This document shows positions 1-64,000 of a stretch of 64,000 nt of DNA, piece by piece (the first letter of the stretch is position 1; every line of letters begins with the position of its first letter). The position numbers and the translations under genes were made by a program. Below the pieces are notes generated by a model. That model saw nothing but the letters and a program-made list of their open reading frames with translations, had not been told where the DNA came from and did no database searches. Origin of the DNA: Burkholderiales bacterium (GTDB lineage: Bacteria; Pseudomonadota; Gammaproteobacteria; Burkholderiales; SG8-39); assembly GCA_035456405.1 (NCBI GenBank), contig DATIDG010000094.1, positions 8,625 to 72,624 on the forward strand, written 5' to 3'.

Positions 1-234
1 TACACGTGGGCCCTCGTCGGCTTCGTGGTCATGATCGCGTTCGCCGGGGTGATGCTCTTCATCGGGGCGCAGTTCGTCGAGGGCGTGCAGGAGGTCCGTC
101 CGTCGACGGGCGCGCAGGCGCTCGGCTGGCTGTTCGTCCTCGTCGTCCTCGCGAACGCGGTGTCGACACTGCTCGAGTGCGGCTTCGGGCCCTGCCCGGA
201 TAACCCGACCGAGTACGAGCTGCTGCAGAAGTGA
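1..234 (+). CDS. C-terminal fragment of a membrane protein (5' end outside window)
   Basis: Frame 1 is open from base 1 to TGA at 232-234. It has hydrophobic helices (ALVGFVVMIAFAGVMLFIG, LGWLFVLVVLANAV). No family recognised. Confidence 0.4.
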   Translation, partial: YTWALVGFVVMIAFAGVMLFIGAQFVEGVQEVRPSTGAQALGWLFVLVVLANAVSTLLECGFGPCPDNPTEYELLQK

Positions 235-296
235 GCCGGCGGACCCGCGGCGCGACGCGGCCAGGACGCGGGGGGACGGGCGCAAGAGGGCGAGCG

Positions 297-1505
297 ATGA
301 CACCCAGGCCGATGCTGGACGGAGTGAGGATCCTGGCGGTCGAGCAGTACGGCGCGGGCCCGTTCGGGACGCTCTTCCTCGCGGATCTCGGCGCCGAGGT
401 GATCAAGATCGAGAACAGGGCCGAAGGCGGGGACGTGTCGCGCGCCGTCGGGCCGCATTTCCACGCCGGCCTGCCCGAGACCGCGCAGAGCGTCTTCTAC
501 CAGGGCTTCAATCGCAGCAAGAAGAGCGTCACCCTCGATCTCTCGCGTCCGGAGGGCAAAGCCGTGTTCCAGCGCCTCGCCGCACGCGCCGATGCGGTGG
601 CGAGCAACCTGCGCGGCGACGTGCCGGCGAAGCTCGGGCTCACGTACTCGCAGCTCGCGGCGGCGAATCCGCGGATCGTGTGCGCCCACCTCACCGGCTA
701 CGGCCGCGAGGGCGAGCGCGCCGCGTGGCCCGGCTACGATTACCTGATGCAGGCCGAGGCGGGCTACTTCCATCTCACGGGCGAGCCGGACTCGGCCCCC
801 GCGCGGTTCGGGCTCTCGCTCGTCGACCTCATGAGCGGAATCGCGCTGGCGGCCGGGCTGCTCGCCGCGCTGCGCGCCGCGGACCGCGACGGTCGCGGGC
901 GCGACGTCGACGTGAGCCTCTTCGATCTCGCGCTCGCGAACCTGAACTACATCGGGCACTGGTATCTCAACGCCGGCGCCGCGACCGGCCGCATCGCGCG
1001 CTCCGCGCACGCCTCGATCACGCCCTGCCAGAGCTATCGCACCCGCGACGGCTGGATCTACCTGATGTGCAACAAGGAGAAGTTCTGGGCGATGCTCTGC
1101 CGGAAGCTCGGGCGGGCCGAGTGGATCGACGACGCGCGCTTCCGGCGATTCCCGGACCGGCTCGAGCACCGCGACCTGCTCACCGTGCTCATCGACGAGG
1201 CGCTCCAGGCGCGCACCACCGCCGAGTGGCTCGCCGCGTTCGCGGGCAGCGTCCCGGCGGCGCCGATCCACGACGTGACGCAGGCCCTCGAGAATCCCTG
1301 GGTGAAGGGCAGCGCCCGGATCGAATCGATCCCGGTCGCAGGCGGTCCGCCGCTCGCGCTGCTGACCAACCCCCTGCGCGGCGAGGGGTTGCCCCTCCGC
1401 GGCCGTCCCGCGCCCGCGCTCGGGGCCGACACCGACGCGGTGCTCGCCGACGCGGGATTCGCGCGCGACGAGATCGCGCGGCTGCGGGCGCGGGGGATCG
1501 TCTAG
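297..1505 (+). CDS. Family III (CaiB/BaiF-type) acyl-CoA transferase
   Basis: ORF 231-1505. The ATG at 297 gives MTPRPMLDGVRILAVEQYGAGPFGTLFLADLGAEVIKIE, the typical N-terminus of family III CoA-transferases. The 22 upstream codons are Arg/Gly filler. Confidence 0.85.
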   Translation: MTPRPMLDGVRILAVEQYGAGPFGTLFLADLGAEVIKIENRAEGGDVSRAVGPHFHAGLPETAQSVFYQGFNRSKKSVTLDLSRPEGKAVFQRLAARADAVASNLRGDVPAKLGLTYSQLAAANPRIVCAHLTGYGREGERAAWPGYDYLMQAEAGYFHLTGEPDSAPARFGLSLVDLMSGIALAAGLLAALRAADRDGRGRDVDVSLFDLALANLNYIGHWYLNAGAATGRIARSAHASITPCQSYRTRDGWIYLMCNKEKFWAMLCRKLGRAEWIDDARFRRFPDRLEHRDLLTVLIDEALQARTTAEWLAAFAGSVPAAPIHDVTQALENPWVKGSARIESIPVAGGPPLALLTNPLRGEGLPLRGRPAPALGADTDAVLADAGFARDEIARLRARGIV

Positions 1506-1563
1506 GAGACGTCGCTCGGCGCCCGCGCGTGAAAGTCGAAGGGCAACTCCAGGAAGGGAATCC

Positions 1564-2619
1564 ATGAGCCTCTACGCTTATCTCCGCGCGGGCGAGACCC
1601 GCTACCAGGAGCGCTTCGGCCTCGACTTCGAGGAGTTCGTCGTCGGCCAGCGCTTCCGGCACCGGCCGGGCGTCACGCTCTCCCAGCAGGACAACCTCGA
1701 CGAGGCGCTCGACACGCTGAACGCCGCGATGCTCCATTACGACGCGCACTACGCGGCGCAGACCGTCTGGAGGCAGCCGCTGATGGTGTCGACGGTCACC
1801 CTGCAGCGGGTGATCGGCATGGCCTCGCGGACGTTCGGCAGGAAGAAGGCGATCCTCGGATTCGCCGAGATCGCGCTGACCGGCCCGGTGTTCGGCGGCG
1901 ACACGCTCTACGCGGAGTCCGAGATCACGGCCGTGCGCGACGGCGGCGACGATCACGGCGTCATCGCCGTGGTCTCGCGCGGCGTGACGCCCGAAGGCAA
2001 GGAGGTGGCGAAGCTCACCTACGACCTCGCGGTGTACAAGCGCGGGAAGCACCCGGACGAGGCCGGACGACCCGCAATGCCCCCGGCCGAGGAGGAACGG
2101 TTCATGCTGTACGCGAGGCTCCCGGACGGCGCGTTCGTCGAGCGCTACGGCATCTTCTTCGAGGACGCCCGCCCCGGCGAGACTTTCGTGCACTACCCGC
2201 GCCGGACCTTCTATCGCGACGAGGCCGTGGAGCACGCATGGCGCTCGCTCGAGGCGAACCCGCAGTTCCACGATCAGTCGTGGATCGAGCGGCACCAGGA
2301 CGGCCGCCACCGCATCCAGGAGCCCTGGATCATCGCGGCCGCGACCGCCGCGACCACGCGCACCTTCGGCCGCGTCGTCGCGAACCTCGGCTGGACCGAC
2401 ATCCGGCTTCCGGTGCCCGTCTACGCCGGCGACACGACCGAGGCGGAATCGACGATCGTCGACCGGCGCGAGTCGAAGTCGCGGCCGAGCGAGGGGATCC
2501 TCACCGTCGACACCCGCGCCTACAATCAGCGCCGCGAGCTGGTGCTGTCCTACCGGCGGAACCTCCTCGTCTACAAGCGCGCCGCCGAAACGCCCTACGC
2601 GAAAGCGGGCTACGCATGA
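1564..2619 (+). CDS. Two-domain MaoC-like (R)-specific enoyl-CoA hydratase (mesaconyl-/itaconyl-CoA hydratase-like)
   Basis: 351-aa ORF with SD GGAAGGGAA upstream. It has two hotdog halves. Its size and architecture match the double-MaoC hydratases found with CoA-transferase and CitE-like lyase genes. Confidence 0.75.
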   Translation: MSLYAYLRAGETRYQERFGLDFEEFVVGQRFRHRPGVTLSQQDNLDEALDTLNAAMLHYDAHYAAQTVWRQPLMVSTVTLQRVIGMASRTFGRKKAILGFAEIALTGPVFGGDTLYAESEITAVRDGGDDHGVIAVVSRGVTPEGKEVAKLTYDLAVYKRGKHPDEAGRPAMPPAEEERFMLYARLPDGAFVERYGIFFEDARPGETFVHYPRRTFYRDEAVEHAWRSLEANPQFHDQSWIERHQDGRHRIQEPWIIAAATAATTRTFGRVVANLGWTDIRLPVPVYAGDTTEAESTIVDRRESKSRPSEGILTVDTRAYNQRRELVLSYRRNLLVYKRAAETPYAKAGYA

Positions 2620-3467
2620 GCCCTCCAGTTCCCGACGTCGCCCTCTGCCGCGTTCTGCTCTTCACCCCGGGCAACCGGCCGGACCGCTTCGCGAAGGCGG
2701 CCGCGACCGGCGCCGACGGCCTGATCCTCGACCTGGAGGACGCGGTAACGCTCGCCGGCAAGGACGAGGCCCGCGCGACGCTCGTCGCGCACTTTCGCGC
2801 CGGCCACCGCCGCGGCCTGGCCGCAGGGCAGGTCTGCGGGCTGCGCGTCAACAACATTCACACCGCGGCCGGGGTGCGCGACCTCGATGCGCTCGCCTCC
2901 GCCGGCCTCGCGCCGGATTTCATCGTCCTGCCGAAGGTCGACTCGGCGTTCGAGGCGCGGCTCTACGCGCGGCACCTTGCGGAGATCCCGCTCGTGTGCA
3001 CGATCGAGTCCGCGCGCGGGCTCGAGGCGGCGGTGGAGATCGCGCACGCGGATCCGCACGTGCGCGCCCTTGCGTTCGGCGGCGTGGACCTGGCGGCGGA
3101 TTTGCGCGCCGAGCTCGCGTGGGAGCCGCTGCTCTACGGCCGCTCGCGCCTCGTCCAGGCCGCCGCGAGCGCCGGGCTGGGGCTCCTCGATGTGCCGCAC
3201 CTCGCGCTCGACGACGCCGCGGCGCTCGCGGCCGAGTGCGCGCGCGTCAAGGCGCTCGGCTTCACCGGCAAGCTCGCCATCCACCCGAAGCAGGTCGCCC
3301 CGATCCTCGAAGCGTTCACGCCCACCGCGGCGGAGATCGACCGGGCGGCGCGGATGATCGCGGCGCTAGAGGCAGCGGGCGGGAACGCGGTCGAGTTCGA
3401 GGGCAAGATGCTCGAGGGGCCCGTCGTCCGCTCGGCGCGGCGGATGCTCGCGCTGGCGCGCCGCTAA
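2616..3467 (+). CDS. HpcH/CitE-like acyl-CoA lyase (citramalyl-/malyl-CoA lyase-like)
   Basis: The ATG at 2616 overlaps the upstream stop (ATGA). RVLLFTPGNRPDRFAKAAATGADGLILDLEDAV and GKLAIHPKQV are citrate lyase beta/CitE family hallmarks. Confidence 0.85.
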   Translation: MSPPVPDVALCRVLLFTPGNRPDRFAKAAATGADGLILDLEDAVTLAGKDEARATLVAHFRAGHRRGLAAGQVCGLRVNNIHTAAGVRDLDALASAGLAPDFIVLPKVDSAFEARLYARHLAEIPLVCTIESARGLEAAVEIAHADPHVRALAFGGVDLAADLRAELAWEPLLYGRSRLVQAAASAGLGLLDVPHLALDDAAALAAECARVKALGFTGKLAIHPKQVAPILEAFTPTAAEIDRAARMIAALEAAGGNAVEFEGKMLEGPVVRSARRMLALARR

Positions 3468-3476
3468 GGATCCGAC

Positions 3477-4319
3477 ATGACCTACACGACGCTCAAGTTC
3501 GACAAGCGCGATCGCATTGCCCGTATCACGCTGAACCGGCCCGAGCGCCTGAACGCGATCAACGAGGCGATGCCGGGCGAGATCCGCCGCGCGGTGGAGG
3601 CCGCCAACGCCGACGACGGCGTGCACGTCATCGTCCTCCAGGGGGCAGGGAGGGCGTTCTGCGCGGGCTACGACCTCAAGATCTTCGCCGAGCGCGACAC
3701 GCCGCTCATCCAGGACATGCCCTGGGACCCGATGCGGGACTACCGGATCATGAAGGGGTTCACCGACGACTTCTTCTCGATCTGGCGCAGCTACAAGCCG
3801 GTCATCTGCAGGGTGCAGGGCTACGCGGTGGCGGGCGGCTCGGACATCGCGCTGTGCGCCGACGTCGTCGTGATGGCGGAGGACGCGCGGATCGGCTACA
3901 TGCCGGCGCGCGTGTGGGGCTGCCCGACGACGGCGATGTGGGTCTACCGCCTCGGTGCGGAGAAGGCGAAGCGAATGCTGCTGACCGGGGACACGATCGA
4001 CGGCAGGACCGCCAAGGCGTGGGGCCTGGTCTACGAAGCCGTGCCGGAGGACCTGCTCGACGCCGAAGTCGACGCGCTCGCCGAGCGGATGAGCGCGGTG
4101 CCGAAGAACCAGCTCATGATGCAGAAGCTGATGATCAACCAGGCCTACGAGAACATGGGACTCGCCAACACGCAGATGATCGCGACGCTCTTCGACGGCA
4201 TCACGCGCCACTCGCCGGAGGGCGTGTGGTTCAAGCAGTACGCCGAGGCGCACGGCTTCCACGCCGCGGTCGAGTGGCGCGACGGGGGCAAGCCCATCCC
4301 CAAAGGCGGCGCGAAATGA
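3477..4319 (+). CDS. Enoyl-CoA hydratase/isomerase (crotonase) family protein
   Basis: 280-aa ORF. ITLNRPERLNAIN and GAGRAFCAGYDL are crotonase-fold motifs. Confidence 0.85.
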   Translation: MTYTTLKFDKRDRIARITLNRPERLNAINEAMPGEIRRAVEAANADDGVHVIVLQGAGRAFCAGYDLKIFAERDTPLIQDMPWDPMRDYRIMKGFTDDFFSIWRSYKPVICRVQGYAVAGGSDIALCADVVVMAEDARIGYMPARVWGCPTTAMWVYRLGAEKAKRMLLTGDTIDGRTAKAWGLVYEAVPEDLLDAEVDALAERMSAVPKNQLMMQKLMINQAYENMGLANTQMIATLFDGITRHSPEGVWFKQYAEAHGFHAAVEWRDGGKPIPKGGAK

Positions 4320-5140
4320 GGCTCCCGCTCGGGATCGCCGCGCTGCTCGCCGCCGCGGCGGTGCTTGCGCAGAGCGAGTCCCCGCCGCCCAGGGACGCGC
4401 CGTACTTCCCGACGCCGCAGTCGGTGGTCGAGCGGATGCTGCAGCTCGCCAAGGTCGGACCGGAGGACTTCGTCATCGACCTCGGCTCGGGCGACGGGCG
4501 CATCGTCATCACCGCTGCGAAGAAGTACGGCGCGCGCGGGATCGGCATCGAGATCGAGCCGAGCCTCGTGTCCGAGGCGAACTACTACGCCCGCCGCGAC
4601 GGCGTCGGCGATCGCGTGAAGTTCGTCGAGCAGGATCTCTTCCAGACCGACCTCCGCCCGGCGACGGTGCTCACGCTCTACCTCTTCCGCGAGCTCAACA
4701 TCAAGCTCGCGCCGCGCATCCTCGCGCAGCTGCGCCCCGGCGCGCGCGTGGTGTCCCACGACTGGGACCTGGGCGACTGGCTGCCCGATCACCAGGAGAC
4801 GATGCCGGCGCCCGACAAGGCAGTCGGCATCAGCCGCGAAAGCAAGGTGTTCATGTGGATCGTCCCGGCGCGCGTCCAGGGCGAGTGGCGCGTGGAGACC
4901 ACGCTGCCGGGCGCGCAAGCCGGGGCGCTGCGCCTGAAGCAGCGCTACCAGTTCTTCGAGGGTGCCCTCGACGCGGGCGCCGTGGAGGGTGGCCGTGCGA
5001 CCGGCACGAGCCTCGCGTTCACCGTCGCAGGGCCGACGCCGCTTGCGGGACACTACGAAGGGACCGCCGACGGCAACGCGATCTCCGGGCGCGTCGTGCG
5101 CGCGGACGGCACCTCGGGCACTTGGCGCGCGGTGCGGTGA
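4316..5140 (+). CDS. N-terminally anchored class I SAM-dependent methyltransferase with C-terminal beta-rich domain (FAM173/ATPSCKMT-like), tandem paralog 1
   Basis: The ATG at 4316 overlaps the crotonase stop (ATGA). Hydrophobic N-terminus MRLPLGIAALLAAAAVLAQS. Motifs YFPTPQSVVERML and IDLGSGDGRIVITAAKKYGARGIGIE (motif I). It is the C-terminal part of track ORF 2996-5140. Confidence 0.85.
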   Translation: MRLPLGIAALLAAAAVLAQSESPPPRDAPYFPTPQSVVERMLQLAKVGPEDFVIDLGSGDGRIVITAAKKYGARGIGIEIEPSLVSEANYYARRDGVGDRVKFVEQDLFQTDLRPATVLTLYLFRELNIKLAPRILAQLRPGARVVSHDWDLGDWLPDHQETMPAPDKAVGISRESKVFMWIVPARVQGEWRVETTLPGAQAGALRLKQRYQFFEGALDAGAVEGGRATGTSLAFTVAGPTPLAGHYEGTADGNAISGRVVRADGTSGTWRAVR

Positions 5141-5145
5141 CCGGC

Positions 5146-5994
5146 ATGCGCAGGCTATCGCTCGCGCTCGTCGCCGCGCTGCCGCTGCTCGCCGGCCTCT
5201 CGCCGTCGCGGGGGTCCACCGGCGAGTTCGACCTCGGCTACGATCCCTACGTCCCGACACCGCATTCGATCGTGGAGAGCATGCTCGCCTTCGCGCAGGT
5301 CGGCGCGGACGACCTCGTCGTCGATCTCGGCTCCGGCGACGGGCGCATCGTCATCGCCGCGGCCAAGCAGTTCGGCGCGCGCGGGCTCGGGATCGAGATC
5401 GACCGCACGCTGATCGCGGAGTCGCAGGAGCGCGCGCGGAAGGAGGGGGTCGCGGGCCGCGTGCGCTTCGTCGCGCGAGACCTCTTCGAGGCGGACCTGC
5501 GCGAGGCGACGGTCCTCACGCTCTACCTGCTTCCCGAGACCAACCGCAAGCTCGTGCCGAAGATCCTCGCCGAGATGCGCCCCGGCGCGCGCGTCGTCGC
5601 GCACCGCTTCGCGGCCGGCGACTGGCGGCCGGATGCGCAGGTGATCGTCGACGCCGGCGATGACTGGTCGGCGACGGGCAGGGAGCGGTGGCTCTACCTC
5701 TGGTACGTCCCGGCGCGCGTCGCAGGCGAGTGGGAGGTCGTGCACGAGGGCGGCGGCGCGTCGTTCCGCCTCGCGCTCGACCAGGCCTACCAGCGCATCG
5801 GAGGCGCCGCGATCGACGGCACGGCGCGCATCGGCCTCGAGCTCGCGGTGCTGCACGGTGGCGAGATCCGCTTCATCGTCCCCGGGCCGGAGCCGTTTGC
5901 GGGCGACTACGCCGGCCGGATCGACGGGGAGACGATGAGCGGGGACCTGAACGGCGGCAGGCGATGGCGCGCGGTGCGGAGGACGGGGCAATGA
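5146..5994 (+). CDS. Same methyltransferase family, tandem paralog 2
   Basis: The ATG at 5146 lies 5 nt after the paralog 1 stop. N-terminus MRRLSLALVAALPLLAG. Motifs YVPTPHSIVESML and VDLGSGDGRIVIAAAKQFGARGLGIE. The C-terminal domain is homologous to paralogs 1 and 3. Confidence 0.85.
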   Translation: MRRLSLALVAALPLLAGLSPSRGSTGEFDLGYDPYVPTPHSIVESMLAFAQVGADDLVVDLGSGDGRIVIAAAKQFGARGLGIEIDRTLIAESQERARKEGVAGRVRFVARDLFEADLREATVLTLYLLPETNRKLVPKILAEMRPGARVVAHRFAAGDWRPDAQVIVDAGDDWSATGRERWLYLWYVPARVAGEWEVVHEGGGASFRLALDQAYQRIGGAAIDGTARIGLELAVLHGGEIRFIVPGPEPFAGDYAGRIDGETMSGDLNGGRRWRAVRRTGQ

Positions 5995-6827
5995 CCGTGC
6001 GCGCCATGCGGCTCGCTTGTGCCGCGCTGCTGCTCGTCGCTACGGCGCCGCGCGCCGACGAGGTGCCGTACGTCCAGACTCCGCAGAATGTCGTCGAGGC
6101 GATGCTCGATCTCGCGGGGGTGCGCGGCAACGATTTCCTGATCGACCTCGGCTCCGGCGACGGGCGCATCGTCATCACCGCGGCGCAGAAGTACGGCACG
6201 CGCGGCGTCGGGATCGACTACGACAACTACCTGATCAAGGAGAGCACCGAGAACGCTGCGAAGGCCGGCGTGGCGGACCGCGCGCGATTCCTGAAGGAGG
6301 ACATCTTCGAAACGGACCTGACCGCGGCGACGGTGGTCACGATGTACCTGCTGCCCGAGTTCAACCTCCGCCTGCGGCCGAAGCTGCTCGCCGAGCTGCG
6401 GGCAGGCGCGCGCGTGGTGTCGCACGACTGGGACATGGGTGCGTGGGCGCCCGACGCGCGGATCGAGGTGCCTGCGCCCGACAAGAAGGTGGGGCTGCGC
6501 AAGGTGAGCACGCTCTACCTCTGGATCGTCCCGGCGCAGCTCGCGGGCAGGTGGGACACCCGCGTGCCGGTCGGCGACGGTGCGATGGACATCGAGCTCG
6601 AGATCGAGCAGTCCTTCCAGAACGTCGGCGGCATCGCGCGGATCGACGGGGCGGCACGGCCGATCGAGCGCGCGGCAGTGAAGGGGCGTTACGTCGAGTT
6701 CCGGTTCGACGCCCCCGGGGGCGGCGCAATCCGCTTCCAGGGCAACGCGTCGGCCGATCGGATCGTCGGGCAGGTGGCCACGCCGGACGGACGAATGCAT
6801 CCCTGGCGCGCGCTGCGCGCGAAGTAG
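5991..6827 (+). CDS. Same methyltransferase family, tandem paralog 3
   Basis: The ATG at 5991 overlaps the paralog 2 stop (ATGA). N-terminus MTVRAMRLACAALLLVATAP. Motifs YVQTPQNVVEAML and IDLGSGDGRIVITAAQKYGTRGVGID. Confidence 0.85.
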   Translation: MTVRAMRLACAALLLVATAPRADEVPYVQTPQNVVEAMLDLAGVRGNDFLIDLGSGDGRIVITAAQKYGTRGVGIDYDNYLIKESTENAAKAGVADRARFLKEDIFETDLTAATVVTMYLLPEFNLRLRPKLLAELRAGARVVSHDWDMGAWAPDARIEVPAPDKKVGLRKVSTLYLWIVPAQLAGRWDTRVPVGDGAMDIELEIEQSFQNVGGIARIDGAARPIERAAVKGRYVEFRFDAPGGGAIRFQGNASADRIVGQVATPDGRMHPWRALRAK

Positions 6828-6832
6828 CTTTC

Positions 6833-7462
6833 CTACCAGCCCCCGCGTTGCGCCGCCTGCCGGCGCCAGCGGCGGAGCATCAGCCAGCCGCCGAGCATGC
6901 CGCCGAGGTGCGCGAAGTGCGCGACGCCCTGCGAGGTTCCGGTCACGCCCAGGTAGAGCTCCAGCGCGCCGTAGACCGTCACGAACAGCCACGCCGGCAT
7001 CGGGACGGGCGGGAAGATCAACATGATCATGCGGCGCGGGAAAAGCATGCCGAACGCGAGCAGAAGTCCGAAGACGCCGCCCGAGGCGCCGACGGTGGGG
7101 TAGGGGTTGGCGGCTGCCACGCCGGACACAATGAGTTGCGTGATCGCGGCGACGATCACCGCGACGAAGTAGTACTCGAGGTAGCGCCGCGGCCCGAAGA
7201 CGCGCTCGATCTCACCCCCGAACATGTAGAGCGCGAACATGTTGAAGAAGAGGTGGAGGGTGCTGCCGTGCAGGAAGGCGTACGTGACGACCTGCCAAAG
7301 GTAGAAGCCGGCGCCGGAATCGGGGCCGAGCACCGCCGCCGAGCCGAACGGCCAGAGCGCGAACGCGGCGACGAACCAGTCACCGAGCAGGATCTGGGCG
7401 CCGAAGACCGCGACGTTCGCGAAGATCAGGGTGCGGGTGACGGGAGGAATCGAGGGGAACAT
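6833..7462 (-). CDS. Rhomboid family intramembrane serine protease
   Basis: 209-aa polytopic ORF with GASGGVFG (catalytic Ser) and HLGGMLGG (catalytic His) motifs. Confidence 0.9.
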   Translation of the reverse strand: MFPSIPPVTRTLIFANVAVFGAQILLGDWFVAAFALWPFGSAAVLGPDSGAGFYLWQVVTYAFLHGSTLHLFFNMFALYMFGGEIERVFGPRRYLEYYFVAVIVAAITQLIVSGVAAANPYPTVGASGGVFGLLLAFGMLFPRRMIMLIFPPVPMPAWLFVTVYGALELYLGVTGTSQGVAHFAHLGGMLGGWLMLRRWRRQAAQRGGW

Positions 7463-7587
7463 GGCGGACGGGGACGAACGGGACTGTACATTAGGGCGAC
7501 GAGGCGAAGCGCAATAGCCAGGATATCCAGGTTTCCGTCGATGGTCGGCCGTATGAACGCCCGTGCGCTGCGTGCGACAATTTGCGC

Positions 7588-8754
7588 ATGGCGATCACCT
7601 CCGCGCGCAGCGGGACGGACGAGCGCGCCGTTCTCCTACCCCCCGAGCTGCTGCCCCTGTTCGACGACGGCTTCGTGCGGTCCTGCGACCTCATCGAGGA
7701 GTACGTCGCGCGGCTCGCGCTCGGCGTGGTGCGTGCCATCGGCCTCGACCACGCGTGCGCCGGTGGCGCGACGGTCGAGGAGGCCATCGCGCGCACGCGG
7801 CTCGCGCCCGGCGTTGCGCGCGTCCCGGTCGGCTGGTTGCTCGAAACCCTGGTGATGCACGGCCGGGCGGTACGCAGAGACCAGGGCGACGGGTCCCGCC
7901 GCTACGAGACTGTGCCGGCCTTGCCCACCCTCGCCGCGGAGGAGGTCGCGCAAGCGCAGGCGGAGCACGACCCGCGCTGCCTGCCCTCGTACCGGATCGC
8001 GGCCACGGCGGCGCAATGCTACCCCGCAGTCCTGCGCGGCGAGACGACCGGCGAGGAGGCGCTCTTCAACGCCGAGACGATCGGCGCTTGGTTCGAGTAC
8101 TTCTCGAACGCGAACCCGCTCTATGCGATCGCGAACGAGATCGGCGCGCGCGCCGCGGCGCAGGCGCTCGCGGCCCGCCCGGGGGCCGTGCTCGAGGTGG
8201 GCGGCGGCCTGGGCAGCGCAGCGGAGGCGTTGCTTGCGCGCGCCGCGGCCTCGCCCTATCGGTTCACCGAGATCTCCGCACTGTTCCTGCGGCGTGCGAA
8301 GCGCGCGCTTTCGGCCCGCTTTGCCGGCCGGGAGCTGACGTTCGGGGCGCTCGACATCGATGCGCCCTTCGGTCAGGGTGGTGCGGGCCCTGGCGAGTAC
8401 GCCCTCGTTTACGGCGTGAACGTATTGCATGTCGCGCGCGACCTCGGTGCGACGTTGGGCGAGATCCGCACCGTGCTCGCGCCCGGCGGCGCGCTCGTCA
8501 TCGCCGAATGCGTGCGCCCCTTTCCCGGCCGGCCCGTCTACGTCGAGTTCGTCTTCAATCTGCTCGGCGCGTTCCGCGCGCCCGTCCTCCAGCCGGCATG
8601 GCGCCCGACCGGCGGCTTCCTGACGCCCGAGCAGTGGGCCGATGCGCTCGCGGCGAACGGCTTCGAGGGCGTGCGCGTCTATCCCGACATCGCCGCCATC
8701 CGCGAGGCCTATCCGTCGTTCGTCGTCGCGGCGATCAGCGCGCAGCGCACATGA
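7588..8754 (+). CDS. Class I SAM-dependent methyltransferase (O-methyltransferase-like, long N-terminal domain)
   Basis: Track ORF 7582-8754 starts at TTG; an ATG follows at 7588. Motif I is LEVGGGLGSAAEALL. There is also ALVYGVNVLHV...LAPGGALVI. The roughly 190-aa N-terminal domain resembles dimerisation domains of small-molecule O-methyltransferases. Confidence 0.75.
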   Translation: MAITSARSGTDERAVLLPPELLPLFDDGFVRSCDLIEEYVARLALGVVRAIGLDHACAGGATVEEAIARTRLAPGVARVPVGWLLETLVMHGRAVRRDQGDGSRRYETVPALPTLAAEEVAQAQAEHDPRCLPSYRIAATAAQCYPAVLRGETTGEEALFNAETIGAWFEYFSNANPLYAIANEIGARAAAQALAARPGAVLEVGGGLGSAAEALLARAAASPYRFTEISALFLRRAKRALSARFAGRELTFGALDIDAPFGQGGAGPGEYALVYGVNVLHVARDLGATLGEIRTVLAPGGALVIAECVRPFPGRPVYVEFVFNLLGAFRAPVLQPAWRPTGGFLTPEQWADALAANGFEGVRVYPDIAAIREAYPSFVVAAISAQRT

Positions 8755-9500
8755 CCGCGACACTGGCAATCCCCCCGGAGGGCCCGCTCTTCGAGGGGCA
8801 TTTCCCGGGGCGACCGATCCTGCCGGGGGTCGCGCTCCTGGCGCTGGTCGCCGGGGCGCTCGGTCGCACTGCGCCGCTGCGGGGCGTTCCGTTCGCACGC
8901 TTGCGCCAACCGGTGTTCCCCGGCGACGCGCTCGCGATCGCGGCGCGCGAGCTTGCGCCGGACCGGCTCCGGGTCGGCGTCACCCGCGGGCAGGCCGTAG
9001 TGGCCCACGCCGAGCTCGAGTTCGGCTGGCTGCCAGTCGCCGGTGTCGCGATGCCGGTCGCTCCGGACACGGGCGCTGCATTCCCGGAGGCGCTGCTGCC
9101 GCACCGGCCGCCGATGCGCTTCGTCGTCGGCGTCGTCCGCGACTCGGCCGACGGCCTGGTGGGCGAGGCGCGGATCCCGGAGGCCTGCGCGCTCGTGCAC
9201 GCGGGAACAGCGCCCGCGATCGCGGTGGTCGAGGCGGCGGCGCAATGCGCGGCGCTTTGGGAGGCGCTCGGGCGCGTGCGCGCTGGCGGCGCCGCGGGTG
9301 CGCGCGTCGGTTATCTCGTCAGCCTGCGGGACGTTCGCCTGCACGAGGTGCGCGTGCCTGCGGAAACGGGCTTCCGCGTGCACATCGCGCTCGAAGAGGC
9401 CGCGATGCCGATGACCTGGTACCGCATGCGGGTCGCGCTCGGCGCGCGCGAGATCGCCACCGGGGCGATCGCGACCTATCTGACCAACGAACCGGCCTGA
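8751..9500 (+). CDS. Fused double-hotdog dehydratase (FabZ/FabA-like N-half, ApeP-like C-half)
   Basis: The ATG at 8751 overlaps the methyltransferase stop (ATGA). The N-half has LFEGHFPGRPILPGV, the FabZ-type active-site motif. The C-half has LLPHRPPMRFVVGVV, typical of thioester dehydratases in aryl-polyene-like clusters. Confidence 0.75.
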   Translation: MTATLAIPPEGPLFEGHFPGRPILPGVALLALVAGALGRTAPLRGVPFARLRQPVFPGDALAIAARELAPDRLRVGVTRGQAVVAHAELEFGWLPVAGVAMPVAPDTGAAFPEALLPHRPPMRFVVGVVRDSADGLVGEARIPEACALVHAGTAPAIAVVEAAAQCAALWEALGRVRAGGAAGARVGYLVSLRDVRLHEVRVPAETGFRVHIALEEAAMPMTWYRMRVALGAREIATGAIATYLTNEPA

Positions 9501-9656
9501 GGGGTCGACGGCCTTCGCCGGGCGCCCCGGATTGGACTTCAGCCCTTCTTGCCTGATGGATGCTGCAACGAAGCTACGCCCCGCCACGCCCGCCGGCGCA
9601 CCGGAGCTCACCGTCTCCGGCGGGCTCCGTCGCTGCCACGTTAGAGCGTCCCCTGC

Positions 9657-10115
9657 ATGCGCATCGGCCTGATCTCCGACACGCACGGCCTGATCCGCCC
9701 GGAGGCGCTCGACGCGATGCGCGGCTGCGCGCACATCCTCCACGCCGGCGACATCGGCAAGCCCGAGATCCTCGACGCGCTGCGGCCGATTGCGCCGCTG
9801 ACAGCGGTGCGCGGTAACAACGACCGCGCCGCGTGGGCGCGTGCGATCCGCGACACCGAGGCCCTCGAGCTCGGCGACGTCGCGATCTACCTGATCCACG
9901 AAATCGGGCTGCTCGACGTCGACCCCGCGGCGGACGGGTTCGGCGTGGTGGTCTCCGGCCACTCGCACCGGCCGGCAATCGAGACGCGCGCGGGAGTGCT
10001 CTACGTCAACCCGGGCAGCGCCGGGCCGCGCCGCTTCACGCTGCCGGTGTCGGTGGGATTCCTCGAGATCGAGGCCGGTACGCTTCGCGCGCGCATCGAG
10101 CGCCTGCCGGTCTGA
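9657..10115 (+). CDS. YfcE/MJ0936-family metallophosphoesterase
   Basis: 152-aa ORF with the motifs ISDTHG, HAGD, GNND and GHSH in canonical order. Confidence 0.85.
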   Translation: MRIGLISDTHGLIRPEALDAMRGCAHILHAGDIGKPEILDALRPIAPLTAVRGNNDRAAWARAIRDTEALELGDVAIYLIHEIGLLDVDPAADGFGVVVSGHSHRPAIETRAGVLYVNPGSAGPRRFTLPVSVGFLEIEAGTLRARIERLPV

Positions 10116-10142
10116 TCGTCGCCGATCAGGCGCGCAGCCCGG

Positions 10143-11057
10143 TCATGCAACAACCAGCGGCACGAGATCGCCGCCTTCGCGACGGAGCGCGCGAGCGCGC
10201 TCGAGGTCCTCGACCAGCCACTCCGCCATCGCCTCGGGCGTCATGCCGAGGAACTCGCGGTTGACGTGTCGCAGGATGCCGACCGTTTCGCAGTAGCGCG
10301 GCAGCCCGGCGACCGGCATACGGCGCTTCTGCAGCAGCGCGAACACGATCATCACCTTCGCCGTGTGGCGCGCGAGCCGCGTGAGGTCGCGCTCGAAGCC
10401 TTCCAGTCGGCTGTAGGCGCGCTCGAGCGCCGGCACGACGCGGTCGAACACCGGGCCGTGACCCGGGATCACCGTGCGCGGGTCGAGCCCCGCGATTGAG
10501 TCGAGCGTCTTGCGCGTTTGCACGAGCGCGTGCGTGTCGCCGAACAGCGCCGGGAAGATCACGCCGAAGCCGTCCTCCCACAGCGCGTCGCCGGCGATCA
10601 GCACGCGCTCCACCGGGGCCCAGAACATCAACGCGTGCGGGTCGTGGCCGGGCGCCGCGAGCGCCTGCCACTCGATGTCGCCCATGCGGAAGGTGTCGCC
10701 GGCGGTCAGCGTGTCGTCGTAGCGGAAGCGCTCGGCGCGCTGGTCGGCGAAGCCGAGGATGAGCGCCTCCTCGTCCCAGGCGTCGATGAGCGGAGCCTCG
10801 CCCACGGGAATGGTCGTCCGACAGGCGAACTTCTCCTGCACCGCACGGTTGCCGCCCATGTGATCGGAGTGGCAGTGCGTGTTGACGAGCCACGAAAGCG
10901 GCCGACCCGCGAGCGCGTGATCGAGCAGCGCAAGCGTCTGGGGAGCGTGGTCGCCGTACCCGGAGTCGACCAGCGTCACGCCGTCGCTGCCCGCGAGCAG
11001 GATGTTGTTGCACGACAGCCAGCCGCGCTCGAGCACCTGGATCTGGTGTGGGATCAT
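10143..11057 (-). CDS. MBL-fold metallo-hydrolase
   Basis: 304-aa ORF with the NTHCHSDHMGG (HxHxDH) motif. Confidence 0.85.
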   Translation of the reverse strand: MIPHQIQVLERGWLSCNNILLAGSDGVTLVDSGYGDHAPQTLALLDHALAGRPLSWLVNTHCHSDHMGGNRAVQEKFACRTTIPVGEAPLIDAWDEEALILGFADQRAERFRYDDTLTAGDTFRMGDIEWQALAAPGHDPHALMFWAPVERVLIAGDALWEDGFGVIFPALFGDTHALVQTRKTLDSIAGLDPRTVIPGHGPVFDRVVPALERAYSRLEGFERDLTRLARHTAKVMIVFALLQKRRMPVAGLPRYCETVGILRHVNREFLGMTPEAMAEWLVEDLERARALRREGGDLVPLVVA

Positions 11058-11125
11058 GGCGCCGACGAGCGCGCTGACCTGGGGGATCGCAAGGGGGCAT
11101 CGCTCCCTTGCGTCGTTACAGTGCT

Positions 11126-11148
11126 CCAGCCGCGCTCGAGGACCTGGA
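11126..11148. repeat. Direct-repeat copy (22/23 nt) of 11019-11041, a degenerate duplicate of the 5' end of the MBL hydrolase gene
   Basis: CCAGCCGCGCTCGAG(C/G)ACCTGGA occurs inside the gene (codons QVLERGW) and again 107 bp upstream. The upstream copy translates to SVQVLERGWSTVTTQGSD, against the genic QIQVLERGWLSCNNILLAGSDG. Confidence 0.6.
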
Positions 11149-11169
11149 CGGATTTCGGAAGCAACGGGG

Positions 11170-11394
11170 CTAGCGGGAGGTGTGCTTGCGCGCTTCGAGT
11201 CGCGCGCGCACGGCGAGCTTCTCCTCGCGCGAATAGCCCGACCAGCAGGCGATCTCGTCGAGAGTGCGGTAGCAGCCGTCGCACAGGCCGGTCGCGTCGT
11301 TCATCCGGCAGACGTTGATGCACGGCGACGGCACGTCGCTGCCCGGGGCGTTCTGCGGCGCGGCGATTGACGGGATCGGGATGACGTTCTTCAC
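11170..11394 (-). CDS. DUF1289-like small Cys-rich protein
   Basis: [29 protein letters not shown] matches the DUF1289 cysteine pattern. The GTG at 11394 overlaps the hmgL stop (GTGA). It is the C-terminal tail of artefactual ORF 11170-12873. Confidence 0.6.
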
Positions 11395-12299
11395 GCCGCC
11401 CTCTTCGCAGCCAGCGCCTTCGCGACCTTCGACGTCGGCTCGCGGCCGAGCGCGGCGCAGATGAATCGGCCGGCCTCGAACACCTTCCCGAGGTCGACGC
11501 CGGTCGCGATCCCGAGCCCGTCGAGCATGTAGACGACGTCCTCGGTCGCGACGTTGCCGGACGCGCCCTTCGCGTAGGGGCAGCCGCCGAGGCCCGCGAC
11601 CGAGCTGTCCGCGGTGGCGACGCCCATCTCCAGGGCCGCGTACAGGTTGGCGAGCGCCTGGCCATAGGTGTCGTGCAGATGCACCGCGAGCCGGCCGATC
11701 GGCACCTCGCCGGCAACCGCGTCGATCATCGCGCGCACCTTGCCCGGCGTGCCGACGCCGATCGTGTCGCCGAGCGAGATCTCGTAGCAGCCCATCGCGT
11801 CCAGCGCTTTCGCCACCGCCGCAACCGCGGCCGGCGCGATCGGGCCCTCGTAGGGACACCCCGCGACGCAGGAGATATACCCGCGCATGCGCATGCCCTT
11901 CTCGCGCGCGGCCCGCGCGACCGGCGCAAACCGCTCCAGGCTCTCCGCGATCGAGCAGTTGATGTTCTTGCGGCTGAAGGTCTCCGACGCCGCGCCGAAG
12001 AGCGCGATCTCGTCGACGCCGGCCTCGACCGCGGACTCGAAGCCCTTCATGTTCGGCACGAGCACCGGGTACGACACCCCGGGCTTGCGGCGGATGCCCT
12101 TCAGCACCGCCGCGGAATCCGCCATCTGCGGCACCCACTTCGGCGACACGAACGCGCCGGCCTCGACCGCCGGCAGGCCGGCGTCGGCGAGCCGGTTCAC
12201 GAGTTCGATCTTCGTCGCGGTCGGGACGGTCTGCGGCTCGTTCTGCAGGCCGTCGCGCGGACCCACTTCGAAGATGCGGACTTTCGGCGGGAGTGCCAT
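11391..12299 (-). CDS. hmgL: Hydroxymethylglutaryl-CoA lyase
   Basis: 302-aa ORF with [15 protein letters not shown] and GLGGCPYA motifs. It lies in liu-cluster context. Confidence 0.92.
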
Positions 12300-12302
12300 C
12301 CC

Positions 12303-12312
12303 GCGATTCTAG
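12303..12312 (-). promoter_or_regulatory. CTAGAATCGC box (-10-like TAGAAT) 6 nt upstream of the hmgL ATG
   Basis: The gene-sense strand reads ggctaCTAGAATCGCgggATG. It is one of four identical 10-mers in the window. It also contains the TAG stop of the upstream gene. Confidence 0.3.
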
Positions 12313-13235
12313 TAGCCCCGCGCGGGGTCGACCACGCCGGTGATCGACTCGCCGCGCTCGATTGCGCGGATCTTGCCGGCGACCTGCGCGACCGACTCCT
12401 CGACGAGCGTCAGCGCCGAGACGTGGGGCGTGAGGAAGACCTTCGGGTGCGTCCAGAAGCGATGCGAGGCGGGCAGCGGCTCCTCGTGGAACACGTCGAG
12501 CGTCGCGCCGGCGAGGTGCCCATTGTCGAGGTGGGCGATGAGATCGTCGTCGACGACCAGCCCACCGCGCGCGACGTTCACGAGGTACGCGCCCTGGGGA
12601 AGCTTGCCGAGCGTGTCGCGGTTCAGCAGCCCGGCGGTGTCGGGCGTGAGCGGGAGCATGCACACGAGCGCGCGTGTCGCGCCGAGGAAGGCGTCGAGCC
12701 CGTCGCGGCCGGCGAACGTGCGCACTTCGGCGAGCGTCTTGGCGTTTGCGCTCCAGCCGAGAACCGGAAACCCGAGCCAGAGAAGCATCTTCGCGAGCCG
12801 CGTCCCGAGCACGCCCAGGCCCATCACGCCGACCGGGAACTCCGCGTGCGTGCGCGGGCGGTGAACCTTCCATTCGGCGCGCGCAGCTTGCGCGGCGTAG
12901 TCATCGAGGCGGCGGAAGTAGCGCAGTACCGCCCACGCGACGTACTCCCCCATCTGCCGTCCCATGCCCGCGTCCTCGAGGCGCACGAGCGGCACGCCGG
13001 GCGGGAGCGCGAACGCCTTCAGCGTCGCGTCGACGCCGGCGCCGAGGTTGAACGCCGCCTTGATCCGCGCCTGGCCGTCGAGGAGCTCGCGCGGAGGTTG
13101 CCAGAACGCGCAATAGTCGGCCTCCCACGCGAAGCCGGGCGACCACATCCGGATCTCTGCTTCGGGCAGCGCGCGCGCGAACGCCTCCCGCCACTCGTCT
13201 GCGTTTTTCGAGGGAATGTGGAGAAGGACTTTCAA
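12309..13235 (-). CDS. ghrA: D-2-hydroxyacid dehydrogenase, glyoxylate/hydroxypyruvate reductase A-like
   Basis: 308-aa ORF. The N-terminal pattern (...ADYCAFWQPPRELL...KAAFNLGAGVDATL) parallels E. coli GhrA as I remember it. A GVMGLGVLG NAD(P) motif is present. Confidence 0.7.
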   Translation of the reverse strand: MKVLLHIPSKNADEWREAFARALPEAEIRMWSPGFAWEADYCAFWQPPRELLDGQARIKAAFNLGAGVDATLKAFALPPGVPLVRLEDAGMGRQMGEYVAWAVLRYFRRLDDYAAQAARAEWKVHRPRTHAEFPVGVMGLGVLGTRLAKMLLWLGFPVLGWSANAKTLAEVRTFAGRDGLDAFLGATRALVCMLPLTPDTAGLLNRDTLGKLPQGAYLVNVARGGLVVDDDLIAHLDNGHLAGATLDVFHEEPLPASHRFWTHPKVFLTPHVSALTLVEESVAQVAGKIRAIERGESITGVVDPARGY

Positions 13236-13278
13236 CGGGTCCTGCGTCGCTTCGGCACGGCCGGGTCGACGACGGTCG

Positions 13279-15279
13279 CTAAGTCGCGTCGAAGCGAACG
13301 AGCTCGGCGCCTTCGGCCACCTGGTCGCCGACGCCGTAGAGGATCTCCTTCACGCTGCCGGCCGCCGGCGCCATGATCGTGTGCTCCATCTTCATCGCTT
13401 CCATGATGAGGATCGGCACGCCGCGCTCTACCTTCGCGCCAGCTTCCACCAGTACCGCGATCACCTTGCCGGGCATCGGCGCGGTGAGGCCGCCACCGTG
13501 CGCGTCGGCCTCCACCTCGGCGAGCCAAGGGTCGTGGAGCTCCAGGGTGTGCCGCTCGCCGGTGTGAAACACGTCGATGGTCGTCCCGCCGCGTGTCACC
13601 GTCGCGGCGAGCGACTCGTCGTCGAGCCAAGCGCGCACGCCCGTTTCGCCGTCCGCCTCGCAGGACAGCATGCGGCGTCCGCCCGGCAGCTCGACCTCGA
13701 AGGCGTTGCCCGGCCGGTAGTGCACCGTGACCGCGTGCTGCCGGTCGCCCACCCTGAAGACGAAGACGTGGTGGTTGTCCTGGTTTAGGCGCCAGCCGTC
13801 GCAGTCACTCCAGGGCGACCAGGGATCTCCCGACGCCACCGCATGTGCCCGCGCCTCGCGGCCGAGGCGCAGTAGCTGCGCGGACGTCGCAAGCGCGAGC
13901 ACTTCGTCGGGCAAGGGCGCCGGCGGCGGGAACAGCTCGTCGCGCGAACGCTCGATCAGGCCGGTGTCGAGGTCGGCGCTCGCGAACGCGCTCGACGACA
14001 CGAGCCGGGAGAGGAAGCCGATGTTGGTGGTCAGGCCGACGATCTCGAATTCGCCGAGTGCGTCTTTCATCCGCCGCAGCGCCGCGGCCCGGTCCCGGTC
14101 CCAGACGATCAGCTTCGCGATCATCGGGTCGTAGTGCGGCGAGATTTCGTCCCCGGCGGCGACGCCGGTGTCGACGCGCACGTGCCGTGAGGCCGCAGGC
14201 GTAGCGAGATGCACGATTCGCCCGGTCGCGGGCAGGAAGCCCTTCGCCGGGTCCTCGGCGTACACCCGCGCCTCAAGTGCGTGGCCGTCGATCACGAGCT
14301 CGTGCTGCTTCTTCGGCAGCGGCTCGCCCCACGCCACGCGGAGCTGCCACTCGACGAGGTCCTCGCCGGTGATCATCTCGGTCACCGGGTGCTCGACCTG
14401 CAGGCGTGTGTTCATCTCCATGAAATGGAACGTGCCCGACTGGTCGGCGATGAACTCCACCGTGCCGGCGCTCACGTAGCCGATCGCCTTCGCCGCGGCG
14501 ACCGCGGCCGCGCCCATGGCGGTGCGGCGGTCGGCGGACATGCCCGGCGCAGGCGCTTCCTCGAGCACTTTCTGGTGGCGGCGCTGCACCGAGCAGTCGC
14601 GCTCGAAGAGGTACGCGCAGTTGCCGTGCCGGTCCGCGAACACCTGGATCTCGATGTGCCGCGGGCGGCGGAGGTACTTCTCGACCAGCACCCGGTCGTC
14701 GCCAAAGGCCGAGGCCGCCTCGCGTTTGCACGATGCGAGCGCCGCGGCGAAGTCCGCTGCGCTCTCGACGATCCGCATGCCCTTGCCGCCGCCGCCGGCG
14801 GAGGCCTTGATCAGTACCGGGTAGCCGATGCGGTCGGACTGGCCCTGCAGATACTTCGCGTCCTGCTTGTCGCCGTGATAGCCCGGCACCAGCGGGACGC
14901 CGGCCTTCTCCATGATCGCCTTCGCCGCGCTCTTCGAGCCCATCGCGCGGATCGCGGCTGCCGGCGGGCCGATGAACGCCACGCCCGCCTTTTCGCAAGC
15001 CTCGGCGAAGTCCTCGTTCTCCGAGAGGAACCCGTAGCCGGGATGGATCGCCTGCGCGCCCGATCGCCTGGCCGCCTCGAGGATGCGGTCGCCGCGCAAG
15101 TAGCTCTCCTTCGCTGCCGCCGGCCCGACGAGATAGGCCTCGTCGGCCGCGCGCACGTGCTGCGCGCGCGCGTCCGCCTCCGAGTAGACCGCGACGGTCT
15201 TGATGCCGAGGCGGCGGGCGGTGCGGATGACGCGGCACGCGATCTCGCCGCGGTTGGCGATGAGGATCTTGCTAAACAT
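13279..15279 (-). CDS. mccA: 3-methylcrotonyl-CoA carboxylase alpha subunit (biotin carboxylase + BCCP)
   Basis: MFSKILIANRGEIACRVIRT is a biotin carboxylase N-terminus. The C-terminal biotinylation motif EAMKMEH is present. The track start at 15282 is a TTG one codon upstream of the ATG at 15279. Confidence 0.92.
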   Translation of the reverse strand: MFSKILIANRGEIACRVIRTARRLGIKTVAVYSEADARAQHVRAADEAYLVGPAAAKESYLRGDRILEAARRSGAQAIHPGYGFLSENEDFAEACEKAGVAFIGPPAAAIRAMGSKSAAKAIMEKAGVPLVPGYHGDKQDAKYLQGQSDRIGYPVLIKASAGGGGKGMRIVESAADFAAALASCKREAASAFGDDRVLVEKYLRRPRHIEIQVFADRHGNCAYLFERDCSVQRRHQKVLEEAPAPGMSADRRTAMGAAAVAAAKAIGYVSAGTVEFIADQSGTFHFMEMNTRLQVEHPVTEMITGEDLVEWQLRVAWGEPLPKKQHELVIDGHALEARVYAEDPAKGFLPATGRIVHLATPAASRHVRVDTGVAAGDEISPHYDPMIAKLIVWDRDRAAALRRMKDALGEFEIVGLTTNIGFLSRLVSSSAFASADLDTGLIERSRDELFPPPAPLPDEVLALATSAQLLRLGREARAHAVASGDPWSPWSDCDGWRLNQDNHHVFVFRVGDRQHAVTVHYRPGNAFEVELPGGRRMLSCEADGETGVRAWLDDESLAATVTRGGTTIDVFHTGERHTLELHDPWLAEVEADAHGGGLTAPMPGKVIAVLVEAGAKVERGVPILIMEAMKMEHTIMAPAAGSVKEILYGVGDQVAEGAELVRFDAT

Positions 15280-15283
15280 CAAT

Positions 15284-15371
15284 CACCGCAAAGCCGCAGA
15301 GAGCGCCAAGCCACGCAAAGAATCACTTGGCCTTCCTCTGCGTCCTTTGCGCTCTCTGCGGCTTTGCGGTG
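15284..15371. repeat. REP-like palindromic element: perfect 23-bp inverted repeat with 42-nt spacer
   Basis: CACCGCAAAGCCGCAGAGAGCGC (15284-15306) is the exact reverse complement of 15349-15371. The spacer has nested CCAAG/CTTGG and CGCAAAG/CTTTGCG pairs. The element lies between mccA and liuC and overlaps the liuC 3' end. Confidence 0.85.
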
Positions 15372-16171
15372 GAGGGTTTGGCGTCGGCGACCCAGCTGGG
15401 CTTGCGCTTCTCGAGGAACGACCGGATCCCTTCCTTGCCCTCGTCGGACGCGCGGGCGGTCGCGATCCGGGTCGCGGTATCGCCGATCAGGTCGTCGTCG
15501 ATCGCGCGGCCGGCGACGGCACGAATCAGCTCCTTTGTCGCCGCATGCGCGGCCGGGCCGCCGGAAACGAGATGCCCGAGGATCACGTTGACCGTCCCGT
15601 CGAGCTCCTCGTCCACGGCGATCTCCTGCACGAAGCCGATGCGGTAGGCCTCGGCGGCGGTGAAGCGCTCCGCCGTGAGCATGTAGCGGTATGCCGCGCG
15701 GGCGCCCATCGCGGCGAGGACGTACGGGCTGATGGTCGCCGGGATCAGCCCCAGCTTTACTTCCGAGAGGCAGAACTCGGCGCCGTGCGCGGCGACCGCG
15801 ATGTCGCACGCGGCAACGAGGCCCATGCCGCCGGCGAAGGCCGGCCCGTGCACGCGCGCGACGGTCGGCTTCCTCATCGCATAGAGCGCGTTCAGCATGC
15901 GCGCCAGCCCGAGCGCGTCCGCGTGGTTCTGCTCGAAGCTGAACCCCGACATGCGCTTCATCCAGTTCAGGTCCGCGCCCGCGCAGAAGGCGGGCCCGTG
16001 GCCGGCGAGCACCATCGCGCGCATCGCGGCGTCGCCGTCGACCGCGCGGAACGCGTCGGTCAGCTCCGCGATCATGGTCTCGTCGAATGCGTTGCGGACG
16101 TCCGGGCGGTTGAGCCAGACGAGCGCGATGCCAGAGGGGTTCTTGTCGAGCTGGATGGTTTCGTAGGTCAT
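15323..16171 (-). CDS. liuC: Methylglutaconyl-CoA hydratase (crotonase family)
   Basis: MTYETIQLDKNPSGIALVWLNRPDVRNAF and GHGPAFCAGADL motifs. The ATG at 16171 overlaps the upstream ACAD stop (ATGA). The last roughly 17 codons are encoded by the palindromic element. Confidence 0.85.
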   Translation of the reverse strand: MTYETIQLDKNPSGIALVWLNRPDVRNAFDETMIAELTDAFRAVDGDAAMRAMVLAGHGPAFCAGADLNWMKRMSGFSFEQNHADALGLARMLNALYAMRKPTVARVHGPAFAGGMGLVAACDIAVAAHGAEFCLSEVKLGLIPATISPYVLAAMGARAAYRYMLTAERFTAAEAYRIGFVQEIAVDEELDGTVNVILGHLVSGGPAAHAATKELIRAVAGRAIDDDLIGDTATRIATARASDEGKEGIRSFLEKRKPSWVADAKPSTAKPQRAQRTQRKAK

Positions 16172-17319
16172 GGAGAGAATCGCTTGGCCACTTCTTCGAG
16201 CATCACCTCGGTCGCGCCGCCGCCGATCGCGAGCACGCGGGCGTCGCGGACCAGGCGCTCGATCGGGCTCTCGCGCATGTAGCCCATGCCGCCGTGGAAC
16301 TGCTGGCAGGCGTACATCACCTCGTTCGCCAGCTCGCCGGTCAGCGCCTTGAGCGCCGACACCTCCCGCACGCACTCGCGGCCCGCGCTCACGAGCCAGG
16401 CGCAATGATAGAGGAAAGCCCTTGCCGACTGGACCTTCGCGTCGAGCATTGCGAGGCGCTGCCGGATCACCTGCTTGTCGAAGAGCGTGGCGCCGAAGGC
16501 CGCCCGGTTCGTCACCCAGTCGAGCGTGAGCTTCAGCGCCGTCTGGCAGTGCCCGATCGCCATCGCGCCGAGCGCGATCCGCTCGGTCTGAAAGTTGCGC
16601 ATGATGGCGTAGAAGCCCTGGTTCTCGGCGCCGAGGAGGCTGCCGGCCGGGATGCGGCACGCCTCGAACACGAGCTCGGCGGTGTCGGACGAGAGCCAGC
16701 CCTGCTTCTTCAGCGCGCGGCCCACGCGAAAGCCGGGCGTGCCCTTCTCGACGACGAACATCGAGATGCCGCGCGCGCCCTTGTTCTCCACGTCGGTGCG
16801 CGCCGCGACGAAGTAGAGGTCGCCGTGCACGCCATTGGTGATGAACATCTTGGTGCCGTCCAGCACCCAGGCATCGCCGTCACGCCGCGCGCGCGTCCGG
16901 ATCGCCGCGACGTCGGAGCCGGCGTCCGGCTCCGTCACCGCGACCGCGGTCACCAGCTCGCCGGCGATCACCCTGCGCAGGTACTTGTCGAGCTGCGCCT
17001 TCGAGCCGCCGTGGACGAGATGCGGGCTCGCCATGTCCGTGTGCACGAGCACAGTCACGATGAAGCCGCCGAACGTCGAGCGCGACAGCGCTTCCTGGAA
17101 CACGACCGAGGTGATCGCGTCGGCGCCGGCGCCCCCGTACTCCGGCGGATACGTGATGCCGAGCAGGCCGAGGGCCCCGAGCTTGCGGATCACGCTGCGC
17201 GGAACGCATCCCTGCTCCTCCCACGCCTCGCCGTGCGGCTCGACCTCCTCGGCGAGGAAGCGCGCGATCGTCGCGCGTAGCTGCTCATGCTCGGGCGTGA
17301 TGTAGACGGCGTCCGGCAT
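16168..17319 (-). CDS. Acyl-CoA dehydrogenase (not the canonical isovaleryl-CoA type)
   Basis: The ATG at 17319 gives MPDAVYITPEHEQLRATIARFLAEEV. ACAD motifs VTEPDAGSD and QFHGGMGY are present. Confidence 0.88.
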   Translation of the reverse strand: MPDAVYITPEHEQLRATIARFLAEEVEPHGEAWEEQGCVPRSVIRKLGALGLLGITYPPEYGGAGADAITSVVFQEALSRSTFGGFIVTVLVHTDMASPHLVHGGSKAQLDKYLRRVIAGELVTAVAVTEPDAGSDVAAIRTRARRDGDAWVLDGTKMFITNGVHGDLYFVAARTDVENKGARGISMFVVEKGTPGFRVGRALKKQGWLSSDTAELVFEACRIPAGSLLGAENQGFYAIMRNFQTERIALGAMAIGHCQTALKLTLDWVTNRAAFGATLFDKQVIRQRLAMLDAKVQSARAFLYHCAWLVSAGRECVREVSALKALTGELANEVMYACQQFHGGMGYMRESPIERLVRDARVLAIGGGATEVMLEEVAKRFSP

Positions 17320-17326
17320 CGCCCGT

Positions 17327-18934
17327 CTACATGCGGAACACGCCGAACTTCGTCTCCTCGACCGGCGCATTAAGGGCGGCCGACAGGCCGAGCGCGAGCA
17401 CGCGGCGCGTGTCCTCGGGCGCGATCACGCCGTCGTCCCAGATCCGCGCGGACGCGTAGTACGGGTGGCCCTGGCGGTCGTACTGCTCGAGGATCGGCTT
17501 CTTGAACGCCTCCTCCTCGTCCTTCGACCAGGCTCCGCCCTTCGCCTCGATGGCGTCGCGGCGCACGGTGGCGAGCACGCTCGCCGCCTGCTGGCCGCCC
17601 ATCACGCTGACGCGCGCGTTCGGCCACATCCAGAGGAAGCGCGGGCTGTAGGCGCGCCCGCACATGCCGTAGTTGCCGGCGCCGTACGAGCCGCCAATGA
17701 TCACGGTGAACTTCGGCACCCTGGCCGTCGACACGGCGGTCACCATCTTCGCACCGTCCTTCGCGATGCCGCTCGCCTCGTACTTCTTGCCGACCATGAA
17801 GCCGGTGATGTTCTGCAGGAAGAGAAGCGGGATGCCGCGCTGGCCGCAGAGCTCGATGAAGTGCGCCGCCTTCATCGCCGACTCCGAGAAGAGGATCCCG
17901 TTGTTCGCGACGATGCCGACCGGGTAGCCCCAGACGCGCGCGAAGCCAGTGACGAGGGTCGTGCCGTAGTTCTGCTTGAACTCGTCGAGCTCGGAGCCGT
18001 CGACGATGCGCGCGATCACTTCGCGCACGTCGTAGGGCTTGCGGATGTCCGCAGAGATGATTCCGCCGATCTCGTCGGGCGGGTAGAGCGGTTCGCGCGG
18101 TTCGGTCACCGTCGTGCCCACCCGCTTCGAGCGGTTGAAGTTCCTCACGATGCGCCGGGCGATGGCGAGCGCATGGTGGTCGTTGATTGCGTAGTGATCG
18201 GCGACCCCGGACTGGCGGGTGTGCACATCGGCCCCACCCAGCTCCTCCGGCGACACGACCTCGCCGGTCGCCGCTTTCACGAGCGGCGGGCCGCCGAGGA
18301 AGATCGTGCCCTGCCCCTTGACGATGACCGCCTCGTCGGACATCGCCGGCACGTAGGCGCCGCCGGCGGTGCACGAGCCCATCACCGCGGCGATCTGCGG
18401 GATGCCGGCCGCCGACATGTTGGCCTGGTTGTAGAAGATGCGGCCGAAGTGGTCGCGGTCGGGGAACACCTCGTCCCAGGTCGGCAGGTTCGCGCCGCCC
18501 GAGTCCACGAGGTAGATGCACGGCAGCCGGTTCTGCGCCGCGATCTCCTGGGCGCGAACGTGCTTCTTGACCGTCATCGGGAAGTAGGTGCCGCCCTTGA
18601 CGGTCGCGTCGTTGGCGACGATCACGCATTCGTGGCCCGCGATGCGCCCGATGCCGGTGATGATCCCGGCGCCCGGGGCCTCGTCGCTGTACATCCCGTA
18701 CGCGGCGAGCTGGGAGAGCTCCAGGAACGGGGACCCGGGATCGAGCAGCGCCCGGACCCGCTCGCGCGGCAGGAGCTTCCCGCGGGCGACGTGCCGGGCG
18801 CGCGAACTCTCGTCGCCGCCGAGCGCGATGCGTTCGACCTTCTTGCGCAGGTCGGTGACGAGCGCACCCATCGCCGCGGCGTTCGCGCGGAACTCCTCGG
18901 AGCGGGGATTGATTGCGGTGCGCAGCGCGGCCAT
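17327..18934 (-). CDS. mccB: 3-methylcrotonyl-CoA carboxylase beta subunit (carboxyltransferase)
   Basis: The ATG at 18934 gives a 535-aa product, [22 protein letters not shown]... It has [26 protein letters not shown]. The 360 upstream residues of track ORF 17327-20014 are Arg-rich artefact. Confidence 0.92.
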
Positions 18935-18963
18935 TGTCGGAGGCAGCGGATCGTGGGAGGCAG

Positions 18964-18973
18964 GCGATTCTAG
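18964..18973 (-). promoter_or_regulatory. CTAGAATCGC box, candidate extended -10 promoter of mccB
   Basis: The gene-sense strand reads cTGcTAGAATCGCc, 32 nt upstream of the mccB ATG. A TGn extended -10 context is present. Confidence 0.4.
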
Positions 18974-19066
18974 CAGCGGCGCCGGGCAGCACGCCGGCCC
19001 GTCCCGACCTATACTCGGCGTGCGCCGCGTCCGCGTCGCGGCAGTCGGTTCCCGGTCTCGTCCCCA

Positions 19067-20017
19067 ATGGAGCAGGTCATGCAGCCCGCCGATCGCGCCT
19101 GGAGCGCGCTGCTCGCGGCGTCGCGCGTCGCGCGCAACGGCCTCGACCGCGGCCGGCCAGCGTCGTTCGCGCCCGACGGTTCCGGCGGCTTGCGCGAGGT
19201 GGCGTCCGGCGCGACCGATGCTACGCTCGCGTGGCGCCCCGGCTCCGGCTGGGCGGCGGCAAGCGGATCGGACGACGGCGCGGACGCGAGCTTCGCGCTC
19301 TACCTCCCGGCATGCGCCGCCGGTCCGGGCCGGCCGTTCACTCTCGGGCATCTGGGACAGAGCCTCGACGGCTACGTGGCCACGCAGACCGGCGACTCGC
19401 GCTTCGTCACCGGGACGCAGAACATCGTCCACTTGCACCGGCTGCGTGCGCTCTGCGATGCGGTGGTGGTCGGGGCCGGCACCGTCGCGGGCGACGACCC
19501 CCGGCTGACGACGCGCCTCGTCTCCGGCCCCAACCCCCTGCGTGTGGTGCTCGATCCGCGGCGGCGGCTGCCCGCGCACCACCAGGTGTTCGCCGACGGC
19601 GCGGCCGCCACGCTGCTCGTCTGCGAGTCTGCACGCGTGCAGCCCGGCGAGCGCTTCGGCTGCGCCGAGGTCGCCGGCGCGCCGAGCCGCGACGGCCGTT
19701 TCGATCTTCGCGCGGTGCTCGCGCTGCTGCATCGACGCGGCTGTCATGCGGTGTTCGTGGAAGGCGGTGGCGTGACGGTGTCGCGGTTCCTCGAGGCCGG
19801 CCTTCTCGATCGGCTGCACGTCGCGATCGCGCCGCTCGTCATCGGGCACGGGCGGCCGGGGCTGCAGTTGCCGCCGGTCGCGCGGCTGCAGGACGGCCTC
19901 CGCCCCGCGCACCGTGTGTTCCGCATGGGCGGGGACGTGCTGTTCGACTGCGACCTGCGGGCCGGCGGCCCGACTGCCGACGGATCGGCGGCGTCGCCGC
20001 TGGCGCGGATTCACTGA
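19067..20017 (+). CDS. RibD C-terminal domain (DHFR-fold reductase)-like protein with an unknown N-terminal extension of about 95 aa
   Basis: [23 protein letters not shown]...[28 protein letters not shown] matches the RibD_C reductase pattern. FVEGGG is also present. Confidence 0.75.
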
Positions 20018-20811
20018 CGCTGAAGCTTACCCGCCAGATCGATGTGACCGACGCGGAGCCGCGACGCGCCGGTGGCGAGGTGCTCGTGTCGCCGCTGCCG
20101 CCAGTCTTCGAGCGCTGGCGCTTCCCGGGGTGCGATCTCGACCGCGGCGGCGACCCAGCCGTCGACGAGCGCCGCCTGCAGCGCGCGCGTCGCGGTTCCT
20201 AGCTCCCAGTCGCTGCGCGCGCTGCGCATCCGGTAGCCCAGCCCTGCGAAGATGCGCCCGGCTTCGGTGGTGGCGGCCGGCCCAAGTGCGGGTCCGAAGC
20301 CCTTGTCGGTCCGCTGATGCAGGTTCACGAGCTCGCACATGCGCGCGTCACCGTCTATCGCCGGCGACCACTCGATGCGTCCGTCGTAGGTGAGCGCGAA
20401 CAGGACGTCCGCTCGCACCGCGGCGCACCGCGTCGCGAGTCTTGCCAGCCACGATGCGGAAACGAGATCGAGCAGCGCCGCCGCCGTCACGAGGTCGCGC
20501 CCGTCCAGCGGCAGGGCCTCGAGGTCCTGCGCCAGATCGAGCAACAGCGTCCGCACCTGGACCCCTGCGGGCGCGGCGCGCGCCGCCAGCTCGCCGAGCA
20601 GCACCGGATCGGAATCGACCGCGAGCCAATCCTGTGGGCTGCCGAGGCGCGGCGCGAGATAGCGCAGGTTGGCGCCGGTACCCGCGCCGAGGTCGACGAC
20701 GCTGCGCGTCGCACCGGCGCGCGCGACGAACGGATCGACGAGCATCCCTGCGCGCGCTGCCGCATCGGCGGGTTCGCGCAGCGCGAGCCAGTCAGTCGTG
20801 AAGCTGCTCAA
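20011..20811 (-). CDS. Class I SAM-dependent methyltransferase
   Basis: 266-aa ORF with a TTG start. Motif I is [15 protein letters not shown]. Its 5' end overlaps the glycosyltransferase 3' end by 20 nt. Confidence 0.75.
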
Positions 20812-21862
20812 GGTTCGCGGGTTCGGTCATGAGCGTGGCGGCGAGACGCGCGCACGCCGCGTCCCATCCGGGCAATCGCGCGCGCGCGCGGCGGGCGCCC
20901 TCGGCGAGCCGGGCGCGCAGCGCGGCATCGTCGAGCACGCGGGCGAGCGCATCGCGCAGCGCCGCCGGATCGCCGGGTGGAACGAGCAGGCCCGCGTCCG
21001 GGGGGACCGTCTCCGGCACGGCGCCCGCACGCGTGCTCACGACCGGCACGCCACGCGCGAGCGCCTCCGCGAGCGCCATGCCGTAACCCTCGTGGAAGGT
21101 CGGGAGGACGAACACGTCGGCATGCGCGTAGCACGCGTCGAGCGTCGCGCGATCGACTGCGCCGCGGATCGTGACCCGGTCCGTGAGCCCGAGCGCGGCG
21201 ATGCGGTGCTCCAGCGCAGCCACGGTCTGCGGGCTCCGCCCGAGGCTGCCGACGCAGGTGAGGCGCCAGTCGCGATCCGCGAGCCCGGACAAGGCGTCGA
21301 TGAGCACCGCATGCCCCTTGCGCGGCACGACGGCGGCGACGCACAGCAGCGCGACGCCCGGTCCGTCCGAGCCCGCCGCGAGCGGCGCCGGATCGATGCC
21401 CGGCTCGATCACGGCGATGCGCTCCGGCGGTACGCCGTAGCAGGCGAGCCCGCGCGCGGTGGTGCCGCTGGTCGTGACGACGAACCGCACGGCCGCCAGC
21501 GCCTGCGCTTCCGAGCGTCGCAGCGCCTCCGCGCGGCCCGGCTCGAGGCCGGTCTCATCCGCGAGCGGATGGTGCACGAGCGCAACGAGACGCAGCCGCC
21601 GCGCTTCGGCCGCTGCGACCTCGGGGAGGACGCCGAGCGCGAGCCCGTCGACGAGCACCGTCGCGCCGTCGGGAAGGCGCGCGAATGCGTCGCGCGCGGC
21701 CGCGCGCGACGCCGGCGTCGGCGCCGGGAAGCTCGCGTCGAGCGCGTGGACGGTTACCGCCCAACCCAGGGCGCGCAGGCCCGCGACGATGCGACGGTCG
21801 TACTCGTACCCGCCGGTGGGCGTCGCCGGGTCACCAGGCAGGACAAGCGCGAGCGTGTGCAT
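20792..21862 (-). CDS. GT-B glycosyltransferase (group 1 / GT4-like)
   Basis: 356-aa ORF. The C-terminal FHEGYGMALAEALARGVPVV (E-x7-E) motif is typical of group 1 glycosyltransferases. Confidence 0.85.
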   Translation of the reverse strand: MHTLALVLPGDPATPTGGYEYDRRIVAGLRALGWAVTVHALDASFPAPTPASRAAARDAFARLPDGATVLVDGLALGVLPEVAAAEARRLRLVALVHHPLADETGLEPGRAEALRRSEAQALAAVRFVVTTSGTTARGLACYGVPPERIAVIEPGIDPAPLAAGSDGPGVALLCVAAVVPRKGHAVLIDALSGLADRDWRLTCVGSLGRSPQTVAALEHRIAALGLTDRVTIRGAVDRATLDACYAHADVFVLPTFHEGYGMALAEALARGVPVVSTRAGAVPETVPPDAGLLVPPGDPAALRDALARVLDDAALRARLAEGARRARARLPGWDAACARLAATLMTEPANLEQLHD

Positions 21863-21863
21863 C

Positions 21864-22268
21864 TCACGGAGCGAGATCGCTCTCGTACGCAGCCCATGCC
21901 GCGTGCGATTCGTGCAGCGTGACTTTCATGCGGGCCAGGCCGCGCGCGGCGTCGCCGAGCGACCCGGCGCGGATCGCCGCGTTCATCCGGTCGAACACGA
22001 CGCGGGCGAGAAACTCGGTCGTCGTGTTCTTGCCCGCGAACTCCGGCACCTCGTCGAGGTTGCGATAGTTGAGCCCGTCGAGCAGCGCGCGCAGTGCGGC
22101 CGCGGCGCGGCCGATGTCGACCACGAGGCCGTCGACGTCGAGCGCCGTCCGTCCGAACTCGACGTCGACGACATAGGTTGCGCCGTGCAGGCGCCGGGCT
22201 GGTCCGAACACCTCGCCGCGGAAGCTGTGGGCGACCATGAAGTGGTCGCGGACGCACACGGTGTACAT
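21864..22268 (-). CDS. 6-pyruvoyl-tetrahydropterin synthase/QueD (COG0720, T-fold)-like protein with substituted catalytic residues
   Basis: The ATG at 22268 gives a 134-aa product. [19 protein letters not shown] and TLHES align by eye with QueD FEAAHRL, CGRLHGHSF and KETC, but the Cys and one His are Ala. There is a 1-nt gap to the glycosyltransferase start. Confidence 0.7.
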
Positions 22269-22278
22269 GGGTTTCCGC

Positions 22279-23256
22279 TCAGTCGTAGACGATGCGATGG
22301 CAGATCGTGTCGCCGGGGTCGGTCGCGAGCCGTGCCATGGCCTGCGGCAGGTCGTCGAACCGGTCCTCGCCGGTGACGAGTACGTCGAGCGCGGCATCGT
22401 CGAGGAGCCGCAGCGCCAGTTCGAGCCGCCGTGCGTGCGTCCACCGCGCGCGCTGCGCGGCGGCGACGGAGCCGACCTGCGAGGACTTGAGTGTCAGCCG
22501 CTGCGCGTGAAAGCGCTCGCCGAGGGGAAGCGCGATGCTGCGCGTGCCGAACCAGCTCAGCTCGACCACCGTCGCCTCGAAGCCGGCGAGCTCGAGCGCG
22601 AGGCGCGCGCCCTCCGCCGTGCCGCTCGCGTGGATCACGAGGTCGACCCCCGTGCGCGCGCGGTCCGGGGCGGCGAAGCCGATGCCCAGCGCGCCGGCGA
22701 CCGTCGCGCGGCGCGGGTTCAAGTCGACGAGCTCAACCTCGCAGCCGGGCACGCGCCCGGCGAGCCGGGCGACGAGGCAGCCGAGCGCACCCGCGCCGAC
22801 GACGGCGACGCGATCGCCGAGCCGCAGGTCCGCGTCCCAGAGACCGTTGATCGCAGTTTCGAGGTTGGCCGCGAGGATCGCGCGCGCGGCGGGCACCGCT
22901 TCGGGCAGCGGGAGGGCCGCCGCCGCCGGCACCACGTAGCGCGTCTGGTGCGGATGGAGGCAGAAAACGCGGCGGCCGCGCAGCGCAGGGGGACCTTCCT
23001 CGACCTCGCCGACGCTGCTGTAGCCGTACTTGACCGGCGCCGGGAACTCGCCCGACTGGAAGGGGGCGCGCATGCGCGCGTACTCGCCGGGCGGCACCTC
23101 GCCGCGGAAGACGAGCGCTTCGGTACCCCGGCTGATGCCGCTGTAGAGTGCGCGGACGCGCACTTCGTCGGGGCCGCATCGGCCGAGCGGCGCGCTGCGT
23201 ATCTCACCGTTGAGAGGGCCGGTGATCCAGAAGGCGCGGGCGTCGGCGGCGGACAC
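22279..23256 (-). CDS. MDR-superfamily (zinc-type alcohol dehydrogenase-like) oxidoreductase lacking the catalytic-zinc Cys motif
   Basis: [18 protein letters not shown] replaces the GxCGxDxH motif. The Rossmann motif [12 protein letters not shown] is present. Start is uncertain: GTG at 23256 is preferred because it leaves a 72-bp divergent spacer; TTG at 23316 is the alternative. Confidence 0.75.
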
Positions 23257-23328
23257 GGAGCTGGGTACGGGCGGGACGTCGATCGGGACATTCCGCCCGA
23301 CGCCGTAGACAGTCAAGGATACTAGGCA

Positions 23329-24072
23329 ATGCCGATCGACAGCGCAGTCTCGGACCAACGAGGAAGGCTTCTGAGGGGCGCCCTGGCGGGAATGGGCATC
23401 GCCCTTGCTGCGGTAGGGCTGTGCGCCGTCGCGGCGACCGAGGCATTGGCTGTCGGGCCGACGTATGCGCCGAAGGCGGTCGCGGGCTTTGCCGTCGTGG
23501 CCGCGTTGATCGTCGCGACGCTGCCCGGGCACCATCCTTTTGCGCGCTTCGGATGGGCGAACAACGTGACGCTGGCGCGGGCGGCGCTGGTCGCGCTGCT
23601 CGCCGCGCTGCTCGGCGAGGGCGAAGCGCCGCGGATCATGGCCTTCGCCGCCGCGATCGGCGGCGCTGCGGTCGCGTTCGATTTCGTCGATGGGAGGCTC
23701 GCGCGCGCAACCGGTCTCGCGAGTGCCTTCGGCGCACGGTTCGACATGGAGACGGATGCGGCGCTGGTCATGGTGCTGGCCCTGCTCGCATGGCAGTCCG
23801 GCCGCGTCGGGCCGTGGGTGCTCGCGTCGGGACTGCTGCGCTACGCGTTCGTGGCTGCCGGCCGGTGCTGGCCGTGGCTGCGGCGCCCGCTCGCACCGAG
23901 CTTCCGGCGCAAGGCCGCGGCCGCGGTGCAGATGATCGCGCTGGTCGTCGTGCTCGTGCCCGGCGTGCCGCGGCTGGCCGGCACGATCGTCGCGGCCGTC
24001 GCGCTCGCATTCCTGTGCTACTCCTTCCTCGCCGACACGCTATGGCTCCACGATCACGCGGAGGATCTGTGA
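23329..24072 (+). CDS. CDP-alcohol phosphatidyltransferase family protein
   Basis: DFVDGRLARATGLASAFGARFDMETD matches D(x)2DG(x)2AR...G(x)3D(x)3D. The protein is polytopic. Confidence 0.88.
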   Translation: MPIDSAVSDQRGRLLRGALAGMGIALAAVGLCAVAATEALAVGPTYAPKAVAGFAVVAALIVATLPGHHPFARFGWANNVTLARAALVALLAALLGEGEAPRIMAFAAAIGGAAVAFDFVDGRLARATGLASAFGARFDMETDAALVMVLALLAWQSGRVGPWVLASGLLRYAFVAAGRCWPWLRRPLAPSFRRKAAAAVQMIALVVVLVPGVPRLAGTIVAAVALAFLCYSFLADTLWLHDHAEDL

Positions 24073-25709
24073 CCCGGCTGGCCGGGCTCGTGCTGGGTCT
24101 CGCGCTCCTCAACTTCGGCCTGACTTTCGACAGCCTCTGGCCGACGCTGTGGATCCGGCCCCGGTCGGCGCTGTCGATCGAGCTCGCTGCAGTCGTGCTC
24201 GCGCTGGCGCTCGCGGCGGTGCGGTTCGGTCCGCCGTCGCGCCGCGTCGTCGCCGGGCTCGCGGTGGCGTTGACGGTGCTCGCGCTGGGACGCTACGCCG
24301 AGGTCACCGCGCGCGAGCTCTACGGGCGGCCCATCAACCTCTACTACGACGTGCCGCACGTCCCGCACGTCATCGCGATGTTTGCCGAAGCGGCGCCCGT
24401 ATGGCTGGCGCTGGCGATGGTCGCGGGCGTCGCCATCGGGCTCGTCGCGCTCTACGCGCTCGCGCGCTGGGCGTGGGCGCGCGTCGGCGCGGCGCTCGCG
24501 GTCCCGCGCTCGCGCGGGGCGATCGCGCTCGTTGCGGCCGGCGTGTGTATCGCGTACCCCTTCGCGGGCGGGTGGTTCGCCGCGCCGGTGAGCGCGAGCT
24601 TCGCTCGCCAGGCCGTGCTGCTCGCGCAGGCGCTGAGCGGGAGCGGCCCGGACCTCGGGACGAGCCCCGACTTCGGCGGCGGCCTGGGGCGCGTCCAGGG
24701 CGCAGACGTCTTTGTCGTGTTCATCGAGTCGTACGGCGCGGCGACGTACGATCGGCCAGCGCTCGCCCCGCGAGTCGCCGCGGGCCGCGAGGCGCTCGCC
24801 GCCGCGGCCGCGGCGAGCGGGCGCGCGATCGCATCGGCCTTCGTCGAGTCGCCGACCTTCGGCGGCGCGTCGTGGCTCGCGCACGCGAGCCTGCTCGCCG
24901 GGGTCGAGGTGCGCGGCGGCGACACCTACAATCTGCTGACCACGCAGCGGCGCGACACGCTCGTGCACGCATTCGCGCGCGCCGGATACCGGACGATCGC
25001 GCTGATGCCCGGGCTGCGCCGGGACTGGCGCGAGGGCGTGGCGCTGTACGGGTTCGACGCGGTCTACGACGCCGGGCGCCTCGACTATCGCGGCCCCGCC
25101 TTCGGCTGGTGGCGCATCCCCGACCAGTACGCGCTCGGCAAGCTGGATCGCACGGAGGTCACGCAGTCGGCGCGCCAGCCGCTCTTCGTGTTCTTCCCCA
25201 CGATCACGAGTCACGCGCCGTTCCGGCCCGTGCCGCCGTATCAGCAAGACTGGGCGCGACTGCTGTCGGACCAACCGTACGACGCTTCCGTCGCGCAGGC
25301 GCTGCAGTCCGCGCGGGCGGAATGGGAGGACCTCGACCCGGCGTACGCCGACGCGATCGGCTATGTGCTCACCGCGTTCGCCGGCTACCTGCGCGAGCGG
25401 CCCGGCGCCGATTTCGTCCTGATCGTGCTCGGGGATCACCAGCCGCCGGCGGGCGTGGCCGGAGAGCGGGCGTCATGGGACGTCCCGGTGCACGTGATCA
25501 CGAGCCGGCGCGCGATCGTCGACGAGCTGGTTGCGTCCGGTTTCGCGATCGGCGTCGAGCCGCAGCGGACACCGATCGGCCGCACGCACGCGCTCACGCC
25601 GCTCCTGCTGCGTGCGTTCGGGTCAGTCGCGCAACCTGGCGTACACGTCGCCGGACCCGCCGCCGGCGGGGAGCGCCCGCAGCACGGCGCGGATCGCGTC
25701 GGGCTCTAG
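24069..25709 (+). CDS. Membrane-anchored alkaline-phosphatase-superfamily enzyme (LtaS/sulfatase/phosphoglycerol-transferase-like)
   Basis: The GTG at 24069 overlaps the upstream stop (GTGA). About 5 N-terminal TM helices precede DVFVVFIESYGAATYD and SPTFGGASWLAHASLLAG, which are LtaS-like metal and nucleophile regions. The 3' end overlaps a convergent gene by 87 nt. Confidence 0.7.
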   Translation: MTRLAGLVLGLALLNFGLTFDSLWPTLWIRPRSALSIELAAVVLALALAAVRFGPPSRRVVAGLAVALTVLALGRYAEVTARELYGRPINLYYDVPHVPHVIAMFAEAAPVWLALAMVAGVAIGLVALYALARWAWARVGAALAVPRSRGAIALVAAGVCIAYPFAGGWFAAPVSASFARQAVLLAQALSGSGPDLGTSPDFGGGLGRVQGADVFVVFIESYGAATYDRPALAPRVAAGREALAAAAAASGRAIASAFVESPTFGGASWLAHASLLAGVEVRGGDTYNLLTTQRRDTLVHAFARAGYRTIALMPGLRRDWREGVALYGFDAVYDAGRLDYRGPAFGWWRIPDQYALGKLDRTEVTQSARQPLFVFFPTITSHAPFRPVPPYQQDWARLLSDQPYDASVAQALQSARAEWEDLDPAYADAIGYVLTAFAGYLRERPGADFVLIVLGDHQPPAGVAGERASWDVPVHVITSRRAIVDELVASGFAIGVEPQRTPIGRTHALTPLLLRAFGSVAQPGVHVAGPAAGGERPQHGADRVGL

Positions 25710-26369
25710 CCACGCGCGCTCGGCGAGCCGCTGCCGCTCGCCCGCCGACCAGTTGTACGCGTAGTTCCCGAGCGCGCCGAGACGGTCCACGCAGTCGAGC
25801 GCGACCTCGCGCGCCGCCGCCAGGTATTCGAACGAGAGCGCGGCGACCGGCGTGGAAAGGCCGGCGAGCGCCTCGGCTTCGTACCCTTCCACATCGAGCT
25901 TCATGAAATCCGGCCGCCCGTGCACCGCGATTAGCGCATCGAGCGTGGTCACCGGGACGCGCGCGCCAGGGCGCCAGCGCACGCCGCGAAACGACGGGTC
26001 CGCGCTGACGCGCTTCGCCCAAACCGGAGAGAGCGTCGTGACGGTCGGTGTCCGCTCGGAGGCATGCAGCGTGGCGTCGCCGATCGCGCGCCCGACCGCC
26101 GCCGGCACGATCGTGACGTGTCGATCGCGCCCGTACAGCGCCTCGAGCAACCGCACGAAGTCGGGCTGCGGCTCCACCGCGACGACCCTGGCGCCCAGCC
26201 GGCGGAACGCGCGCACCCGGTTGCCCGCGTGCGCGCCGACGTCGAATGCGAGCCCGCCGGAGCCGATGAACGGTGCGTAGAGACGCGCCAGGCGCCGCGT
26301 GCGGAACGGGATGCCGTAGTACAGGGCGAGCGAGCGCGCGACGCCCGCCATGCGGTCGAGGCGGGTCAC
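25623..26369 (-). CDS. FkbM-family methyltransferase
   Basis: FDVGAHAGN and MKLDVEGYEAEAL are FkbM motifs. A GTG start at 26369 is listed; an ATG at 26351 (MAGVARSL...) is the alternative. Confidence 0.82.
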   Translation of the reverse strand: MTRLDRMAGVARSLALYYGIPFRTRRLARLYAPFIGSGGLAFDVGAHAGNRVRAFRRLGARVVAVEPQPDFVRLLEALYGRDRHVTIVPAAVGRAIGDATLHASERTPTVTTLSPVWAKRVSADPSFRGVRWRPGARVPVTTLDALIAVHGRPDFMKLDVEGYEAEALAGLSTPVAALSFEYLAAAREVALDCVDRLGALGNYAYNWSAGERQRLAERAWLEPDAIRAVLRALPAGGGSGDVYARLRD

Positions 26370-26372
26370 GCG

Positions 26373-26382
26373 GCGATTCTAG
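26373..26382 (-). promoter_or_regulatory. CTAGAATCGC box upstream of the FkbM methyltransferase
   Basis: The gene-sense strand reads cttGCTAGAATCGCcgcGTG. TAGAAT lies 6 nt from the GTG and 24 nt from the alternative ATG. A TGn context is present. Confidence 0.35.
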
Positions 26383-26444
26383 CAAGCCCTTCCTTGGTCG
26401 AACCGCGTAAACCCCGAGGCGCCGAGCCGCGTTACGGAACTGGG

Positions 26445-27158
26445 ATGAAGCGATTGCTCGTCTTCCTTCTCGCGCTCGCGGCGGCCGGCGCCGCCGCGGC
26501 GGTCACCATCGACACGCGCCCCTTCACCCTCGCCGACGAGGCGACCGAGGTGGACGTCTATCTGCCGTCCGCGCTGCCGCCGCGCGGGCTCGCCGTGATC
26601 GCGCACGGCTTCACGCGGTCACGAGGACGGCACGGAATGCTCGCTGCCCGACTGGCGGAGGAGGGGTTCGCGGTTGCCGTGCCGGATCTTCCCCACTGGG
26701 TCCGGCACGACGCGAACGCCGATGCGATCGTCGCGCTCGTCGAGGCGGTGGCAGCGCAGCACGCGCTTGACGCGCGGCCCGTCGTGTTGATCGGAGCGTC
26801 CGCCGGCGGTCTGGCAGCGCTGCTCGCGACCGATCGCGTGCCGCGCCTCGCGCTCTGGATCGGGCTCGACCCGGTCGACACGTTCGGGATCTCGGAGGGC
26901 GCCGCGCGCAACCTGCAGGCGCCCGCGCTCGTGCTGCGGGCGCCGAGCGGCCCGTGCAACATCGGCGGCAGCGCGCGGCGGATTGCCGCGTGGCTGCCGA
27001 AGCGCCGCACCGAGCGGATCGACGGCGCTTCGCATTGCGACTTCGAGGACACCACCAATTGGCGTTGCGAGTCCGTCTGCGGGCCAGCCGACGCCGCGCG
27101 TCAGGCGCTGATCGTCGATGCGGCGGTCAACGCGGTGCGCGAGGCAGTGCCGCGCTGA
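26445..27158 (+). CDS. Secreted alpha/beta-hydrolase
   Basis: The ATG at 26445 gives the signal peptide MKRLLVFLLALAAAGAAAAV. VIAHGFT (oxyanion region) and the GASAGG nucleophile elbow are present. Confidence 0.75.
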   Translation: MKRLLVFLLALAAAGAAAAVTIDTRPFTLADEATEVDVYLPSALPPRGLAVIAHGFTRSRGRHGMLAARLAEEGFAVAVPDLPHWVRHDANADAIVALVEAVAAQHALDARPVVLIGASAGGLAALLATDRVPRLALWIGLDPVDTFGISEGAARNLQAPALVLRAPSGPCNIGGSARRIAAWLPKRRTERIDGASHCDFEDTTNWRCESVCGPADAARQALIVDAAVNAVREAVPR

Positions 27159-27321
27159 ACGCGACGCGCCTGCCTCAATGGCGCGCCGGCTCCGACAGCG
27201 GCGCGCTCCAGGCGTCGCAGCCGTAGAGCCAGGCGGTGTCGGGCTCGCCGCGCTTCATCCACGTGTTCGCGCGAGATCGCCTGGATGCGCGAGAAGACGC
27301 GCAAGGTCGGACGCCATCGCG

Positions 27322-29193
27322 TCAGGCCTGCTCCGGCTCCGGCGCCGCGTCGCGGTACAGCGCCTCGATGACGTCGGCGTACTTCTCCTCGATGCTCTTG
27401 CGGCGGAGCTTGAGCGTCGCGGTCATCTCGCCGTCGTCGTGGTCGAGCTCCTTGGCGAGGATGTGGAACCTGCGCACGTTCTGCACGCGCGGCATGCGCG
27501 CATTCGCCTTGTCGATCTCCGCTTGGATGAGCGCGCGCACGCGCTCGTTCTCGGCGAGGTTCTTGTAATTCGTGTAGGTGACGCCGTGCTCCTCGGCCCA
27601 CTTCCCGACCGTCTCGTAGTCGATCTGGATCAGCGCGGTCACGAAGTGCCGGCGCTCCCCGATCACCACCGCCTCGCGGATGAACGGGCTGAATTTCAGC
27701 AGGTTCTCGACCTCCGATGGCGCGATGTTCTTGCCGCCCGAGGTGATCATGATGTCCTTCTTGCGGTCGACGATGCGGATTTCTCGAATCTGGGCGAGCC
27801 CTTCCTTTCCCCCGGCGTCGCCGCCGACCCACTCGCCGATGTCCCCCGAGTGCAGCCAGCCGTCGGCATCGATGACCTCCGCGGTCGCCTGCGGGTTGCG
27901 GTAATAGCCCTTGAACACGGTGCGGCCGCGCATCAGCACCTCGCCGTCCTCGGCGAGCTTCACCGCGACGGTCGGCGTGGCGACGCCGACGGTGCCGGGG
28001 GGCGAATAGCCGGTCTTCTGGCCGAGCGCAAGGCCCGAGACCTCGGTCATGCCGTAAATCTCGAGGATCGGCACGCCGAGGACGCGGTAGAAGGCGAGGA
28101 GATCCGGCGACACCGGCGCGGTGCCGGAGAACGCAAGCCGGCAGCGGCGCAGCCCGATGAAGCTGGCGAGCGCGCGGAAGACCGCGAGGTACCAGAACGC
28201 GAACGCAACCCGGTTGGCCAGCGACCAGGTCGCGCGCGGCTTGACCGCGAACGCACGCACCGCCTCAAAGGACCGGTCGAACAGGCGCTTGCGATAACCG
28301 CCCGCCTCGCGCGCCTTGATGTCCATCGCGGCGTGGAGCTTCTCCCAGATGCGCGGCACGCCGAGGAAGATCGTCGGCGCGATCTCGCGCAGGTCGGACT
28401 GAACGGTGCGCAGGCTCTCCGCGAAGTTCACCGTGGCGCCGACGGCGAGCGGAACGAACACCGTGAAGCTCTGTTCGGCGACGTGGCACAGGGGCAGATA
28501 GGAGAGCACCGTGTCCGACGCGCTGAAGTCGTACATCTCCACGCCGCCTTCCGCCGCGGCGTTGATGTTGTCGTAGGAGATCATCGCGGCCTTCGGCCGC
28601 CCGGTGGATCCCGACGTGAAGATCATCAGCGCCGTGTCGTCGCCGCGCTGCGCGGCGAGCCGCTCGTCGACGAGCCCCGGCTGCGCGCGCTCGAGCTCCG
28701 CGCCGAGCCGCAGCACCGCTTCGAAGTCGCGGAGCTTCGCGCGGTCGTAGTGGCGCAGGCCCTTCGGGTCGATGACCACGACGGCCTCGAACGCCGGCAG
28801 CCGGGCCGCGCACTCGAGGACCTTGTCGACCTGCTCCTGGTCCTCGCAGACCACGTAGCGCGACTCGGATAGCGCGAGCAGGAATTCGACCTCCTCGGCG
28901 GGGCTGGTCGGATAAACGCCCACCGTGACGCCGCCGACCATCCCGAGGCCGAGCTGCGCGATCACCCATTCCTTGCGGTTCTCGCTGACGATCGCCACAT
29001 GGCCGCCGCGGGGCAGCCCGAGCGCAGTCATGCCGAGCCCGAAGTGCCGCGCGAGCCGGTCGTAGTCGGCCCAGGTGTACGGCTGCCAGATGCCGAAGTC
29101 CTTCTGCCGGAATGCGACGCGATCGGGCCACGTTGCTGCCCAGAAGCGGAGCCGCTGCGGGAGCGTGGCGTCGGGCGGCGGGCGCGTCGTCAC
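27322..29193 (-). CDS. AMP-dependent acyl-CoA synthetase (long-chain-fatty-acid-CoA ligase-like)
   Basis: 623-aa ORF with the AMP-binding motif IFTSGSTGRPKAAM. Its GTG start overlaps the upstream ABC ATPase stop (GTGA). Confidence 0.88.
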   Translation of the reverse strand: MTTRPPPDATLPQRLRFWAATWPDRVAFRQKDFGIWQPYTWADYDRLARHFGLGMTALGLPRGGHVAIVSENRKEWVIAQLGLGMVGGVTVGVYPTSPAEEVEFLLALSESRYVVCEDQEQVDKVLECAARLPAFEAVVVIDPKGLRHYDRAKLRDFEAVLRLGAELERAQPGLVDERLAAQRGDDTALMIFTSGSTGRPKAAMISYDNINAAAEGGVEMYDFSASDTVLSYLPLCHVAEQSFTVFVPLAVGATVNFAESLRTVQSDLREIAPTIFLGVPRIWEKLHAAMDIKAREAGGYRKRLFDRSFEAVRAFAVKPRATWSLANRVAFAFWYLAVFRALASFIGLRRCRLAFSGTAPVSPDLLAFYRVLGVPILEIYGMTEVSGLALGQKTGYSPPGTVGVATPTVAVKLAEDGEVLMRGRTVFKGYYRNPQATAEVIDADGWLHSGDIGEWVGGDAGGKEGLAQIREIRIVDRKKDIMITSGGKNIAPSEVENLLKFSPFIREAVVIGERRHFVTALIQIDYETVGKWAEEHGVTYTNYKNLAENERVRALIQAEIDKANARMPRVQNVRRFHILAKELDHDDGEMTATLKLRRKSIEEKYADVIEALYRDAAPEPEQA

Positions 29194-29999
29194 GACAGCC
29201 AGCGCTTGCGCCGCTTGTAGTGCTTCACGTCGCGGAAGCTCGCGACCTCGGTCGTCTGCTCGCCGTACCCGAGATAGAAGCGCTGGACGTCCGGGTCGTT
29301 GACGAGCCGCTTGGTGGGACCGTCGATCACCACTCGACCGGTCTCCATGATGTAGCCGTAGGCGGCGATGCCGAACGCCGCCATCGCGTTCTGCTCGACG
29401 AGCAGCATCGCGACGCCGCGCTCGGCGTTGATGCGCGCGACGATTCCGAAGATCTCGTCCACGACCATCGGCGCGAGGCCGAGCGAGGGCTCGTCGAGCA
29501 GCATCAGTACCGGCTCGGCGACGAGCGCGCGCCCGATGGCGAGCATCTGTTGCTCTCCGCCGGAGAGATAGCCGGCGAGCTGCCTGCGCCGCTCGGCGAG
29601 CCGCGGGAAGTAGCCGTACACCATCTCGAAGTCCGGCTTCGCGGCGCGGCCCGTGAGCGCGTTCGTCGCGGCGACGAGGTTCTCCTGCACCGTCAGGTCC
29701 TCGAACACGCGCCGGCCCTCGCGCACGTGCACGATCCCGCGGCGCGCGAGGAGGTGCGGCGCCGCGTGGTCGATCCGCTCGCCGCGGAACCGGATGCCGC
29801 CGGCGCCGATCGCGCCGTTCTCGAGCGGCAGCAGCCCCGACACCGCCTTGAGCGTGGTGGTCTTGCCCGCGCCGTTCGCGCCGAGCAGCGCGACGATGCC
29901 GCGCTCCGGCACTTCCAGCGAAAGGCCGCGCAACACCTGGATGGTATGGTGGTAGACCACCTCCAGGTTCTCCACGCCGAGCGCGGGAGCGGAGGTCAT
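29190..29999 (-). CDS. ABC transporter ATP-binding protein, LivF-like
   Basis: The ATG at 29999 is used. Walker A GANGAGKTT, signature LSGGEQQ and Walker B LMLLDEPS are present. Confidence 0.9.
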   Translation of the reverse strand: MTSAPALGVENLEVVYHHTIQVLRGLSLEVPERGIVALLGANGAGKTTTLKAVSGLLPLENGAIGAGGIRFRGERIDHAAPHLLARRGIVHVREGRRVFEDLTVQENLVAATNALTGRAAKPDFEMVYGYFPRLAERRRQLAGYLSGGEQQMLAIGRALVAEPVLMLLDEPSLGLAPMVVDEIFGIVARINAERGVAMLLVEQNAMAAFGIAAYGYIMETGRVVIDGPTKRLVNDPDVQRFYLGYGEQTTEVASFRDVKHYKRRKRWLS

Positions 30000-30007
30000 C
30001 CCGAACC

Positions 30008-31204
30008 TCAGCCGATAGTGATCCAGTCCGAGGCCGGCTCGATCGACTTGCCGGTCACCAGGTAGGTCCGGCCCGCTGGAATCGCGTGCGTCCTCATCGA
30101 CACCGGCACGCCGAAGATGCCGCCAGTGTCCCATTTGTTGATCGACTCGAGCGCCGCCTTCATGTTCGGGCCGGTCAGCTCCTTCTTCGCGCCGAGCGTA
30201 CGACCGATGACCTGGTCGAAGATCATGCCGACCAGCCATCCCTGCGTGTAGAACAGCGTCTGCCAGGGGCTGCCGGGCTTCCTCGAGCCGACCTCGCGGA
30301 TGAGCTCCATCGTGGGCGTCTTCTGGCTGTCGAAGGAGTAGCGGTACGGCATCACGCCGAGGAACCCGGCGCCGGTCGCGCCCATCTGGTCGATCGTCGT
30401 CTTGTCCATGCTGTAGATCGTCCCCATCCCGCGCGAGGAGAGGCCCGCCTCGCGCATCTGCCGGATGAACTCCGGGATCGGGGCGAGCACGTAGCCGTGG
30501 AAGATCACGAAGTCGGGCTTCGCGCGCCGCAGCTTGATCATCTCGGCCGAGACGTCGACCGCGCCGGGCTTGGTGACGATCTCCAGCGCCACCGGAATGC
30601 CGAGCTTCGCGGCCTTCGCCTTCCCGGCGGGGATCGGGTCGCGCCCGAACTCGGTGTCGGAGTACACGAAGGCCACCGACGGCTTGGTCGCGCCCGCCGC
30701 GCTGCGGCTCACGTGCTCCAGCAGGATCTCGATCATGCCGGAGTAGGTCGGGCCGGGCATGAAGTAGTAAGGCGCCTTCACCGGGTCGGCAAGGTCCGAC
30801 GAGAACGATGGTCCGGTCGCGAGCAGCGACCCGAGCTGGCTCACCTCCGGCGCGATCGCCTTCGCCCAGCCGGTGGAATCGCCGTAGAACAGGGGCGGTC
30901 TGTGCTGCGCCACGATCTTCTTGAAGATCGCGACCGACTGGTCGACCTTGTAGCCCGAGTCCTCGGCGACGTAGCGGAGCTTGCGCCCCGCGATGCCGCC
31001 CTGCGCGTTCTTCCACTCGACCCAGTCGCTGAGACCCGCGTGCAGGCCCGCCCCGGCGAACGCGAACACGCCGGTGATCGGCGGGGCGGCGCCGATGACG
31101 ATCTCGCCCGATTGCGCAAACACGCGCAGCGGCGCGCCAAGCGCCGCCGCCGCGCTTGCGGCGATGCCCGAGCCGATGAACCTGCGGCGATCGAAGCTGC
31201 TCAT
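30008..31204 (-). CDS. Periplasmic substrate-binding protein (LivK-type, type I PBP fold) with Tat-like signal
   Basis: The ATG at 31204 gives MSSFDRRRFIGSGIAASAAAALGAPLRVFAQ, a twin-arginine motif. The product is 398 aa. The upstream part of track ORF 30008-32215 is artefact. Confidence 0.85.
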   Translation of the reverse strand: MSSFDRRRFIGSGIAASAAAALGAPLRVFAQSGEIVIGAAPPITGVFAFAGAGLHAGLSDWVEWKNAQGGIAGRKLRYVAEDSGYKVDQSVAIFKKIVAQHRPPLFYGDSTGWAKAIAPEVSQLGSLLATGPSFSSDLADPVKAPYYFMPGPTYSGMIEILLEHVSRSAAGATKPSVAFVYSDTEFGRDPIPAGKAKAAKLGIPVALEIVTKPGAVDVSAEMIKLRRAKPDFVIFHGYVLAPIPEFIRQMREAGLSSRGMGTIYSMDKTTIDQMGATGAGFLGVMPYRYSFDSQKTPTMELIREVGSRKPGSPWQTLFYTQGWLVGMIFDQVIGRTLGAKKELTGPNMKAALESINKWDTGGIFGVPVSMRTHAIPAGRTYLVTGKSIEPASDWITIG

Positions 31205-31242
31205 GTGTACCTCCTCCTGTCGTGGATCGCGATGCCGGAATG

Positions 31243-32286
31243 CTACGTCCTGAAAGGCCACAAGTGGAAGAACCGACGCACCCGCCGCCAGATTTCGGCG
31301 AGGCCGTGCGGCTCGAAGATCAGGAATCCGACGATCAGCAGGCCGAACACGACCTGACGGATCGACGCGAGAAAGACCCCGGCCTCCTGCACTCCGAGCG
31401 CCTCGGCCCAGGCGACGAGCGCGCGCAGCACTTCCGGGACCATCGTCATGAAGGTCGCGCCCAGGATCGTGCCGAGGATCGATCCGAGACCCCCGACGAT
31501 GATCGCGGCGAGGTAGAAGACCGAGAGCGGCAGGCCGAACAGCTCCGGGGTCGCGACCCGGAAGAAGTAGCCCCAGAGCCCGCCCGCGACGCCGGCGTAG
31601 AACGACCCGATCGCGAAGGCGAGCAGCTTGTGGTGGAAGAGGCTGATGCCGAGCACCTCGGCCGAGATGTCGCGGTCCCGGATCGCGATGAACGCGCGCC
31701 CGACACGGGTGCGGAAGAGGTTTCGGGCGCCAAGAAGCATCACGACCGCGAGCGGCACGATCAGGAAGTAGATGCGCTGGTCGCCCGCCAGCTCGAAGCC
31801 GAAGAGGGACGCGGCAGGAACGTTGGCGCCGCGCACGCCGCCCGTCACCGACTCCCACTCGCGGAAGACGAAGCCGAGCACGAACTGCGCGGCGAGCGTG
31901 GCCACCGCGAAATAGAGACCCTTGATGCGCAGGCTGGGGATGCCGACCACCAGCCCGATCGCGGCGCTTACGAGGCCCGCCAGCGGCAGCGCGAGGTAGA
32001 ACGGGATGCTCGCTTTCTCGGCCACCGCCACGGTGTAGCAGCCGACGCCCATGAAGGCCGCGTGCCCGAGCGAGATGAGGCCGGTGTAGCCGGTCATGAT
32101 GTTGAGGCCGGCCGCACTGATCAGGTGGATGCCGAGGAGGCAAGCGAGGTAGACGAAGTAGCTCCCGCCGACGAATGGGAACGCGGCGAGCGCCGCGAGC
32201 AGCACGCCGAGCCATGCCCTCTGGACGCGCGTGTCGAACAGCGCCTCGTCGTGGCGGTAGCTGGCGTGGAAATCCCCGATTCTCAC
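31243..32286 (-). CDS. ABC transporter permease, LivM-like
   Basis: 347-aa polytopic ORF with a GTG start, in HAAT-family operon context. Confidence 0.88.
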   Translation of the reverse strand: MRIGDFHASYRHDEALFDTRVQRAWLGVLLAALAAFPFVGGSYFVYLACLLGIHLISAAGLNIMTGYTGLISLGHAAFMGVGCYTVAVAEKASIPFYLALPLAGLVSAAIGLVVGIPSLRIKGLYFAVATLAAQFVLGFVFREWESVTGGVRGANVPAASLFGFELAGDQRIYFLIVPLAVVMLLGARNLFRTRVGRAFIAIRDRDISAEVLGISLFHHKLLAFAIGSFYAGVAGGLWGYFFRVATPELFGLPLSVFYLAAIIVGGLGSILGTILGATFMTMVPEVLRALVAWAEALGVQEAGVFLASIRQVVFGLLIVGFLIFEPHGLAEIWRRVRRFFHLWPFRT

Positions 32287-32375
32287 GAGAACCCCTTACG
32301 CCACAGAGAGCACGGGGGACACGGAGAATGGAGAAGTCGGATTGGTCATGTCCGTGTCCGCTGCAGCCGAGGCTC
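32287..32375. repeat. REP-like intercistronic element (core inverted repeat GGACACGGA / TCCGTGTCC)
   Basis: The 89-nt spacer between the livH-like stop and the livM-like start contains CCACAGAGAGCACGG. A 9-bp inverted repeat lies at 32317-32325 and 32351-32359. The core is shared with the element at 38652-38762. Confidence 0.7.
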
Positions 32376-33254
32376 TCAAAGCCTTTCGATGTCCCGAGTT
32401 CCGAACAGGCCGTACGGCCGCACCATCAGGATCACCAGGACGACGAGGTAGGGCACGACGTCGCGCGCCTGGCCGCCGATGAACGCGACAGTGATGCTCT
32501 CCAGCCAGCCGACGATGAGCCCGGCGATGATCGCGCCGGCGATGCTGTCGAGCCCGCCGAGGATGATCACCGCCAGCACGCCGAGCGCCACGGTGCCGAG
32601 CGTCGGCGAGAGGCTGGTCATCGAGGCCACGATGATGCCGGCGACCGCGCCGGTGACGCCGGCAAAGATCCAAGTCAGGCGTTGCGTCCTGCGGACGTCG
32701 ATCCCCATCGCGTACGCGGTCACCGGGTCGGACGCTGCCGCCCGCATCGACACGCCGCCCTTCGACCAGTGAAAGTACGCCGTGAAGCCCGCAATCAGCG
32801 CGACGGCCAGCGCGAAGCTCCACAGCACCTGGCCCGGCAGGAGGACTTCGCCGAGGATCAGCGGCTTGCGCGGGAGGATCTCCGGCAGCGCGAGGTTGGC
32901 GCCGCCCCAAATCGCCTCCGCGGCGCCGTGCAGCACCGCGCCGAGCCCGATCGTGGCCATGACGATGCTGATCACCGGCTGCCCGGCGAGCGGGCGCAGC
33001 ACGAAGCGCTCCACCACCGCGCCGAGACCCGCGATGCCGACAAGCGTGAGTGCGAGCGCCGCCCACCACGGCAGCTTCAGGAAGACGTGCGTGGTCCAGA
33101 AGAGGTACGCCCCGACCATCATGAACTCGCCCATCGCGAAGTTGATGACGCGCGTGCCCTTGTAGACGAGCACGAAGCCGAGGGCGATCAGCGCCAGGAC
33201 GCCGCCCGAAAGCAGCCCGACGAGGCTGAATTCGGCGAGGAGGAGCCAGTCCAT
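32376..33254 (-). CDS. ABC transporter permease, LivH-like
   Basis: The ATG at 33254 gives MDWLLLAEFSLVGLLSGGVLALIALGFVLVYKGTRVINFAMGE, a typical LivH N-terminus. Confidence 0.9.
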   Translation of the reverse strand: MDWLLLAEFSLVGLLSGGVLALIALGFVLVYKGTRVINFAMGEFMMVGAYLFWTTHVFLKLPWWAALALTLVGIAGLGAVVERFVLRPLAGQPVISIVMATIGLGAVLHGAAEAIWGGANLALPEILPRKPLILGEVLLPGQVLWSFALAVALIAGFTAYFHWSKGGVSMRAAASDPVTAYAMGIDVRRTQRLTWIFAGVTGAVAGIIVASMTSLSPTLGTVALGVLAVIILGGLDSIAGAIIAGLIVGWLESITVAFIGGQARDVVPYLVVLVILMVRPYGLFGTRDIERL

Positions 33255-33259
33255 CGTTG

Positions 33260-34045
<786 letters not shown>

Positions 34046-34126
34046 CGGGTCCTCCTCGGAAGGCGCGCGGCCTGCGCGGTCTCGCGCCGCGCTCGCGGGC
34101 GCGGCGACTATAGCATGCGGCTGCGG

Positions 34127-34136
34127 CTAGAATCGC
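34127..34136 (+). promoter_or_regulatory. CTAGAATCGC box, candidate -10 promoter of the thiolase gene
   Basis: ggCTAGAATCGCgct lies 21 nt upstream of the ATG at 34155. SD AGGAGG lies at 34143-34148. Confidence 0.4.
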
Positions 34137-34154
34137 GCTCACAGGAGGTGCGTC

Positions 34155-35345
34155 ATGGCGGACGTGGACGTCGTGCTCGCGGGCGGCATGCGCACGCCTT
34201 TCGGTGATTTCGGCAAGTCGCTGCGCGAGGTGCCGCTCGCCGCGCTCGGCGTTCATGCCGCGAAGGCGTGTCTCGGCAAGGCCGGTCTCACCGCATCGCA
34301 GGTCGACCATCTCGTGTTCGGCAACGTGGTGCCGGTCGACTACGACGGGCACTTCGTCAGCCGCAAGGTCGCCCTGGGCGCCGGGCTGCCGGTCGAGTCG
34401 AGCGCGTTCGCGGTCAACCGTGCGTGCGCGTCCGGCTCGCAGGCGATCGCAAGCGCGGCGCAGAACGTGCGCGAGGGCCTCTCCGACATCGCTCTCGCGG
34501 TCGGCGGCGAGAACTTCTCGCGCGTGCCGTACGTCTCGCAGGGGACGCGCTGGGGCGCGCAGCGCGGGCCCGCGGCGCTCGACGACGGACTGGACTACGC
34601 TTACCGCTGCCCGTTCTCGCGCGAGCTGATGGGCGAGACCGCCGAGAACCTGACGGAGCGATTCGGCTACAAGCGCGAGGACATGGACGATTGGGGGCTC
34701 ATGAGCCAGATGCGCGCCCGCGAAGCGATCGAGGGCGGCTTCCTCGCGCAGCAGATTGCCCCGATCGAGGTGCCGGACGGCAAGGGCACGCGCCTGTTCG
34801 AGCGCGACGAGTTCCCGCGCTTCAACGTGACGCGCGAGAAGCTCGCGAGCCTCAAGCCGGCGTTCCGCGCCGGCGGCTGCGTGACGGCGGGCAACTCAAG
34901 CGGCGTGACTGACGGCGCCGCGGCGGTGATCGTGGCCGCGCGCCGCGCTCTAGAGCAGGCGGACGTGCGGCCGGAAGCGCGCGTGGTCGCTTACGTGACC
35001 GTCGGCGTCCCACCCGAGATCATGGGCGCGGGGCCGGTCCCGGCGATCGACGAGCTGCTGCGGCGCACCGGCCTGCGCGTCGACGAGATCGACTACTTCG
35101 AGATCAACGAGGCGTTCGCCGTGGTCAACCTGCACGCGGAGGCCGAGCTGAAGATCCCGCGCGAGCGGACGAACCTCTACGGCGGCGGCATCTCGATCGG
35201 CCACCCGCCGGGAGCGACGGGAATCCGGATGACGATCACTGCGATGCGCCACCTCGCCGCCGCGCGCGGCCGCTACGCCATCATCAGCATGTGCTGCGGT
35301 GCCGGGCAGGGGATGGCGACGCTGATCGAGAATCTGCGATACTGA
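34155..35345 (+). CDS. Thiolase (acetyl-CoA C-acyltransferase family)
   Basis: 396-aa ORF. NRACASGSQAI contains the active-site Cys. The C-terminal NLYGGGISIGHPPGATG and SMCCGAGQG motifs are present. Confidence 0.88.
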   Translation: MADVDVVLAGGMRTPFGDFGKSLREVPLAALGVHAAKACLGKAGLTASQVDHLVFGNVVPVDYDGHFVSRKVALGAGLPVESSAFAVNRACASGSQAIASAAQNVREGLSDIALAVGGENFSRVPYVSQGTRWGAQRGPAALDDGLDYAYRCPFSRELMGETAENLTERFGYKREDMDDWGLMSQMRAREAIEGGFLAQQIAPIEVPDGKGTRLFERDEFPRFNVTREKLASLKPAFRAGGCVTAGNSSGVTDGAAAVIVAARRALEQADVRPEARVVAYVTVGVPPEIMGAGPVPAIDELLRRTGLRVDEIDYFEINEAFAVVNLHAEAELKIPRERTNLYGGGISIGHPPGATGIRMTITAMRHLAAARGRYAIISMCCGAGQGMATLIENLRY

Positions 35346-35364
35346 CGCGTCAACGGAGCGTTCG

Positions 35365-35715
35365 ATGTCTGCACCGACCCCCGCCAAGCCCAGAGGCTCC
35401 CGCGTCGCCTGCTCGGTGCGCACGAGCGACGGCGCCAACGGCGTCTATTCCGTCTTTCCCGGCGCGGAGCCCAAGTCGATCGGCACCGTCGAAGCGGTCA
35501 AGTGGGACAAACAGCCGACCGGTCCGGTCACGCAAGGCGTCTTCACGATCATCGGCGAGATGGGGATGACTGGCCAGGTGATCCTGGTCGACCAATTCAA
35601 GTGGGAAGCGCTGCAGAAGACCAAGCTCGAGAACCACTTCTACGCGGCGCTCCTCTGGGGCGGAACGCCGCTGAAAGTCGTCGACGACGCGGTGGTGATG
35701 ACGAAGCGGGGCTGA
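35365..35715 (+). CDS. Hypothetical protein, no family recognised
   Basis: 116-aa ORF. It starts 19 nt after the thiolase stop, with GGAG 8 nt upstream of the ATG. Its composition is non-repetitive and non-Arg-biased (…VEAVKWDKQPTGPVTQGVFTIIGEMGMTGQVILVDQFKWEALQK…). Confidence 0.6.
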   Translation: MSAPTPAKPRGSRVACSVRTSDGANGVYSVFPGAEPKSIGTVEAVKWDKQPTGPVTQGVFTIIGEMGMTGQVILVDQFKWEALQKTKLENHFYAALLWGGTPLKVVDDAVVMTKRG

Positions 35716-35716
35716 G

Positions 35717-36865
35717 CTAGCGCCCCTCGAACAGCTTTCGGGCGATGATCTCCTTCATGATCTCGTTCGCCCCACCATATATGCGCTGAACGCGGGCGTC
35801 GGCCCAGGCGCGCGCGATCGGGTATTCCCGCATGTAGCCGTAGCCGCCGTGCAGCTGCAGGCAGGCGTCGATGACGCGGTTCTGCATGTCGGTCAGCCAG
35901 TACTTCGCCATCGACGCGGTCGCGGTGTCGAGCTTGCCCTCGAGGTGGAGCGCGATGCAGTGGTCGAGGAACGCGCGGCCGATCGTCACCTCGGTGTGCG
36001 CCTCGGTGAGGGCGAAGCGCACGTGCTGCTTCTCGGCGAGCGGCGCGCCGAAGGCCTTGCGCTCCCGCACGTAGTCCACTGTCCACCGGATCGCCGACTC
36101 GGCGGCGGCGACCGCGCCGATCGCGACGAGCAGGCGCTCCTGGGGCAGCTGTGACATGAGGTAGCCGAAGCCCTTGCCCTCTGCGCCGAGCAGGTTTGAT
36201 GCGGGTACGCGCACCTCGTCGAAGAGCAGCTCCGAGGTGTCCTGGGCGTGCATCCCGACCTTCTCGAGGTTGCGACCGCGCGCGAACCCGGGACGGTCGG
36301 CCTCGACCAGCACGAGGCTCACGCCTTTCGCGCCTGCTTCCGGATCGGTCTTCGCCGCGACAAGGAACAGGTCGGCGATCTGGCCGTTCGAGATGAAGAT
36401 CTTCTGGCCGCTGATCACGAGTTCGTCGCCATCCCGCCGCGCCCGCGTGCGGATCGCGGCGACGTCGCTGCCGGTGCCCGGCTCGGTCATGCAGATGCCG
36501 GAGATCGTCTCGCCAGTGGCCATTCGCGGCAACCACTTGCGCTTCTGATCCTCGCTCCCGTAGTGGATCAGGTACGGCGCGACGATGTCCGAGTGCAGGT
36601 AGAAAAGCGGCCCGGTCGCCCCCGCCCAGCACAGCTCCTCGGTGACGATCGTCGAGAGCAGGAAGTCGCCGCCCCCGCCGCCGTACTCGGCCGGTAGTGC
36701 GGGGCAGAGGAAGCCCAGCTCGCCCGCCTTGCGCCACAGCTCGCGCGGAACCTGCCCCCGCTCCTCCCAGTCGCCGTGATGCGGCGCGACTTCGCGTTCG
36801 ACGAATCGCCGGACGGTCTCGCGGAAGGCGTAATGCTCGTCGGTGTAGGGGAGGGTGAAGCTCAT
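35717..36865 (-). CDS. Acyl-CoA dehydrogenase
   Basis: 382-aa ORF, MSFTLPYTDEHYAFRETVRRFVEREV..., with MTEPGTGSD and QLHGGYGY motifs. Confidence 0.9.
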   Translation of the reverse strand: MSFTLPYTDEHYAFRETVRRFVEREVAPHHGDWEERGQVPRELWRKAGELGFLCPALPAEYGGGGGDFLLSTIVTEELCWAGATGPLFYLHSDIVAPYLIHYGSEDQKRKWLPRMATGETISGICMTEPGTGSDVAAIRTRARRDGDELVISGQKIFISNGQIADLFLVAAKTDPEAGAKGVSLVLVEADRPGFARGRNLEKVGMHAQDTSELLFDEVRVPASNLLGAEGKGFGYLMSQLPQERLLVAIGAVAAAESAIRWTVDYVRERKAFGAPLAEKQHVRFALTEAHTEVTIGRAFLDHCIALHLEGKLDTATASMAKYWLTDMQNRVIDACLQLHGGYGYMREYPIARAWADARVQRIYGGANEIMKEIIARKLFEGR

Positions 36866-36869
36866 CGCG

Positions 36870-37301
36870 TCAGGCGTGCTTGGCGTCGTGGGGCCGGGAA
36901 GTGACGTAGACCGTGCCGGTGAACGAGGAGACCGGCGTCCCGTCCGCCCGCGTCACGTCCACACGATACACGCCCAGCCGGCGCGTGCGCGTGATCTCGA
37001 TCGCGTTTGCGGTCAGCACGTCGCCGGCCTGCACCGCGACCTGGTAGGTGATGTGCGCGTCGATGCCGGCGGCGATAGTGCCGTGCGAGTTGGAGGCGAG
37101 CCCGAACGCGGTGTCGGCGAGCGCGAAGATCACGCCACCGTGGCAGCTCCCGTTGAAGTTGAGATGGTCCCTGCGCACCTTGAGCGAGACCGCCGCGCGG
37201 CCGAAGCCGCCGTCGATGCATTCGATTCCGAGACTGCGAGTGAGCGGATCGTGCGCAGCCATGTGCGCGATCCGCTTGCGGGCCTGTTCGTCGCGATCCA
37301 T
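36870..37301 (-). CDS. PaaI-family hotdog thioesterase
   Basis: 143-aa ORF. NFNGSCHGGVIFALADTAFG is a PaaI/4HBT class II motif. Confidence 0.85.
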   Translation of the reverse strand: MDRDEQARKRIAHMAAHDPLTRSLGIECIDGGFGRAAVSLKVRRDHLNFNGSCHGGVIFALADTAFGLASNSHGTIAAGIDAHITYQVAVQAGDVLTANAIEITRTRRLGVYRVDVTRADGTPVSSFTGTVYVTSRPHDAKHA

Positions 37302-37331
37302 TCAGGTTGTGCTCGATCGCTGCAGGGGGGG

Positions 37332-38651
37332 TCAATCCGGAAAGCCGAGCAGCCGGACGAAGCCCGCCACGGGCTCGCCCGCCGCGTCGGCGCCGTTCTC
37401 GCGGGACTTGGGATCGGGATAGCCGAGCTTCAGCGCGGCGACCACGATCTCGTTTGCGGCGAGCCCGAGCTCGTGCTCGATCACGTCGTGGTAACGCGCC
37501 ACCGAGGTGCGGGAGAACGCCACGAGGCCGCGCGCCCGCGCCGCCGCGAGCAGCGCCTCGATGTGCATGCCGCAGTCGAGCCAGTCGCCGCGCCCGAGCG
37601 GCCACGCCGCGGTGTAGATCAGTGCGAGCGGCGCGCCCGATGCCGGTTCACCGAGGCCTGCGGCCTGCAGCGCGGCGACGAGCCGCGCGAGCGGTTCCCC
37701 CGCGAGAACATAAACGCGCCACGGCGGGTCGCCGCTCGTGGCGAGCGCCGGGCGCGCCGCCGCGAGGACCGCTTCTACGGTTTCGCGCGAGACCGGCGCC
37801 GGGAGCAGCGCCTGAGGTGTCCGATGCGAGACGAGCGCGCGATCGACCGCAGCCCGGTCGTCCGCGCTGACCGGCGGCTGCGCCCGCAGCCGGCGACCGC
37901 GCCCGGCGAACGCGGCGTGCGTGTCGATCGCATCCACGAGCTCCGGCGTCCCTTCCTTGGTGGTGGCGGTCGTGCGCAGCACGCGCACCTCCCACTCGCC
38001 CCGCCGGCGCAGCCTGAGCATCTCGCGCAGGGCGCGTTCGGTGTCGACGGCGAGCGGCGAGTCACCCTTGTTCACCACCAGGATGTCGGCGATCTCGAGG
38101 ATGCCCGCCTTGATCGCCTGCACGTCGTCGCCCAGGCCGGGCGCGCACACGACGATACGCGTGTCCGCGATCCCGGCCACCTCCACTTCCGACTGCCCGG
38201 TGCCGACCGTCTCGACCAGGATGGTGTCGAACCCCGCCGCGTCGAGGACGTCCACGATCCGGCTCGTCTGGCGCGACAGGCCGCCGAGGTGGCCGCGCGA
38301 TGCGACCGAGCGGATGAACACCCGGTCGTCGCTCCCGTGCTCGCCCATGCGCACGCGGTCGCCCAGCACGGCGCCGCCGGTGACGGGGCTCGACGGATCG
38401 ACTGCGACAACGCCGATCCGCCGGCCGCGCGCGAGCAGCTCGCCGAGCAGGGCGTTGATCAGCGTGGACTTGCCCGAGCCGGGCGCGCCGGTGATGCCGA
38501 TCGCGTGCGCGCTTCCGACGTGGGGCGCCATCGCCGCGTTCAGCGCGGCGCTCTCGCGGCTCTCCGTCTCGACCGCCGTGATCGCGCGCGCGATCGAGCG
38601 CCGGTCGCCGGCGCGAACCGGGGCGAGGAGCGGGTGATCAGCGGGATTCAT
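37332..38651 (-). CDS. MeaB/ArgK-type G-protein chaperone fused to a C-terminal nitroreductase-like domain
   Basis: The N-terminal 270 aa or so carry GITGAPGSGKSTL, DPSSPVTGGAVLGDRVRM, VETVGTGQSE and NKGD. The C-terminal 165 aa or so carry VSHRTPQALLPAPVSRETVEAVLAAARPALATSGDPPWRVYVL...LKLGYPD, a nitroreductase-fold pattern. Confidence 0.8.
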   Translation of the reverse strand: MNPADHPLLAPVRAGDRRSIARAITAVETESRESAALNAAMAPHVGSAHAIGITGAPGSGKSTLINALLGELLARGRRIGVVAVDPSSPVTGGAVLGDRVRMGEHGSDDRVFIRSVASRGHLGGLSRQTSRIVDVLDAAGFDTILVETVGTGQSEVEVAGIADTRIVVCAPGLGDDVQAIKAGILEIADILVVNKGDSPLAVDTERALREMLRLRRRGEWEVRVLRTTATTKEGTPELVDAIDTHAAFAGRGRRLRAQPPVSADDRAAVDRALVSHRTPQALLPAPVSRETVEAVLAAARPALATSGDPPWRVYVLAGEPLARLVAALQAAGLGEPASGAPLALIYTAAWPLGRGDWLDCGMHIEALLAAARARGLVAFSRTSVARYHDVIEHELGLAANEIVVAALKLGYPDPKSRENGADAAGEPVAGFVRLLGFPD

Positions 38652-38762
38652 CTAACGGAAGAGGTGAACAACGGTCAAAGAGGACACGGAGATCACTCTT
38701 CTCTGGCTGTCCGTGTCCTCTGTGCATCTCTGTGATCTCTGTGTCCGCTCTTCTCGTTCCTT
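38652..38762. repeat. REP-like intercistronic element (perfect 12-bp inverted repeat plus CTCTGTG mini-repeats)
   Basis: AGAGGACACGGA (38679-38690) pairs with TCCGTGTCCTCT (38710-38721). Next comes TGTGCATCTCTGTGATCTCTGTGTCC, with (A)TCTCTGTG repeated 3 times. The element lies between the mutase large subunit and the meaB fusion. Confidence 0.8.
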
Positions 38763-40436
38763 TCACACGATAGCCTGAACGTGCCCGAAGCCGAGCTCCT
38801 TGCGCAGCCGCCCGCAGATCTCGCCGTGCGTGCAGCCCGCCTCGGCGGCTTCGACCACCTTGGCGAACACGTTCTCGCCGGGATCTTGCGCGGCCGCGCC
38901 GAGCGCGTCGAGCGCCTTGCGCACCGCGGCCTCGGGGCGCGCTGCCTTGTACGCCCTGAACGCCTCGATGTGCGCCTTCATGTGCGACGGATCGGGCTTC
39001 TCGAGCGGCTGCCGCGCGCTGCGGTCCTCGTCCACCCGGTACGCGTTCACGCCCACGATCGTCTGCTCTCCCGACTCGACCCTGGCCTGGAACTGCCGCG
39101 CCGACTCGCCGATCATCTTCTGCACGAGGCCGCCCTCGACCGCCTTGTACATCCCGCCCGCGTCCTCGACCAGCTTCATGATGCGGAGGCACTCGGCCTC
39201 CATCTGGTCGGTGAGCCGCTCGACGTAGTAGCTCCCGCCGAGCGGGTCGATCACGTCGGTCAGGTGCGCCTCCTCGCGCAGGATGTTCTGCGTGGCCACC
39301 GCGATCCGCGCGCCCGCCTCGGTCGGGCAGGACAGCGCCTCGTCGTAGCTGTCGGTGTGCAGCGACTGGAGGCCGCCGAAGATGCCGGCCATCGCCTGCA
39401 CCGCGACGCGCGCGACGTTGTTGAGCGGCTGGGCGCGCGTGAGATCCACGCCCGAGGTCTGCGCGTGGAACTTGAAGCGCCACGAGCGCGGGTCCTTCGC
39501 GCCCCACCGCTCGCGCGCGACGCGCGCCCAGATGCGCCGGCCGGCGCGGAACTTCGCGATCTCTTCGAAGAACGAGATCGAGATGTCGAAGAAGAACGTG
39601 AAGCGCGGCAGGAACTGGTCCGGGTCCATTCCGCGCGCGGCGCAGTCGTCGGCGTTCTGGATCGCGGTCGAGAGCGTGAAGGCCATCGCCTCCGCCGGGT
39701 TCGCGCCGCCCTGCTGCATGTGCTGGCCGACGACCGACATCGGATTCCACTTCGGCACGAAGCGGTTGCAGTACTCGATGTGGTCCGCGAGGATGCGCCG
39801 CGCGCCCGGCAGCGCGATGCGGAAGAACATGTGGTTCGCGACGTAGTGCGAGAGGTAGTCGCTCTGGTTCGAGGTCCCGCTGATCAGGCGCCAGTCGACG
39901 CCGCGCCGCTTTGCCGTCGCCAGCAGGAAGGCGAGGAGCGTGAACGGGCTCGGATCGTTCATCGCGCAGGAGGTCCGCGCGAGATCGACGCCCTCGAGCG
40001 CGCGTTCCATGTGGTCGGCGGAATTGACGACCGTTCCGCAGGTGCCGAGAAGCTCCTCGTGCACCTCGTCCATGTCGTAGCCGCGGAACACGGAGTTGCA
40101 CGGGATGAGCGAGATCGCGTTCGTGCCCCGGTCGACGAGGTCGCGCAGGCGCGCGTTGTAGTCGGCCGGCGTGCCGAGCCCGACGAGCTGGCGCTGCGAC
40201 CAGGTACGGCCGCGATGCATGGTCGCGTAGATGCCGCGCGTGTAGGGCGGCTGGCCGGGAAAGCCCAGGGCCTCGTCGTACCGCGCCGGATCGACGTCGC
40301 GCGGCGTGTAGAGCGGCTTGATCTCGATGCCGGAGCGGTTGGCGATCGCCTCGTCCGCGCCGATCTGCGCGGCGTACTCGTCCTGCCAGCGGGCCTCGGG
40401 GGTGTCGAGCAGCTTGGTCTCGAGAGGCTTGTTCAT
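38763..40436 (-). CDS. Methylmalonyl-CoA-mutase-family large (substrate-binding) subunit, divergent subfamily
   Basis: 557-aa [46 protein letters not shown] and [13 protein letters not shown] are clearly acyl-CoA mutase motifs. Several pocket motifs are non-canonical (see findings). Confidence 0.85.
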
Positions 40437-40450
40437 TGCTGACTCCGGGA

Positions 40451-40873
40451 TCAGACTGTGGCGCGTGCGGCGCGCACGCGCCGCGCCGCTTCACGGATGT
40501 ACTGTGCGATCTCCTCGAGCCCGGCGCCGGGGTGAAAGATCCTGGCGACGCCACTGCGCAGGAGGAGATCCTCGTCCTCGTCGGGCACGATCCCGCCGAC
40601 GATCACTGCGACGTCGCCCAGTCCGGCGGCGCGCAGCGCGTCCATCACCTTCGGCACGATCAGGTGGTCGGTCGCGAGCGAGGAGATGCCGATCACGTCG
40701 ACGTCCTCCTCGGTCGCCAGCTTGACGACCGTCGCGATCTCCTGCCATGGCGGCGTGTAGATCACCTCCATGCCCGCGTCGCGCAGGTACGCCGCGACCA
40801 CGCGGCTGCCGCGGTCGTGGCCGTCGAAGCCGATCTTCGTGATCAACACTTTTGGTCGGATGTCCATCGTCAT
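40451..40873 (-). CDS. Acyl-CoA mutase small subunit, cobalamin-binding domain
   Basis: The ATG at 40873 overlaps the tetR stop (ATGA). The 140-aa product has DGHDRG (DxHxxG), GISSL (SxL) and VGGIVP (GG). Confidence 0.9.
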
Positions 40874-41472
40874 TCCTGGTCCAGTTCGCTGCGCAGCAGC
40901 GCGACGAAGCGCCGCGCGATCGTCCGCGGACTGTCGCGGCCCGGGTGGTACCAGGTCTGCGACCAGTTGAGCGCGCCGAGCAGCATCAGCCGCACGCTGC
41001 GGCGGTCGACGCCGCGCGCGAGCGGCAGCGCCTGCACGAGGTCGACGAAGAGTCTTTCGTACTCGTCCCGGCGCCTCACCAGCTCGCCGGCGACGGTCGG
41101 CGCATCGGCCGGGCGCACGCGGATGACGACCTGCGCGTAGTCGCCCGCGCTGTTCTCCGAAAGCAGCAGCCCCTCGAGATGCGCCACGCACGCGGCCTCG
41201 AGACGTTCCCACGGCTCGCGTTTGCCGGCGATCGCCGCGCTCACCGCCTCCGAGATGCGCCGCACGCCTTCCGCGTAAACCGCGGCAAGCAGCGCCTCCT
41301 TGGTGGCGAAGTGGTAGTAGAGGGAGCCCGGCAACATGTCGATCGCGCGCACGATGTCGCGCACCGACGTGCCGTGGAACCCCTGCACGGCGAACAGGCG
41401 CGCCGCCTCGTCCAGGATCAGAGGCAGGCGGTTGTCGGCACGCGGGACGCGGGCGGGGCGGGCGGGAGGCAT
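40870..41472 (-). CDS. TetR/AcrR family transcriptional regulator
   Basis: 200-aa ORF. The N-terminal HTH is FHGTSVRDIVRAIDMLPGSLYYHFATKEALL. Confidence 0.9.
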   Translation of the reverse strand: MPPARPARVPRADNRLPLILDEAARLFAVQGFHGTSVRDIVRAIDMLPGSLYYHFATKEALLAAVYAEGVRRISEAVSAAIAGKREPWERLEAACVAHLEGLLLSENSAGDYAQVVIRVRPADAPTVAGELVRRRDEYERLFVDLVQALPLARGVDRRSVRLMLLGALNWSQTWYHPGRDSPRTIARRFVALLRSELDQE

Positions 41473-41473
41473 G

Positions 41474-41505
41474 GTTACAAAGCAAACGATCGTTTGCTTT
41501 GTAAC
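41474..41505. promoter_or_regulatory. Perfect 32-bp palindrome, candidate TetR operator
   Basis: GTTACAAAGCAAACGATCGTTTGCTTTGTAAC is its own reverse complement. It is AT-rich in a GC-rich context and starts 2 nt upstream of the tetR ATG. Confidence 0.7.
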
Positions 41506-41540
41506 ACGGCGGCGGGCCGCGGGTCAACGCCGGCCGGCGG

Positions 41541-42161
41541 TCAAGTCGCAGACCAGTTGAGATGGAACTCGAGGGGCGGCGGCTCCCAGGCCGCCATGCG
41601 GTCGACGAGCCGCTCGGGGTCGGGTTCCGCCACCACCAGCCCGCGGTGCCCCGCACGGAGCAGGCCGTCCGCCACCGCGCGGTCGAATTGCGCGAGGAGG
41701 CCGTCGAAGTAGCCCGCGACGTTCACCACGCCGCACGGCTTGCGGTGGATGCCGAGCTGCGCCCAGGTGATCATCTCGCAGATCTCCTCGAAGGTGCCGA
41801 AGCCGCCGGGCAGCGCCACGAATCCGTCCGAGAGCTCGGACATCCGCGCCTTGCGCTCGTGCATGGAGCGCACGACGATCAGCTCGGTGAGATCGACGCC
41901 GTCGTAAGCGAGCTCCTTCCTCTGCAGCGCGGAAGGAATGATGCCGATGACTTTCCCGCCGGCGCTGCGCGCGCCCTGCGAGACGGCCCCCATCAGTCCG
42001 ACGCGGCCGCCGCCGAATACGAGGGTGATGCCGCGCCGCGCGAGCGCCGCGCCCATGGCGCGGGCGGTCGCGGCGAAGACCGGATCGTTGCCGGCGTTCG
42101 AGCCGGCGAAAATGCAGAGTGCCTTGATCGGCAATTTCAGAACCCCCCCGTCGCGAGCCAT
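41541..42161 (-). CDS. LOG family protein (TIGR00730; cytokinin riboside 5'-monophosphate phosphoribohydrolase-like)
   Basis: GGGRVGLMG and PGGFGTFEE motifs are present. The ATG at 42161 overlaps the upstream gene by 25 nt. An alternative TTG at 42134 (MPIKALCIFAGS) has GGGGGG upstream and removes the overlap. Confidence 0.85.
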   Translation of the reverse strand: MARDGGVLKLPIKALCIFAGSNAGNDPVFAATARAMGAALARRGITLVFGGGRVGLMGAVSQGARSAGGKVIGIIPSALQRKELAYDGVDLTELIVVRSMHERKARMSELSDGFVALPGGFGTFEEICEMITWAQLGIHRKPCGVVNVAGYFDGLLAQFDRAVADGLLRAGHRGLVVAEPDPERLVDRMAAWEPPPLEFHLNWSAT

Positions 42162-42739
42162 CGCTCCACCTGGTCCAGCCGGTCGGCGCCCCAGAATGCC
42201 TCGCCGTCCACCACGATGTACGGCGACCCGAACGCGCCGGCCTTGATCGCCTTCTCGACCTCGCCCTTGGTGAGGTCCTTGACGGCCTGGTCGTTGATGC
42301 CCGCGCGCACCTCGTCCGCGTTCAGGCCCGACTTCGCCGCGACCGCGATCGTGCTCTCGGCATCGGAGATGTCGACGTCCTCGACCATGTAGGCGCGGTA
42401 CAGGGCGGCCGCGAGCTGCTTCGCGCGCTTCGGGTCCTTCGCGTTCATCCAGTAGAACGCCCGGGTCGGCGCCACCGACGAGATCGGAAACTTGCTCGGA
42501 TACTTGAACGGCACGCCGTGGAAGCGCGCGCTGCGCGCGAAGTCGCGGATGAAATACTCGCCCTTCATCGGAAACCCGACCGGCGCCGCCCCGCCGGTGA
42601 CCTTGAACGCCGCGCCCAGCAGGAACGGCCGCCAGATCGCCTCGCGCCCGTGCCTGGCCGCGAGCGCGTCGATCTTGTGGCTCGCGATGTACCCGTACGG
42701 CGAGGCGAAGTCGAAGTAGAAGTCGATCGGTGCCGGCAT
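42137..42739 (-). CDS. 2-hydroxychromene-2-carboxylate isomerase / DsbA-like thioredoxin-fold protein
   Basis: 200-aa ORF. IDFYFDFASPYGY and GSPYIVVDGEAFWGADRL are typical of the HCCA isomerase family. Confidence 0.85.
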   Translation of the reverse strand: MPAPIDFYFDFASPYGYIASHKIDALAARHGREAIWRPFLLGAAFKVTGGAAPVGFPMKGEYFIRDFARSARFHGVPFKYPSKFPISSVAPTRAFYWMNAKDPKRAKQLAAALYRAYMVEDVDISDAESTIAVAAKSGLNADEVRAGINDQAVKDLTKGEVEKAIKAGAFGSPYIVVDGEAFWGADRLDQVERWLATGGF

Positions 42740-42746
42740 CGTTGTC

Positions 42747-43883
42747 TCACTCGTTCGCTATTGCGCGGCTGATCACCAGCCGCTGAATGTCGCTGGCCCC
42801 TTCGTAGATCTGGCACACCCGCACGTCCCGGTAGATCCGTTCCACGGGGAAGTCGTTCACGTAACCGTAGCCGCCGTGGATCTGGATTGCGTCGGAGCAG
42901 ACCTGCTCGGCCATCTCGCTCGCGAAGAGCTTCGCCATCGACGCCTCCTTGAGGCACGGGCGCTTCGCGTCGCGCAGGGCCGCCGCGTGCCACACCATCT
43001 GTCGCGCGACCTCGATCTGCGTCGCCATGTCCGCGAGGCGGAAGCTCACCGCCTGGTGCTCGATGATCGGCTTGCCGAAGGTCTCGCGCTCCTTCGCGTA
43101 GGCGAGGGCGGCCTCGTATGCGGCGCGCGCCATTCCGACCGCCTGCGCCGCGATGCCGATCCTTCCTCCCTCGAGGTTCGAGAGCGCGATGCGGTAGCCC
43201 TGGCCCTCCGCCCCGAGCAGGCTGTCCGCCGGGACGCGGCAATTCTCGAACGCGATCTGGGCCGTGTCGGAGGCGCGCTGGCCAAGCTTGTGCTCGACGC
43301 GCGCCACGACGTAGCCGGGCGTGTCGGCCGGCACGACAAAGGCGCTGATCCCGCGCTTCCCTGCGCCCTTGTCGGACACGGCGAAGACGACGGCCCAATC
43401 GGCGTTCTTCCCGGTCGTGATGAACTGCTTCACGCCGTTCAGCACCCAGTGCGCGCCGTCGCGCTCCGCGCGGGTCCGGATCGCCGCGGCGTCCGAGCCG
43501 ACGTGCGGCTCGGTCAGGCAGAAGCAGCCGAGCTTCTGGCCCGAGGCGAGCGGATTGAGCCAGCGCGCCTTCTGCGCGTCGGTGCCGAAGGCATTGATCG
43601 GCCCGCAGACCACCGAGTTCTGCACGCTGAGCATGGTCGAGCACGCGCCGTCGCCGGCGGCCACCTCCTCGAGCACCAGCGCGAGCGACACGTGGTCGAG
43701 CCCGGCCCCGCCCCAGCGCTCGGGCACGCACACGCCCATGAGGCCCATCCGCCCCATCTCCGCAAGCGCCTCGCGCGGGAACGTCGCGTTCCGGTCCCAC
43801 TCCGCGGCGAACGGCGCGAGCCTCTCGCGCGCGAACGCCCGCACCGAGTCGCGGACCATTTCCTGTTCGTGTGTCAGCAGCAT
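42747..43883 (-). CDS. Short/branched-chain acyl-CoA dehydrogenase
   Basis: The ATG at 43883 gives [41 protein letters not shown] and IYEGASDIQ motifs are present. Confidence 0.9.
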
Positions 43884-43891
43884 CCCCCGTC

Positions 43892-44374
43892 CTACGGCGC
43901 CACGGGTGCGGCGCCCTTCTGCATCGCGCGGAGGTGTCCGCCGAGGAGCGCCGCGGGGATCACTAGCACGTCGCCCGCGAGCCGCACCCACAACGCGGTT
44001 CCCTGCCCGGAGAAGAGCACCATCGCCTCGCCGAACACGAGCGACGCGAGCCCGACCGCGAACGCGGTCGCGTACTCGCTCCGGTTCGCGAACCGCGCCG
44101 CGACGTAGCCGCCCAGCGCAGTGCAGGTCAGTCCACCCGCCAGGCCGACGAGCTGGAAGGTCGGGGACTCCGCGAACGCCCGGCCGAGATCCTCGGGAGC
44201 GACGCCGCCGGACACGAGGAGGATGCTCGCGACCGTCGCCGCGACCACCGAGAACACCATGGTGCCGCCGACGTCCACCACGAAGCCGAGCAGGATGGCG
44301 AGCGGCGTCGAACGCGGCCGCGCGCCTTGCGGGTCGCGGACCGGCGAGCCCGGCGGGCGATAGGGATCGGTCAC
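43892..44374 (-). CDS. Hypothetical membrane protein (about 4 TM helices)
   Basis: 160-aa ORF with hydrophobic segments ([30 protein letters not shown], etc.). No family recognised. Confidence 0.55.
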
Positions 44375-44432
44375 GCCCGCCTCGGCACGGTGATCCGGCT
44401 CCCGTTCTTCACGAGGCGTCCGGGTCGCCGTG

Positions 44433-45617
<1,185 letters not shown>

Positions 45618-45651
45618 GGTGAGTTCCTCGGTCGAAGGCGATGACGAAAAT

Positions 45652-46281
45652 CTATACGGGTTTGCGGTCGAGTGCGAGCCAGGCGGCGAGCGCGCCGAAG
45701 ACGCCGCCGAGGGCAATGCGTTGAGCCTTCACCCATCCTGGACGCGCCGTGATGCGCCGCGCCAGCGCGGCTGCGAGCAGGACAACGCCCACATCGACCG
45801 CTGCAGTGACGGCGATGTTAACGAGCCCCAGGACGACACTCTGCGCGAGCACCGGGCCGGCGGGATCGATGAACTGGGGCAAGAGCGCGAGATAGAAAAG
45901 CGCCACCTTCGGGTTCAGCACGCTCGACGTCACGCCCTGACGGAACAGCACGCGGTCCGGGACCGAGGGCAGCGCTACGAGTGCGAAGCCATCGCCCCCC
46001 GCGCCGCGAATCGTCGTCGACGCGAGCCACAGCAGGTACGCCGCGCCAGCGAGCCGGATCGCGTCGTAGGCGAGCGGCACCGTCATCAGCACCGCGGACA
46101 ACCCGAGCGCGGCGGCGAGCATGTGGAACGACAGGCCGGCCGACGTGCCGCTCCAGGAAATGAGTCCCGCGCGGCGACCCTGGAAGAGCGTTCGCGAGAG
46201 GAGGTAGAGCATGTTCGGCCCCGGCGTGAGCGCGAGCACCACCGAGGCCAGCGCCACCATCGCGAGAGTCTGCGACTGCAT
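45652..46281 (-). CDS. LysE/RhtB family amino-acid exporter
   Basis: 209-aa ORF. LTPGPNMLY and NPKVALFYLALLPQF are LysE family motifs. Confidence 0.88.
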   Translation of the reverse strand: MQSQTLAMVALASVVLALTPGPNMLYLLSRTLFQGRRAGLISWSGTSAGLSFHMLAAALGLSAVLMTVPLAYDAIRLAGAAYLLWLASTTIRGAGGDGFALVALPSVPDRVLFRQGVTSSVLNPKVALFYLALLPQFIDPAGPVLAQSVVLGLVNIAVTAAVDVGVVLLAAALARRITARPGWVKAQRIALGGVFGALAAWLALDRKPV

Positions 46282-46285
46282 CGGT

Positions 46286-47506
46286 CTAGATCGTCTCGGC
46301 GAAGAGCTCTCTGCCGATCAGCCAGCGCCGGATCTCGCTCGTGCCGGCGCCTATCTCGTACAGCTTCGCGTCGCGCCACAGCCGCCCGGTCGCGTAGTCG
46401 TTGATGTAGCCGTTGCCGCCGAGCGCCTGGATCGCCTCGCCGGCCATCCACGTCGCCTTCTCGGCGGAGTAGAGGATCGCGCCCGCGGCGTCCTTGCGCA
46501 GCGCCCGCACGTCGTCCGGCGTCTTCGCGCGATCGCAAGCCTGCCCGACCGCGTACACGTAGGCACGGCACGCCATCATCGTCGAGTACATGTCGGCGAG
46601 CTTGCCCTGCATGAGCTGGAACTCGCCGATCGACTGGCCGAACTGCTTGCGCTCGTGCACGTATGGAATCACCACGTCCATGCACGCCGCCATGAGACCG
46701 ATCGGCCCACCGGAGAGCACCGCGCGCTCGAAGTCGAGCCCGCTCATGAGGACGTTCACACCCCGCCCGAATTCGCCGAGGATCTGGGACTCGGGCACCT
46801 CGCAGTCCTGGAACACCAGCTCGCAAGTGTTGGAGCCGCGCATGCCGAGCTTGTCGAGCTTCTGTGCGGTGCCGAAGCCCTTCATGCCCTTCTCGATGAG
46901 GAACGCGGTGATTCCGCGCGGGCCGGCGTTCGCATCGGTCTTGGCGTAGACCACCAGCGTGTCCGCATCCGGCCCGTTGGTGATCCATATCTTGTTGCCG
47001 TTGAGCACGAACTTTCCGTTCGAATAGTCGGCCCGCAGGCGCATGTTCACCACGTCGGAGCCGGCGCCCGGCTCGCTCATCGCGAGCGCGCCGACGTGCT
47101 CGCCAGAGACGAGCTTCGGCAGGTACTTCTCCTTCTGCGCAGTGCTGCCGTTGCGGCGGATCTGGTTGACGCAAAGGTTCGAGTGCGCGCCGTACGACAG
47201 CCCCACCGACGCCGAAGCGCGGCTGATCTCCTCCATCGCGACGATGTGCGCGACGTAGCCGAGGTAGCTGCCGCCGTACGCCTCTTCCACGGTGATGCCG
47301 AGCAGCCCGAGGTCGCCGAGCTTCTTCCACAGATCGGGCGGGAACTCGTTCGTGCGGTCGATCTCGGCCGCGCGCGGAGCGATCTCCTCGGCCGCGAACT
47401 CGCGCACGGTGCGGCGGAGCATGTCGACCGTTTCGCCGAGCTCGAAGCGCAACTGCGGGAACTCGATCATCGGGACGGCGGAACCGAGGTGCTGGGGGCG
47501 ATCCAT
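46286..47506 (-). CDS. ivd: Isovaleryl-CoA dehydrogenase
   Basis: [18 protein letters not shown] and the overall sequence are typical of IVD/LiuA. The ATG at 47506 has GGAGA 9 nt upstream. An ATG at 47470 is the alternative start. Confidence 0.9.
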
Positions 47507-47695
47507 CGGTGTTCTCCAGGAATGCGCGGCCGCCGAAATGGCGCCCCGCACATTACGGTAGTTCCGATAAAGGCCTTTCGGCCGAAAATGTCGCTAGCTC
47601 GGAACGGCACAAGGCGTTGTCTGATGACGTCCACGCTCGTCCAATTGCGCTGCCTCGCGACACCCCGAGGCCATTGTGCAGAACTTTCCCAATTT

Positions 47696-47723
47696 GCGAC
47701 AATTGTCGCGCCGCCGCATTCTA
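47696..47723. promoter_or_regulatory. 14-bp perfect palindrome GCGACAATTGTCGC adjacent to a minus-strand TAGAAT (-10-like) box
   Basis: The palindrome lies at 47696-47709 and TAGAAT (minus strand) at 47718-47723. Both are in the 243-bp divergent spacer between ivd and the MBL hydrolase/phaC genes. Confidence 0.4.
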
Positions 47724-47749
47724 CTCCCGCGTCAGGCACCCGCCCAGGC

Positions 47750-48796
47750 ATGAACCGACCCGAGCTGCTCCTGGAATACCCGTTCGCCGCGCCGCCGCCG
47801 CCGGGCGAGGTGCGCGAGGCTGCGCCGGGCGTGCACTGGCTGCGGATGCCGCTGCCGTTCGCGCTCGACCACATCAACCTCTGGGCGCTCGAGGACGGGA
47901 AGGGCCTCGCGCTCGTCGACACCGGCCTCGGCAACGACGCGACCCGCGCCCTGTGGCAGCAGGTGTTCGACGGCTTCGTGAAGGGTCGATCCGTCACCCG
48001 CGTCATCGCGACGCACCTCCATCCCGACCATGCCGGCAATGTCGGCTGGCTCACCGAGCGGTTCAGCGCGCCGCTCTACATGTCGCAGTCGGATTACCTG
48101 ACCGCGCACGCCTGGCGCGAGAACACGGCGGGCTTCTCGATCGAGGCGCTGATGGCGCACCTCCGGCGTCACGGCCTCGCCGGCGAGATGTACGAAGGGC
48201 AGGCGAGCCGCGGTAATGCGTACCGGCGCAGCGTTCCCGCCTTTCCGGCCGCCTACCGGCGCATCATGGAAGGCGACGAGCTCGAGGTCGGGGGACGGAT
48301 GTGGCGCGTGATCATGGGCTACGGACACGCGCCGGAACACGCGTCCCTCTACTGTCGCGAGCTCGAGGTGCTCGTCTCGGGCGACATGCTGCTCCCGCGG
48401 ATCTCCACCAACATCAGCGTCAACCAGGTGGATCCGGACGCCAATCCGCTCGCGCTCTTCCTCGCGAGCCTGCACCGCTACACGAAGGAGATCGGCGGCG
48501 ATCCGCTGGTGCTGCCCTCGCACGGGCTGCCGTTCCGCGGCATGCGCGAGCGCGTCGGCCAGCTCGAGGCGCATCACGCCGCGCGTCTTGCGGAGCTCGA
48601 GGACGCGTGCGCCGAGCCGCGGTCGCCGGCCGACGTCATCGGCACGCTCTTCCGGCGCAAGCTGGACGTGCACCAGACCTTCTTCGCGATGGGAGAAGCG
48701 CTCGCCCATCTCAACTACCTGATGCACGCCGGTCGGTTCATCCGGCAGACCGGCGCCGACGGCGTGGTGCGCTTCGTCCGCGCGCGGGGCGCGTAA
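47750..48796 (+). CDS. MBL-fold metallo-hydrolase
   Basis: The ATG at 47750 gives MNRPELLLEYPF... The ATHLHPDHAGN (HxHxDH) motif is present. The TAA stop overlaps a possible phaC ATG (TAATG). Confidence 0.85.
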   Translation: MNRPELLLEYPFAAPPPPGEVREAAPGVHWLRMPLPFALDHINLWALEDGKGLALVDTGLGNDATRALWQQVFDGFVKGRSVTRVIATHLHPDHAGNVGWLTERFSAPLYMSQSDYLTAHAWRENTAGFSIEALMAHLRRHGLAGEMYEGQASRGNAYRRSVPAFPAAYRRIMEGDELEVGGRMWRVIMGYGHAPEHASLYCRELEVLVSGDMLLPRISTNISVNQVDPDANPLALFLASLHRYTKEIGGDPLVLPSHGLPFRGMRERVGQLEAHHAARLAELEDACAEPRSPADVIGTLFRRKLDVHQTFFAMGEALAHLNYLMHAGRFIRQTGADGVVRFVRARGA

Positions 48797-48936
48797 TGGC
48801 GAGCCGCACGACGACCCACGGCGCGGGGCCCGCGCGCAAGGCGCCGCCCAAGGCGACGCGCAGCCGCGCGGCGAAGCGCGCCGCCGAGGAAACAACGAAG
48901 AAGCCCGAGAACGAGGCAGGTCGAGGAGGAGAAGCG

Positions 48937-50763
48937 ATGAACAAGCGCGAGGAGCAGGAGTCGGCGCCGCAACCGGCGGACGTCGCGAAGGTGTTCGGCG
49001 AGGTCGCGGAGCGCTCGTCCAGCGTGCTCGGCGACTTCCTCAAGCGCCACGCGAGCGGCAAGGGCCTGTCGTTCGGCGACGAGCTCGGGATCGCGAAGGC
49101 CTTCATGGACATGTGGGCGAAGCTCGCGGCCAACCCGATGGCGCTCGCGCAGGCGCAGATGAACATGTACTTCGACTACCTGCGCCTCTGGCAGACCTCG
49201 TGGCTGAAGCTGCTCGGCCACGAGACCAGCCCGGTCGCCGCGCCCGGGAAGAGCGACGCGCGCTTCAAGGACGACGAGTGGCAGTCGAACTTCGTCTTCG
49301 ACTACGTCAAGCAGGGCTACCTCATCGCCGCGCGCCACATCCACGACGTGGTGTCGAACGTCCAGGGCATTCCGGACGAGTCGAAGAAGAAGGTCGACTT
49401 CTTCACCCGCCAGTACATCGACGCGCTCAGCCCGTCCAACTTCGCGCTCACCAACCCGCAGGTGATGCGCGAGACGATGAAGACCGGCGGGCACAACCTG
49501 GTGAAGGGCCTGAAGAACCTGCTCGAGGACCTCGACGAGGGCGACGGGCAGCTGCGCATCAAGATGACCGACATGAAGGCCTTCAAGGTCGGCGTGAACG
49601 TCGCCACTTCCAAGGGCAAGGTCGTCTACCAGAACGAGCTGATGCAGCTCCTCCAGTACGACCCCCTGACGGCCGAGCAGTACCGCCGGCCGCTGCTGAT
49701 CGTCCCGCCGTGGATCAACAAGTTCTACATCCTGGACCTGCGCGAGAAGAACTCGTTCATCCGATGGGCGAACCAGCAGGGCCACACGGTGTTCGTCGTC
49801 TCGTGGGTCAATCCCGACGCGCGCCTCGCGCACAAGAAGTTCGAGGACTACATGTTCGAGGGCACGCTCGCCGCGCTCGACGCCGTCGAGGCGGCCACCG
49901 GCGAGCGCGAGGTCAACACGATCGGCTACTGCCTCGGCGGCACCCTGCTCGGCGCGACGCTGGGCTACCTTGCAGCGAAGGGCGACGACCGGGTCAAGAG
50001 CGCGACCTTCTTCGTGTCGCTCCTCGATTTCTCGGTCCCGGGCGAGCTTGGGGTGTTCATCGACGAGAGACAGATCGAGAACCTCGAGAAGAAGATGAAC
50101 GAGCGCGGCTACCTCGAGGGGGCCGAGATGGCCACGACCTTCAACATGCTGCGGTCGAACGACCTGATCTGGTCGTTCGTCATCAACAACTACCTGATGG
50201 GCAAGGAGCCGTTCCCGTTCGATCTGCTCTACTGGAACGCCGACTCCACGCGCATGCCCGCGGCGATGCACAGCTTCTACCTGCGCAAGATGTACCTCCA
50301 CAACCTGCTGCGCGAGCCCGGCGGCATCACGCTCGGCGGCGTGCCGATCGACCTCACCAAGGTGAAGGTGCCGGCGTACTTCATCTCCACCGTCGAGGAC
50401 CACATCGCGCCCTGGAAATCGACGTACCTCGGCGCGCGCGTTCTCGGCGGGCCGGTGCGCTTCGTGCTCGGGGGCTCGGGCCACATCGCGGGGATCGTCA
50501 ACCCGCCTGCGGCCAACAAGTACGGCTACTGGACGAGCGACGCGCTCCCTTCCACGCCGGAGGCGTTCCAGCAGGCCGCGAAGCAGAACGAGGGGTCGTG
50601 GTGGAACGACTGGCAGGCGTGGATCGACGCCCTCAACCAGGGTGAGAAGGTGCCCGCGCGCACCCCCGGCGACGGCAAGCTGAAACCGATCGAGGACGCG
50701 CCAGGCTCCTACGTCGCGCTGCGCCTGGGCGGCGATGCGCAGACGGATGCCGTGAAGGCGTGA
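48937..50763 (+). CDS. phaC: Class I poly(R)-hydroxyalkanoate synthase
   Basis: The lipase box GYCLGG, VEDHIAPW and GGSGHIAGIVNPP are present. The ATG at 48937 is preceded by GAGGAGGAG. An upstream ATG at 48796 would add a 47-aa basic tail. Confidence 0.9.
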   Translation: MNKREEQESAPQPADVAKVFGEVAERSSSVLGDFLKRHASGKGLSFGDELGIAKAFMDMWAKLAANPMALAQAQMNMYFDYLRLWQTSWLKLLGHETSPVAAPGKSDARFKDDEWQSNFVFDYVKQGYLIAARHIHDVVSNVQGIPDESKKKVDFFTRQYIDALSPSNFALTNPQVMRETMKTGGHNLVKGLKNLLEDLDEGDGQLRIKMTDMKAFKVGVNVATSKGKVVYQNELMQLLQYDPLTAEQYRRPLLIVPPWINKFYILDLREKNSFIRWANQQGHTVFVVSWVNPDARLAHKKFEDYMFEGTLAALDAVEAATGEREVNTIGYCLGGTLLGATLGYLAAKGDDRVKSATFFVSLLDFSVPGELGVFIDERQIENLEKKMNERGYLEGAEMATTFNMLRSNDLIWSFVINNYLMGKEPFPFDLLYWNADSTRMPAAMHSFYLRKMYLHNLLREPGGITLGGVPIDLTKVKVPAYFISTVEDHIAPWKSTYLGARVLGGPVRFVLGGSGHIAGIVNPPAANKYGYWTSDALPSTPEAFQQAAKQNEGSWWNDWQAWIDALNQGEKVPARTPGDGKLKPIEDAPGSYVALRLGGDAQTDAVKA

Positions 50764-51668
50764 CCCGCCCGCGCCCGGGCGCTTCCCCGGGGCTTTATCT
50801 CCGGCTCGTCCTCATGGCCGCCTGCTGGGGCGGCCAGTTCGTCGCCGGGCGCACGGTCGCCCCCCTCCTGCCGCCGTTCACCGCCGGTGCCCTGCGGATC
50901 GCCCTGGCGCTCGCGATCCTGCTCGTGCTCGTGCGGGTTCTCGAGGACGGCCTCCCGCGCCTGGATCGCCGCAGCCTCGCGGCGATGACGGCGCTCGGGT
51001 TCACTGGCGTCTTCGTCTGGAACGCCTGTTTCTTCCCGGCGCTGGAACGCGTGCCCGCGGGCCGCGGCGCCCTGATCATGGCGCTCAACCCGGTCGGGAC
51101 CGCACTCGGCATGGCGCTCATCTTTCACGAGCGGCTGACGCGCGTGCGCTGGCTCGGCATCGCGCTCGCGCTCGCCGGGGCGGTGGTCGTGATCTCGCGC
51201 GGCGACTTCCCGTCGCTCTTCACCGGCGCGCTCGGACCGGGCGAGCTGCTGCTCTTCGGGACGGTGCTCGCCTGGGTGTGCTACACGCTCATCGGGCGCG
51301 GCGTGCTCGCCCGCATCTCGCCGCTCGCCACCACGACCTGGGCTGCGGTGTTCGGCGGCGCGATGCTTGCGGTCGCAGCGCTGTTCGAGCAGCCCTGGGC
51401 GGCGCTTGCGGCGCTTCCCATGCAGGGCTGGGTGTCGATCGCCTACATCGGTGCGTTCGGCACGGTGCTCGCATTCCTCTTCTTCTCGGAGGGCGTGCGG
51501 CGCATCGGCCCCTCGCGCACCGCGATCTTCATCAACCTCGTCCCGGTGTTCGGCGTGACCTTCGCCGCGCTCTTCCTCGGCGAGCCGGTCCTGGCTAGTA
51601 TGATCGTTGGCGGGGCGTTGGTGATCGGCGGGGTCCTGCTGACCAATCGCGTGTTCGCGGCGAGGTAA
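50760..51668 (+). CDS. EamA/DMT-family transporter
   Basis: 302-aa ORF with 10 predicted TM helices. Its GTG start overlaps the phaC stop (GTGA). Duplicated EamA halves are present. Confidence 0.8.
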   Translation: MTRPRPGASPGLYLRLVLMAACWGGQFVAGRTVAPLLPPFTAGALRIALALAILLVLVRVLEDGLPRLDRRSLAAMTALGFTGVFVWNACFFPALERVPAGRGALIMALNPVGTALGMALIFHERLTRVRWLGIALALAGAVVVISRGDFPSLFTGALGPGELLLFGTVLAWVCYTLIGRGVLARISPLATTTWAAVFGGAMLAVAALFEQPWAALAALPMQGWVSIAYIGAFGTVLAFLFFSEGVRRIGPSRTAIFINLVPVFGVTFAALFLGEPVLASMIVGGALVIGGVLLTNRVFAAR

Positions 51669-51793
51669 GCGCCGGCAGGGGTCCCTGCGGTCCGGGGGGA
51701 AAAGTGCCCGCCCGCCGTCCTTCCCGTCCTGCTAAAGTGGGCGCGCGCCGCGCGCCGTGCGCGCGCGGGCGGATGCAATCCGATGGGACCGCG

Positions 51794-52849
51794 ATGAAGT
51801 TTCTGTGGCCTGAAGCGCTCTGGCTGTTGCTCGCCGCGCCGCTGCTCGTGGGCGCCTACATCCTCCTGTTGCGGCGCAAGAAGAAGAGCGCGATCCGCTA
51901 TGCCAGCCTGAGCCTGGTCAAGGAAGCGATCGGCCCCGGCCAGCGCTTCCGGCGGCACGTCCCGCCACTACTCTTTCTGCTCGCCATGGTGGTCGCGATC
52001 ATCGCGATTGCGCGTCCGAGCGCCGTCGTCACCCTGCCGTCCGAGCAGCGCACGATCGTTCTCGCGATCGACGTGTCGCTGAGCATGCGCGCATCCGACA
52101 TCGAGCCCAGCCGGCTCGAGGCCGCCCAGGAAGCGGCAAAAGCGTTCGTCCAGGAGCAGCCGGCGGACGTGCGGATCGGCATCGTGTCGTTTGCCGGCAC
52201 CGCGTCGGTCGTCCAGTCGCCCACGCGCAATCGCGACGACCTCGTCGCCGCGATCGACCGGTTGCATCTGCAGCGCCACACGGCGATCGGCAGCGGGATC
52301 ATCGTCGCCCTCGCGACGCTCTTCCCCGACGCCGGCATCGACCTGGAGTCGCTGCTGTTCGGCGGCCGCGCGAATCGCGACGGCGGGCGCGCGCTGCCGG
52401 CGGACAAGGCAGCCAAGGCGGAGCCGAAGCCGTTCACGCCGGTGCCGCCGGGGTCCTACGCGTCCGGCGCGATCATCCTGCTCACCGACGGCCGCCGGAC
52501 GATGGGTCCCGACCCCGCCGACGCGGCGCGGATGGCCGCCGACCGCGGCGTTCGCGTCTACACGGTCGGCTTCGGCACCGCGGAGGGCGGCATGGCCGAC
52601 GTCGGCGGGTGGTCCATCTACATGCGCTTCGACGAGGAAACGCTGAAGATGGTTGCGGACATCACGCGCGCCGAGTACTTCTACGCGGGCAGCGCGGCGG
52701 ATCTGAAGAAGGTCTACCAGCAGCTGAACACGCAGTTCGTCCTGGAGAAGAAGGAGACCGAACTAAGTGCGCTCGTCGTCGCGGCGGCGGCCGTCCTGGC
52801 GCTCGCCGCGGGCGTGCTCTCGGTGCTCTGGTTCAACCGGATCGTGTGA
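51794..52849 (+). CDS. VWA-domain membrane protein (BatA-like)
   Basis: The ATG at 51794 gives MKFLWPEALWLLLAAPLLVGAYILLL. The MIDAS motif is VLAIDVSLSM. There is a C-terminal TM helix. Confidence 0.85.
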   Translation: MKFLWPEALWLLLAAPLLVGAYILLLRRKKKSAIRYASLSLVKEAIGPGQRFRRHVPPLLFLLAMVVAIIAIARPSAVVTLPSEQRTIVLAIDVSLSMRASDIEPSRLEAAQEAAKAFVQEQPADVRIGIVSFAGTASVVQSPTRNRDDLVAAIDRLHLQRHTAIGSGIIVALATLFPDAGIDLESLLFGGRANRDGGRALPADKAAKAEPKPFTPVPPGSYASGAIILLTDGRRTMGPDPADAARMAADRGVRVYTVGFGTAEGGMADVGGWSIYMRFDEETLKMVADITRAEYFYAGSAADLKKVYQQLNTQFVLEKKETELSALVVAAAAVLALAAGVLSVLWFNRIV

Positions 52850-53348
52850 CGGCCGAAGCCACCGCGAGCCCTGGCGGTCGGCTGAGCGTCTGGAACACGA
52901 CGCAGTAGCGTTCGGTCAGCCGCAGCAGGTTCGCGATCTGCTCCTCGGACGCGTCGGTGTCGAGCTCGAACCGCAGCCGGATGTCGCGGAAGCCGACCGG
53001 CGTGTCCTTCGCGACGCCGAGCGTGCCCCGGAAGTCCAGATCGCCCTCGGCGCGGACCGTCGCATCGCGCAGCTCGACGCCGATCGCGGTGGCGACCGCG
53101 CGGAGCGTGACCCCCGCGCACGCCACGAGCGCCTCGAGCAGCATGTCGCCCGAGCAGGCGCTCAGGCCATCGCCGCCGGTGGCCGGGTGCAGCCCGGCCG
53201 TGACGAGCGCCTTGCCGGTCTCGACCTTGCACGCGACACCTTCGCCGATGCGGCCCTGCGCGCGCAGGGTGATCAGCGCGGCGCCCGGGTCGTCGCGATA
53301 CCGCGCCTTCAAGGGCGCCTGCAACGTGCGGAGCTCCTCGGCGTTCAT
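52833..53348 (-). CDS. OsmC family peroxiredoxin-like protein
   Basis: 171-aa ORF with two conserved Cys regions (LSACSGDMLLEALVACAG and TERYCVV). It has a 17-nt convergent overlap with the VWA gene. Confidence 0.8.
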   Translation of the reverse strand: MNAEELRTLQAPLKARYRDDPGAALITLRAQGRIGEGVACKVETGKALVTAGLHPATGGDGLSACSGDMLLEALVACAGVTLRAVATAIGVELRDATVRAEGDLDFRGTLGVAKDTPVGFRDIRLRFELDTDASEEQIANLLRLTERYCVVFQTLSRPPGLAVASAVTRSG

Positions 53349-53362
53349 GACTCCTCCCTCGA

Positions 53363-54892
53363 TCAGGCAGGCGCGCGGGCCGGTTCACGCACTGCCAGGC
53401 AGATCGCGCCGAACAGCGCATAGCCGAGCGCCACCATCGGCGACATGGCCCAGCCGAGCTGCGCGCCGTGGATGAAGCCGAAGAAGGACAGCACCGCGCC
53501 GGCAAACGCGTACATCGCCGCCATCTTGAACTGCCGGTCGATGATGAAGGCGGCCATCGCGCCGAGCACGAGCCCCGCGAGCACGGCCCCGCCTCCGAGC
53601 AGCTCCATGCCGTGATACACGACTCCGGTGCTGCCTAGTGCCGCGATGCCGACCTTGCCTGCCGCCGTGCCGGCCGCAGCGAGCGCACTGTCGACCTGCA
53701 GCTGTCCCCACGCTGCGACGTTCGGGATGATCGCGAGGATCACCGCAGGCGCGTGCTCCTTCGGCGAGGCCTGGAAGGCCTGCGCGCCGATCACCAGCCC
53801 GATGTAGAGCAGGATCGGCAGGATCGCGACGAGCGGCACAACCGCGAGCAGCAGGGCGGTGAGCCCGAGGAAGCACACGAGGCCGATCACGACGCCGGTC
53901 GCGAGCGAGTAGCCGATGCGCCCGCCCACCGACTTCCAGCCGGGATGCCCGATGTAGACCGCCGGCGGGAACGGGCTGCCGAGCATCGATCCCACGACCG
54001 CGCCCACACCGTCGGCGAGAAGGATCTTACGCAGGCTGTAGTTGTCGCCGGCGGCGGCCGCGCTCTCGACGTTGTTCATCGCCTCGGTGAAGTTGTAGAT
54101 GCCGAGCGGAATCGCGGTGACGAGCAGCGGCGCCACGTCCTTCAGCCCGGCCCACACGTCGGCCGACAACCACGGCAGGTGCAGGCCGAACTGCGCGAAC
54201 GACTTCGTCACCTCGTCGGGCTTCATGTAGTCGCTCCAGCCGATTGCCGTCGCGGCCCACCCAAGCACGATGCCCACGACCACCGCGGCGAGGCCGCCCG
54301 GGATGCCGCCCGGCAGGCGCACGTTCGCCGTCCAGGCGATCAGCACGATCGCGAGGGACACGAACGCGATCCACGGCAGCTCCCACATCTGGAACGCCGG
54401 GCGCATCGAGATGAAGGCGATCGAGATGCCCGCGAGCGTCCCCAGCATCGCCGCGCGCGGCGTGTGCGCGCGGATCCACGGGCCGACGAACGCGCCGAGC
54501 AGCACGATCACGCCGATGATGAAGCACCAGGCGAGCCCCGCCTGCCACGCGAGCTTCGCGTCGTTCGTCTTGAGGTACACCGGCAGCATGATCACGAACA
54601 CGACGATGAACATGTGCGGCACGCTCGGGCCGTACGGCATCGCCGTCACGTCGGTGCGCCCTTCCTTCCGCGCGAGGCTCCGCGCGAGCCAGGCGTAGTA
54701 GAGGTTCCCGAGCGGGAGCGCGATGCCGAGCGCCGGCAGGATGCGCCCGAACACGAGCTCCTCGGGCAGCTTGACCACGTACAGGCACAGCCCGGTCAGC
54801 ACGATCACGTTCAGCACGACGTTCGTGAACAGCCCGAAGAAGCCGTTCCAGTCCCCGGGCACCCACCACCGCACCGCCGTTCCGTTCGGCAT
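53363..54892 (-). CDS. NCS2-superfamily (xanthine/uracil/vitamin C, AzgA-like) permease
   Basis: 509-aa polytopic ORF. Its composition and length are typical of purine/nucleobase permeases. The specificity call is weak. Confidence 0.7.
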   Translation of the reverse strand: MPNGTAVRWWVPGDWNGFFGLFTNVVLNVIVLTGLCLYVVKLPEELVFGRILPALGIALPLGNLYYAWLARSLARKEGRTDVTAMPYGPSVPHMFIVVFVIMLPVYLKTNDAKLAWQAGLAWCFIIGVIVLLGAFVGPWIRAHTPRAAMLGTLAGISIAFISMRPAFQMWELPWIAFVSLAIVLIAWTANVRLPGGIPGGLAAVVVGIVLGWAATAIGWSDYMKPDEVTKSFAQFGLHLPWLSADVWAGLKDVAPLLVTAIPLGIYNFTEAMNNVESAAAAGDNYSLRKILLADGVGAVVGSMLGSPFPPAVYIGHPGWKSVGGRIGYSLATGVVIGLVCFLGLTALLLAVVPLVAILPILLYIGLVIGAQAFQASPKEHAPAVILAIIPNVAAWGQLQVDSALAAAGTAAGKVGIAALGSTGVVYHGMELLGGGAVLAGLVLGAMAAFIIDRQFKMAAMYAFAGAVLSFFGFIHGAQLGWAMSPMVALGYALFGAICLAVREPARAPA

Positions 54893-54947
54893 GGTCTTCT
54901 CTCCCTGATGGCGCGCCCGCCCTGTCGCGGGCGCGGTACGAACCGTT

Positions 54948-55616
54948 CTATGCCTGCGCGAGCGCGTCGAGAAAGCGCTGCGAGTCGCTCACCCAGCCGA
55001 AGATGCCGCCCTGCGCCTTGATCATCTTCAGCGCCGCGACCTGGAACTCCGGGAAATACGAGCCCACGCAGTCCTCGAGCACCAGGCAGTCGTACCCGCG
55101 GTCGTTCGCCTCGCGCACGCTGGTGTTCACGCACACCTCGGTGGTCACGCCGCACACGACGAGCTGCCGGATACCGCGGTTGTGCAGCAGCGAGTCGAGG
55201 TCGGTGGCGTAGAACGCGCCCTTGCCGGGCTTGTCGACGACCGGCTCGCCGGGGGCGGGCTTGAGCTCGTCGACGATGTCGTGGCCGTATTCGCCCCGGA
55301 CGAGGATCCGGCCCATTGGACCGGGATCGCCGATGCCGGACTTGAGCCGCCCGCGCAGCTTCTTGCTGCGCGGCAGGTCGGTGAGATCGGGCCGGTGCCC
55401 CTCGCGGGTGTGCACGACCAGCATGCCGCGGGCGCGGGCGGCGTCGAGCACGCGCTTCGTGGGTGCGATCGCCTTGCGCAGGAGCGAGACGTCGTTGCCG
55501 AGCGCTTCGCCGAAGCCGCCCGGGTCGACGAAGTCGCGCTGCATGTCGATGATCACGAGCGCGCAGGTGCGCGGGTCGAATTCGAACTCGTAGGGTTCCG
55601 CCTTGACCGTCGCCAT
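54948..55616 (-). CDS. Isochorismatase-family cysteine hydrolase
   Basis: [11 protein letters not shown] (Asp) and [11 protein letters not shown] (nucleophile Cys) are present. SD GGAGGGAG lies upstream. Confidence 0.85.
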
Positions 55617-55786
55617 CGCCTGCTCCCTCCGACTGTCGCTCGCACGAGATTCGAGGCGGACGTCCGGAGCGGACGCGGGCCTCCCGGCAGGGGCTTGCGT
55701 CGCGTTCTCCCGCTGCGCGCGGGGACGACGTCAGGGCGAGACGATACTCCGATCGCGGATTCGCGGTAATCGGGCCGCGCGCCCGA

Positions 55787-56554
55787 CTAGAGCGGAAGCT
55801 TGCGCGGTTTGCGCGGGGAGCGCCTGGAGAGTGCGTCGTAGAGCCGGTTCGGGAGGCGGCGCATCAGCCAGCCCACGATCGCCATCTGCCACGGAACGAC
55901 CGTAAGCGAGCGGCGCGCATCGATCGCGCGCGCGATGCGCCGCGCGCCGTCCTCGCTCGAGAGCAGGAAAGGCATCGGGTGCCGGTTCACGCGCGTCATC
56001 GGCGTGTCGACGTACCCGGGACAGACGGTGACCACGGCGACGCCGGTACCGGTGAGCTCGACACGCAGGCTCTCGAGCCAGGCGATCGCGCCTGCCTTCG
56101 ACGCAGAGTAGGCCCCTGCACCGGGCAACCCGCGGAACCCGGCGACGCTCGCAATGCCCGCGAGTATGCCCGCGCCGCGCGCGCGCATCGGCGCGACGAA
56201 CGGCTGGAACGTCGCCGCGAGGCCGACTACGTTGGTGCGGAGGACGCGGTCGAGCACCGCGACGTCCTCGGCCTCGGCGCCCGAGGTGCCGACGGAGATC
56301 CCCGCATTCGCGACGACGACGTCGGGCAGGCCGTGTCGGGAGACGAAGTCCTCGGCAGCCGCACGCAGCGCCGGCGCGTCGGCAACGTCGGCCGCGTACG
56401 TTGCGCACGCGACGCCGAGCGTGCGGGCGAGATCGTCGAGCAGGTCCTTGCGCCGCGCGACCAGGCCGAGCGCCGCGCCCTCGCGCGCGTAGTGGGCGGC
56501 GAGCGCAGCGCCGATGCCGCTCGAGGCGCCGGTGATGAAGATCGTTCTTGCGAT
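55787..56554 (-). CDS. Short-chain dehydrogenase/reductase (SDR); start codon unresolved
   Basis: The frame is open from the dsbA stop and encodes IARTIFITGASSGIGAALA...YSASK. There is no ATG, GTG or TTG before the cofactor motif, and the track calls only 55787-56257. The listed 5' end is an in-frame ATC. Confidence 0.65.
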   Translation of the reverse strand: MARTIFITGASSGIGAALAAHYAREGAALGLVARRKDLLDDLARTLGVACATYAADVADAPALRAAAEDFVSRHGLPDVVVANAGISVGTSGAEAEDVAVLDRVLRTNVVGLAATFQPFVAPMRARGAGILAGIASVAGFRGLPGAGAYSASKAGAIAWLESLRVELTGTGVAVVTVCPGYVDTPMTRVNRHPMPFLLSSEDGARRIARAIDARRSLTVVPWQMAIVGWLMRRLPNRLYDALSRRSPRKPRKLPL

Positions 56555-56561
56555 GGGAGGC

Positions 56562-57209
56562 TTACTTCTTCGCCGCCGGTGCCGCCGCCGCTTCCTTGCG
56601 CGTCCGGTCGATCAGCGCGTCGGCGGTGTGGAGAATCTGCTGCGGGACGCCCTGCGAGGCGACGAGATAGCGGCCGTTGATCATCAGCGCCGGCACGCCG
56701 TCGAGCCTGGAGTCGCGCACCAGCTGCTCGGCGCGCTTGAGCCTGCTTTCGACTGCGAACGACTTCAGCGCCGCCTGGAACTTGGCGACGTCGACCCCCT
56801 GTTTGCCGAGCCACTCCGCGAGCTGCCTGTCGTCGGTGATCCGCATGCGGTCCTTGTGGATCGCGTCCATGAGCGGCTTGTGCAGCTTGTCCTCGAGCTG
56901 CATCGACTCGAGCGCGTAGAACACGCGCGCGCTGAGCCGCCAGCGGTCGTTGAACGTGGCCGGGACGCGCTTGAACTGCACGTCCTTTCCGAGCTTCGGG
57001 ATCCACCGGTCGAGCAGCGGCTCCAGGTCGTAGCAGTGCGGGCACTCGTACCAGAAAAACTCCACCACCTCGATCTTCCCGGGCGCGTCGGTCGCGATCG
57101 GCGGGTCGATGTAGAGGAACGGCGCCTTCGTCTGCTGGGCGACCGCGGCGGGCGCGACGACAGCGGCGGCGAGGAGCGCGGCGAGCGCGCGGATGATGCG
57201 TCCGGTCAT
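56562..57209 (-). CDS. dsbA: Thiol:disulfide interchange protein DsbA
   Basis: A signal peptide and the FFWYECPHCY (CPHC) active site are present. Confidence 0.92.
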   Translation of the reverse strand: MTGRIIRALAALLAAAVVAPAAVAQQTKAPFLYIDPPIATDAPGKIEVVEFFWYECPHCYDLEPLLDRWIPKLGKDVQFKRVPATFNDRWRLSARVFYALESMQLEDKLHKPLMDAIHKDRMRITDDRQLAEWLGKQGVDVAKFQAALKSFAVESRLKRAEQLVRDSRLDGVPALMINGRYLVASQGVPQQILHTADALIDRTRKEAAAAPAAKK

Positions 57210-57220
57210 TTGTCTACCCT

Positions 57221-57793
57221 TCAGTTCTTGATCTTCACGAGCGAGGCGTCGATCGCGTTCTGCGCCAGCGTCTGGCGCACCCGGTTGATCTCGTCGAGCT
57301 GGGTGTAGGGGCCGAGCCGGACGCGGTACCAGGTGCCCTTGTCGGGCAGGTTGGCAGGCTCGACGCTCGCCTGCAGCCCCATTAACGCGAGACGCGCCTT
57401 CAGGTTGTCCGCGTCGGCCGGATTCTGGAACGCGCCCGCCTGGACGAAGTAGAGGTCCCGCGGCGTTCCCGACTTGTCGGCCTGCCGCGCGGCCGCGCTC
57501 TTCAGCTCGCGGTCGCTGACCGGCTCTTCCTGGCCGGGCAGGATCTTGTAGAAGTCGAACTTCGGCTTCTCGGCCGCACCCGTCTTCGCGGCGTCGGCGA
57601 GCTTCTGGTCGGCCTGGGGCGGCGTCCCGCGCGGCTGCGTCTTGGTCAGGAACGGCACCGGCGCGTTGGTCACGTAGATCGCCGCCACGGTGGCGATCGC
57701 GAGGCCGAGCACCAGTCCGATGAAGATGCCGAGCAGGGTGCCGCCCACGGGCTTTCTCTTCTTCTCGCGCGGGCGGGGCTTGTGGTCTCTCAC
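57221..57793 (-). CDS. SPOR-domain cell-division protein
   Basis: An N-terminal basic tail and TM helix precede the C-terminal SPOR domain (YFVQAGAFQNPADADNLKARL...WYRVRLGPY). Confidence 0.85.
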   Translation of the reverse strand: MRDHKPRPREKKRKPVGGTLLGIFIGLVLGLAIATVAAIYVTNAPVPFLTKTQPRGTPPQADQKLADAAKTGAAEKPKFDFYKILPGQEEPVSDRELKSAAARQADKSGTPRDLYFVQAGAFQNPADADNLKARLALMGLQASVEPANLPDKGTWYRVRLGPYTQLDEINRVRQTLAQNAIDASLVKIKN

Positions 57794-57802
57794 TCTTGCG
57801 GG

Positions 57803-59452
57803 CTACATCCGTTCGGGCGCGCTCACGCCGAGGACGGCGAGGCCGTTCGCGAGCACCTGCTTCACGGCCGCCGAGAGCGCAAGTCGCGCGAGCCGCGCGT
57901 CGGTCTCGGGGACGAGAACGCGCACCGCATTATAGTAACTGTGGAACTCGCCAGCCAACTCGCGCAGGTAGAAGGCGACGAGGTGGGGCGCGAGCTCGTC
58001 GGCAGCCTCGTCGAGCACGTCGGGAAACTCGGCGAGGCGCCCGAGCAGCGCCAGCTCGCGCGGCTCGGTGAGCTGATCGAGCGGGACTGCCGCGAACGAC
58101 GCCGGATCGCCCGGGAAGCGCGCGCGCGATTCTTCGAGCATCCGGCAGACGCGCGCGTGCGCGTACTGCACGTAGTAGACCGGGTTCTCCTCCGACTGCG
58201 ACTTCGCCAGGTCGATGTCGAAGACGAACTCCGTGTCCGCCTTGCGCGATACCAGGAAGAAGCGCACCGCGTCGCGCCCGACCTCGTCGATGAGGTCGCG
58301 CACCGTGACGTAGCTGCCCGCGCGCTTGGAGATCTTCATCTCCTCGCCGCCCTTCATCACCGTGACCAGCTTGTGCAGGACGTAGTCGGGGTAGCCGGCG
58401 GGGATGCCGATCCTGAGCGCCTGCAGCCCCGCGCGCACGCGCACGACGGTGCTGTGGTGATCCATGCCCTGCACGTTGATCACCTTGCCGAAGCCGCGCT
58501 CCCATTTGGTGACGTGATAGGCGACGTCGGGCACGAAGTACGTGTACCCGCCCTCCGACTTGCGCATCACGCGGTCCTTGTCGTCTCCGTAGTCGGTCGT
58601 GCGCAGCCACAGCGCGCCGTCCTTCTCGTAGGTCTTGCCAGAGGCGACGAGCCTCGCGACCGTTGCCTCGACGCGGCCATCGGTGTAGAGCGAGCTTTCG
58701 AGGTAGTAGTTGTCGAACTTAACGCCGAACGCCTGCAGGTCCGTGTCCTGCTCGCGGCGCAGCGCGGCCACCGCGAAGCGGCGGATCGACTCGATGTCGC
58801 CGAGATCGTGGCCCACCTCGTCGAGGTAGCTCTGAGCGATCTCGCGGATGTACTCGCCGTGGTACCCGTCCTCGGGGAAGTGCGCGTGCTCGCCGAGCAG
58901 CTCCTGCGCGCGCGCGCGCACCGAGATGGCGAGGTTCTGGATCTGCTGTCCGGCGTCGTTGTAGTAGAACTCGCGCGACACGTGCCACCCCTGCCGCTCG
59001 AGAAGCCCCGCGATGGCGTCGCCGAGCGCCGCCTGGCGGCCGTGGCCGACGTGCAGCGGCCCGGTCGGGTTGGCGGACACGAACTCGACCATAACGTTGC
59101 GGCCTTGCCCGCGATCGGAGTGCCCGTAGGCGGCGCCGCGCTCGACGATCGTGCGGGCGACGCGCTGCTTCGCGGCGGGCTTGAGACGGAAGTTGATGAA
59201 GCCTGGCCCCGCGATCTCGGGGCGCTCGATCCACTCCGACGCGGGCAGCGCCGCGAGGAGCTGCTCGGCGACCTTGCGGGGCGGCGCTTTCAGCGTCTTG
59301 GCGAGCTGCAGCGCGACGGTCGTCGCGTAGTCACCATGGGCCGGGTCCCGCGGACGCTCGAAGATGACCGCGTCCGCGGGCGCCTCCGGTGCGACCGTAG
59401 CGAGCGCGCGGGCCACGAGGTCGGTGAGATGGGCGCGGGTTTCTGCGGACAT
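57803..59452 (-). CDS. argS: Arginine--tRNA ligase
   Basis: The ATG at 59452 gives [13 protein letters not shown]... [13 protein letters not shown] (HIGH) and MKISKRAGS (KMSKS-like) are present. The product is 549 aa. Confidence 0.93.
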
Positions 59453-59489
59453 GAGCGGGGGCGCATGCTGCGCCGCGGAAAGGCCGCGC

Positions 59490-59495
59490 ATTATA
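59490..59495 (-). promoter_or_regulatory. Candidate -10 box (TATAAT) of argS
   Basis: A perfect TATAAT on the minus strand lies 37 nt upstream of the argS ATG. Confidence 0.35.
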
Positions 59496-59645
59496 CCGGA
59501 CCCCCTTGGCGCAAGACCGTGGCGCCGCATAGGCTTTTCGCCCTGCGGACCGCTGCGGGCAGGGCCCGGGCATGATCAGGATCAAAGCACGCTATTGAGC
59601 GAACGATCAATATGCGCCCATCTTCTCGTGCGGAAGGAGACGGCC

Positions 59646-59981
59646 ATGTCGGGAATGATTGTGAGCGTGCTGATCGGCGCGGCGCTGGTCGCGCTGACCG
59701 TGTTGGCGGCGCGTGCCCTGTGGGTGATGTGGCGCGCGGCCATGATCGAGGAGCGCCCCGTGCTGATGCACCGCATGCTCCAGCGCCAGGGCGTGACGAT
59801 CGCTGGCGTCGAGGACTACGCGACGCTCGAGCGGGCGTGCTATGCGGCGCGCCGCTGCGTCGCCTGCCGCGACCTGGAGACGTGCAAGGCCTGGCTGGAC
59901 GGCGGCAAGACCGAAGGCTACGAGGCGTTCTGCCCGAACGTCGAGTTCATCCGTGAGCTGAAGGTCAAGCAGGCGGCGTAG
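59646..59981 (+). CDS. Small N-terminally anchored Cys-rich protein (possibly DUF6455-like)
   Basis: The ATG at 59646 has GGAAGGAGA upstream. The product is 111 aa with one TM helix, then CYAARRCVACRDLETCKAWL...FCPN. Confidence 0.65.
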   Translation: MSGMIVSVLIGAALVALTVLAARALWVMWRAAMIEERPVLMHRMLQRQGVTIAGVEDYATLERACYAARRCVACRDLETCKAWLDGGKTEGYEAFCPNVEFIRELKVKQAA

Positions 59982-60002
59982 ACGCCAGCGTCGCCACCGG
60001 GC

Positions 60003-60431
60003 TCACGGCCGCCCTGGCGGACGGTCGCGGGACGGGATGCGGGCCATCCACATCGCCAGCAGCACGCCGAACACGGCAAGCGCGATCTGCATCCGGCCGT
60101 CCTCCACCGCGAACACGATCGAGGCGGTCAGCGTGACCGCCATCAGCGCGATCGCGGTCCACTTGGTCCGGTACGGGATCGAGCGGTACTGGCGCCACTC
60201 GCGGATCGTCGGGCCGAACAGCCGGTTGTTGAGCAGCCAGTTGTAGAACCGGGTCGACGCGCGCGCATAGCACGCAGCCGCCAGCAGCAGGAACGGCGTG
60301 GTCGGCAGGACCGGCAGGAATGCGCCCAGGACACCGAGACCGACGAAGCCGGTACCCGCCACGACGAGCGCGACGCGCACCGCGCGCGACGGGTGCACGT
60401 CGGTCTCGTGGCTGTAATCCTGGATCTGCAT
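60003..60431 (-). CDS. ybaN: DUF454 (YbaN) family inner membrane protein
   Basis: FLPVLPTTPFLLLAAACYARASTRFYNWLL is the hallmark YbaN motif. Confidence 0.88.
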   Translation of the reverse strand: MQIQDYSHETDVHPSRAVRVALVVAGTGFVGLGVLGAFLPVLPTTPFLLLAAACYARASTRFYNWLLNNRLFGPTIREWRQYRSIPYRTKWTAIALMAVTLTASIVFAVEDGRMQIALAVFGVLLAMWMARIPSRDRPPGRP

Positions 60432-60512
60432 CGGGCGCGCTCACCGAACGCGCCCGACTGTAATGCCCTCGTCCCCCGGAGGGCAACCCGGCAGATCAAA
60501 CTCTATCCGCGT

Positions 60513-61058
60513 TTAGCGCGCGGCAGCCTCGACCGGCTTGGCCGTCGATGCGAGGACCGCGGCCTTCTGCGTGCCGAGGGCGGCTACGTCACCCGCGACC
60601 TCGCCGCCTTCCTCGATGACGATGCGGCCGTAGCGGATCTTCCCCGATACCTTGCCGGTGGGATGGATGACGAGCTGCTTGCGGCAGGTCAGCTCGCCGT
60701 CGAAGCGTCCCCGGATCTCCGCGATATCCACGCCGACGGTGCCATGGAACGAGCCGTTCTCGGCGATCTGCATCACGCGGCTGTCCATCGAGGCCTCGAC
60801 CCGGCCCTCGACGACGAGCGTGTCGCAGTCGGTGATCTCGGCGCCTTTCAGCTTGATGTCCGGCCCGACGATCAGGCGGCTGCCTTTCGTTTCCTCGACC
60901 TTCGGCCGCGGCGCCGGCGTATCGGCGTCGGGCTTGGACGTCTCCGCGCGCGCGGGCTCGACCGGCGTTGGCGGCTGATTCGCTACTGGCGCGTCGAAGC
61001 TCCGCTGCTCGCGGCGCTGGCGGTCGGCCGGGTTGAACAGCCCCTGTCTGTTGAGCAT
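60513..61058 (-). CDS. Bactofilin family cytoskeletal protein
   Basis: The ATG at 61058 has GGAGGAA upstream. The beta-helical repeat region (IVGPDIKLKGAEI..LVVEGRVEA..FHGTVGVD..GKVSGKIRYGRIVIEEGGEVAGDV) is typical of DUF583/bactofilin. Confidence 0.85.
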   Translation of the reverse strand: MLNRQGLFNPADRQRREQRSFDAPVANQPPTPVEPARAETSKPDADTPAPRPKVEETKGSRLIVGPDIKLKGAEITDCDTLVVEGRVEASMDSRVMQIAENGSFHGTVGVDIAEIRGRFDGELTCRKQLVIHPTGKVSGKIRYGRIVIEEGGEVAGDVAALGTQKAAVLASTAKPVEAAAR

Positions 61059-61293
61059 GCTTCCTCCTTGGTTTGGTTGGGTCGTCGGTAGTCGTCGGTA
61101 AAGGTACACCCTCACAGCAAGGTCCGTGCCTTTTCGTGCTTCCCTCTTAGGCACGCACCGACCCGGATCCGATTTGTCGTCCTGCGACGACGGAGCATGG
61201 GAATGCGTTTGCCAACCCGCTGTTTCGGAGGCAGACTCGATGTCGCTCGGGCACGACAGCGATTGCCGCGCCGGGGCATGCTAACTGAATGAG

Positions 61294-61800
61294 ATGACTG
61301 CGAACCTCGACCTGCGCCTCGCAACGCTCGACGACGCCGCAGAGATCGCGGCGATGTCCCGCGACCTGATCGAGATGGGTCTCGGCTGGACGTGGACCGC
61401 CGCCCGCGTCGCGCGCAACATCCGCAGCGCGAGCACGCTGACCGTCGTGGCGGGCGCGCCGGGCCGCCTTGCGGGTTTTGCGATCATGTACTTCGGCGAC
61501 GAGCATGCGCATCTCAGCCTCCTCGCAGTGCGGCCGCAGTGGCAGCGCGCCGGCCTCGGACGGCGCCTCGTCGGATGGCTCGAGGAGTCGGCCCTCACCG
61601 CGGGTATCGGCACCGTACGCCTCGAGCTGCGCGCCAGCAATCGCGCCGCGCGCCGCTTCTACGCGCGGCTCGGCTTCGCCGAGGTCGCGCGAGTGCCCGC
61701 CTATTACGGCGGCGTCGAGACGGCGGTGCGCATGTCGCGCGACATCCGGCGCGGGACCGCCGGCCCGGTGCCCGACCTCGGGCGCTTGCTGCGCCGGTAG
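61294..61800 (+). CDS. GNAT family N-acetyltransferase (RimI-like)
   Basis: 168-aa ORF. LAVRPQWQRAGLGRRLV is the acetyl-CoA binding motif. Confidence 0.85.
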   Translation: MTANLDLRLATLDDAAEIAAMSRDLIEMGLGWTWTAARVARNIRSASTLTVVAGAPGRLAGFAIMYFGDEHAHLSLLAVRPQWQRAGLGRRLVGWLEESALTAGIGTVRLELRASNRAARRFYARLGFAEVARVPAYYGGVETAVRMSRDIRRGTAGPVPDLGRLLRR

Positions 61801-61848
61801 CGCGCCGCGAATTACACTTCACCCCTCCGTTCCCCACTGATCGAAACC

Positions 61849-61959
61849 ATGGGCAAAGGCGACAAGCGCACCCGCCGCGGCAAGCTCTTCACCGGCTCGC
61901 ACGGCAATACCCGCTCGCGGAAGACCAACCGGTCGGTGCGGCCGAAGAAGCGTCGATAG
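61849..61959 (+). CDS. 30S ribosomal protein THX
   Basis: This 36-codon ORF is absent from the ORF track because it is too short. MGKGDKRTRRGKLFTGSHGNTRSRKTNRSVRPKKRR closely parallels Thermus Thx ([25 protein letters not shown]...). Confidence 0.8.
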   Translation: MGKGDKRTRRGKLFTGSHGNTRSRKTNRSVRPKKRR

Positions 61960-61973
61960 CACGACACCAGAGG

Positions 61974-62456
61974 ATGGGCGTCGAGGCGAAGCTGCGCGAG
62001 CTCGGCCTGACGTTGCCCGCGCCGACGAAGGCACCGCCCGGCGTGAAGCTCCCGTTTGTCTGGGTGCGCATCGTCGGCGATCGCGGTCTCGTCTCGGGAC
62101 ACGGCCCGACGAATCCCGACGGCACCCTGGCGCCGCCATTCGGCAAGATCGGCGCCGAGGTCACTCTCGACCAGGGCTATGCGGCGGCGCGGCGCACTGC
62201 GCTCGCGATCCTCGCCAGTCTCAAGCGGGAGCTCGGCGATCTCGACCGTGTCGATCGCTGGGTGCGCGCCTTCGGCATGGTGAACGCTGCGCCCGGCTTT
62301 GACCGCCAGCCCACGGTGATCAATGGCTTCTCCGACCTGGTCCTCGAGCTCTGGGGGCCGGACCGCGGCCAGCACGCCCGCAGCGCCGTGGGCATGGCGG
62401 AGCTGCCGTTCGGCATGCCGGTCGAGATCGAGGCGGAGGTGCTGCTGCGGCGCTGA
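61974..62456 (+). CDS. RidA/YjgF family protein
   Basis: The ATG at 61974 gives MGVEAKLRELGLTLPAPTKAP... The C-terminal ARSAVGMAELPFGMPVEIEAEV is typical of the RidA family. Confidence 0.82.
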   Translation: MGVEAKLRELGLTLPAPTKAPPGVKLPFVWVRIVGDRGLVSGHGPTNPDGTLAPPFGKIGAEVTLDQGYAAARRTALAILASLKRELGDLDRVDRWVRAFGMVNAAPGFDRQPTVINGFSDLVLELWGPDRGQHARSAVGMAELPFGMPVEIEAEVLLRR

Positions 62457-62466
62457 GCCCGGATAC

Positions 62467-63021
62467 TCAGCGCGCCGGGACGGTCCAGAAGTGGATCTCG
62501 TGCCGCCGGCCGTTCACGATCAACGTTTCGGTGCGGTCGGGCAGCCAGTCGCCGATTCGGTATTCGTGCGACACGACGCGCGTGCCCGGCTTGAGCTCGC
62601 GCGCGAGCTTCGGCTGGAGCTTCGCATTGACGGTGGGGAAGAGATAGAGCGCCACCACCGTGGCGTCGCGCAAGTCGGTCTCGAATAGATCCTCGATGCG
62701 GAACGCGACGCGGTCGGCGACCCCGACGCGCTCGGCGATCGCGCGCGCGTCGCGGACCCACACCGGGTTGAGCTCGATTCCCACGCCCCGCGCGCCGTAA
62801 CGCTGCGCGGCGGTGATCACGATGCGGCCGTCGCCCGAGCCGAGGTCGTACACCACGTCGTCCTTGCCGACCCGAGTCAGCTCGAGCATGCGCTCGACGA
62901 CGGGCATCGGCGTCGGCACGTAGTTGATGTCCGGCGCGCGATCCTGCGCAGCCGCGCTGCCCGCGCAAAGGACCACTGCCAGCAGGAGGACGCGCCGCTC
63001 AGAAGTCGATCGGATCGACAT
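62467..63021 (-). CDS. FAM173/ATPSCKMT-like methyltransferase, fourth paralog (methyltransferase domain only)
   Basis: 184-aa ORF with a hydrophobic N-terminus (RRVLLLAVVLCAGSAAAQ). YVPTPMPVVERML and YDLGSGDGRIVITAAQRYGARGVGIE are present. It lacks the C-terminal domain of the tandem copies. Confidence 0.85.
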   Translation of the reverse strand: MSIRSTSERRVLLLAVVLCAGSAAAQDRAPDINYVPTPMPVVERMLELTRVGKDDVVYDLGSGDGRIVITAAQRYGARGVGIELNPVWVRDARAIAERVGVADRVAFRIEDLFETDLRDATVVALYLFPTVNAKLQPKLARELKPGTRVVSHEYRIGDWLPDRTETLIVNGRRHEIHFWTVPAR

Positions 63022-64000
63022 CGAGATGCCAGCGCACGGCGCCGGCCTTGAGCGAGTAGAGCGTTTCGACCCAGGTGCGCAGGAACGCGTGCAGCGCCGG
63101 GCGTGCAGGCGACTGCAGCAGCACCTGCGCGCGCGCCTTGCCTGCGAGCTTCGCGAGCGTCATCGGCACCGGATCGTACACGGTCACGCCTTCGCGGGCC
63201 GCGGGGGCCTGGGCCAGCGCGCGGGCGAGGAAGGCAAGCGCGTCCTTCATCTCCGCGCTCTCGGAGCGCAGTGCCGCCTCGTGCACTGCCGGCGGGAAGC
63301 CCGCGGCGCGCCGCTCGTCGATCTGCGCCTCCGCGAAGCCGGTGAAGTCGTGGCGAACGAGCGCCTGGTAGAGCGGATGCCCGGGGTAGCGCGTCTGCAC
63401 CAGCACCTCGCCGGGCAGGTCGGCGCGCCCGGCCCGGCCCGCCACCTGGTAGAGCTGCGCAAACAGTCGTTCGGGCGCGCGGTAGTCGGCCGCGACGAGC
63501 GCCGCATCCGCGTTCAGCACGCCGACCAGCGTCACGCGCGGGAAGTCGTGTCCTTTCGCGAGGATCTGGGTGCCCAGGAGGATGTCGGCGTCGCCCGATT
63601 CGATCGCGCGCCGCATCGCCTCCCAGCGGCCCTTGGCGCGCGTCGAGTCGCTGTCGATGCGCAGGCACCGCGCCCGCGGGAAGCGTGCCGCGAGCGCCTC
63701 CTCGATGCGCTGCGTGCCGCGGCCGAACGGCACGAGGTCGATGTTGCCGCAGGTCGGACAGTGGCGGGGGATCGGCTGCATCTCGCCGCAGTGGTGGCAG
63801 CGCAGCCGTCGGTCCGCGATGTGCAGCACCAGGTGCGCGGTGCAGCGGGGACAGCCGCCGGTCCAGCCGCATGCATTGCACACGAGCACCGGCGCGTAGC
63901 CGCGCCGATTGAGGAACACGAGCGCCTGCTCGCCGCGCGCGAGCCGCGCATCGATCGCGGTCGCCAGGGCGCTCGAGACGCCGTCGGCGCCGGAGTCGGT
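62999..64000 (-). CDS. priA: Primosomal protein N' (PriA helicase), C-terminal part; 5' end outside window
   Basis: The frame is open to the window edge. The Cys-rich zinc region is CNACGWTGGCPRCTAHL..CHHCG..CPTCG. GTQILAKGHDFP and QVAGRAGR helicase motifs are present. Confidence 0.92.
   Translation of the reverse strand, partial: TDSGADGVSSALATAIDARLARGEQALVFLNRRGYAPVLVCNACGWTGGCPRCTAHLVLHIADRRLRCHHCGEMQPIPRHCPTCGNIDLVPFGRGTQRIEEALAARFPRARCLRIDSDSTRAKGRWEAMRRAIESGDADILLGTQILAKGHDFPRVTLVGVLNADAALVAADYRAPERLFAQLYQVAGRAGRADLPGEVLVQTRYPGHPLYQALVRHDFTGFAEAQIDERRAAGFPPAVHEAALRSESAEMKDALAFLARALAQAPAAREGVTVYDPVPMTLAKLAGKARAQVLLQSPARPALHAFLRTWVETLYSLKAGAVRWHLDVDPIDF

Follow-up and report, generated by a model that had tools for sequence, protein, structure and literature searches.

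The question raised by this locus is whether eight closely packed genes constitute a single biosynthetic unit and, if so, what that unit might make. The stretch of DNA analysed, hereafter the window, comprises 64,000 nucleotides from a Burkholderiales bacterium (contig DATIDG010000094.1), in which a first-pass annotation had recognised eight genes of named families; all eight open reading frames were found, and their domain profiles agree with those assignments. Four minus-strand genes encode a zinc-less MDR-fold NAD(P) oxidoreductase (22279-23256, 325 aa), a PTPS-IV (SCO6650-type) T-fold protein (21864-22268; PF01242, 88.9 bits), a GT4 retaining glycosyltransferase (20792-21862, 356 aa; PF00534 and PF13692) and a class I SAM-dependent methyltransferase (20011-20811, 266 aa, TTG start; PF13649), with the spacing originally described: gaps of 10 nt between the MDR and PTPS genes and of 1 nt between the PTPS and GT4 genes, and a 20-nt overlap between the GT4 and methyltransferase genes. 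The start of the PTPS gene is the ATG at 22268, giving a protein of 134 aa, and that of the MDR gene is most likely the GTG at 23256, giving a product of 325 aa, in line with the 323-326 aa of its homologues. The latter start leaves a divergent intergenic region of 72 nt (23257-23328, read from the sequence), within which neither a sigma-70-like promoter nor an Rfam element was detected.

On the plus strand beyond this region lie genes for a CDP-alcohol phosphatidyltransferase-family membrane enzyme (CDP-OH; 23329-24072, 247 aa; PF01066, 68.3 bits) and an LtaS/EptA(MCR-1)/OpgB-type membrane enzyme of the alkaline phosphatase superfamily (24069-25709, 546 aa; PF00884, 27.9 bits), coupled, as had been proposed, by overlap of the CDP-OH stop with the next start as GTGA. 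The locus is flanked by convergent genes for a RibD_C-type pyrimidine reductase (19067-20017, plus strand, 316 aa; PF01872, 134.8 bits; TIGR00227, 136.9 bits) and an accessory FkbM-family methyltransferase (25623-26369, minus strand, 248 aa; TIGR01444, 78.6 bits; PF05050). The 3' end of the latter overlaps the LtaS-like gene by 87 nt, and a convergent overlap of FkbM with its neighbour was also seen in one relative (L001).

A genome scan found the PTPS-IV protein in at least 592 species. The arrangement around it, shared by 80 genomes belonging to six phyla, is far beyond chance, and the eight genes are a real cluster conserved in at least six bacterial phyla. Among 61 loci flanked on either side by 7 kb or more of sequence, the MDR gene (61/61), always directly upstream of PTPS-IV, the GT4 gene (61/61) and the methyltransferase gene (60/61) were colinear with PTPS-IV in 60-61 cases; CDP-OH was present in 55, RibD_C in 52 and the LtaS/MCR-1-like (sulfatase-like) gene in 38. 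Shared synteny had been named beforehand as the test that could refute the grouping, and both divergent units together with the convergent RibD_C gene were found to be kept together in Proteobacteria, Acidobacteriota, Gemmatimonadota and Actinomycetota, the units being fused or in a single operon in some genomes. In Actinomadura latina (L042), for example, genes for GTP cyclohydrolase II (GCH II), CDP-OH, MDR, PTPS, GT4, methyltransferase and a flippase-like protein all occupy one strand. Four kinds of gene fusion link the individual steps to one another: GCH II with RibD_C (L041), a creatininase-family protein with RibD_C (L061), CDP-OH with the sulfatase-like enzyme (L023), and GT4 with the methyltransferase in eight loci from at least four lineages (L006, L014, L016, L017, L018, L031, L035 and L061). 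These comparisons show the gene set to be a conserved unit, and the eight genes are best explained as a single representative of a biosynthetic cluster that is widespread, uncharacterised and centred on PTPS-IV. FkbM is only loosely attached to the cluster, being nearby in 24 of the 61 loci. Relatives add families absent from the window, namely GCH II (37/61), a creatininase-family amidohydrolase (28/61), an MprF-type flippase-like protein (25/61, and 14/14 in Actinomycetota) and YceI (14/61).

By sequence, the T-fold protein is a member of the PTPS-IV subfamily of COG0720, because it is a close homologue of Streptomyces coelicolor SCO6650 (PDB 3D7J; E = 8e-50, ~61% identical and of the same length), from which no difference was apparent at the protein level: the same catalytic residues are lost, the signature is of the FGPAQ type and RibD_C lies nearby, with GCH II in relatives. 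To our knowledge, no function has been published for this subfamily, which is catalytically disabled. SCO6650 itself reportedly contains no zinc and shows no PTPS activity, as described in the paper on its structure. Across six phyla, identity is 62-79%. Relative to QueD and PTPS, His33 is replaced by Ala28, Cys27 by Ala22 and the Asp70-His71 pair by Asn65-Tyr66; these replacements of the third zinc-binding His, the catalytic Cys and the Asp-His pair are invariant across the family, and the QueD profile score is 41.9 bits against a cut-off of 89.25 bits. Deprived of its catalytic Cys, of the Asp-His pair and of one zinc ligand, the protein is unlikely to perform the classical PTPS/QueD chemistry originally envisaged. 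Most aligned homologues carry the PTPS-IV signature FGPAQ, for which the window protein has FGPAR (PMC5445326). Nor does the description "orphan cluster" survive: the T-fold protein belongs to an already named subfamily, whose link to genes for RibD_C and GCH II had been pointed out in 2012 and again in 2017; a connection to riboflavin is likewise on record (PMC5445326). That earlier work noted only these two neighbours and not the set of MDR, GT4, methyltransferase, CDP-OH, sulfatase-like and flippase-like genes. A review describes PTPS-IV as "involved in F420 synthesis", cited as unpublished (PMC5041015), a claim that points in another direction.

The RibD_C protein consists of a conserved N-terminal extension of ~85 aa followed by the reductase domain, and among solved proteins it is most similar to archaeal-type 2,5-diamino-6-ribosylamino-4(3H)-pyrimidinone 5'-phosphate reductases (6P8C, 8e-31; MjaRED 2AZN, 9e-26), with bacterial RibD/RibG scoring worse at about 1e-17. 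This shows it to be closest to reductases acting on the GCH II product, of the archaeal type whose step precedes deamination. The likeness to the archaeal riboflavin/F420 pathway (ArfA/ArfB/ArfC; MjaRED) extends to the co-encoding, in cluster relatives, of a GTP cyclohydrolase together with a creatininase-family enzyme, the latter sharing its Pfam family with the archaeal FAPy deformylase ArfB. However, the cluster cyclohydrolase is of type II rather than type III and most copies keep the canonical Tyr105, so that a FAPy deformylase role for the creatininase-family enzyme does not necessarily follow; the cluster also lacks downstream flavin or deazaflavin genes and adds glycosylation, methylation and a membrane transferase. 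A cyclitol had been offered as an alternative head group, whereas the evidence speaks rather for a precursor derived from GTP, either a ribitylaminopyrimidine or a pterin-like compound.

The oxidoreductase aligned by hhalign with E. coli Tdh (probability 94%) with its GAGxxG Rossmann motif intact. It had been called "Cys-less", which is literally incorrect for a protein with five cysteines but holds for the metal sites, where Ser42 and Tyr79 take the place of the catalytic zinc ligands Cys38 and His63 of Tdh and the structural-zinc loop is absent. Among solved structures it comes closest to polyol and alcohol dehydrogenases, the match covering the Rossmann half only. The GT4 family profile is nearest to enzymes acting on sugar or polyol phosphates or phosphatidylinositol, namely sucrose-phosphate synthase Tll1590 (3e-44), MshA (8e-34), PimB' and PimA, while the pteridine glucosyltransferase BGluT was detected at only 5.6e-12. 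The methyltransferase, colinear after GT4 in 60 of the 61 loci, represents a cluster-specific family and matched no NCBIfam family; invariant in it are the DLGxGTG SAM motif and numerous residues peculiar to the family. A fold search with its AF2 model (pLDDT 95.6) returned only generic small-molecule methyltransferases and did not discriminate between substrate classes. The juxtaposition of a T-fold protein and a GT4 enzyme recalls cyanobacterial pteridine glycoside pathways (PTPS plus BGluT/PgtA), as does methylation, since cyanopterin carries a methylated sugar. Those pathways differ in deploying a catalytically active PTPS, in having no known RibD_C, MDR, CDP-OH or LtaS-like genes, and in a BGluT that matches the cluster GT4 much more weakly than do MshA or sucrose-phosphate synthase.

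The CDP-OH enzyme has six hydrophobic segments and an intact catalytic motif, D118-x2-D121-G-x2-A-R-x8-G135-x3-D139-x3-D143, the residues of which are invariant in the family alignment. Its best matches (PgsA, ClsA, PIP synthase and PSS) are weak, and its profile scores fall below cut-off for both PgsA (36 bits against 109) and PIPS (20.8 bits against 350). The complete motif, together with the solved relatives of the GT4 enzyme, invites comparison with the building of phospholipid head groups on polyol phosphates, as for phosphatidylinositol mannosides (PgsA/PIP synthase plus PimA/PimB), and with mycothiol synthesis (MshA); by way of contrast, the cluster has no inositol-phosphate synthase and a precursor that is apparently GTP-derived. 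Its LtaS-like partner had been credited with five transmembrane helices, whereas six to seven are predicted in the N-terminal membrane domain, the exact number being provisional. The AF2 model (pLDDT 82) combines this helical domain with a C-terminal catalytic domain; full-length MCR-1 was the top Foldseek match, followed by LtaS/LtaP, GacH, EptC and PbgA (TM-scores 0.35-0.57). LtaS, EptA/MCR-1 and OpgB (MdoB) share this combination of a polytopic N-terminus with an extracytoplasmic alkaline-phosphatase-fold domain and a pattern of Thr plus metal ligands; E220, T263 and D456-H457 are invariant. A profile search with the window protein found no PDB sequence, none of the solved members matches it at the level of sequence, and the likeness to LtaS/MCR-1 is one of fold only. 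In E. coli, periplasmic glucans receive phosphoglycerol from phosphatidylglycerol by the action of OpgB. OpgH/MdoH is not encoded in the window but adjoins the cluster in Halomonadaceae, Gemmatimonadales, one gammaproteobacterial MAG and Methylosinus trichosporium OB3b.

The leading, if tentative, reading of these data is that GTP gives rise to a polyol phosphate of ribitylaminopyrimidine or pterin-like type, which after remodelling, glycosylation and methylation is joined to CDP-diacylglycerol, flipped and passed to the envelope. GTP would be opened by GCH II, which half of the relatives encode within the cluster, sometimes beside the creatininase-family amidohydrolase, and which for the window would need to be supplied from elsewhere in the genome, and RibD_C would reduce the product to 2,5-diamino-6-ribitylamino-4(3H)-pyrimidinone 5'-phosphate. 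The always-adjacent MDR and PTPS-IV proteins could then remodel this polyol phosphate, PTPS-IV binding the 2-amino-4-oxopyrimidine ring and MDR oxidising the ribityl chain, possibly with ring closure to a pterin-like compound. The MshA/SPS-like GT4 enzyme would add a sugar, the coupled methyltransferase (plus FkbM) would methylate the product, and the CDP-OH enzyme would join a head-group hydroxyl to CDP-diacylglycerol, yielding a new phospholipid. The route through CDP-diacylglycerol is preferred since no recurrent co-clustered family is a cytidylyltransferase for an alternative CDP-activated donor. The lipid would be flipped, a role for which relatives encode the flippase-like protein, and the LtaS/MCR-1/OpgB-like enzyme would transfer the phospho-head group to an envelope acceptor, plausibly osmoregulated periplasmic glucans. 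The interpretation in the first-pass annotation is thus partly upheld: the gene set is conserved and the general head-group logic fits, whereas the orphan status has to be dropped and classical T-fold chemistry and a cyclitol are disfavoured. Its sequence of a glycosylated, methylated head group followed by a membrane phospho-alcohol transferase fits the flippase-like, YceI and OpgH neighbours and the CDP-OH::sulfatase-like fusion, and no characterised pathway matching the gene set was found, as it had stated.

A somewhat unlikely alternative is a soluble glycosylated, methylated pterin- or pyrimidine-type metabolite that, in the manner of the cyanobacterial pteridine glycosides, would serve as a cofactor, pigment, UV screen or compatible solute, with the membrane enzymes adding a phospho-alcohol to it, exporting it or being merely frequent neighbours. 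The CDP-OH gene is not nearby in 6 of the 61 loci, on M. trichosporium plasmid pOB3b1 or on one Rhodobacteraceae plasmid whose copy is reduced to MDR, PTPS, methyltransferase and RibD, so that the core cluster may make a soluble molecule to which lipid attachment is a later addition. Such minimal versions (L088, with MDR, PTPS, methyltransferase and RibD and no GT4; L084, without CDP-OH), the 23 of 61 loci lacking the sulfatase-like gene, the detectable relationship of GT4 to BGluT and the many PTPS-IV carriers that are halophiles are all consistent with this possibility, as is the existence of CDP-alcohol transferases with soluble products, such as DIPP synthase. Set against it are the 55 loci that do contain CDP-OH, in some genomes within the same operon or fused to the sulfatase-like enzyme, the flippase-like, YceI and OpgH neighbours, all indicative of membrane or periplasm, and the absence of a recurrent cytidylyltransferase that could provide a CDP-activated soluble donor. 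A glycophospholipid of PIM-like or other inositol or polyol type, unrelated to GTP, in which MDR makes or oxidises a polyol phosphate that CDP-OH attaches before glycosylation by a PimA/MshA-like GT4 and then methylation, is quite improbable: the resemblance of GT4 to MshA, PimA and PimB', and the weak matches of CDP-OH to PgsA and PIP synthases and of MDR to polyol dehydrogenases, would be accommodated, but the most conserved protein, PTPS-IV, with its purine/pterin-binding fold, would be left unexplained, and RibD_C, GCH II and their fusions unaccounted for.

The affinity of RibD_C for archaeal DARP reductases, and the co-clustering of GCH II and creatininase-family genes and their fusion to RibD_C, could also reflect an alternative pathway in the archaeal style, leading by way of GCH II, a deformylase and a reductase to a precursor of riboflavin or F420. 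PTPS-IV would then provide an absent step, for instance deamination of the pyrimidine, and the genes for GT4, the methyltransferase and the lipid steps would have some other role. This is unlikely, for all that the published riboflavin link (PMC5445326) and the unpublished F420 claim (PMC5041015) are in keeping with it: the recurrent neighbours include no gene for lumazine synthase, riboflavin synthase or FO synthase and none of CofC/D/E type, MDR, GT4 and the methyltransferase (60-61/61) are linked to PTPS-IV as tightly as RibD_C is, and the carriers are ordinary bacteria in which a canonical RibD is presumably to be expected. That the T-fold gene is a genuine QueD/PTPS of queuosine synthesis with unrelated neighbours is very improbable; it possesses the Pfam PTPS domain and PGAP names its homologues "6-carboxytetrahydropterin synthase", but the invariant active-site replacements, the sub-threshold QueD score, the reported absence of zinc and PTPS activity in SCO6650 and the lack of QueC, QueE and QueF among recurrent neighbour families all argue otherwise. 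Copies of the cluster in public records bear generic names only; homologues of the LtaS-like protein are entered by JGI as "phosphoglycerol transferase MdoB-like".

Profile matches recovered eight open reading frames between positions 19067 and 26369 and placed each in the family that the first-pass annotation had named: a plus-strand RibD_C-type pyrimidine reductase (19067–20017); a minus-strand series consisting of a class I methyltransferase (20011–20811), a GT4 glycosyltransferase (20792–21862), a PTPS-domain T-fold protein (21864–22268) and an MDR-fold oxidoreductase (22279–23256); a plus-strand pair comprising a CDP-alcohol phosphatidyltransferase (23329–24072) and a sulfatase-fold membrane protein (24069–25709); and a minus-strand FkbM methyltransferase (25623–26369). 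The tight packing noted in that annotation was likewise reproduced, with gaps of 10 and 1 nt and a 20-nt overlap in the minus-strand series, and a GTGA stop/start shared by the plus-strand pair. Two start codons were reassigned, that of the MDR protein to a GTG at 23256, giving a product of 325 aa comparable in length to its homologues, and that of the T-fold protein to an ATG at 22268, giving 134 aa. The 3′ ends of the sulfatase-like and FkbM genes overlap convergently by 87 nt (25623–25709), the equivalent junction in the related metagenomic locus L001 overlapping by 99 nt, and the sulfatase-like residues encoded there (522–546) are predicted to form a disordered C-terminal tail (pLDDT below 50). 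No specific NCBIfam family was returned for any of the eight proteins.

A scan with a PTPS-IV alignment of one genome per GTDB species returned at least 600 stretches, at least 592 of which were confirmed. The best 80 of these 592 or more loci were drawn from the Beta-, Gamma- and Alphaproteobacteria, Acidobacteriota, Gemmatimonadota and Actinomycetota, and the T-fold protein retained 62–79% identity throughout them, a degree of conservation across six phyla which argues for strong constraint; at E ≤ 1e-30, only 78 representatives of the family were left once the library sequences had been grouped at 50% identity. The eight window proteins were then used as tblastn queries against 20-kb loci in which all open reading frames were also clustered, and counts were made over the 61 loci whose flanks reach 7 kb or more in both directions. 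MDR and GT4 genes were present in all 61, the methyltransferase in 60, the CDP-alcohol transferase in 55, RibD_C in 52, the sulfatase-like gene in 38 and FkbM in 24. The MDR, PTPS, GT4 and methyltransferase genes were colinear on one strand in every locus except L062, L076 and L081, where the MDR gene was inverted and lay a few kb away, and the usual arrangement was that of the window, with the CDP-alcohol transferase divergent upstream and RibD_C convergent downstream. The gene set, whose co-occurrence and synteny the first-pass annotation had proposed to test, recurs well beyond the window, and it is close to certain that these genes constitute one conserved functional unit.

Four further families recurred in the relatives, none of them encoded in the 64-kb window: GTP cyclohydrolase II (GCH II; 37 of the 61 loci), a creatininase-family amidohydrolase (28), an LPG_synthase_TM or flippase-like protein (25, including all 14 actinomycetotal loci) and YceI (14, mostly betaproteobacterial, where the gene sits between those for the CDP-alcohol transferase and the sulfatase-like protein). 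Residue 105 of the cluster GCH II was Met, His or Gln in some actinomycetotal copies only, the proteobacterial, acidobacterial and gemmatimonad copies having kept Tyr105; a change from Tyr to Met at this position leads to FAPy as the product. A gene for the glucan synthase OpgH/MdoH, scoring 676 bits against a curated model in Vreelandella, directly adjoins the cluster there and also in two Gemmatimonadales, in a gammaproteobacterial MAG and in Methylosinus trichosporium. Several of the families also occur as Pfam-confirmed fusions within single open reading frames: eight loci fuse GT4 to the methyltransferase, five of them from Halomonadaceae (L014, L016, L017, L031 and L035) and the others from a Burkholderiales MAG (L018), a Gemmatimonadales MAG (L061) and Rhodovulum (L006); GCH II is fused with RibD_C in L041; the creatininase-family protein with RibD_C in L061; and the CDP-alcohol transferase with the sulfatase-like protein in L023. 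In Actinomadura latina (L042), genes for GCH II, the CDP-alcohol transferase, MDR, PTPS, GT4, the methyltransferase and the flippase-like protein follow one another on a single strand.

Copies of this gene set, bearing only generic gene names, are also plasmid-borne, in A. tumefaciens (pAt), in M. trichosporium OB3b (pOB3b1), and on plasmids of Thiodictyon and S. fungicidicus. A minimal copy, on a plasmid of Rhodobacteraceae bacterium SC52 (L088, 7984–10891), adjoins ribokinase and mtnA genes and comprises only MDR, PTPS-IV, the methyltransferase and a convergent RibD, without GT4 or the CDP-alcohol transferase; since these four alone are kept, they suggest themselves as the chemical core of the cluster. 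Both the Agrobacterium copy (L085, 12011–12544) and the Thiodictyon copy (L086, 11528–12085) have a small cytochrome b gene as the neighbour of RibD. YceI genes are often paired with genes of the cytochrome b561 type, as in E. coli yceI–yceJ, and the cytochrome b neighbours, together with the betaproteobacterial YceI genes, hint at an accessory module for redox chemistry in the membrane or periplasm.

The T-fold protein matched the PTPS domain PF01242 over its full length (88.9 bits) and had as a close homologue Streptomyces coelicolor SCO6650 (E = 8e-50), whose structure, PDB 3D7J, is entitled 'uncharacterized protein'. It carries FGPAR where most aligned homologues carry FGPAQ, which the literature gives as the PTPS-IV signature (PMC5445326), and judged by its sequence it belongs to PTPS-IV (SCO6650-type) rather than to the ordinary PTPS or QueD proteins. 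Comparison with C. elegans PTPS and E. coli QueD by alignment placed Ala22 at the catalytic Cys position and Asn65-Tyr66 at Asp70-His71 of QueD and at the Asp-His of the C. elegans enzyme, while the HGH zinc motif became H26-G27-A28 with loss of the third zinc-binding His (Ala28 being invariant in 16 aligned sequences); in the alignment all of these replacements were family-invariant. The catalytic Cys (CxxxHGH or CxxxxxHGH), the Glu (ExxHGH) and the Asp-His pair were all absent from the window protein, which scored 41.9 bits against the QueD equivalog model, short of its 89.25-bit cut-off. Apart from the shared fold domain, it does not belong with the catalytic PTPS/QueD enzymes (COG0720, PTPS-I/II/III). 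Public records of five plasmid loci (L084–L088) nevertheless name the PTPS-IV gene '6-carboxytetrahydropterin synthase', and the RefSeq records L084, L086 and L087 attach a queuosine-biosynthesis GO term to it; as these proteins lack one zinc ligand along with the catalytic Cys and the Asp-His pair, the labelling is a systematic misannotation. Three library proteins (P0243, P0251 and P0317; 488, 824 and 855 aa) each contain three tandem PTPS-IV-like domains, and such chains would form a covalent pseudo-trimer of the T-fold; a fourth (P0252, 375 aa) showed three matched stretches in the library search and two by Pfam.

The crystal structure and the name of the subfamily were already available, and a literature search found neither a published function for PTPS-IV nor a description of the cluster. 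The paper on the 3D7J structure reportedly dates from 2008; the subfamily name is cited to a paper of 2012. Published comparative work (PMC5445326 and its supplement) goes no further than to place PTPS-IV genes beside those for RibD_C and PF00925 (GCH II), the same company as was recorded here in the convergent RibD_C gene at 19067–20017 and, outside the window, in the 37 GCH II-bearing relatives. In the literature searched, genes near SCO6650 appeared by number in two transcriptome tables only, one showing SCO6652 raised in late mycelium (PMC3610822), the other showing that SCO6655 is raised at stationary phase (PMC2853524).

The RibD_C protein (PF01872, 134.8 bits) has no deaminase domain, and its nearest relatives were archaeal-type 2,5-diamino-6-ribosylaminopyrimidinone-5′-phosphate reductases (6P8C, 8e-31; MjaRED, 9e-26), bacterial RibD/RibG being more distant at about 1e-17. 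Its TIGR00227 score of 136.9 bits lies slightly under the 150.15-bit cut-off, which makes it a paralogous subfamily. The GCH II product is a candidate substrate, a proposal indirectly backed by the fusions of RibD_C with GCH II and with the creatininase-family protein.

The MDR protein aligned with E. coli Tdh over 197 columns (hhalign probability 94%), with polyol dehydrogenases as weak relatives, and its Rossmann GxGxxG motif reads VVGAGALG; on a provisional residue mapping to Tdh, the catalytic zinc ligands are replaced (Cys38 by Ser42, His63 by Tyr79) and the structural zinc Cys loop is deleted. The protein is therefore not predicted to be a zinc-dependent MDR/ADH enzyme. The GT4 protein was nearest by profile to sucrose-phosphate synthase, MshA and PimB′/PimA, enzymes whose acceptors are phosphorylated sugars or polyols, or phosphatidylinositol. 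For the methyltransferase, Foldseek with the AF2 model (pLDDT 95.6) gave no informative nearest neighbour, and a profile search of PDB sequences gave generic matches only. A defence-system reading, prompted by a GT4 match to PF20706 ('GT4-conflict') and by TIR genes in L001, was rejected: GT4 proteins cross-match PF20706 generically, and TIR genes were confined to L001 and L002. Among metagenomic loci these two are the cluster's closest relatives, and their TIR_2-domain genes (L001, 12248–12895 and 17504–18382; L002, 7541–8188), which have no counterpart in the window, lie between the methyltransferase and RibD_C genes and just beyond; they are probably a defence-gene insertion.

The CDP-alcohol transferase possesses the complete motif D-x2-D-G-x2-A-R-x8-G-x3-D-x3-D (D118 to D143), in which D118, D121, G122, A125, R126, G135, D139 and D143 were invariant across 16 homologues, together with six hydrophobic segments, and on this motif it is predicted to be a polytopic CDP-alcohol phosphatidyltransferase; matches to PgsA, ClsA, PIP synthase and PSS were weak and sub-threshold. 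The AF2 model of the sulfatase-like protein (pLDDT 82) predicts an N-terminal transmembrane domain and a C-terminal alkaline-phosphatase-fold domain, and its best Foldseek match, over 595 aligned columns, was full-length MCR-1; LtaS, LtaP, GacH, EptC and PbgA came next. Four residues are invariant and occupy the expected motif positions, namely E220, where strand 1 ends, T263, D456 and H457; their putative metal or nucleophile roles are assigned from motif position. As a profile search of PDB sequences gave no match, the LtaS/EptA-type assignment derives from the fold and a marginal Pfam match, and the predicted identity holds at the fold level only.

The earlier statement that no characterised pathway has this gene set was borne out, none being found that combines these families. 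The RibD_C, GCH II and creatininase-family parts resemble the early archaeal Arf steps, the CDP-alcohol transferase and GT4 the chemistry of PgsA or PIP synthase plus PimA or MshA, and the sulfatase-like protein, at the fold level, the head-group transfer of OpgB, LtaS and EptA; the cluster would accordingly join nucleotide-derived small-molecule biosynthesis to a phospholipid head-group and envelope-decoration route. The scheme we favour, albeit at slightly less than even odds, is that a GTP-derived head group is decorated, placed on CDP-diacylglycerol and moved to the envelope. GTP would be opened by GCH II, with the amidohydrolase optional, and RibD_C would reduce the ribosyl to a ribityl group. 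The MDR and PTPS-IV pair may then remodel the ribitylaminopyrimidine phosphate, the T-fold holding the 2-amino-4-oxopyrimidine ring while oxidation of the ribityl chain possibly permits ring closure to a pterin-like product. After decoration by GT4 and the methyltransferases, the product would be joined by the CDP-alcohol transferase to CDP-diacylglycerol, the likely donor since no cytidylyltransferase figures among the recurrent co-clustered families, and then transferred to the envelope via the flippase-like protein and an LtaS/OpgB-type head-group transferase, with periplasmic glucans as candidate acceptors.

A more specific form of this scheme, and a doubtful one, is a new class of membrane phospholipid with a glycosylated, methylated, GTP-derived heterocycle–polyol head. 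A dedicated CDP-alcohol phosphatidyltransferase would assemble it at the cytoplasmic side of the membrane; once flipped, it would serve an LtaS/OpgB-like enzyme in many species as the donor for decorating periplasmic glucans or other envelope polymers. Its head group may be a ribitylaminopyrimidine or a pterin-like unit or, more speculatively, an N-methylated ribitylamine (aminopentanetetrol-type) left after cleavage of the pyrimidine. Slightly less probable again is a soluble metabolite of pterin or pyrimidine type bearing a sugar, a product to which the minimal clusters devoid of the CDP-alcohol transferase lend weight. An archaeal-style branch toward riboflavin or an F420 precursor is improbable; a review does describe PTPS-IV as 'involved in the synthesis of F420 (unpublished)' (PMC5041015). 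Still less credence is given to a PIM-like glycolipid made independently of GTP, and the proposal that the T-fold gene encodes a true QueD or PTPS is scarcely tenable, the catalytic residues being missing.

What is new here is the placing of PTPS-IV in a unit comprising as many as 12 genes, eight of them in the window, that ties the opening GTP-to-pyrimidine steps to phospholipid head-group machinery and envelope transferases. Were the favoured scheme correct, many soil, marine and halophilic bacteria, among them Streptomyces, Agrobacterium, Methylosinus, Variovorax and relatives of Halomonas, would possess a lipid of the envelope, or a decoration on its glucans, that has yet to be described and whose head group derives from a nucleotide, and were the new phospholipid also real, the PTPS-IV/SCO6650 family would at last have a function. 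Long a 'structure without function', SCO6650/PTPS-IV now has a concrete, genetically testable hypothesis in tractable hosts.

The G+C content over the cluster (18001–26000) is 72.8–74.5%, against 67–72%, mostly 69–71%, elsewhere in the window (about 70% overall), a modest excess that could be a trace of horizontal acquisition. A promoter and terminator scan yielded nothing exceeding shuffled expectation, and an Rfam search of the window and seven related loci no cluster-tied riboswitch; a SAM-IV riboswitch in L055 (17440–17550, 103 bits) and a TPP riboswitch in L014 (928–1079, 65 bits) lie several kb from the respective clusters and are apparently unrelated to them. On one side the cluster is flanked by acyl-CoA ligase and ABC transporter genes, the gene adjoining FkbM (26440–27158, plus strand) encoding a putative secreted alpha/beta-hydrolase with the signal-peptide-like N-terminus MKRLLVFLLALAAAGAAAA; a weak Hydrolase_4 gene adjoins RibD_C in L001, and the secreted hydrolase neighbour is not more widely conserved. 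On the other side, immediately upstream, lies a minus-strand leucine-catabolism (methylcrotonyl-CoA carboxylase) operon (13279–18950) encoding a biotin carboxylase/BCCP subunit, an enoyl-CoA hydratase, an acyl-CoA dehydrogenase and a carboxyltransferase subunit; Carboxyl_trans and acyl-CoA dehydrogenase genes border the cluster in L001 and L003 too, which are close relatives, though not in distant ones.

Follow-up and report, generated by a model that had tools for sequence, protein, structure and literature searches.

MeaB and MMAA represent a model for G-protein gating of metallocofactor delivery, and defects in these chaperones lead to methylmalonic aciduria. The mechanisms described for them rest on a dimer in which the C-terminal arm is the pivot for a rotation of the protomers by about 180 degrees. 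Also acting in B12 trafficking, the human proteins MMACHC (CblC) and MMADHC (CblD) are divergent members of the nitroreductase fold, the latter being devoid of flavin. The pivalyl-CoA mutase system of Xanthobacter autotrophicus, which we take to consist of Xaut_5042 together with Xaut_5043/5044, was reportedly described by Kitanishi, Cracan and Banerjee in J Biol Chem in 2015. IcmF is a fusion within the B12 system as well, but there the partner of the MeaB-like G domain is the mutase itself, the G domain being located between the B12-binding and the substrate-binding mutase domains. For MeaB, the G motifs (P-loop, switches and NKxD) have been defined and the C-terminal arm has been identified as the dimerisation element (PMC9974510).

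The window analysed here, a 64,000-nucleotide stretch of DNA in its entirety, contains a gene in which the MeaB G domain is followed by a nitroreductase-like domain instead of this arm (Table 1). The gene starts with ATG and forms a single, uninterrupted ORF without in-frame stop codons. Profile searches of both halves, as proposed in the initial annotation, yielded matches to the MeaB and Nitroreductase families of Pfam that were both above their cutoffs. The N-terminal half matched PF03308 at 285 bits (cutoff 23.1), and the fusion protein scored 297.8 bits against TIGR00750 of NCBIfam (cutoff 240.75). Every G motif quoted in the initial annotation was present, in agreement with its assignment as a MeaB-type chaperone, and residues D175, Q178 and K181 of switch III were found to be invariant across 118 fused homologues. 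The N-terminal extension, P-loop, switches I–III and NKxD motif are shared with MeaB/MMAA (PDB 2QM7, 8DPB and 2WWW), as is the position of the gene directly downstream of a B12 mutase. However, the client of MeaB/MMAA is methylmalonyl-CoA mutase, which is not that of the fusion protein. IcmF was likewise distinguished, as the corresponding profile (NF045497, cutoff 1500 bits) yielded only 129 bits and each mutase subunit is encoded by an ORF of its own.

Table 1. Features of the MeaB–nitroreductase fusion gene and its flanking cassette (positions in the window).
Feature	Position	Strand	Remarks
MeaB G-protein chaperone with nitroreductase-like domain, whole CDS	37332..38651	-	439 aa plus stop
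N-terminal extension and G3E GTPase domain	37905..38651	-	aa 1-249; Pfam MeaB aa 20-251, E 5e-85
P-loop GAPGSGKST	38463-38489	-	aa 55-63
Switch I DPSSPVTGGAVLGDRVRM	38346-38399	-	aa 85-102
Switch II ETVGTGQSE	38187-38213	-	aa 147-155
Switch III GLGDDVQAIKAG	38103-38138	-	aa 172-183
NKGD base-specificity motif	38061-38072	-	aa 194-197
Junction/linker GRGRRLRAQPPVSADD	37857..37904	-	aa 250-265; G250/G252/R254 invariant in fused family
Degenerate PnbA-type nitroreductase-fold domain	37335..37856	-	aa 266-439; PF00881, 3GR3 phmmer match, Foldseek
Remnant of RxSxR FMN-tail motif, SHRTPQ	37812..37829	-	aa 275-280; H276, T278 and Q280 for Arg, Ser and Arg
Ten-residue stub	37629..37661	-	~aa 331-341; replaces 60-62-aa substrate-binding middle region
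Alpha6-equivalent helix DWLDCGMHIEALLAAARARGL	37533..37592	-	aa 354-373; holds S1-invariant Cys360
Gly425 at fourth FMN phosphate-binding position	37377..37379	-	Arg219 of NfnB; GEPV versus REPV in long forms
TetR-family regulator, head of cassette	40870..41472	-	synteny
Mutase small subunit, B12-binding domain	40451..40873	-	140 aa, DGHDRG His-on motif
Client mutase large subunit	38763..40436	-	557 aa, Xaut_5043 clade
PaaI-type hotdog thioesterase, last conserved cassette gene	36870..37301	-	synteny
Acyl-CoA dehydrogenase, downstream, same operon direction	35717..36865	-	

The C-terminal arm of MeaB is missing from the protein, since the PF03308 match covers profile positions 1–240 of 273 only. 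In the full-length structural model a helix (residues 235–249) leads through a linker into a nitroreductase fold, and the helical arm of MeaB was not seen in this model. The stretch that follows the invariant Gly/Gly/Arg motif of the junction is probably flexible, as the model is of low confidence there (pLDDT 49–68 over residues 251–280). The C-terminal half alone matched PF00881 at 42.2 bits and the whole protein at 38.9 bits (gathering cutoff 23.5), and a phmmer search against the PDB retrieved 3GR3 (E 1.2e-18), the match being divided into two blocks. An AlphaFold2 model of residues 256–439 (mean pLDDT 81) was matched by Foldseek to nitroreductases in the PDB with a probability of 1.00, with 3GR3, 7DP0-2 and 2WZV as the top matches. 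A nitroreductase-fold domain thus occupies the place of the dimerisation arm, as had been suggested in the initial annotation, although its length is ~175 aa (residues 266–439) instead of the ~165 aa proposed there.

The domain descends from FMN nitroreductases of the PnbA/NfnB type, with the PnbA subgroup (Sphingopyxis NfnB, 7DP0; Bartonella 3GR3; Mycobacterium smegmatis NfnB, 2WZV) representing its source. An alpha+beta core, the alpha6 dimer helix and an extended C-terminal tail are shared with these enzymes, whereas the protruding middle region is absent and the Arg/Ser/Arg/Arg set that holds the FMN tail is degraded. The kinship to CblC and BluB that had been put forward for the domain was not upheld: its nearest structures are of the PnbA type, MMACHC and MMADHC were absent from the PDB profile search even at E ≤ 10 and from the best 50 Foldseek fold matches, and TIGR02476, the BluB profile, reached 17–18 bits (cutoff 150) in a match confined to roughly the N-terminal 55 residues. 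A relation to CblC, CblD or BluB was rejected on these profile, fold and TIGR02476 results. Nevertheless, animal MMACHC and MMADHC offer a parallel, as there too cobalamin trafficking makes use of a recruited nitroreductase scaffold and, in CblD as in the fusion domain, the flavin site has apparently been lost; without detectable homology beyond the superfamily fold, the fusion represents an independent recruitment from another subgroup. An origin from a stand-alone nitroreductase linked to the pathway was also considered and rejected, as the closest stand-alone relatives (~235 aa, 30–40% identical) are located in unrelated contexts.

The initial annotation had named a sequencing frameshift, merging meaB with a separate nitroreductase gene, as an alternative explanation of the architecture. 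The noisy assemblies L001 and P0303 do carry a split gene. In the window, however, the two halves occupy one frame without an in-frame stop, with unbroken coding periodicity (GC3 of 0.80–0.95 in each 40-codon block, the junction included), and neither a canonical MeaB arm nor a separate start codon is present. An identical single ORF was found intact in four metagenome-assembled loci (L003, L004, L006 and L007), in which the C-terminal domain is 62–70% identical, and the single-ORF fusion occurs in >100 metagenomic clusters (90% identity) from many samples, with the reading frame intact in all complete assemblies. A frameshift is excluded because the same ORF is intact in four independent MAGs and >100 clusters, and the probability left to an assembly error is negligible.

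With the C-terminal domain alone as the query, only ~5 relatives were retrieved, whereas the full-length query yielded >115 fused clusters; the rarity of the fusion that the former count implied reflected a limit of the word-index search. The fused clusters collapse to two to three representatives at 50% identity and are therefore assigned to one narrow Burkholderiales-like clade. A literature search returned no published description of the MeaB–nitroreductase architecture, in agreement with the initial annotation, to which no such fusion was known. The fusion is by no means rare among database sequences, however: NCBI records including MCG6876831.1, MCL4800548.1 and UCG96448.1 carry it and are annotated simply as MeaB.

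The large and small subunits of a B12-dependent acyl-CoA mutase are encoded immediately upstream of the chaperone gene, in line with the adjacent mutase named in the initial annotation. The order TetR regulator, B12-binding small subunit, mutase large subunit, fused chaperone and PaaI thioesterase was observed in all copies examined, and the gene order around the mutase and MeaB genes is the same in eight further loci. The large subunit is 66% identical to Xaut_5043, the next class of matches being at ~40%, and shares with it the active-site signature RQL[IV]GLGT / SL[IL]PC[NC]S / [IV]ANH. Identity, synteny and this signature place the mutase, as a predicted orthologue, in the Xaut_5043/5044 clade. 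Its predicted substrate is probably pivalyl-CoA/isovaleryl-CoA; a 79%-identical protein bears the name 'pivalyl-CoA mutase large subunit' in one JGI annotation, and a liu-type isovaleryl-CoA pathway is encoded at 11.4–19 kb of the window. Plasmid pXAUT01 of X. autotrophicus Py2 carries the same cassette (TetR, B12-binding small subunit, large subunit, MeaB and PaaI), followed there by a CoA ligase and an ABC transporter, but Xaut_5042 is a canonical MeaB of 329 aa with a helical arm, unlike the fusion protein of the window. No adenosyltransferase or other cobalamin gene was found among the ~60 of 65 called window ORFs that were scanned, and a neighbouring gene of 116 aa had no match in Pfam, NCBIfam or the PDB.

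The nitroreductase domain is not the only replacement of the MeaB arm. In WP_166071533.1, from a plasmid of Diaphorobacter sp. HDW4B, the arm is replaced by the downstream PaaI hotdog thioesterase of the same cassette, and MeaB–thioesterase fusions were also observed among metagenomic proteins (P0307, P0312 and P0314). In these proteins MeaB is cut at the same point as in the nitroreductase fusion (profile position ~238–245). The PaaI hotdog thioesterase is probably another oligomeric fold.

Two forms of the nitroreductase fusion were distinguished, a long form of 488–520 aa (74 clusters) and a short form of 434–451 aa (43 clusters), to which the window protein belongs. In NfnB, Arg18, Ser20, Arg22 and Arg219 bind the ribityl and phosphate moieties of FMN, and Val75–Tyr129 constitutes the protruding middle region that forms a wall of the substrate-binding site (PMC8484813). 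The association between the middle region and the FMN residues was assessed over 117 fused clusters. All 74 long-form clusters keep the three arginines and 71 also keep the serine, together with a middle region of 60–62 aa; one further cluster with a middle region of 23 aa keeps the three arginines (serine in 72 of 75 when counted together, alanine in the other three). Conversely, the first arginine is kept in none of the 43 short-form clusters, in which a 10-aa stub takes the place of the middle region. In the window protein the four residues correspond to H276, T278, Q280 and G425, so that three of the four are replaced, T278 being conservative.

The active-site loops lose conservation in the short forms, while core and dimer elements hold better. 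Conservation in the short versus the long forms was 0.57 versus 0.88 for RxSxR, 0.45 versus 0.94 for SGTNxQPW and 0.53 versus 0.98 for the DTCPQ segment of beta3, as compared with 0.76 versus 0.82 for alpha1, 0.80 versus 0.83 for beta1, 0.77 versus 0.91 for alpha6 and 0.79 versus 0.81 for beta4. The equivalent of alpha6 is thus among the better-conserved elements of the short-form domain. In PnbA nitroreductases alpha6 is the main dimer-interface helix, and the NfnB dimer buries 7006 Å2 through an alpha2-alpha6-alpha6*-alpha2* arrangement and a swapped C-terminal strand (PMC8484813). The corresponding dimer elements were also found in the domain of the window protein.

In the long form, taken as the ancestral form of the fusion, the domain resembles a competent flavoenzyme, and a reductase role is plausible for these 488–520-aa relatives on the basis of their retained residues. 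The two phylogenies disagree on whether the short forms arose through one deletion event or two: in a neighbour-joining tree of the G domain they form two clades, each adjoining long forms, whereas in a tree of the nitroreductase core most of them group together on long branches and six members of the second group adjoin long forms.

The initial annotation had envisaged a working flavoreductase that carries out reductive cofactor processing. For the gene of the window this proposal could not be sustained, given the replacement of three of the four FMN-tail residues and the reduction of the middle region from ~60 to 10 residues. The domain is most likely a pseudoenzyme because both the substrate-binding middle region and the FMN-tail arginines have been lost, and flavin is presumably absent from it. 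That it would instead have remained active, as a minimal FMN nitroreductase or flavin reductase from which cob(II)alamin repair draws its reducing equivalents, is highly unlikely: PF00881 is matched above its gathering score, the catalytic determinants persist almost throughout the long-form relatives, and minimal nitroreductases of ~170–185 aa are active, such as YdjA (183 aa), which is among the fold matches and binds FMN without a middle region, but the substrate wall and most of the FMN-tail set are gone and conservation of the active-site loops was lost specifically in the short forms. Weak phosphate binding could nonetheless be provided by His276 and, in roughly every second close relative, by an arginine still present at the R219 position.

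Purifying selection acts on the degenerate domain: its dN/dS values are 0.13–0.42, as compared with 0.11–0.28 for the G domain over the same pairs of sequences. These values, well below 1, argue against the domain being a functionless relic in the course of being lost, in which case any dimerisation would occur through the G domains only. Such a fate is in line with the faster evolution of the domain relative to the G domain and with its progressive reduction from the long to the short form and on to the still smaller remnant in P0302 (408 aa), yet it appears improbable, as no complete assembly shows a broken frame and the 43 short-form clusters keep a folded core that is confidently predicted.

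An unlikely alternative is that the domain still binds a ligand, as a bacterial functional analogue of CblC/CblD that holds cobalamin, or a flavin bound in a non-canonical manner, during off-loading of damaged cofactor from the mutase. MMACHC and MMADHC, as divergent nitroreductase folds in B12 trafficking, provide a precedent, and purifying selection on the domain is consistent with such a role. In the window's short-form subgroup Cys360, Asp356, Pro309 and Arg381 have become newly invariant, and these residues could represent a new ligand site and not mere structural compensation. Cys360 is absent from the long forms, and a Co–S thiolate mechanism has been presented for MMADHC in a preprint (bioRxiv 10.1101/2023.07.25.550549). 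However, the second short-form group keeps a tyrosine at the Cys360 position, the cavity-forming middle region has been deleted, neither the PDB profile search (E ≤ 10) nor the top 50 fold matches revealed a closer relation to MMACHC/MMADHC, and Xanthobacter runs the same cassette with a canonical MeaB.

A broader scenario, speculative and rather unlikely, extends the parallel with CblC/CblD to the whole fused family, which would have recruited a nitroreductase into a B12 chaperone independently, the long form as a cobalamin reductase and the short form as a flavin-free cobalamin adaptor. In that event the long-sought cob(III)/cob(II)alamin reductase would be built into the chaperone as the FMN domain of the long form, regenerating cofactor removed from the mutase and passing it to the adenosyltransferase, and Cys360 of the short form might serve as a cobalt ligand while damaged cofactor is off-loaded.

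The explanation that we favour, at somewhat better than even confidence, is that the gene encodes a chaperone for an enzyme of the pivalyl-CoA-mutase type, in which the dimerisation arm has given way to a catalytically dead, obligate-dimer nitroreductase fold that serves for structural pairing; pairing is also the most likely role of the domain as opposed to that of a reductase. The protein would be a MeaB-type chaperone dedicated to the two-subunit, adenosylcobalamin-dependent acyl-CoA mutase encoded next to it. Its complete G domain would work like that of MeaB/MMAA, gating in a GTP-dependent manner both the loading of AdoCbl and the clearance of cofactor that has been damaged, while each protomer would contribute its switch III to the active site of its partner. 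The tether would be the part that has changed, from C-terminal dimerisation helices to a PnbA/NfnB-derived fold that forms an obligate, intertwined homodimer, and dimerisation through this domain is suggested by its fold. In the lineage of the window, loss of the middle region and of the FMN-tail arginines would have produced a pseudoenzyme, retained as a dimerisation or scaffold hub, with a short and flexible linker between it and the G domain.

A natural family in which the MeaB arm has been exchanged for other dimeric folds, be it an FMN nitroreductase in intact or in gutted form or a hotdog thioesterase, offers a ready-made test of the role of the arm. Among the long-form relatives a cobalamin or flavin reductase linked to a chaperone may be sought, and the pair of long and short forms represents a clean case of the transition from an enzyme domain to a structural pseudoenzyme. 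Furthermore, the fusion marks a little-studied clade of acyl-CoA mutases, probably pivalyl-CoA mutases, which is apparently common in soil Burkholderiales-like bacteria and is of relevance to how bacteria break down compounds that contain quaternary carbon atoms.

The MeaB-NTR gene (table) is a single open reading frame, with GC3 at 0.80-0.95 in all 40-codon blocks, domain junction included. Its first 250 aa represent a complete MeaB-type G3E GTPase (Pfam PF03308, E 5e-85; NCBIfam TIGR00750, 297.8 bits, cutoff 240.75), and the full set of MeaB G motifs noted in the initial annotation was recovered, using the motif definitions of PMC9974510. MeaB dimerises via a C-terminal extension (PMC9974510), which is absent from the window protein, as the PF03308 alignment reaches only as far as position 240 of the 273 in the profile. 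Instead, aa ~266-439 match the Pfam nitroreductase model PF00881 (38.9 and 42.2 bits, gathering score 23.5), and an AlphaFold2 model of this C-terminal part (pLDDT 81) was matched to nitroreductase crystal structures with a Foldseek probability of 1.00, bearing out the proposal that a nitroreductase-fold domain has taken the place of the dimerisation arm. In the full-length model, the last G-domain helix (aa 235-249) is followed by a low-confidence linker and then by the nitroreductase fold.

Features of the MeaB-NTR locus, its surroundings and a comparison plasmid (nucleotide positions refer to the window unless another locus is named)
Feature	Position	Strand	Remarks
MeaB-NTR ORF	37332-38651	minus	ATG, 439 codons, single stop, uninterrupted
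P-loop	aa 55-63		motif match
Switch I	aa 85-102		motif match
Switch II	aa 147-155		motif match
Switch III	aa 172-183		motif match
NKGD	aa 194-197		motif match
Cys360	37572-37574	minus	start of dimer helix
Mutase large subunit	38763-40436	minus	active-site signature common to Xaut_5043
116-aa ORF	35365-35715	plus	good coding statistics
liu-type leucine/isovalerate catabolic cluster	11391-19000	minus
Three tandem paralogues, ~288 aa	4274-5140, 5122-5994, 5964-6827	plus	hydrophobic N-termini and class I methyltransferase-like/DOT1-like domain
Fourth ORF, related to the tandem paralogues	62467-63021	minus	opposite window end
MeaB-PaaI hotdog thioesterase fusion	L013 9634-10821		Diaphorobacter sp. 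HDW4B plasmid NZ_CP049906.1; RefSeq annotation only meaB

The initial annotation had considered that a frameshift might have merged two genes. Scanning genomes for patterns that are specific to the window-type nitroreductase domain identified five betaproteobacterial/Burkholderiales MAGs (one labelled Enterobacteriaceae), and in four of them (L003, L004, L006 and L007) the gene is complete and uninterrupted, as one ORF; these intact copies, together with the single frame and even GC3, rule out an artefactual origin. Split versions were found only in visibly frameshifted assemblies. At L001 (5562-8559; ENA ERZ25039502 contig_81777) and in P0303, both the mutase and MeaB-NTR genes are broken by frameshifts in an assembly otherwise matching L004, which looks like assembly error and accounts for the stand-alone 152-aa 'nitroreductase' P0005. 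A full-length protein search retrieved more than 115 clusters (90 % identity) with both PF03308 and PF00881, three of which have NCBI nr accessions (MCG6876831.1, MCL4800548.1 and UCG96448.1). At 50 % clustering the family shrinks to two or three representatives, and thus forms one compact clade. No account of a MeaB-nitroreductase fusion came up in full-text literature searches, in agreement with the initial annotation.

The nearest solved structures are PnbA-subgroup FMN nitroreductases, i.e. Bartonella 3GR3, Sphingopyxis NfnB (7DP0) and Mycobacterium smegmatis NfnB (2WZV). Three features mark this subgroup (PMC8484813): FMN tail-binding residues (Arg18, Ser20, Arg22 and Arg219 of NfnB), a protruding middle region forming a substrate-binding wall (Val75-Tyr129), and an obligate homodimer, in which a swapped C-terminal strand together with helices α2 and α6 buries 7006 Å2. 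The window domain shares the fold, but aligns to PnbA-type enzymes in two blocks with ~60 residues absent between them, and its four FMN positions are H276, T278, Q280 and G425. The suggested kinship with CblC or BluB was not upheld: PDB profile and fold searches revealed nothing in common with CblC/CblD beyond the superfamily fold, and the NCBIfam BluB model scored far under its cutoff. Among stand-alone PnbA-type nitroreductases the nearest is P0014, whose gene shares a 4-nt overlap with a 4HBT thioesterase gene upstream (L015 5558-6723), with no mutase nearby; this thioesterase-nitroreductase pairing is possibly recurrent.

Alignment of 117 fused clusters with the window protein separated long from short forms. 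The 74 long forms (485-521 aa, mostly 488-520) retain all three FMN arginines as well as a middle region of 60-62 residues, with Ser (71/74) or Ala (3/74) at the Ser20 position. The 43 short forms (428-451 aa), including the window protein, have a stub of 10 residues instead of this region, and His, Gln, Leu, Tyr, Glu or a gap where the first arginine would be. P0132 (451 aa) is an intermediate, combining a partial deletion with retained FMN residues. In P0302 (408 aa), the remnant is cut further, to ~145 aa and below Pfam detection, prolonging the series from long through short to remnant. Regarding one versus two origins of the short forms, the G-domain and nitroreductase-domain trees disagree.

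Element-by-element comparison of column conservation (short versus long forms) revealed a drop in the active-site elements, i.e. the RxSxR loop (0.57 versus 0.88), the SGTNxQPW loop (0.45 versus 0.94) and β3 DTCPQ (0.53 versus 0.98), whereas core and dimer elements hold comparatively well (α1, 0.76 versus 0.82; β1, 0.80 versus 0.83; β4, 0.79 versus 0.81; dimer helix α6, 0.77 versus 0.91). The degenerate domain is still under purifying selection, as dN/dS between the window gene and four MAG orthologues (Nei-Gojobori) was 0.13-0.42, compared with 0.11-0.28 for the G domain.

On balance, we favour the nitroreductase-like domain being a dimerisation hub and pseudoenzyme, probably flavin-free in the window lineage. 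The main rival is that the domain keeps or has gained a ligand-binding role, CblD-like and perhaps involving Cys360, a residue invariant in 23/23 clusters of the window's short-form subgroup, whereas both the long forms and the second short-form group have Tyr there. Asp356, Pro309, Arg381 and Pro412 are further invariants specific to this subgroup. As a dimerisation hub, the domain, attached through a conserved GRGRRLR motif and flexible linker, would most likely serve as a permanent dimer tether, the job of the helical arm in MeaB. Under the proposed mechanism, the protein is the GTP-gated chaperone of the adjacent mutase and should work in the manner of MeaB; the tether would allow switch III of one protomer to complete the other's GTP site upon binding of the mutase B12 domain, as described for MeaB (PMC9974510). 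Judging from their retained residues, long-form domains are probably working FMN enzymes; that they might serve cofactor repair by reducing free flavin or cob(III)/cob(II)alamin is an attractive idea.

All loci examined share the gene order TetR, B12-binding small subunit, large subunit (557-564 aa), MeaB-NTR and PaaI-type thioesterase, often followed by acyl-CoA dehydrogenase, thiolase, CoA ligase and a branched-chain-type ABC transporter. The nearest PDB relative of the large subunit is 2-hydroxyisobutyryl-CoA mutase (HCM) 4R3U, and NCBIfam holds no equivalog model for it. Its specificity positions differ from those of both HCM and methylmalonyl-CoA mutase (MCM): Leu at MCM Tyr89 (HCM Ile), Asn at MCM Arg207 (HCM Gln), and SLIPCNS in place of AFDLAT (MCM) or DFDMPT (HCM). 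The best annotated relative, Xaut_5043 of Xanthobacter autotrophicus Py2 (plasmid pXAUT01), is 66 % identical and shares this signature and the cassette. Xaut_5043/5044 is presumably the pivalyl-CoA mutase that Kitanishi, Cracan and Banerjee reportedly characterised (J Biol Chem 2015). By sequence comparison, the partner mutase is probably also a pivalyl-CoA mutase, with which the JGI name of a 79 %-identical protein ('pivalyl-CoA mutase large subunit') and the liu-type isovaleryl-CoA pathway agree. The latter encodes HMG-CoA lyase, 2-hydroxyacid dehydrogenase, methylcrotonyl-CoA carboxylase alpha (BT_MCC_alpha domain), enoyl-CoA hydratase, acyl-CoA dehydrogenase and carboxyltransferase. Among ~60 window ORFs scanned, neither an adenosyltransferase nor any further cobalamin gene was detected. 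The 116-aa ORF had no match in Pfam, NCBIfam or PDB. As a gene of 116 aa is found beside the cassette at L001, L002 and L008, in the same place and orientation, it is a conserved protein of this gene cluster.

The same cassette accommodates other MeaB architectures. Xaut_5042 is a canonical 329-aa MeaB with a helical arm, whereas the Diaphorobacter sp. HDW4B protein has, in the arm's place, the PaaI hotdog thioesterase that belongs to the cassette; catalytic nitroreductase function is thus dispensable for the pathway. P0307, P0312 and P0314 likewise fuse the G domain to this thioesterase. The canonical arm is absent from the nearest relatives examined, each having another domain there; in several (50 % clustering), the MeaB profile is cut at position ~238-245 and is followed by 4HBT, XdhC or MobA-like domains. 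Hotdog and nitroreductase folds are oligomers, and XdhC is a dimer. The metagenomic proteins P0304, P0305, P0306 and P0309, closely related to MeaB and cut at the same point, carry XdhC_CoxI/XdhC_C or MobA-like nucleotidyltransferase domains, which suggests recruitment of MeaB-like G domains to molybdenum-cofactor insertion systems.

The reductase role initially proposed is not supported for the window copy, which has itself lost the features behind that proposal. If the partner is pivalyl-CoA mutase, the liu-type cluster would use up its isovaleryl-CoA. The fused sequences are public but labelled only MeaB, and their architecture is a genuine and conserved domain swap, restricted to one clade, in a chaperone that has been studied well.

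Follow-up and report, generated by a model that had tools for sequence, protein, structure and literature searches.

A split cobalamin-dependent mutase from a Burkholderiales bacterium is probably a pivalyl-CoA mutase orthologous to that of Xanthobacter autotrophicus

Two adjoining genes on the minus strand of a 64-kb stretch of DNA from a Burkholderiales bacterium (the window, by which we mean the whole stretch analysed) appear to encode the large (38763-40436) and small (40451-40873) subunits of an adenosylcobalamin (AdoCbl)-dependent pivalyl-CoA mutase (PCM), a reading that we hold at a probability of about 0.85. Judged by sequence, the pair is a clear orthologue of the X. autotrophicus PCM, and because of that orthology the pocket motifs that had seemed unusual would be those usual in a known enzyme rather than the mark of a new specificity. 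Such an enzyme is already known: a reviewed UniProt entry represents the family, the signature residues and the operon. PCM catalyses a reversible radical 1,2-shift of the carbon that bears the thioester and so interconverts pivalyl-CoA (2,2-dimethylpropionyl-CoA) and isovaleryl-CoA. The X. autotrophicus enzyme was reportedly characterised by Kitanishi, Cracan & Banerjee in J Biol Chem in 2015. The most likely function of the window genes is the isomerisation of pivalyl-CoA to isovaleryl-CoA in a TetR-controlled module for pivalate catabolism, where we infer from sequence that this orthologue is active, in which direction it runs physiologically and what the accessory genes do.

The mutase genes and their closest relatives

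The two genes and their profile matches are as follows.

40451-40873, minus strand: small (B12-binding) subunit, PcmB-like, 140 aa (PF02310, E 1.8e-24; TIGR00640, E 1.3e-39)
38763-40436, minus strand: large (substrate-binding) subunit, PcmA-like, 557 aa (PF01642, E 2.3e-168)

A preliminary description of this DNA had read the two genes as a split AdoCbl-dependent acyl-CoA mutase with a large and a small subunit. Both lie on the minus strand exactly where it had placed them, and the assignment is supported. The small subunit, a separate polypeptide that had been called canonical, indeed carries DGHDRG (the DxHxxG motif), ISSL and VGGIV in its translation and matches both profiles. The large subunit had been assigned to the methylmalonyl-CoA mutase (MCM) family, in agreement with the PF01642 match, which runs from residue 34 to 549 and covers positions 3-512 of the 512 in the profile, leaving the barrel on its own polypeptide. 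All the motif strings that had been quoted for it, VGQHMQQGG included, are found in the translation.

The same description had gone on to say that this set of motifs fits no known specificity, that of PCM included, and here the comparison leads elsewhere. By BLASTP the large subunit shares 67% identity with Xaut_5043 of X. autotrophicus Py2 over 538 aa, and the small subunit shares 71% with Xaut_5044 over 133 aa. Exact-sequence look-up identifies Xaut_5043 as UniProt A7IQE5, whose Swiss-Prot RecName is "Pivalyl-CoA mutase large subunit"; Xaut_5044 is named "Pivalyl-CoA mutase small subunit". Xaut_5043 has every one of the quoted motifs, the last of them in the form VGQHMQQAG. Thus the claim of novelty fails, because the window proteins share these identities and all the flagged motifs with an enzyme that already bears the PCM name; high identity to a mutase of established specificity, which the description had itself counted against its proposal, is what the search returned. 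We take the activity of the Xaut_5043/Xaut_5044 enzyme to be the characterised one, going by its Swiss-Prot name.

A metagenomic homologue (P0093), 79% identical, is named "pivalyl-CoA mutase large subunit" at JGI. In a tblastn search against plasmids, Xaut_5043 on pXAUT01 was among the best matches at 66.9% identity; only 6 records fell between 59 and 67%, and every other one was at or below 40.6%.

Signature of the active site

Residues were mapped by phmmer alignments to solved structures and by a MAFFT alignment of 80 sequences. The column of MutB Tyr89 and HcmA Ile90 is that of the residue following RQ (RQ-Y-AGF), and it holds Leu84 in the window protein. The preliminary description had put the His of ATMH at the Tyr89/Phe80 position, but this residue, His74, aligns with MutB Tyr79. 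A similar shift of register had put Ala at the Arg207/Gln198 position, where the column of MutB Arg207 and HcmA Gln208 holds Asn201 and not Ala200. The Gln assigned to the Tyr243 position is borne out by the alignment as Gln238, next to which His244 is kept as His239. The broader view that the enzyme differs from MCM, isobutyryl-CoA mutase (ICM) and 2-hydroxyisobutyryl-CoA mutase (HCM) at the specificity positions is also supported.

The signature residues of the large subunit are L84, I111, P112, C113, N114, H197, N201, Q238, H239, Q242 and D362, which read LIPCNHNQHQD at MutB positions 89, 116, 117, 118, 119, 203, 207, 243, 244, 247 and 366. At the same eleven positions MCM reads YAFDLERYHEN, HCM reads IDFDMEQYHEN and ICM-like sequences read FAFDLEQYHEN. 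In MCM, Tyr89 and Arg207, together with Tyr243, bind the carboxylate of the substrate; the window protein aligns Leu84, Asn201 and Gln238 to them. In HcmA, Ile90 and Asp117 bind the substrate hydroxyl, and here Leu84 and Ile111 are found. The Phe/Gln pair at MutB 89 and 207, which we take to correspond to Phe80 and Gln198 of ICM, is likewise replaced by Leu/Asn.

It is very improbable that the specificity of the mutase is entirely new and without relation to that of any characterised mutase, as had been proposed. At almost all specificity positions the pocket is unlike those of MCM, ICM and HCM, but the same pocket is present in the Swiss-Prot-named PCM, at the high identities given above and within an identical operon architecture. 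The PCM reading agrees with the pocket residues themselves: at MutB 89, 117, 118, 203, 207, 243, 244, 247 and 366 the window protein and Xaut_5043 both have L, P, C, H, N, Q, H, Q and D (9/9). The aligned pocket motifs differ at four positions, MutB 116, 119, 121 and 209, with Ile, Asn, Val and Met in the window protein versus Leu, Cys, Gly and Gln in Xaut_5043. The differences at 116 and 119 are conservative, and at 119 and 209 it is Xaut_5043 that is the atypical member of its clade, the window residues being the majority type.

Phylogeny

A neighbour-joining (NJ) tree was built from 53 taxa and 541 alignment columns with 100 bootstraps. In 100/100 bootstraps 20 genome homologues (L002-L021) formed one clade with the window protein and Xaut_5043, and Xaut_5043 branched from inside it. 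Identity is 59-86% within this PCM clade and at most 44% to everything else; the largest distance inside it is 0.67, and distances to outsiders are at least 1.0. The full LIPCNHNQHQD string is found in 19 of the 22 clade sequences, and one further member (L020) has it save for a gap at MutB 89. The Phe/Gln pair is seen in 47 of the distant homologues, all of which fall outside the clade; the outgroups are called ICM-like by this pair alone. Membership in the ethylmalonyl-CoA mutase (ECM) family is very unlikely because of the 67% identity to PCM.

The best match in the PDB is HcmA (4r3u_A, E 2.2e-110), and this could be read as pointing to an HCM/RCM-type 2-hydroxyisobutyryl-CoA mutase. Against this, the window protein lies at an NJ distance of 1.19 from HcmA versus 0.44 from Xaut_5043, none of the bootstrap replicates places HcmA in the PCM clade, and Ile90, Asp117 and Gln208 of HcmA are replaced by Leu84, Ile111 and Asn201. 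An HCM is therefore the least credible of the readings considered, and the assignment suggested by the top PDB match was rejected on the signature residues and the tree.

Operon, regulator and operator

The remaining genes of the operon, together with a palindrome at its head, are these.

41475-41504, no strand: perfect 30-nt palindrome TTACAAAGCAAACGATCGTTTGCTTTGTAA, ending 2 nt before the tetR ATG
40870-41472, minus strand: tetR, TetR-family regulator, first gene of the operon (PF00440, 3.6e-17; PF17932, 8.5e-14; 46% identity to Xaut_5045)
37332-38651, minus strand: MeaB-type G-protein chaperone (residues 1-255) fused to a nitroreductase-like domain (residues 256-439) (PF03308, 5e-85; partial PF00881)
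36870-37301, minus strand: PaaI-type hotdog thioesterase (PF03061, 2e-14; 36% identity to Xaut_5041)
35717-36865, minus strand: acyl-CoA dehydrogenase (ACAD), LCAD-like, last operon gene in the window lineage (three ACAD Pfam domains)

Coordinates and profile matches bear out the gene order that had been described, namely tetR, small subunit, large subunit, meaB fusion, PaaI thioesterase and ACAD. The stop codon of tetR overlaps the start of the small-subunit gene (ATGA). The order tetR-small-large-meaB-paaI is also that of the Xaut locus, and it is complete, with five genes in the same order, in 10 genome loci of the clade. A PaaI-type thioesterase after meaB is conserved across PCM loci; the window protein scores 105 bits against TIGR02286, under the cut-off of 119.

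A core of the form (C/T)AAAC-N4-GTTT(G/A) is present upstream of tetR at no fewer than 15 PCM loci, including that of X. autotrophicus (GCTAAACGATCGTTTAGT). The palindrome at 41475-41504 is probably the TetR operator, where we infer that the regulator binds. The operon had been described as a self-contained, ligand-induced module for an unknown acyl-CoA; ligand induction fits the conserved operator-like palindrome, while orthology to PCM makes pivalyl-CoA the most likely acyl-CoA.

Neighbouring catabolic genes

Two further groups of genes in the window could belong to the same pathway.

27322-34045, minus strand: uptake and activation module (Pfam matches; 35-55% identity to Xaut_5036 through Xaut_5039), made up of the five entries below
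33260-34045, minus strand: Liv-type ABC transporter ATPase (Pfam)
about 31243-33240, minus strand: Liv-type ABC transporter permeases (Pfam)
30008-31204, minus strand: Liv-type ABC transporter binding protein (Pfam)
29190-29996, minus strand: second Liv-type ABC transporter ATPase (Pfam)
27322-29193, minus strand: AMP-forming acyl-CoA ligase (Pfam)
46286-47551, minus strand: isovaleryl-CoA dehydrogenase (IVD) (phmmer: bacterial IVD structures 4o5m/4kto, E 2.5e-190; human IVD, 1e-161)

In Xanthobacter the transporter and ligase genes Xaut_5036-Xaut_5039 flank the PCM operon, and pivalate is the presumed substrate of the window module. The IVD gene lies 6 kb from the operon, to which it is tied by proximity only, and its product would consume the product of PCM. 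A complete liu (leucine/isovalerate) cluster downstream was considered and rejected: only the IVD is real, 57803-59575 is ArgS and 53363-54988 had no carboxylase match. No methylcrotonyl-CoA carboxylase was found in the 64-kb window, nor was a counterpart of the PaaK-like ligase Xaut_5040.

The ACAD of the operon has 2pg0 (1e-130) and human LCAD 8w0t (9e-125) as its top PDB matches, and not IVD. The relatives L082/L083, at 91% identity, have it too, whereas the remaining PCM loci lack it, and a divergent thiolase adjoins it. Taken with the four pocket-motif differences from Xaut_5043, which is itself the atypical sequence at two of them, these genes raise the possibility that pivalyl-CoA is only one in-vitro substrate of the window mutase, its physiological substrate in this Burkholderiales lineage being another or larger quaternary- or branched-carbon acyl-CoA (2,2-dimethylbutyryl-CoA, for example, or one from another neo-acid). 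Enzymes of the LCAD-like type accept long substrates that are bulky or branched, and the co-transcription of this one with the mutase, along with the thiolase beside it, would fit such a role. However, both genes are lineage-specific additions missing from most PCM loci, the IVD is close by, the eleven signature positions show no further difference and the clade is tight relative to its distance from outsiders. We consider another physiological substrate unlikely.

Proposed mechanism and pathway

The small subunit would use the His of DGHDRG to bind the cofactor in the base-off/His-on mode, and the large subunit would be a TIM barrel whose pocket is predicted to be without the polar carboxylate-binding residues of MCM. 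The replacements of Tyr89 by Leu84, Arg207 by Asn201, Tyr243 by Gln238 and the AFD strand by IPC could suit a tert-butyl or isobutyl group, both of them bulky and without charge. The MeaB G-protein chaperone would serve in cofactor loading for PCM, and a TetR repressor at the palindromic operator would head the operon. The operon, along with the ABC transporter and AMP-forming ligase next to it, may form a catabolic module for pivalate, a quaternary-carbon acid, with a route from pivalate to pivalyl-CoA, on to isovaleryl-CoA and then into the leucine/isovalerate pathway through the nearby IVD.

Comparison with known systems

The closest system is the PCM of X. autotrophicus, with which the window shares split subunits, all flagged motifs, the clade, the gene order from tetR to paaI, a nearby AMP-ligase and Liv-type ABC transporter, and an AAAC-N4-GTTT palindrome upstream of tetR. 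Apart from the four pocket residues, the two differ in what lies downstream of paaI, which is the LCAD-like ACAD in the window and the PaaK-like ligase Xaut_5040 in Xanthobacter, where the PCM operon is plasmid-borne (pXAUT01). HcmAB of Aquincola tertiaricarbonis (PDB 4R3U), the best match among solved structures, is also a split AdoCbl acyl-CoA mutase of similar size, and His244, Gln330 and the CoA-binding framework are kept; identity is only ~40%, the AFD/DFD strand is IPC in the window protein and Tyr243 is Gln. MCM (P. shermanii MutB, 1REQ; human MMUT, 2XIJ) belongs to the same Pfam family and aligns over the full length, with DxHxxG His-on binding and a MeaB-type chaperone partner in common, but it is ~38-40% identical and the B12 domain of the window enzyme is a separate polypeptide. 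ICM and IcmF share with the predicted PCM the use of uncharged branched acyl-CoAs and an association with a G-protein chaperone, while IcmF is a three-domain fusion whose match to the window protein reaches only E 1e-47. A passage of PMC10481361, which cites Cracan & Banerjee 2012, mentions weak pivalyl-CoA mutase activity as a side reaction of ICM/IcmF.

The route proposed here has a parallel in another organism. In the betaproteobacterium Thauera humireducens PIV-1, as Jacoby et al. reportedly described in Environ Microbiol in 2022, a pivalate-CoA ligase leads to an AdoCbl pivalyl-CoA mutase and on to the isovalerate/leucine pathway.

As a discovery the window genes matter little, given that the PCM family is already represented and close homologues already carry the PCM name at JGI. 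In NCBI-style annotation, however, the clade does not yet go by that name. The LIPCNHNQHQD string and the tetR-small-large-meaB-paaI synteny could serve to annotate the clade correctly, and correct annotation would provide a marker for the degradation of quaternary-carbon (neo-)acids in soil and wastewater Burkholderiales.

The MeaB fusion

The variety of MeaB fusions and the conserved operator offer small testable leads on how PCM is serviced and regulated. The window fusion matches MeaB and nitroreductases in the PDB, and its G-domain is 61% identical to Xaut_5042. Compared with Xanthobacter, a degenerate nitroreductase-like domain replaces the usual C-terminal extension; relative to the intact fused domain of L004 it is shortened, with ~50 residues missing and the RRSxRxF motif lost. 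We found no description of MeaB-thioesterase or MeaB-nitroreductase fusions in the literature searched. The loss of the MeaB arm together with the PaaI and nitroreductase fusions might mean that the chaperone physically recruits either a thioesterase, which would clear dead-end acyl-CoA from the inactivated mutase, or a flavin/cobalamin-reducing module. The accessory proteins might in this way form an undescribed unit for cofactor or substrate proofreading around an ordinary mutase, or the window-type majority with Asn, Val and Met at MutB 119, 121 and 209 might prefer a quaternary-carbon acyl-CoA other than pivalyl-CoA; we regard this pair of ideas as rather doubtful. Across PCM operons MeaB is without its usual C-terminal arm, and in the PCM loci of many relatives, including most of those in Burkholderiales, it is fused to the PaaI-type thioesterase, as at 9762-10961 of L007.

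Operon organization

The stretch has a G+C content of about 70%, and the ORF list and profile searches place the mutase genes in a compact minus-strand operon.

40870-41472, minus strand: tetR regulator (PF00440 and PF17932)
40451-40873, minus strand: B12-binding small subunit, 140 aa (PF02310, E 1.8e-24; TIGR00640, 1.3e-39)
38763-40436, minus strand: acyl-CoA mutase large subunit, 557 aa (full-length PF01642, E 2.3e-168)
37332-38651, minus strand: MeaB fusion, 439 aa
36870-37301, minus strand: PaaI-type hotdog thioesterase
35717-36865, minus strand: acyl-CoA dehydrogenase (ACAD)

The start of the small subunit is overlapped by the tetR stop codon (ATGA), and the small and large subunit genes lie 14 nt apart. 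The small subunit carries DGHDRG, ISSL and VGGIV and the large subunit VGQHMQQGG, and all the motif strings that the preliminary description had quoted are present where it placed them, far beyond chance.

Relationship to the Xanthobacter pivalyl-CoA mutase

The mutase operon is real, but it encodes the orthologue of an enzyme whose specificity is established, and is already known. In a tblastn search of a plasmid collection, the Xanthobacter autotrophicus Py2 plasmid pXAUT01 stood at the top of the tool's ordering, aligning to 97% of the query at 66.9% identity; only six plasmid records lie at 59-67% identity and the rest at 40.6% or less. Exact-sequence look-up gave UniProt A7IQE5, "Pivalyl-CoA mutase large subunit", for Xaut_5043, and the name "Pivalyl-CoA mutase small subunit" for Xaut_5044. 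In pairwise BLASTP the large subunits are 67% identical (363/538) and the small subunits 71% (94/133), and a metagenomic homologue 79% identical to the window protein bears the JGI name "pivalyl-CoA mutase large subunit". All the motifs flagged as odd in the window protein are also present in Xaut_5043, including VGQHMQQAG. The Xanthobacter enzyme is the native α2β2 pivalyl-CoA mutase (PCM) reportedly expressed by Kitanishi, Cracan and Banerjee (J Biol Chem 2015), and it is reported to interconvert isovaleryl-CoA and pivalyl-CoA without isobutyryl-CoA mutase (ICM) activity; for this reference activity we rely on the database name.

When one genome per species was scanned, 25 loci (L002-L026) were found at 59-86% identity, followed by a sharp fall to 44% or less. 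Their hosts are mostly Burkholderiales MAGs (e.g. Ramlibacter, Rubrivivax), with some Alpha- and Gammaproteobacteria. A neighbor-joining tree was built from 53 taxa and 541 alignment columns, with the anchors HcmA (the 2-hydroxyisobutyryl-CoA mutase, HCM, large subunit), human methylmalonyl-CoA mutase (MCM) and P. shermanii MutB transcribed from phmmer alignments. All 100 bootstraps recover the window protein, Xaut_5043 and L002-L021 as a monophyletic group in which Xaut_5043 is nested; distances within this PCM clade reach at most 0.67, while the smallest to any outsider is 1.00. The clade also has a specific one-residue insertion (GTS-N-Q) and its own residue signature.

Signatures at MutB positions 89/116/117/118/119/203/207/243/244/247/366
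PCM clade (19 of 22 sequences, including the window protein): LIPCNHNQHQD
Xaut_5043: LLPCCHNQHQD
MCM: YAFDLERYHEN
HcmA: IDFDMEQYHEN
Most distant homologues (ICM-like): FAFDLEQYHEN

Given the identities in both subunits, the common clade and the signature in common with Xaut_5043, the claim that the pocket matches no specificity already described has to be abandoned. We put the probability that the window mutase has the predicted PCM activity at 0.85. It is unlikely that the physiological substrate has shifted within the PCM clade, and we allow for this because the window-type majority differs from Xaut_5043 at MutB positions 116, 119, 121 and 209 and because the operon carries an ACAD that is LCAD-like (matching 2pg0 and human LCAD).

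A sister lineage to the PCM clade was seen in a Desulfobacteraceae MAG (L027, 202-1809), at 41% identity and with the signature LVPCNHCQHED. It has Cys at the Arg207 position and retains Glu at position 247, and this variant might have a related but distinct specificity.

Register of the pocket residues

The register was taken from phmmer alignments to solved structures (HcmA 4r3u, E 2e-110; human MCM, 6e-100; MutB, about 5e-88) and an 80-sequence MAFFT alignment, and was counted along the 5REQ/1REQ chain. MutB Tyr89 is the residue following RQ (RQ-Y-AGF), in the same column as HcmA Ile90, and 5REQ, which we take to be the Y89F mutant, has Phe exactly there. The window residue in this column is Leu84. 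The His of ATMH (His74), which had been assigned to it, aligns with MutB Tyr79 instead. The Ala proposed for the Arg207 position was off by one residue, as Asn201, which follows it, occupies the Arg207/HcmA Gln208 column. The Gln at Tyr243 was correctly placed (Gln238), and His244 corresponds to His239. Ile111 is found in the HcmA Asp117/MutB Ala116 column, and the conserved F-D after it is P-C. Two of the three assignments in the preliminary description were thus misplaced, yet the pocket is truly unlike those of MCM, HCM and ICM-type sequences.

Gene neighborhood and proposed pathway

The Xanthobacter locus runs Xaut_5045 (TetR), Xaut_5044 (B12-binding), Xaut_5043 (large subunit), Xaut_5042 (MeaB, annotated "LAO/AO transport system ATPase") and Xaut_5041 (PaaD/PaaI). 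Beyond these genes come two CoA ligases and a Liv-type ABC transporter. The complete tetR-small-large-meaB-paaI order is found in ten clade genome loci as well as in Xanthobacter, and several clade loci also have the AMP-ligase and Liv-type transporter. Further genes of the window are listed below.

27322-34045: transporter and ligase module (ATPase, two permeases, Peripla_BP_6 binding protein, second ATPase, AMP-binding ligase)
34155-35345, plus strand: thiolase
35365-35715, plus strand: 116-aa protein without Pfam match
46286-47551: genuine isovaleryl-CoA dehydrogenase (IVD; E 2.5e-190 to 4o5m), in a group with a thiolase and a further ACAD

The transporter and ligase proteins share 35-55% identity with Xaut_5036 through Xaut_5039. 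Beyond the homology, signature and synteny observed here, and the reference activity taken from the database name, we infer a pathway in which the ABC system would import pivalate or a related neo-acid and the AMP-forming ligase would activate it. PCM would then convert pivalyl-CoA to isovaleryl-CoA by an AdoCbl radical 1,2-rearrangement, and IVD and the leucine pathway would finish the oxidation. MeaB would gate cofactor loading and unloading, and the PaaI-type thioesterase would probably free CoA from dead-end thioesters. A full liu cluster was considered and rejected, methylcrotonyl-CoA carboxylase being absent from the window.

The operon ACAD, co-transcribed after paaI, converges on the 116-aa protein and thiolase (34155-36865). 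The trio is confined to close relatives (L082/L083, 91% identity), is not shared by the clade as a whole and does not belong to the conserved PCM operon. Upstream of tetR (41541-43991 and 44433-47551), a conserved block of LOG-family, DSBA-like, ACAD, small membrane protein, thiolase, LysE exporter and IVD genes has the same order in L082.

Regulation

The sequence at 41475-41504, TTACAAAGCAAACGATCGTTTGCTTTGTAA, is a perfect 30-nt palindrome that stops 2 nt short of the tetR ATG. At least 15 clade loci, Xanthobacter (GCTAAACGATCGTTTAGT) among them, have the palindrome core, (C/T)AAAC-N4-GTTT(G/A), upstream of tetR. The palindrome resembles the PsrA/FadR-type TetR operator and is the likely operator of a PsrA-like TetR regulator, with binding and a ligand predicted. 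The conserved palindrome supports the earlier idea of a self-contained module under ligand control.

MeaB fusions

The window MeaB is reduced to its G-domain (residues 1-255), the usual C-terminal arm being absent. Residues 256-439 form a shortened nitroreductase-fold domain with a partial PF00881 match and PDB matches to 3gr3, NfnB and, weakly, BluB. Alignment with L004, whose fused domain is intact (PF00881, E 1e-35), shows that about 50 internal residues are gone from the window domain, as are the RRSxRxF and APSGxNxQPW motifs. The window domain has probably lost catalytic activity and may act as a dimerisation module only. The 439-aa fusion also occurs in L082/L083; otherwise very few database proteins have it. 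In these two loci a class II aldolase/adducin-family gene lies between the MeaB fusion and paaI (L082 13003-13863; L083 4460-5320); the window lacks it, and the gap there is only 30 bp.

In the literature searched, no description of MeaB-thioesterase or MeaB-nitroreductase fusions was found. Many Burkholderiales PCM operons have the MeaB G-domain and a PaaI/4HBT thioesterase on a single ORF with both Pfam domains.

L002, 4481-5713: MeaB-PaaI single ORF
L003, 9731-10906: MeaB-PaaI single ORF
L007, 9762-10961: MeaB-PaaI single ORF
L008, 9744-10928: MeaB-PaaI single ORF
L010, 2835-4037: MeaB-PaaI single ORF

MeaB and PaaI lie in the same frame in four further loci (L005, L006, L009 and L022).
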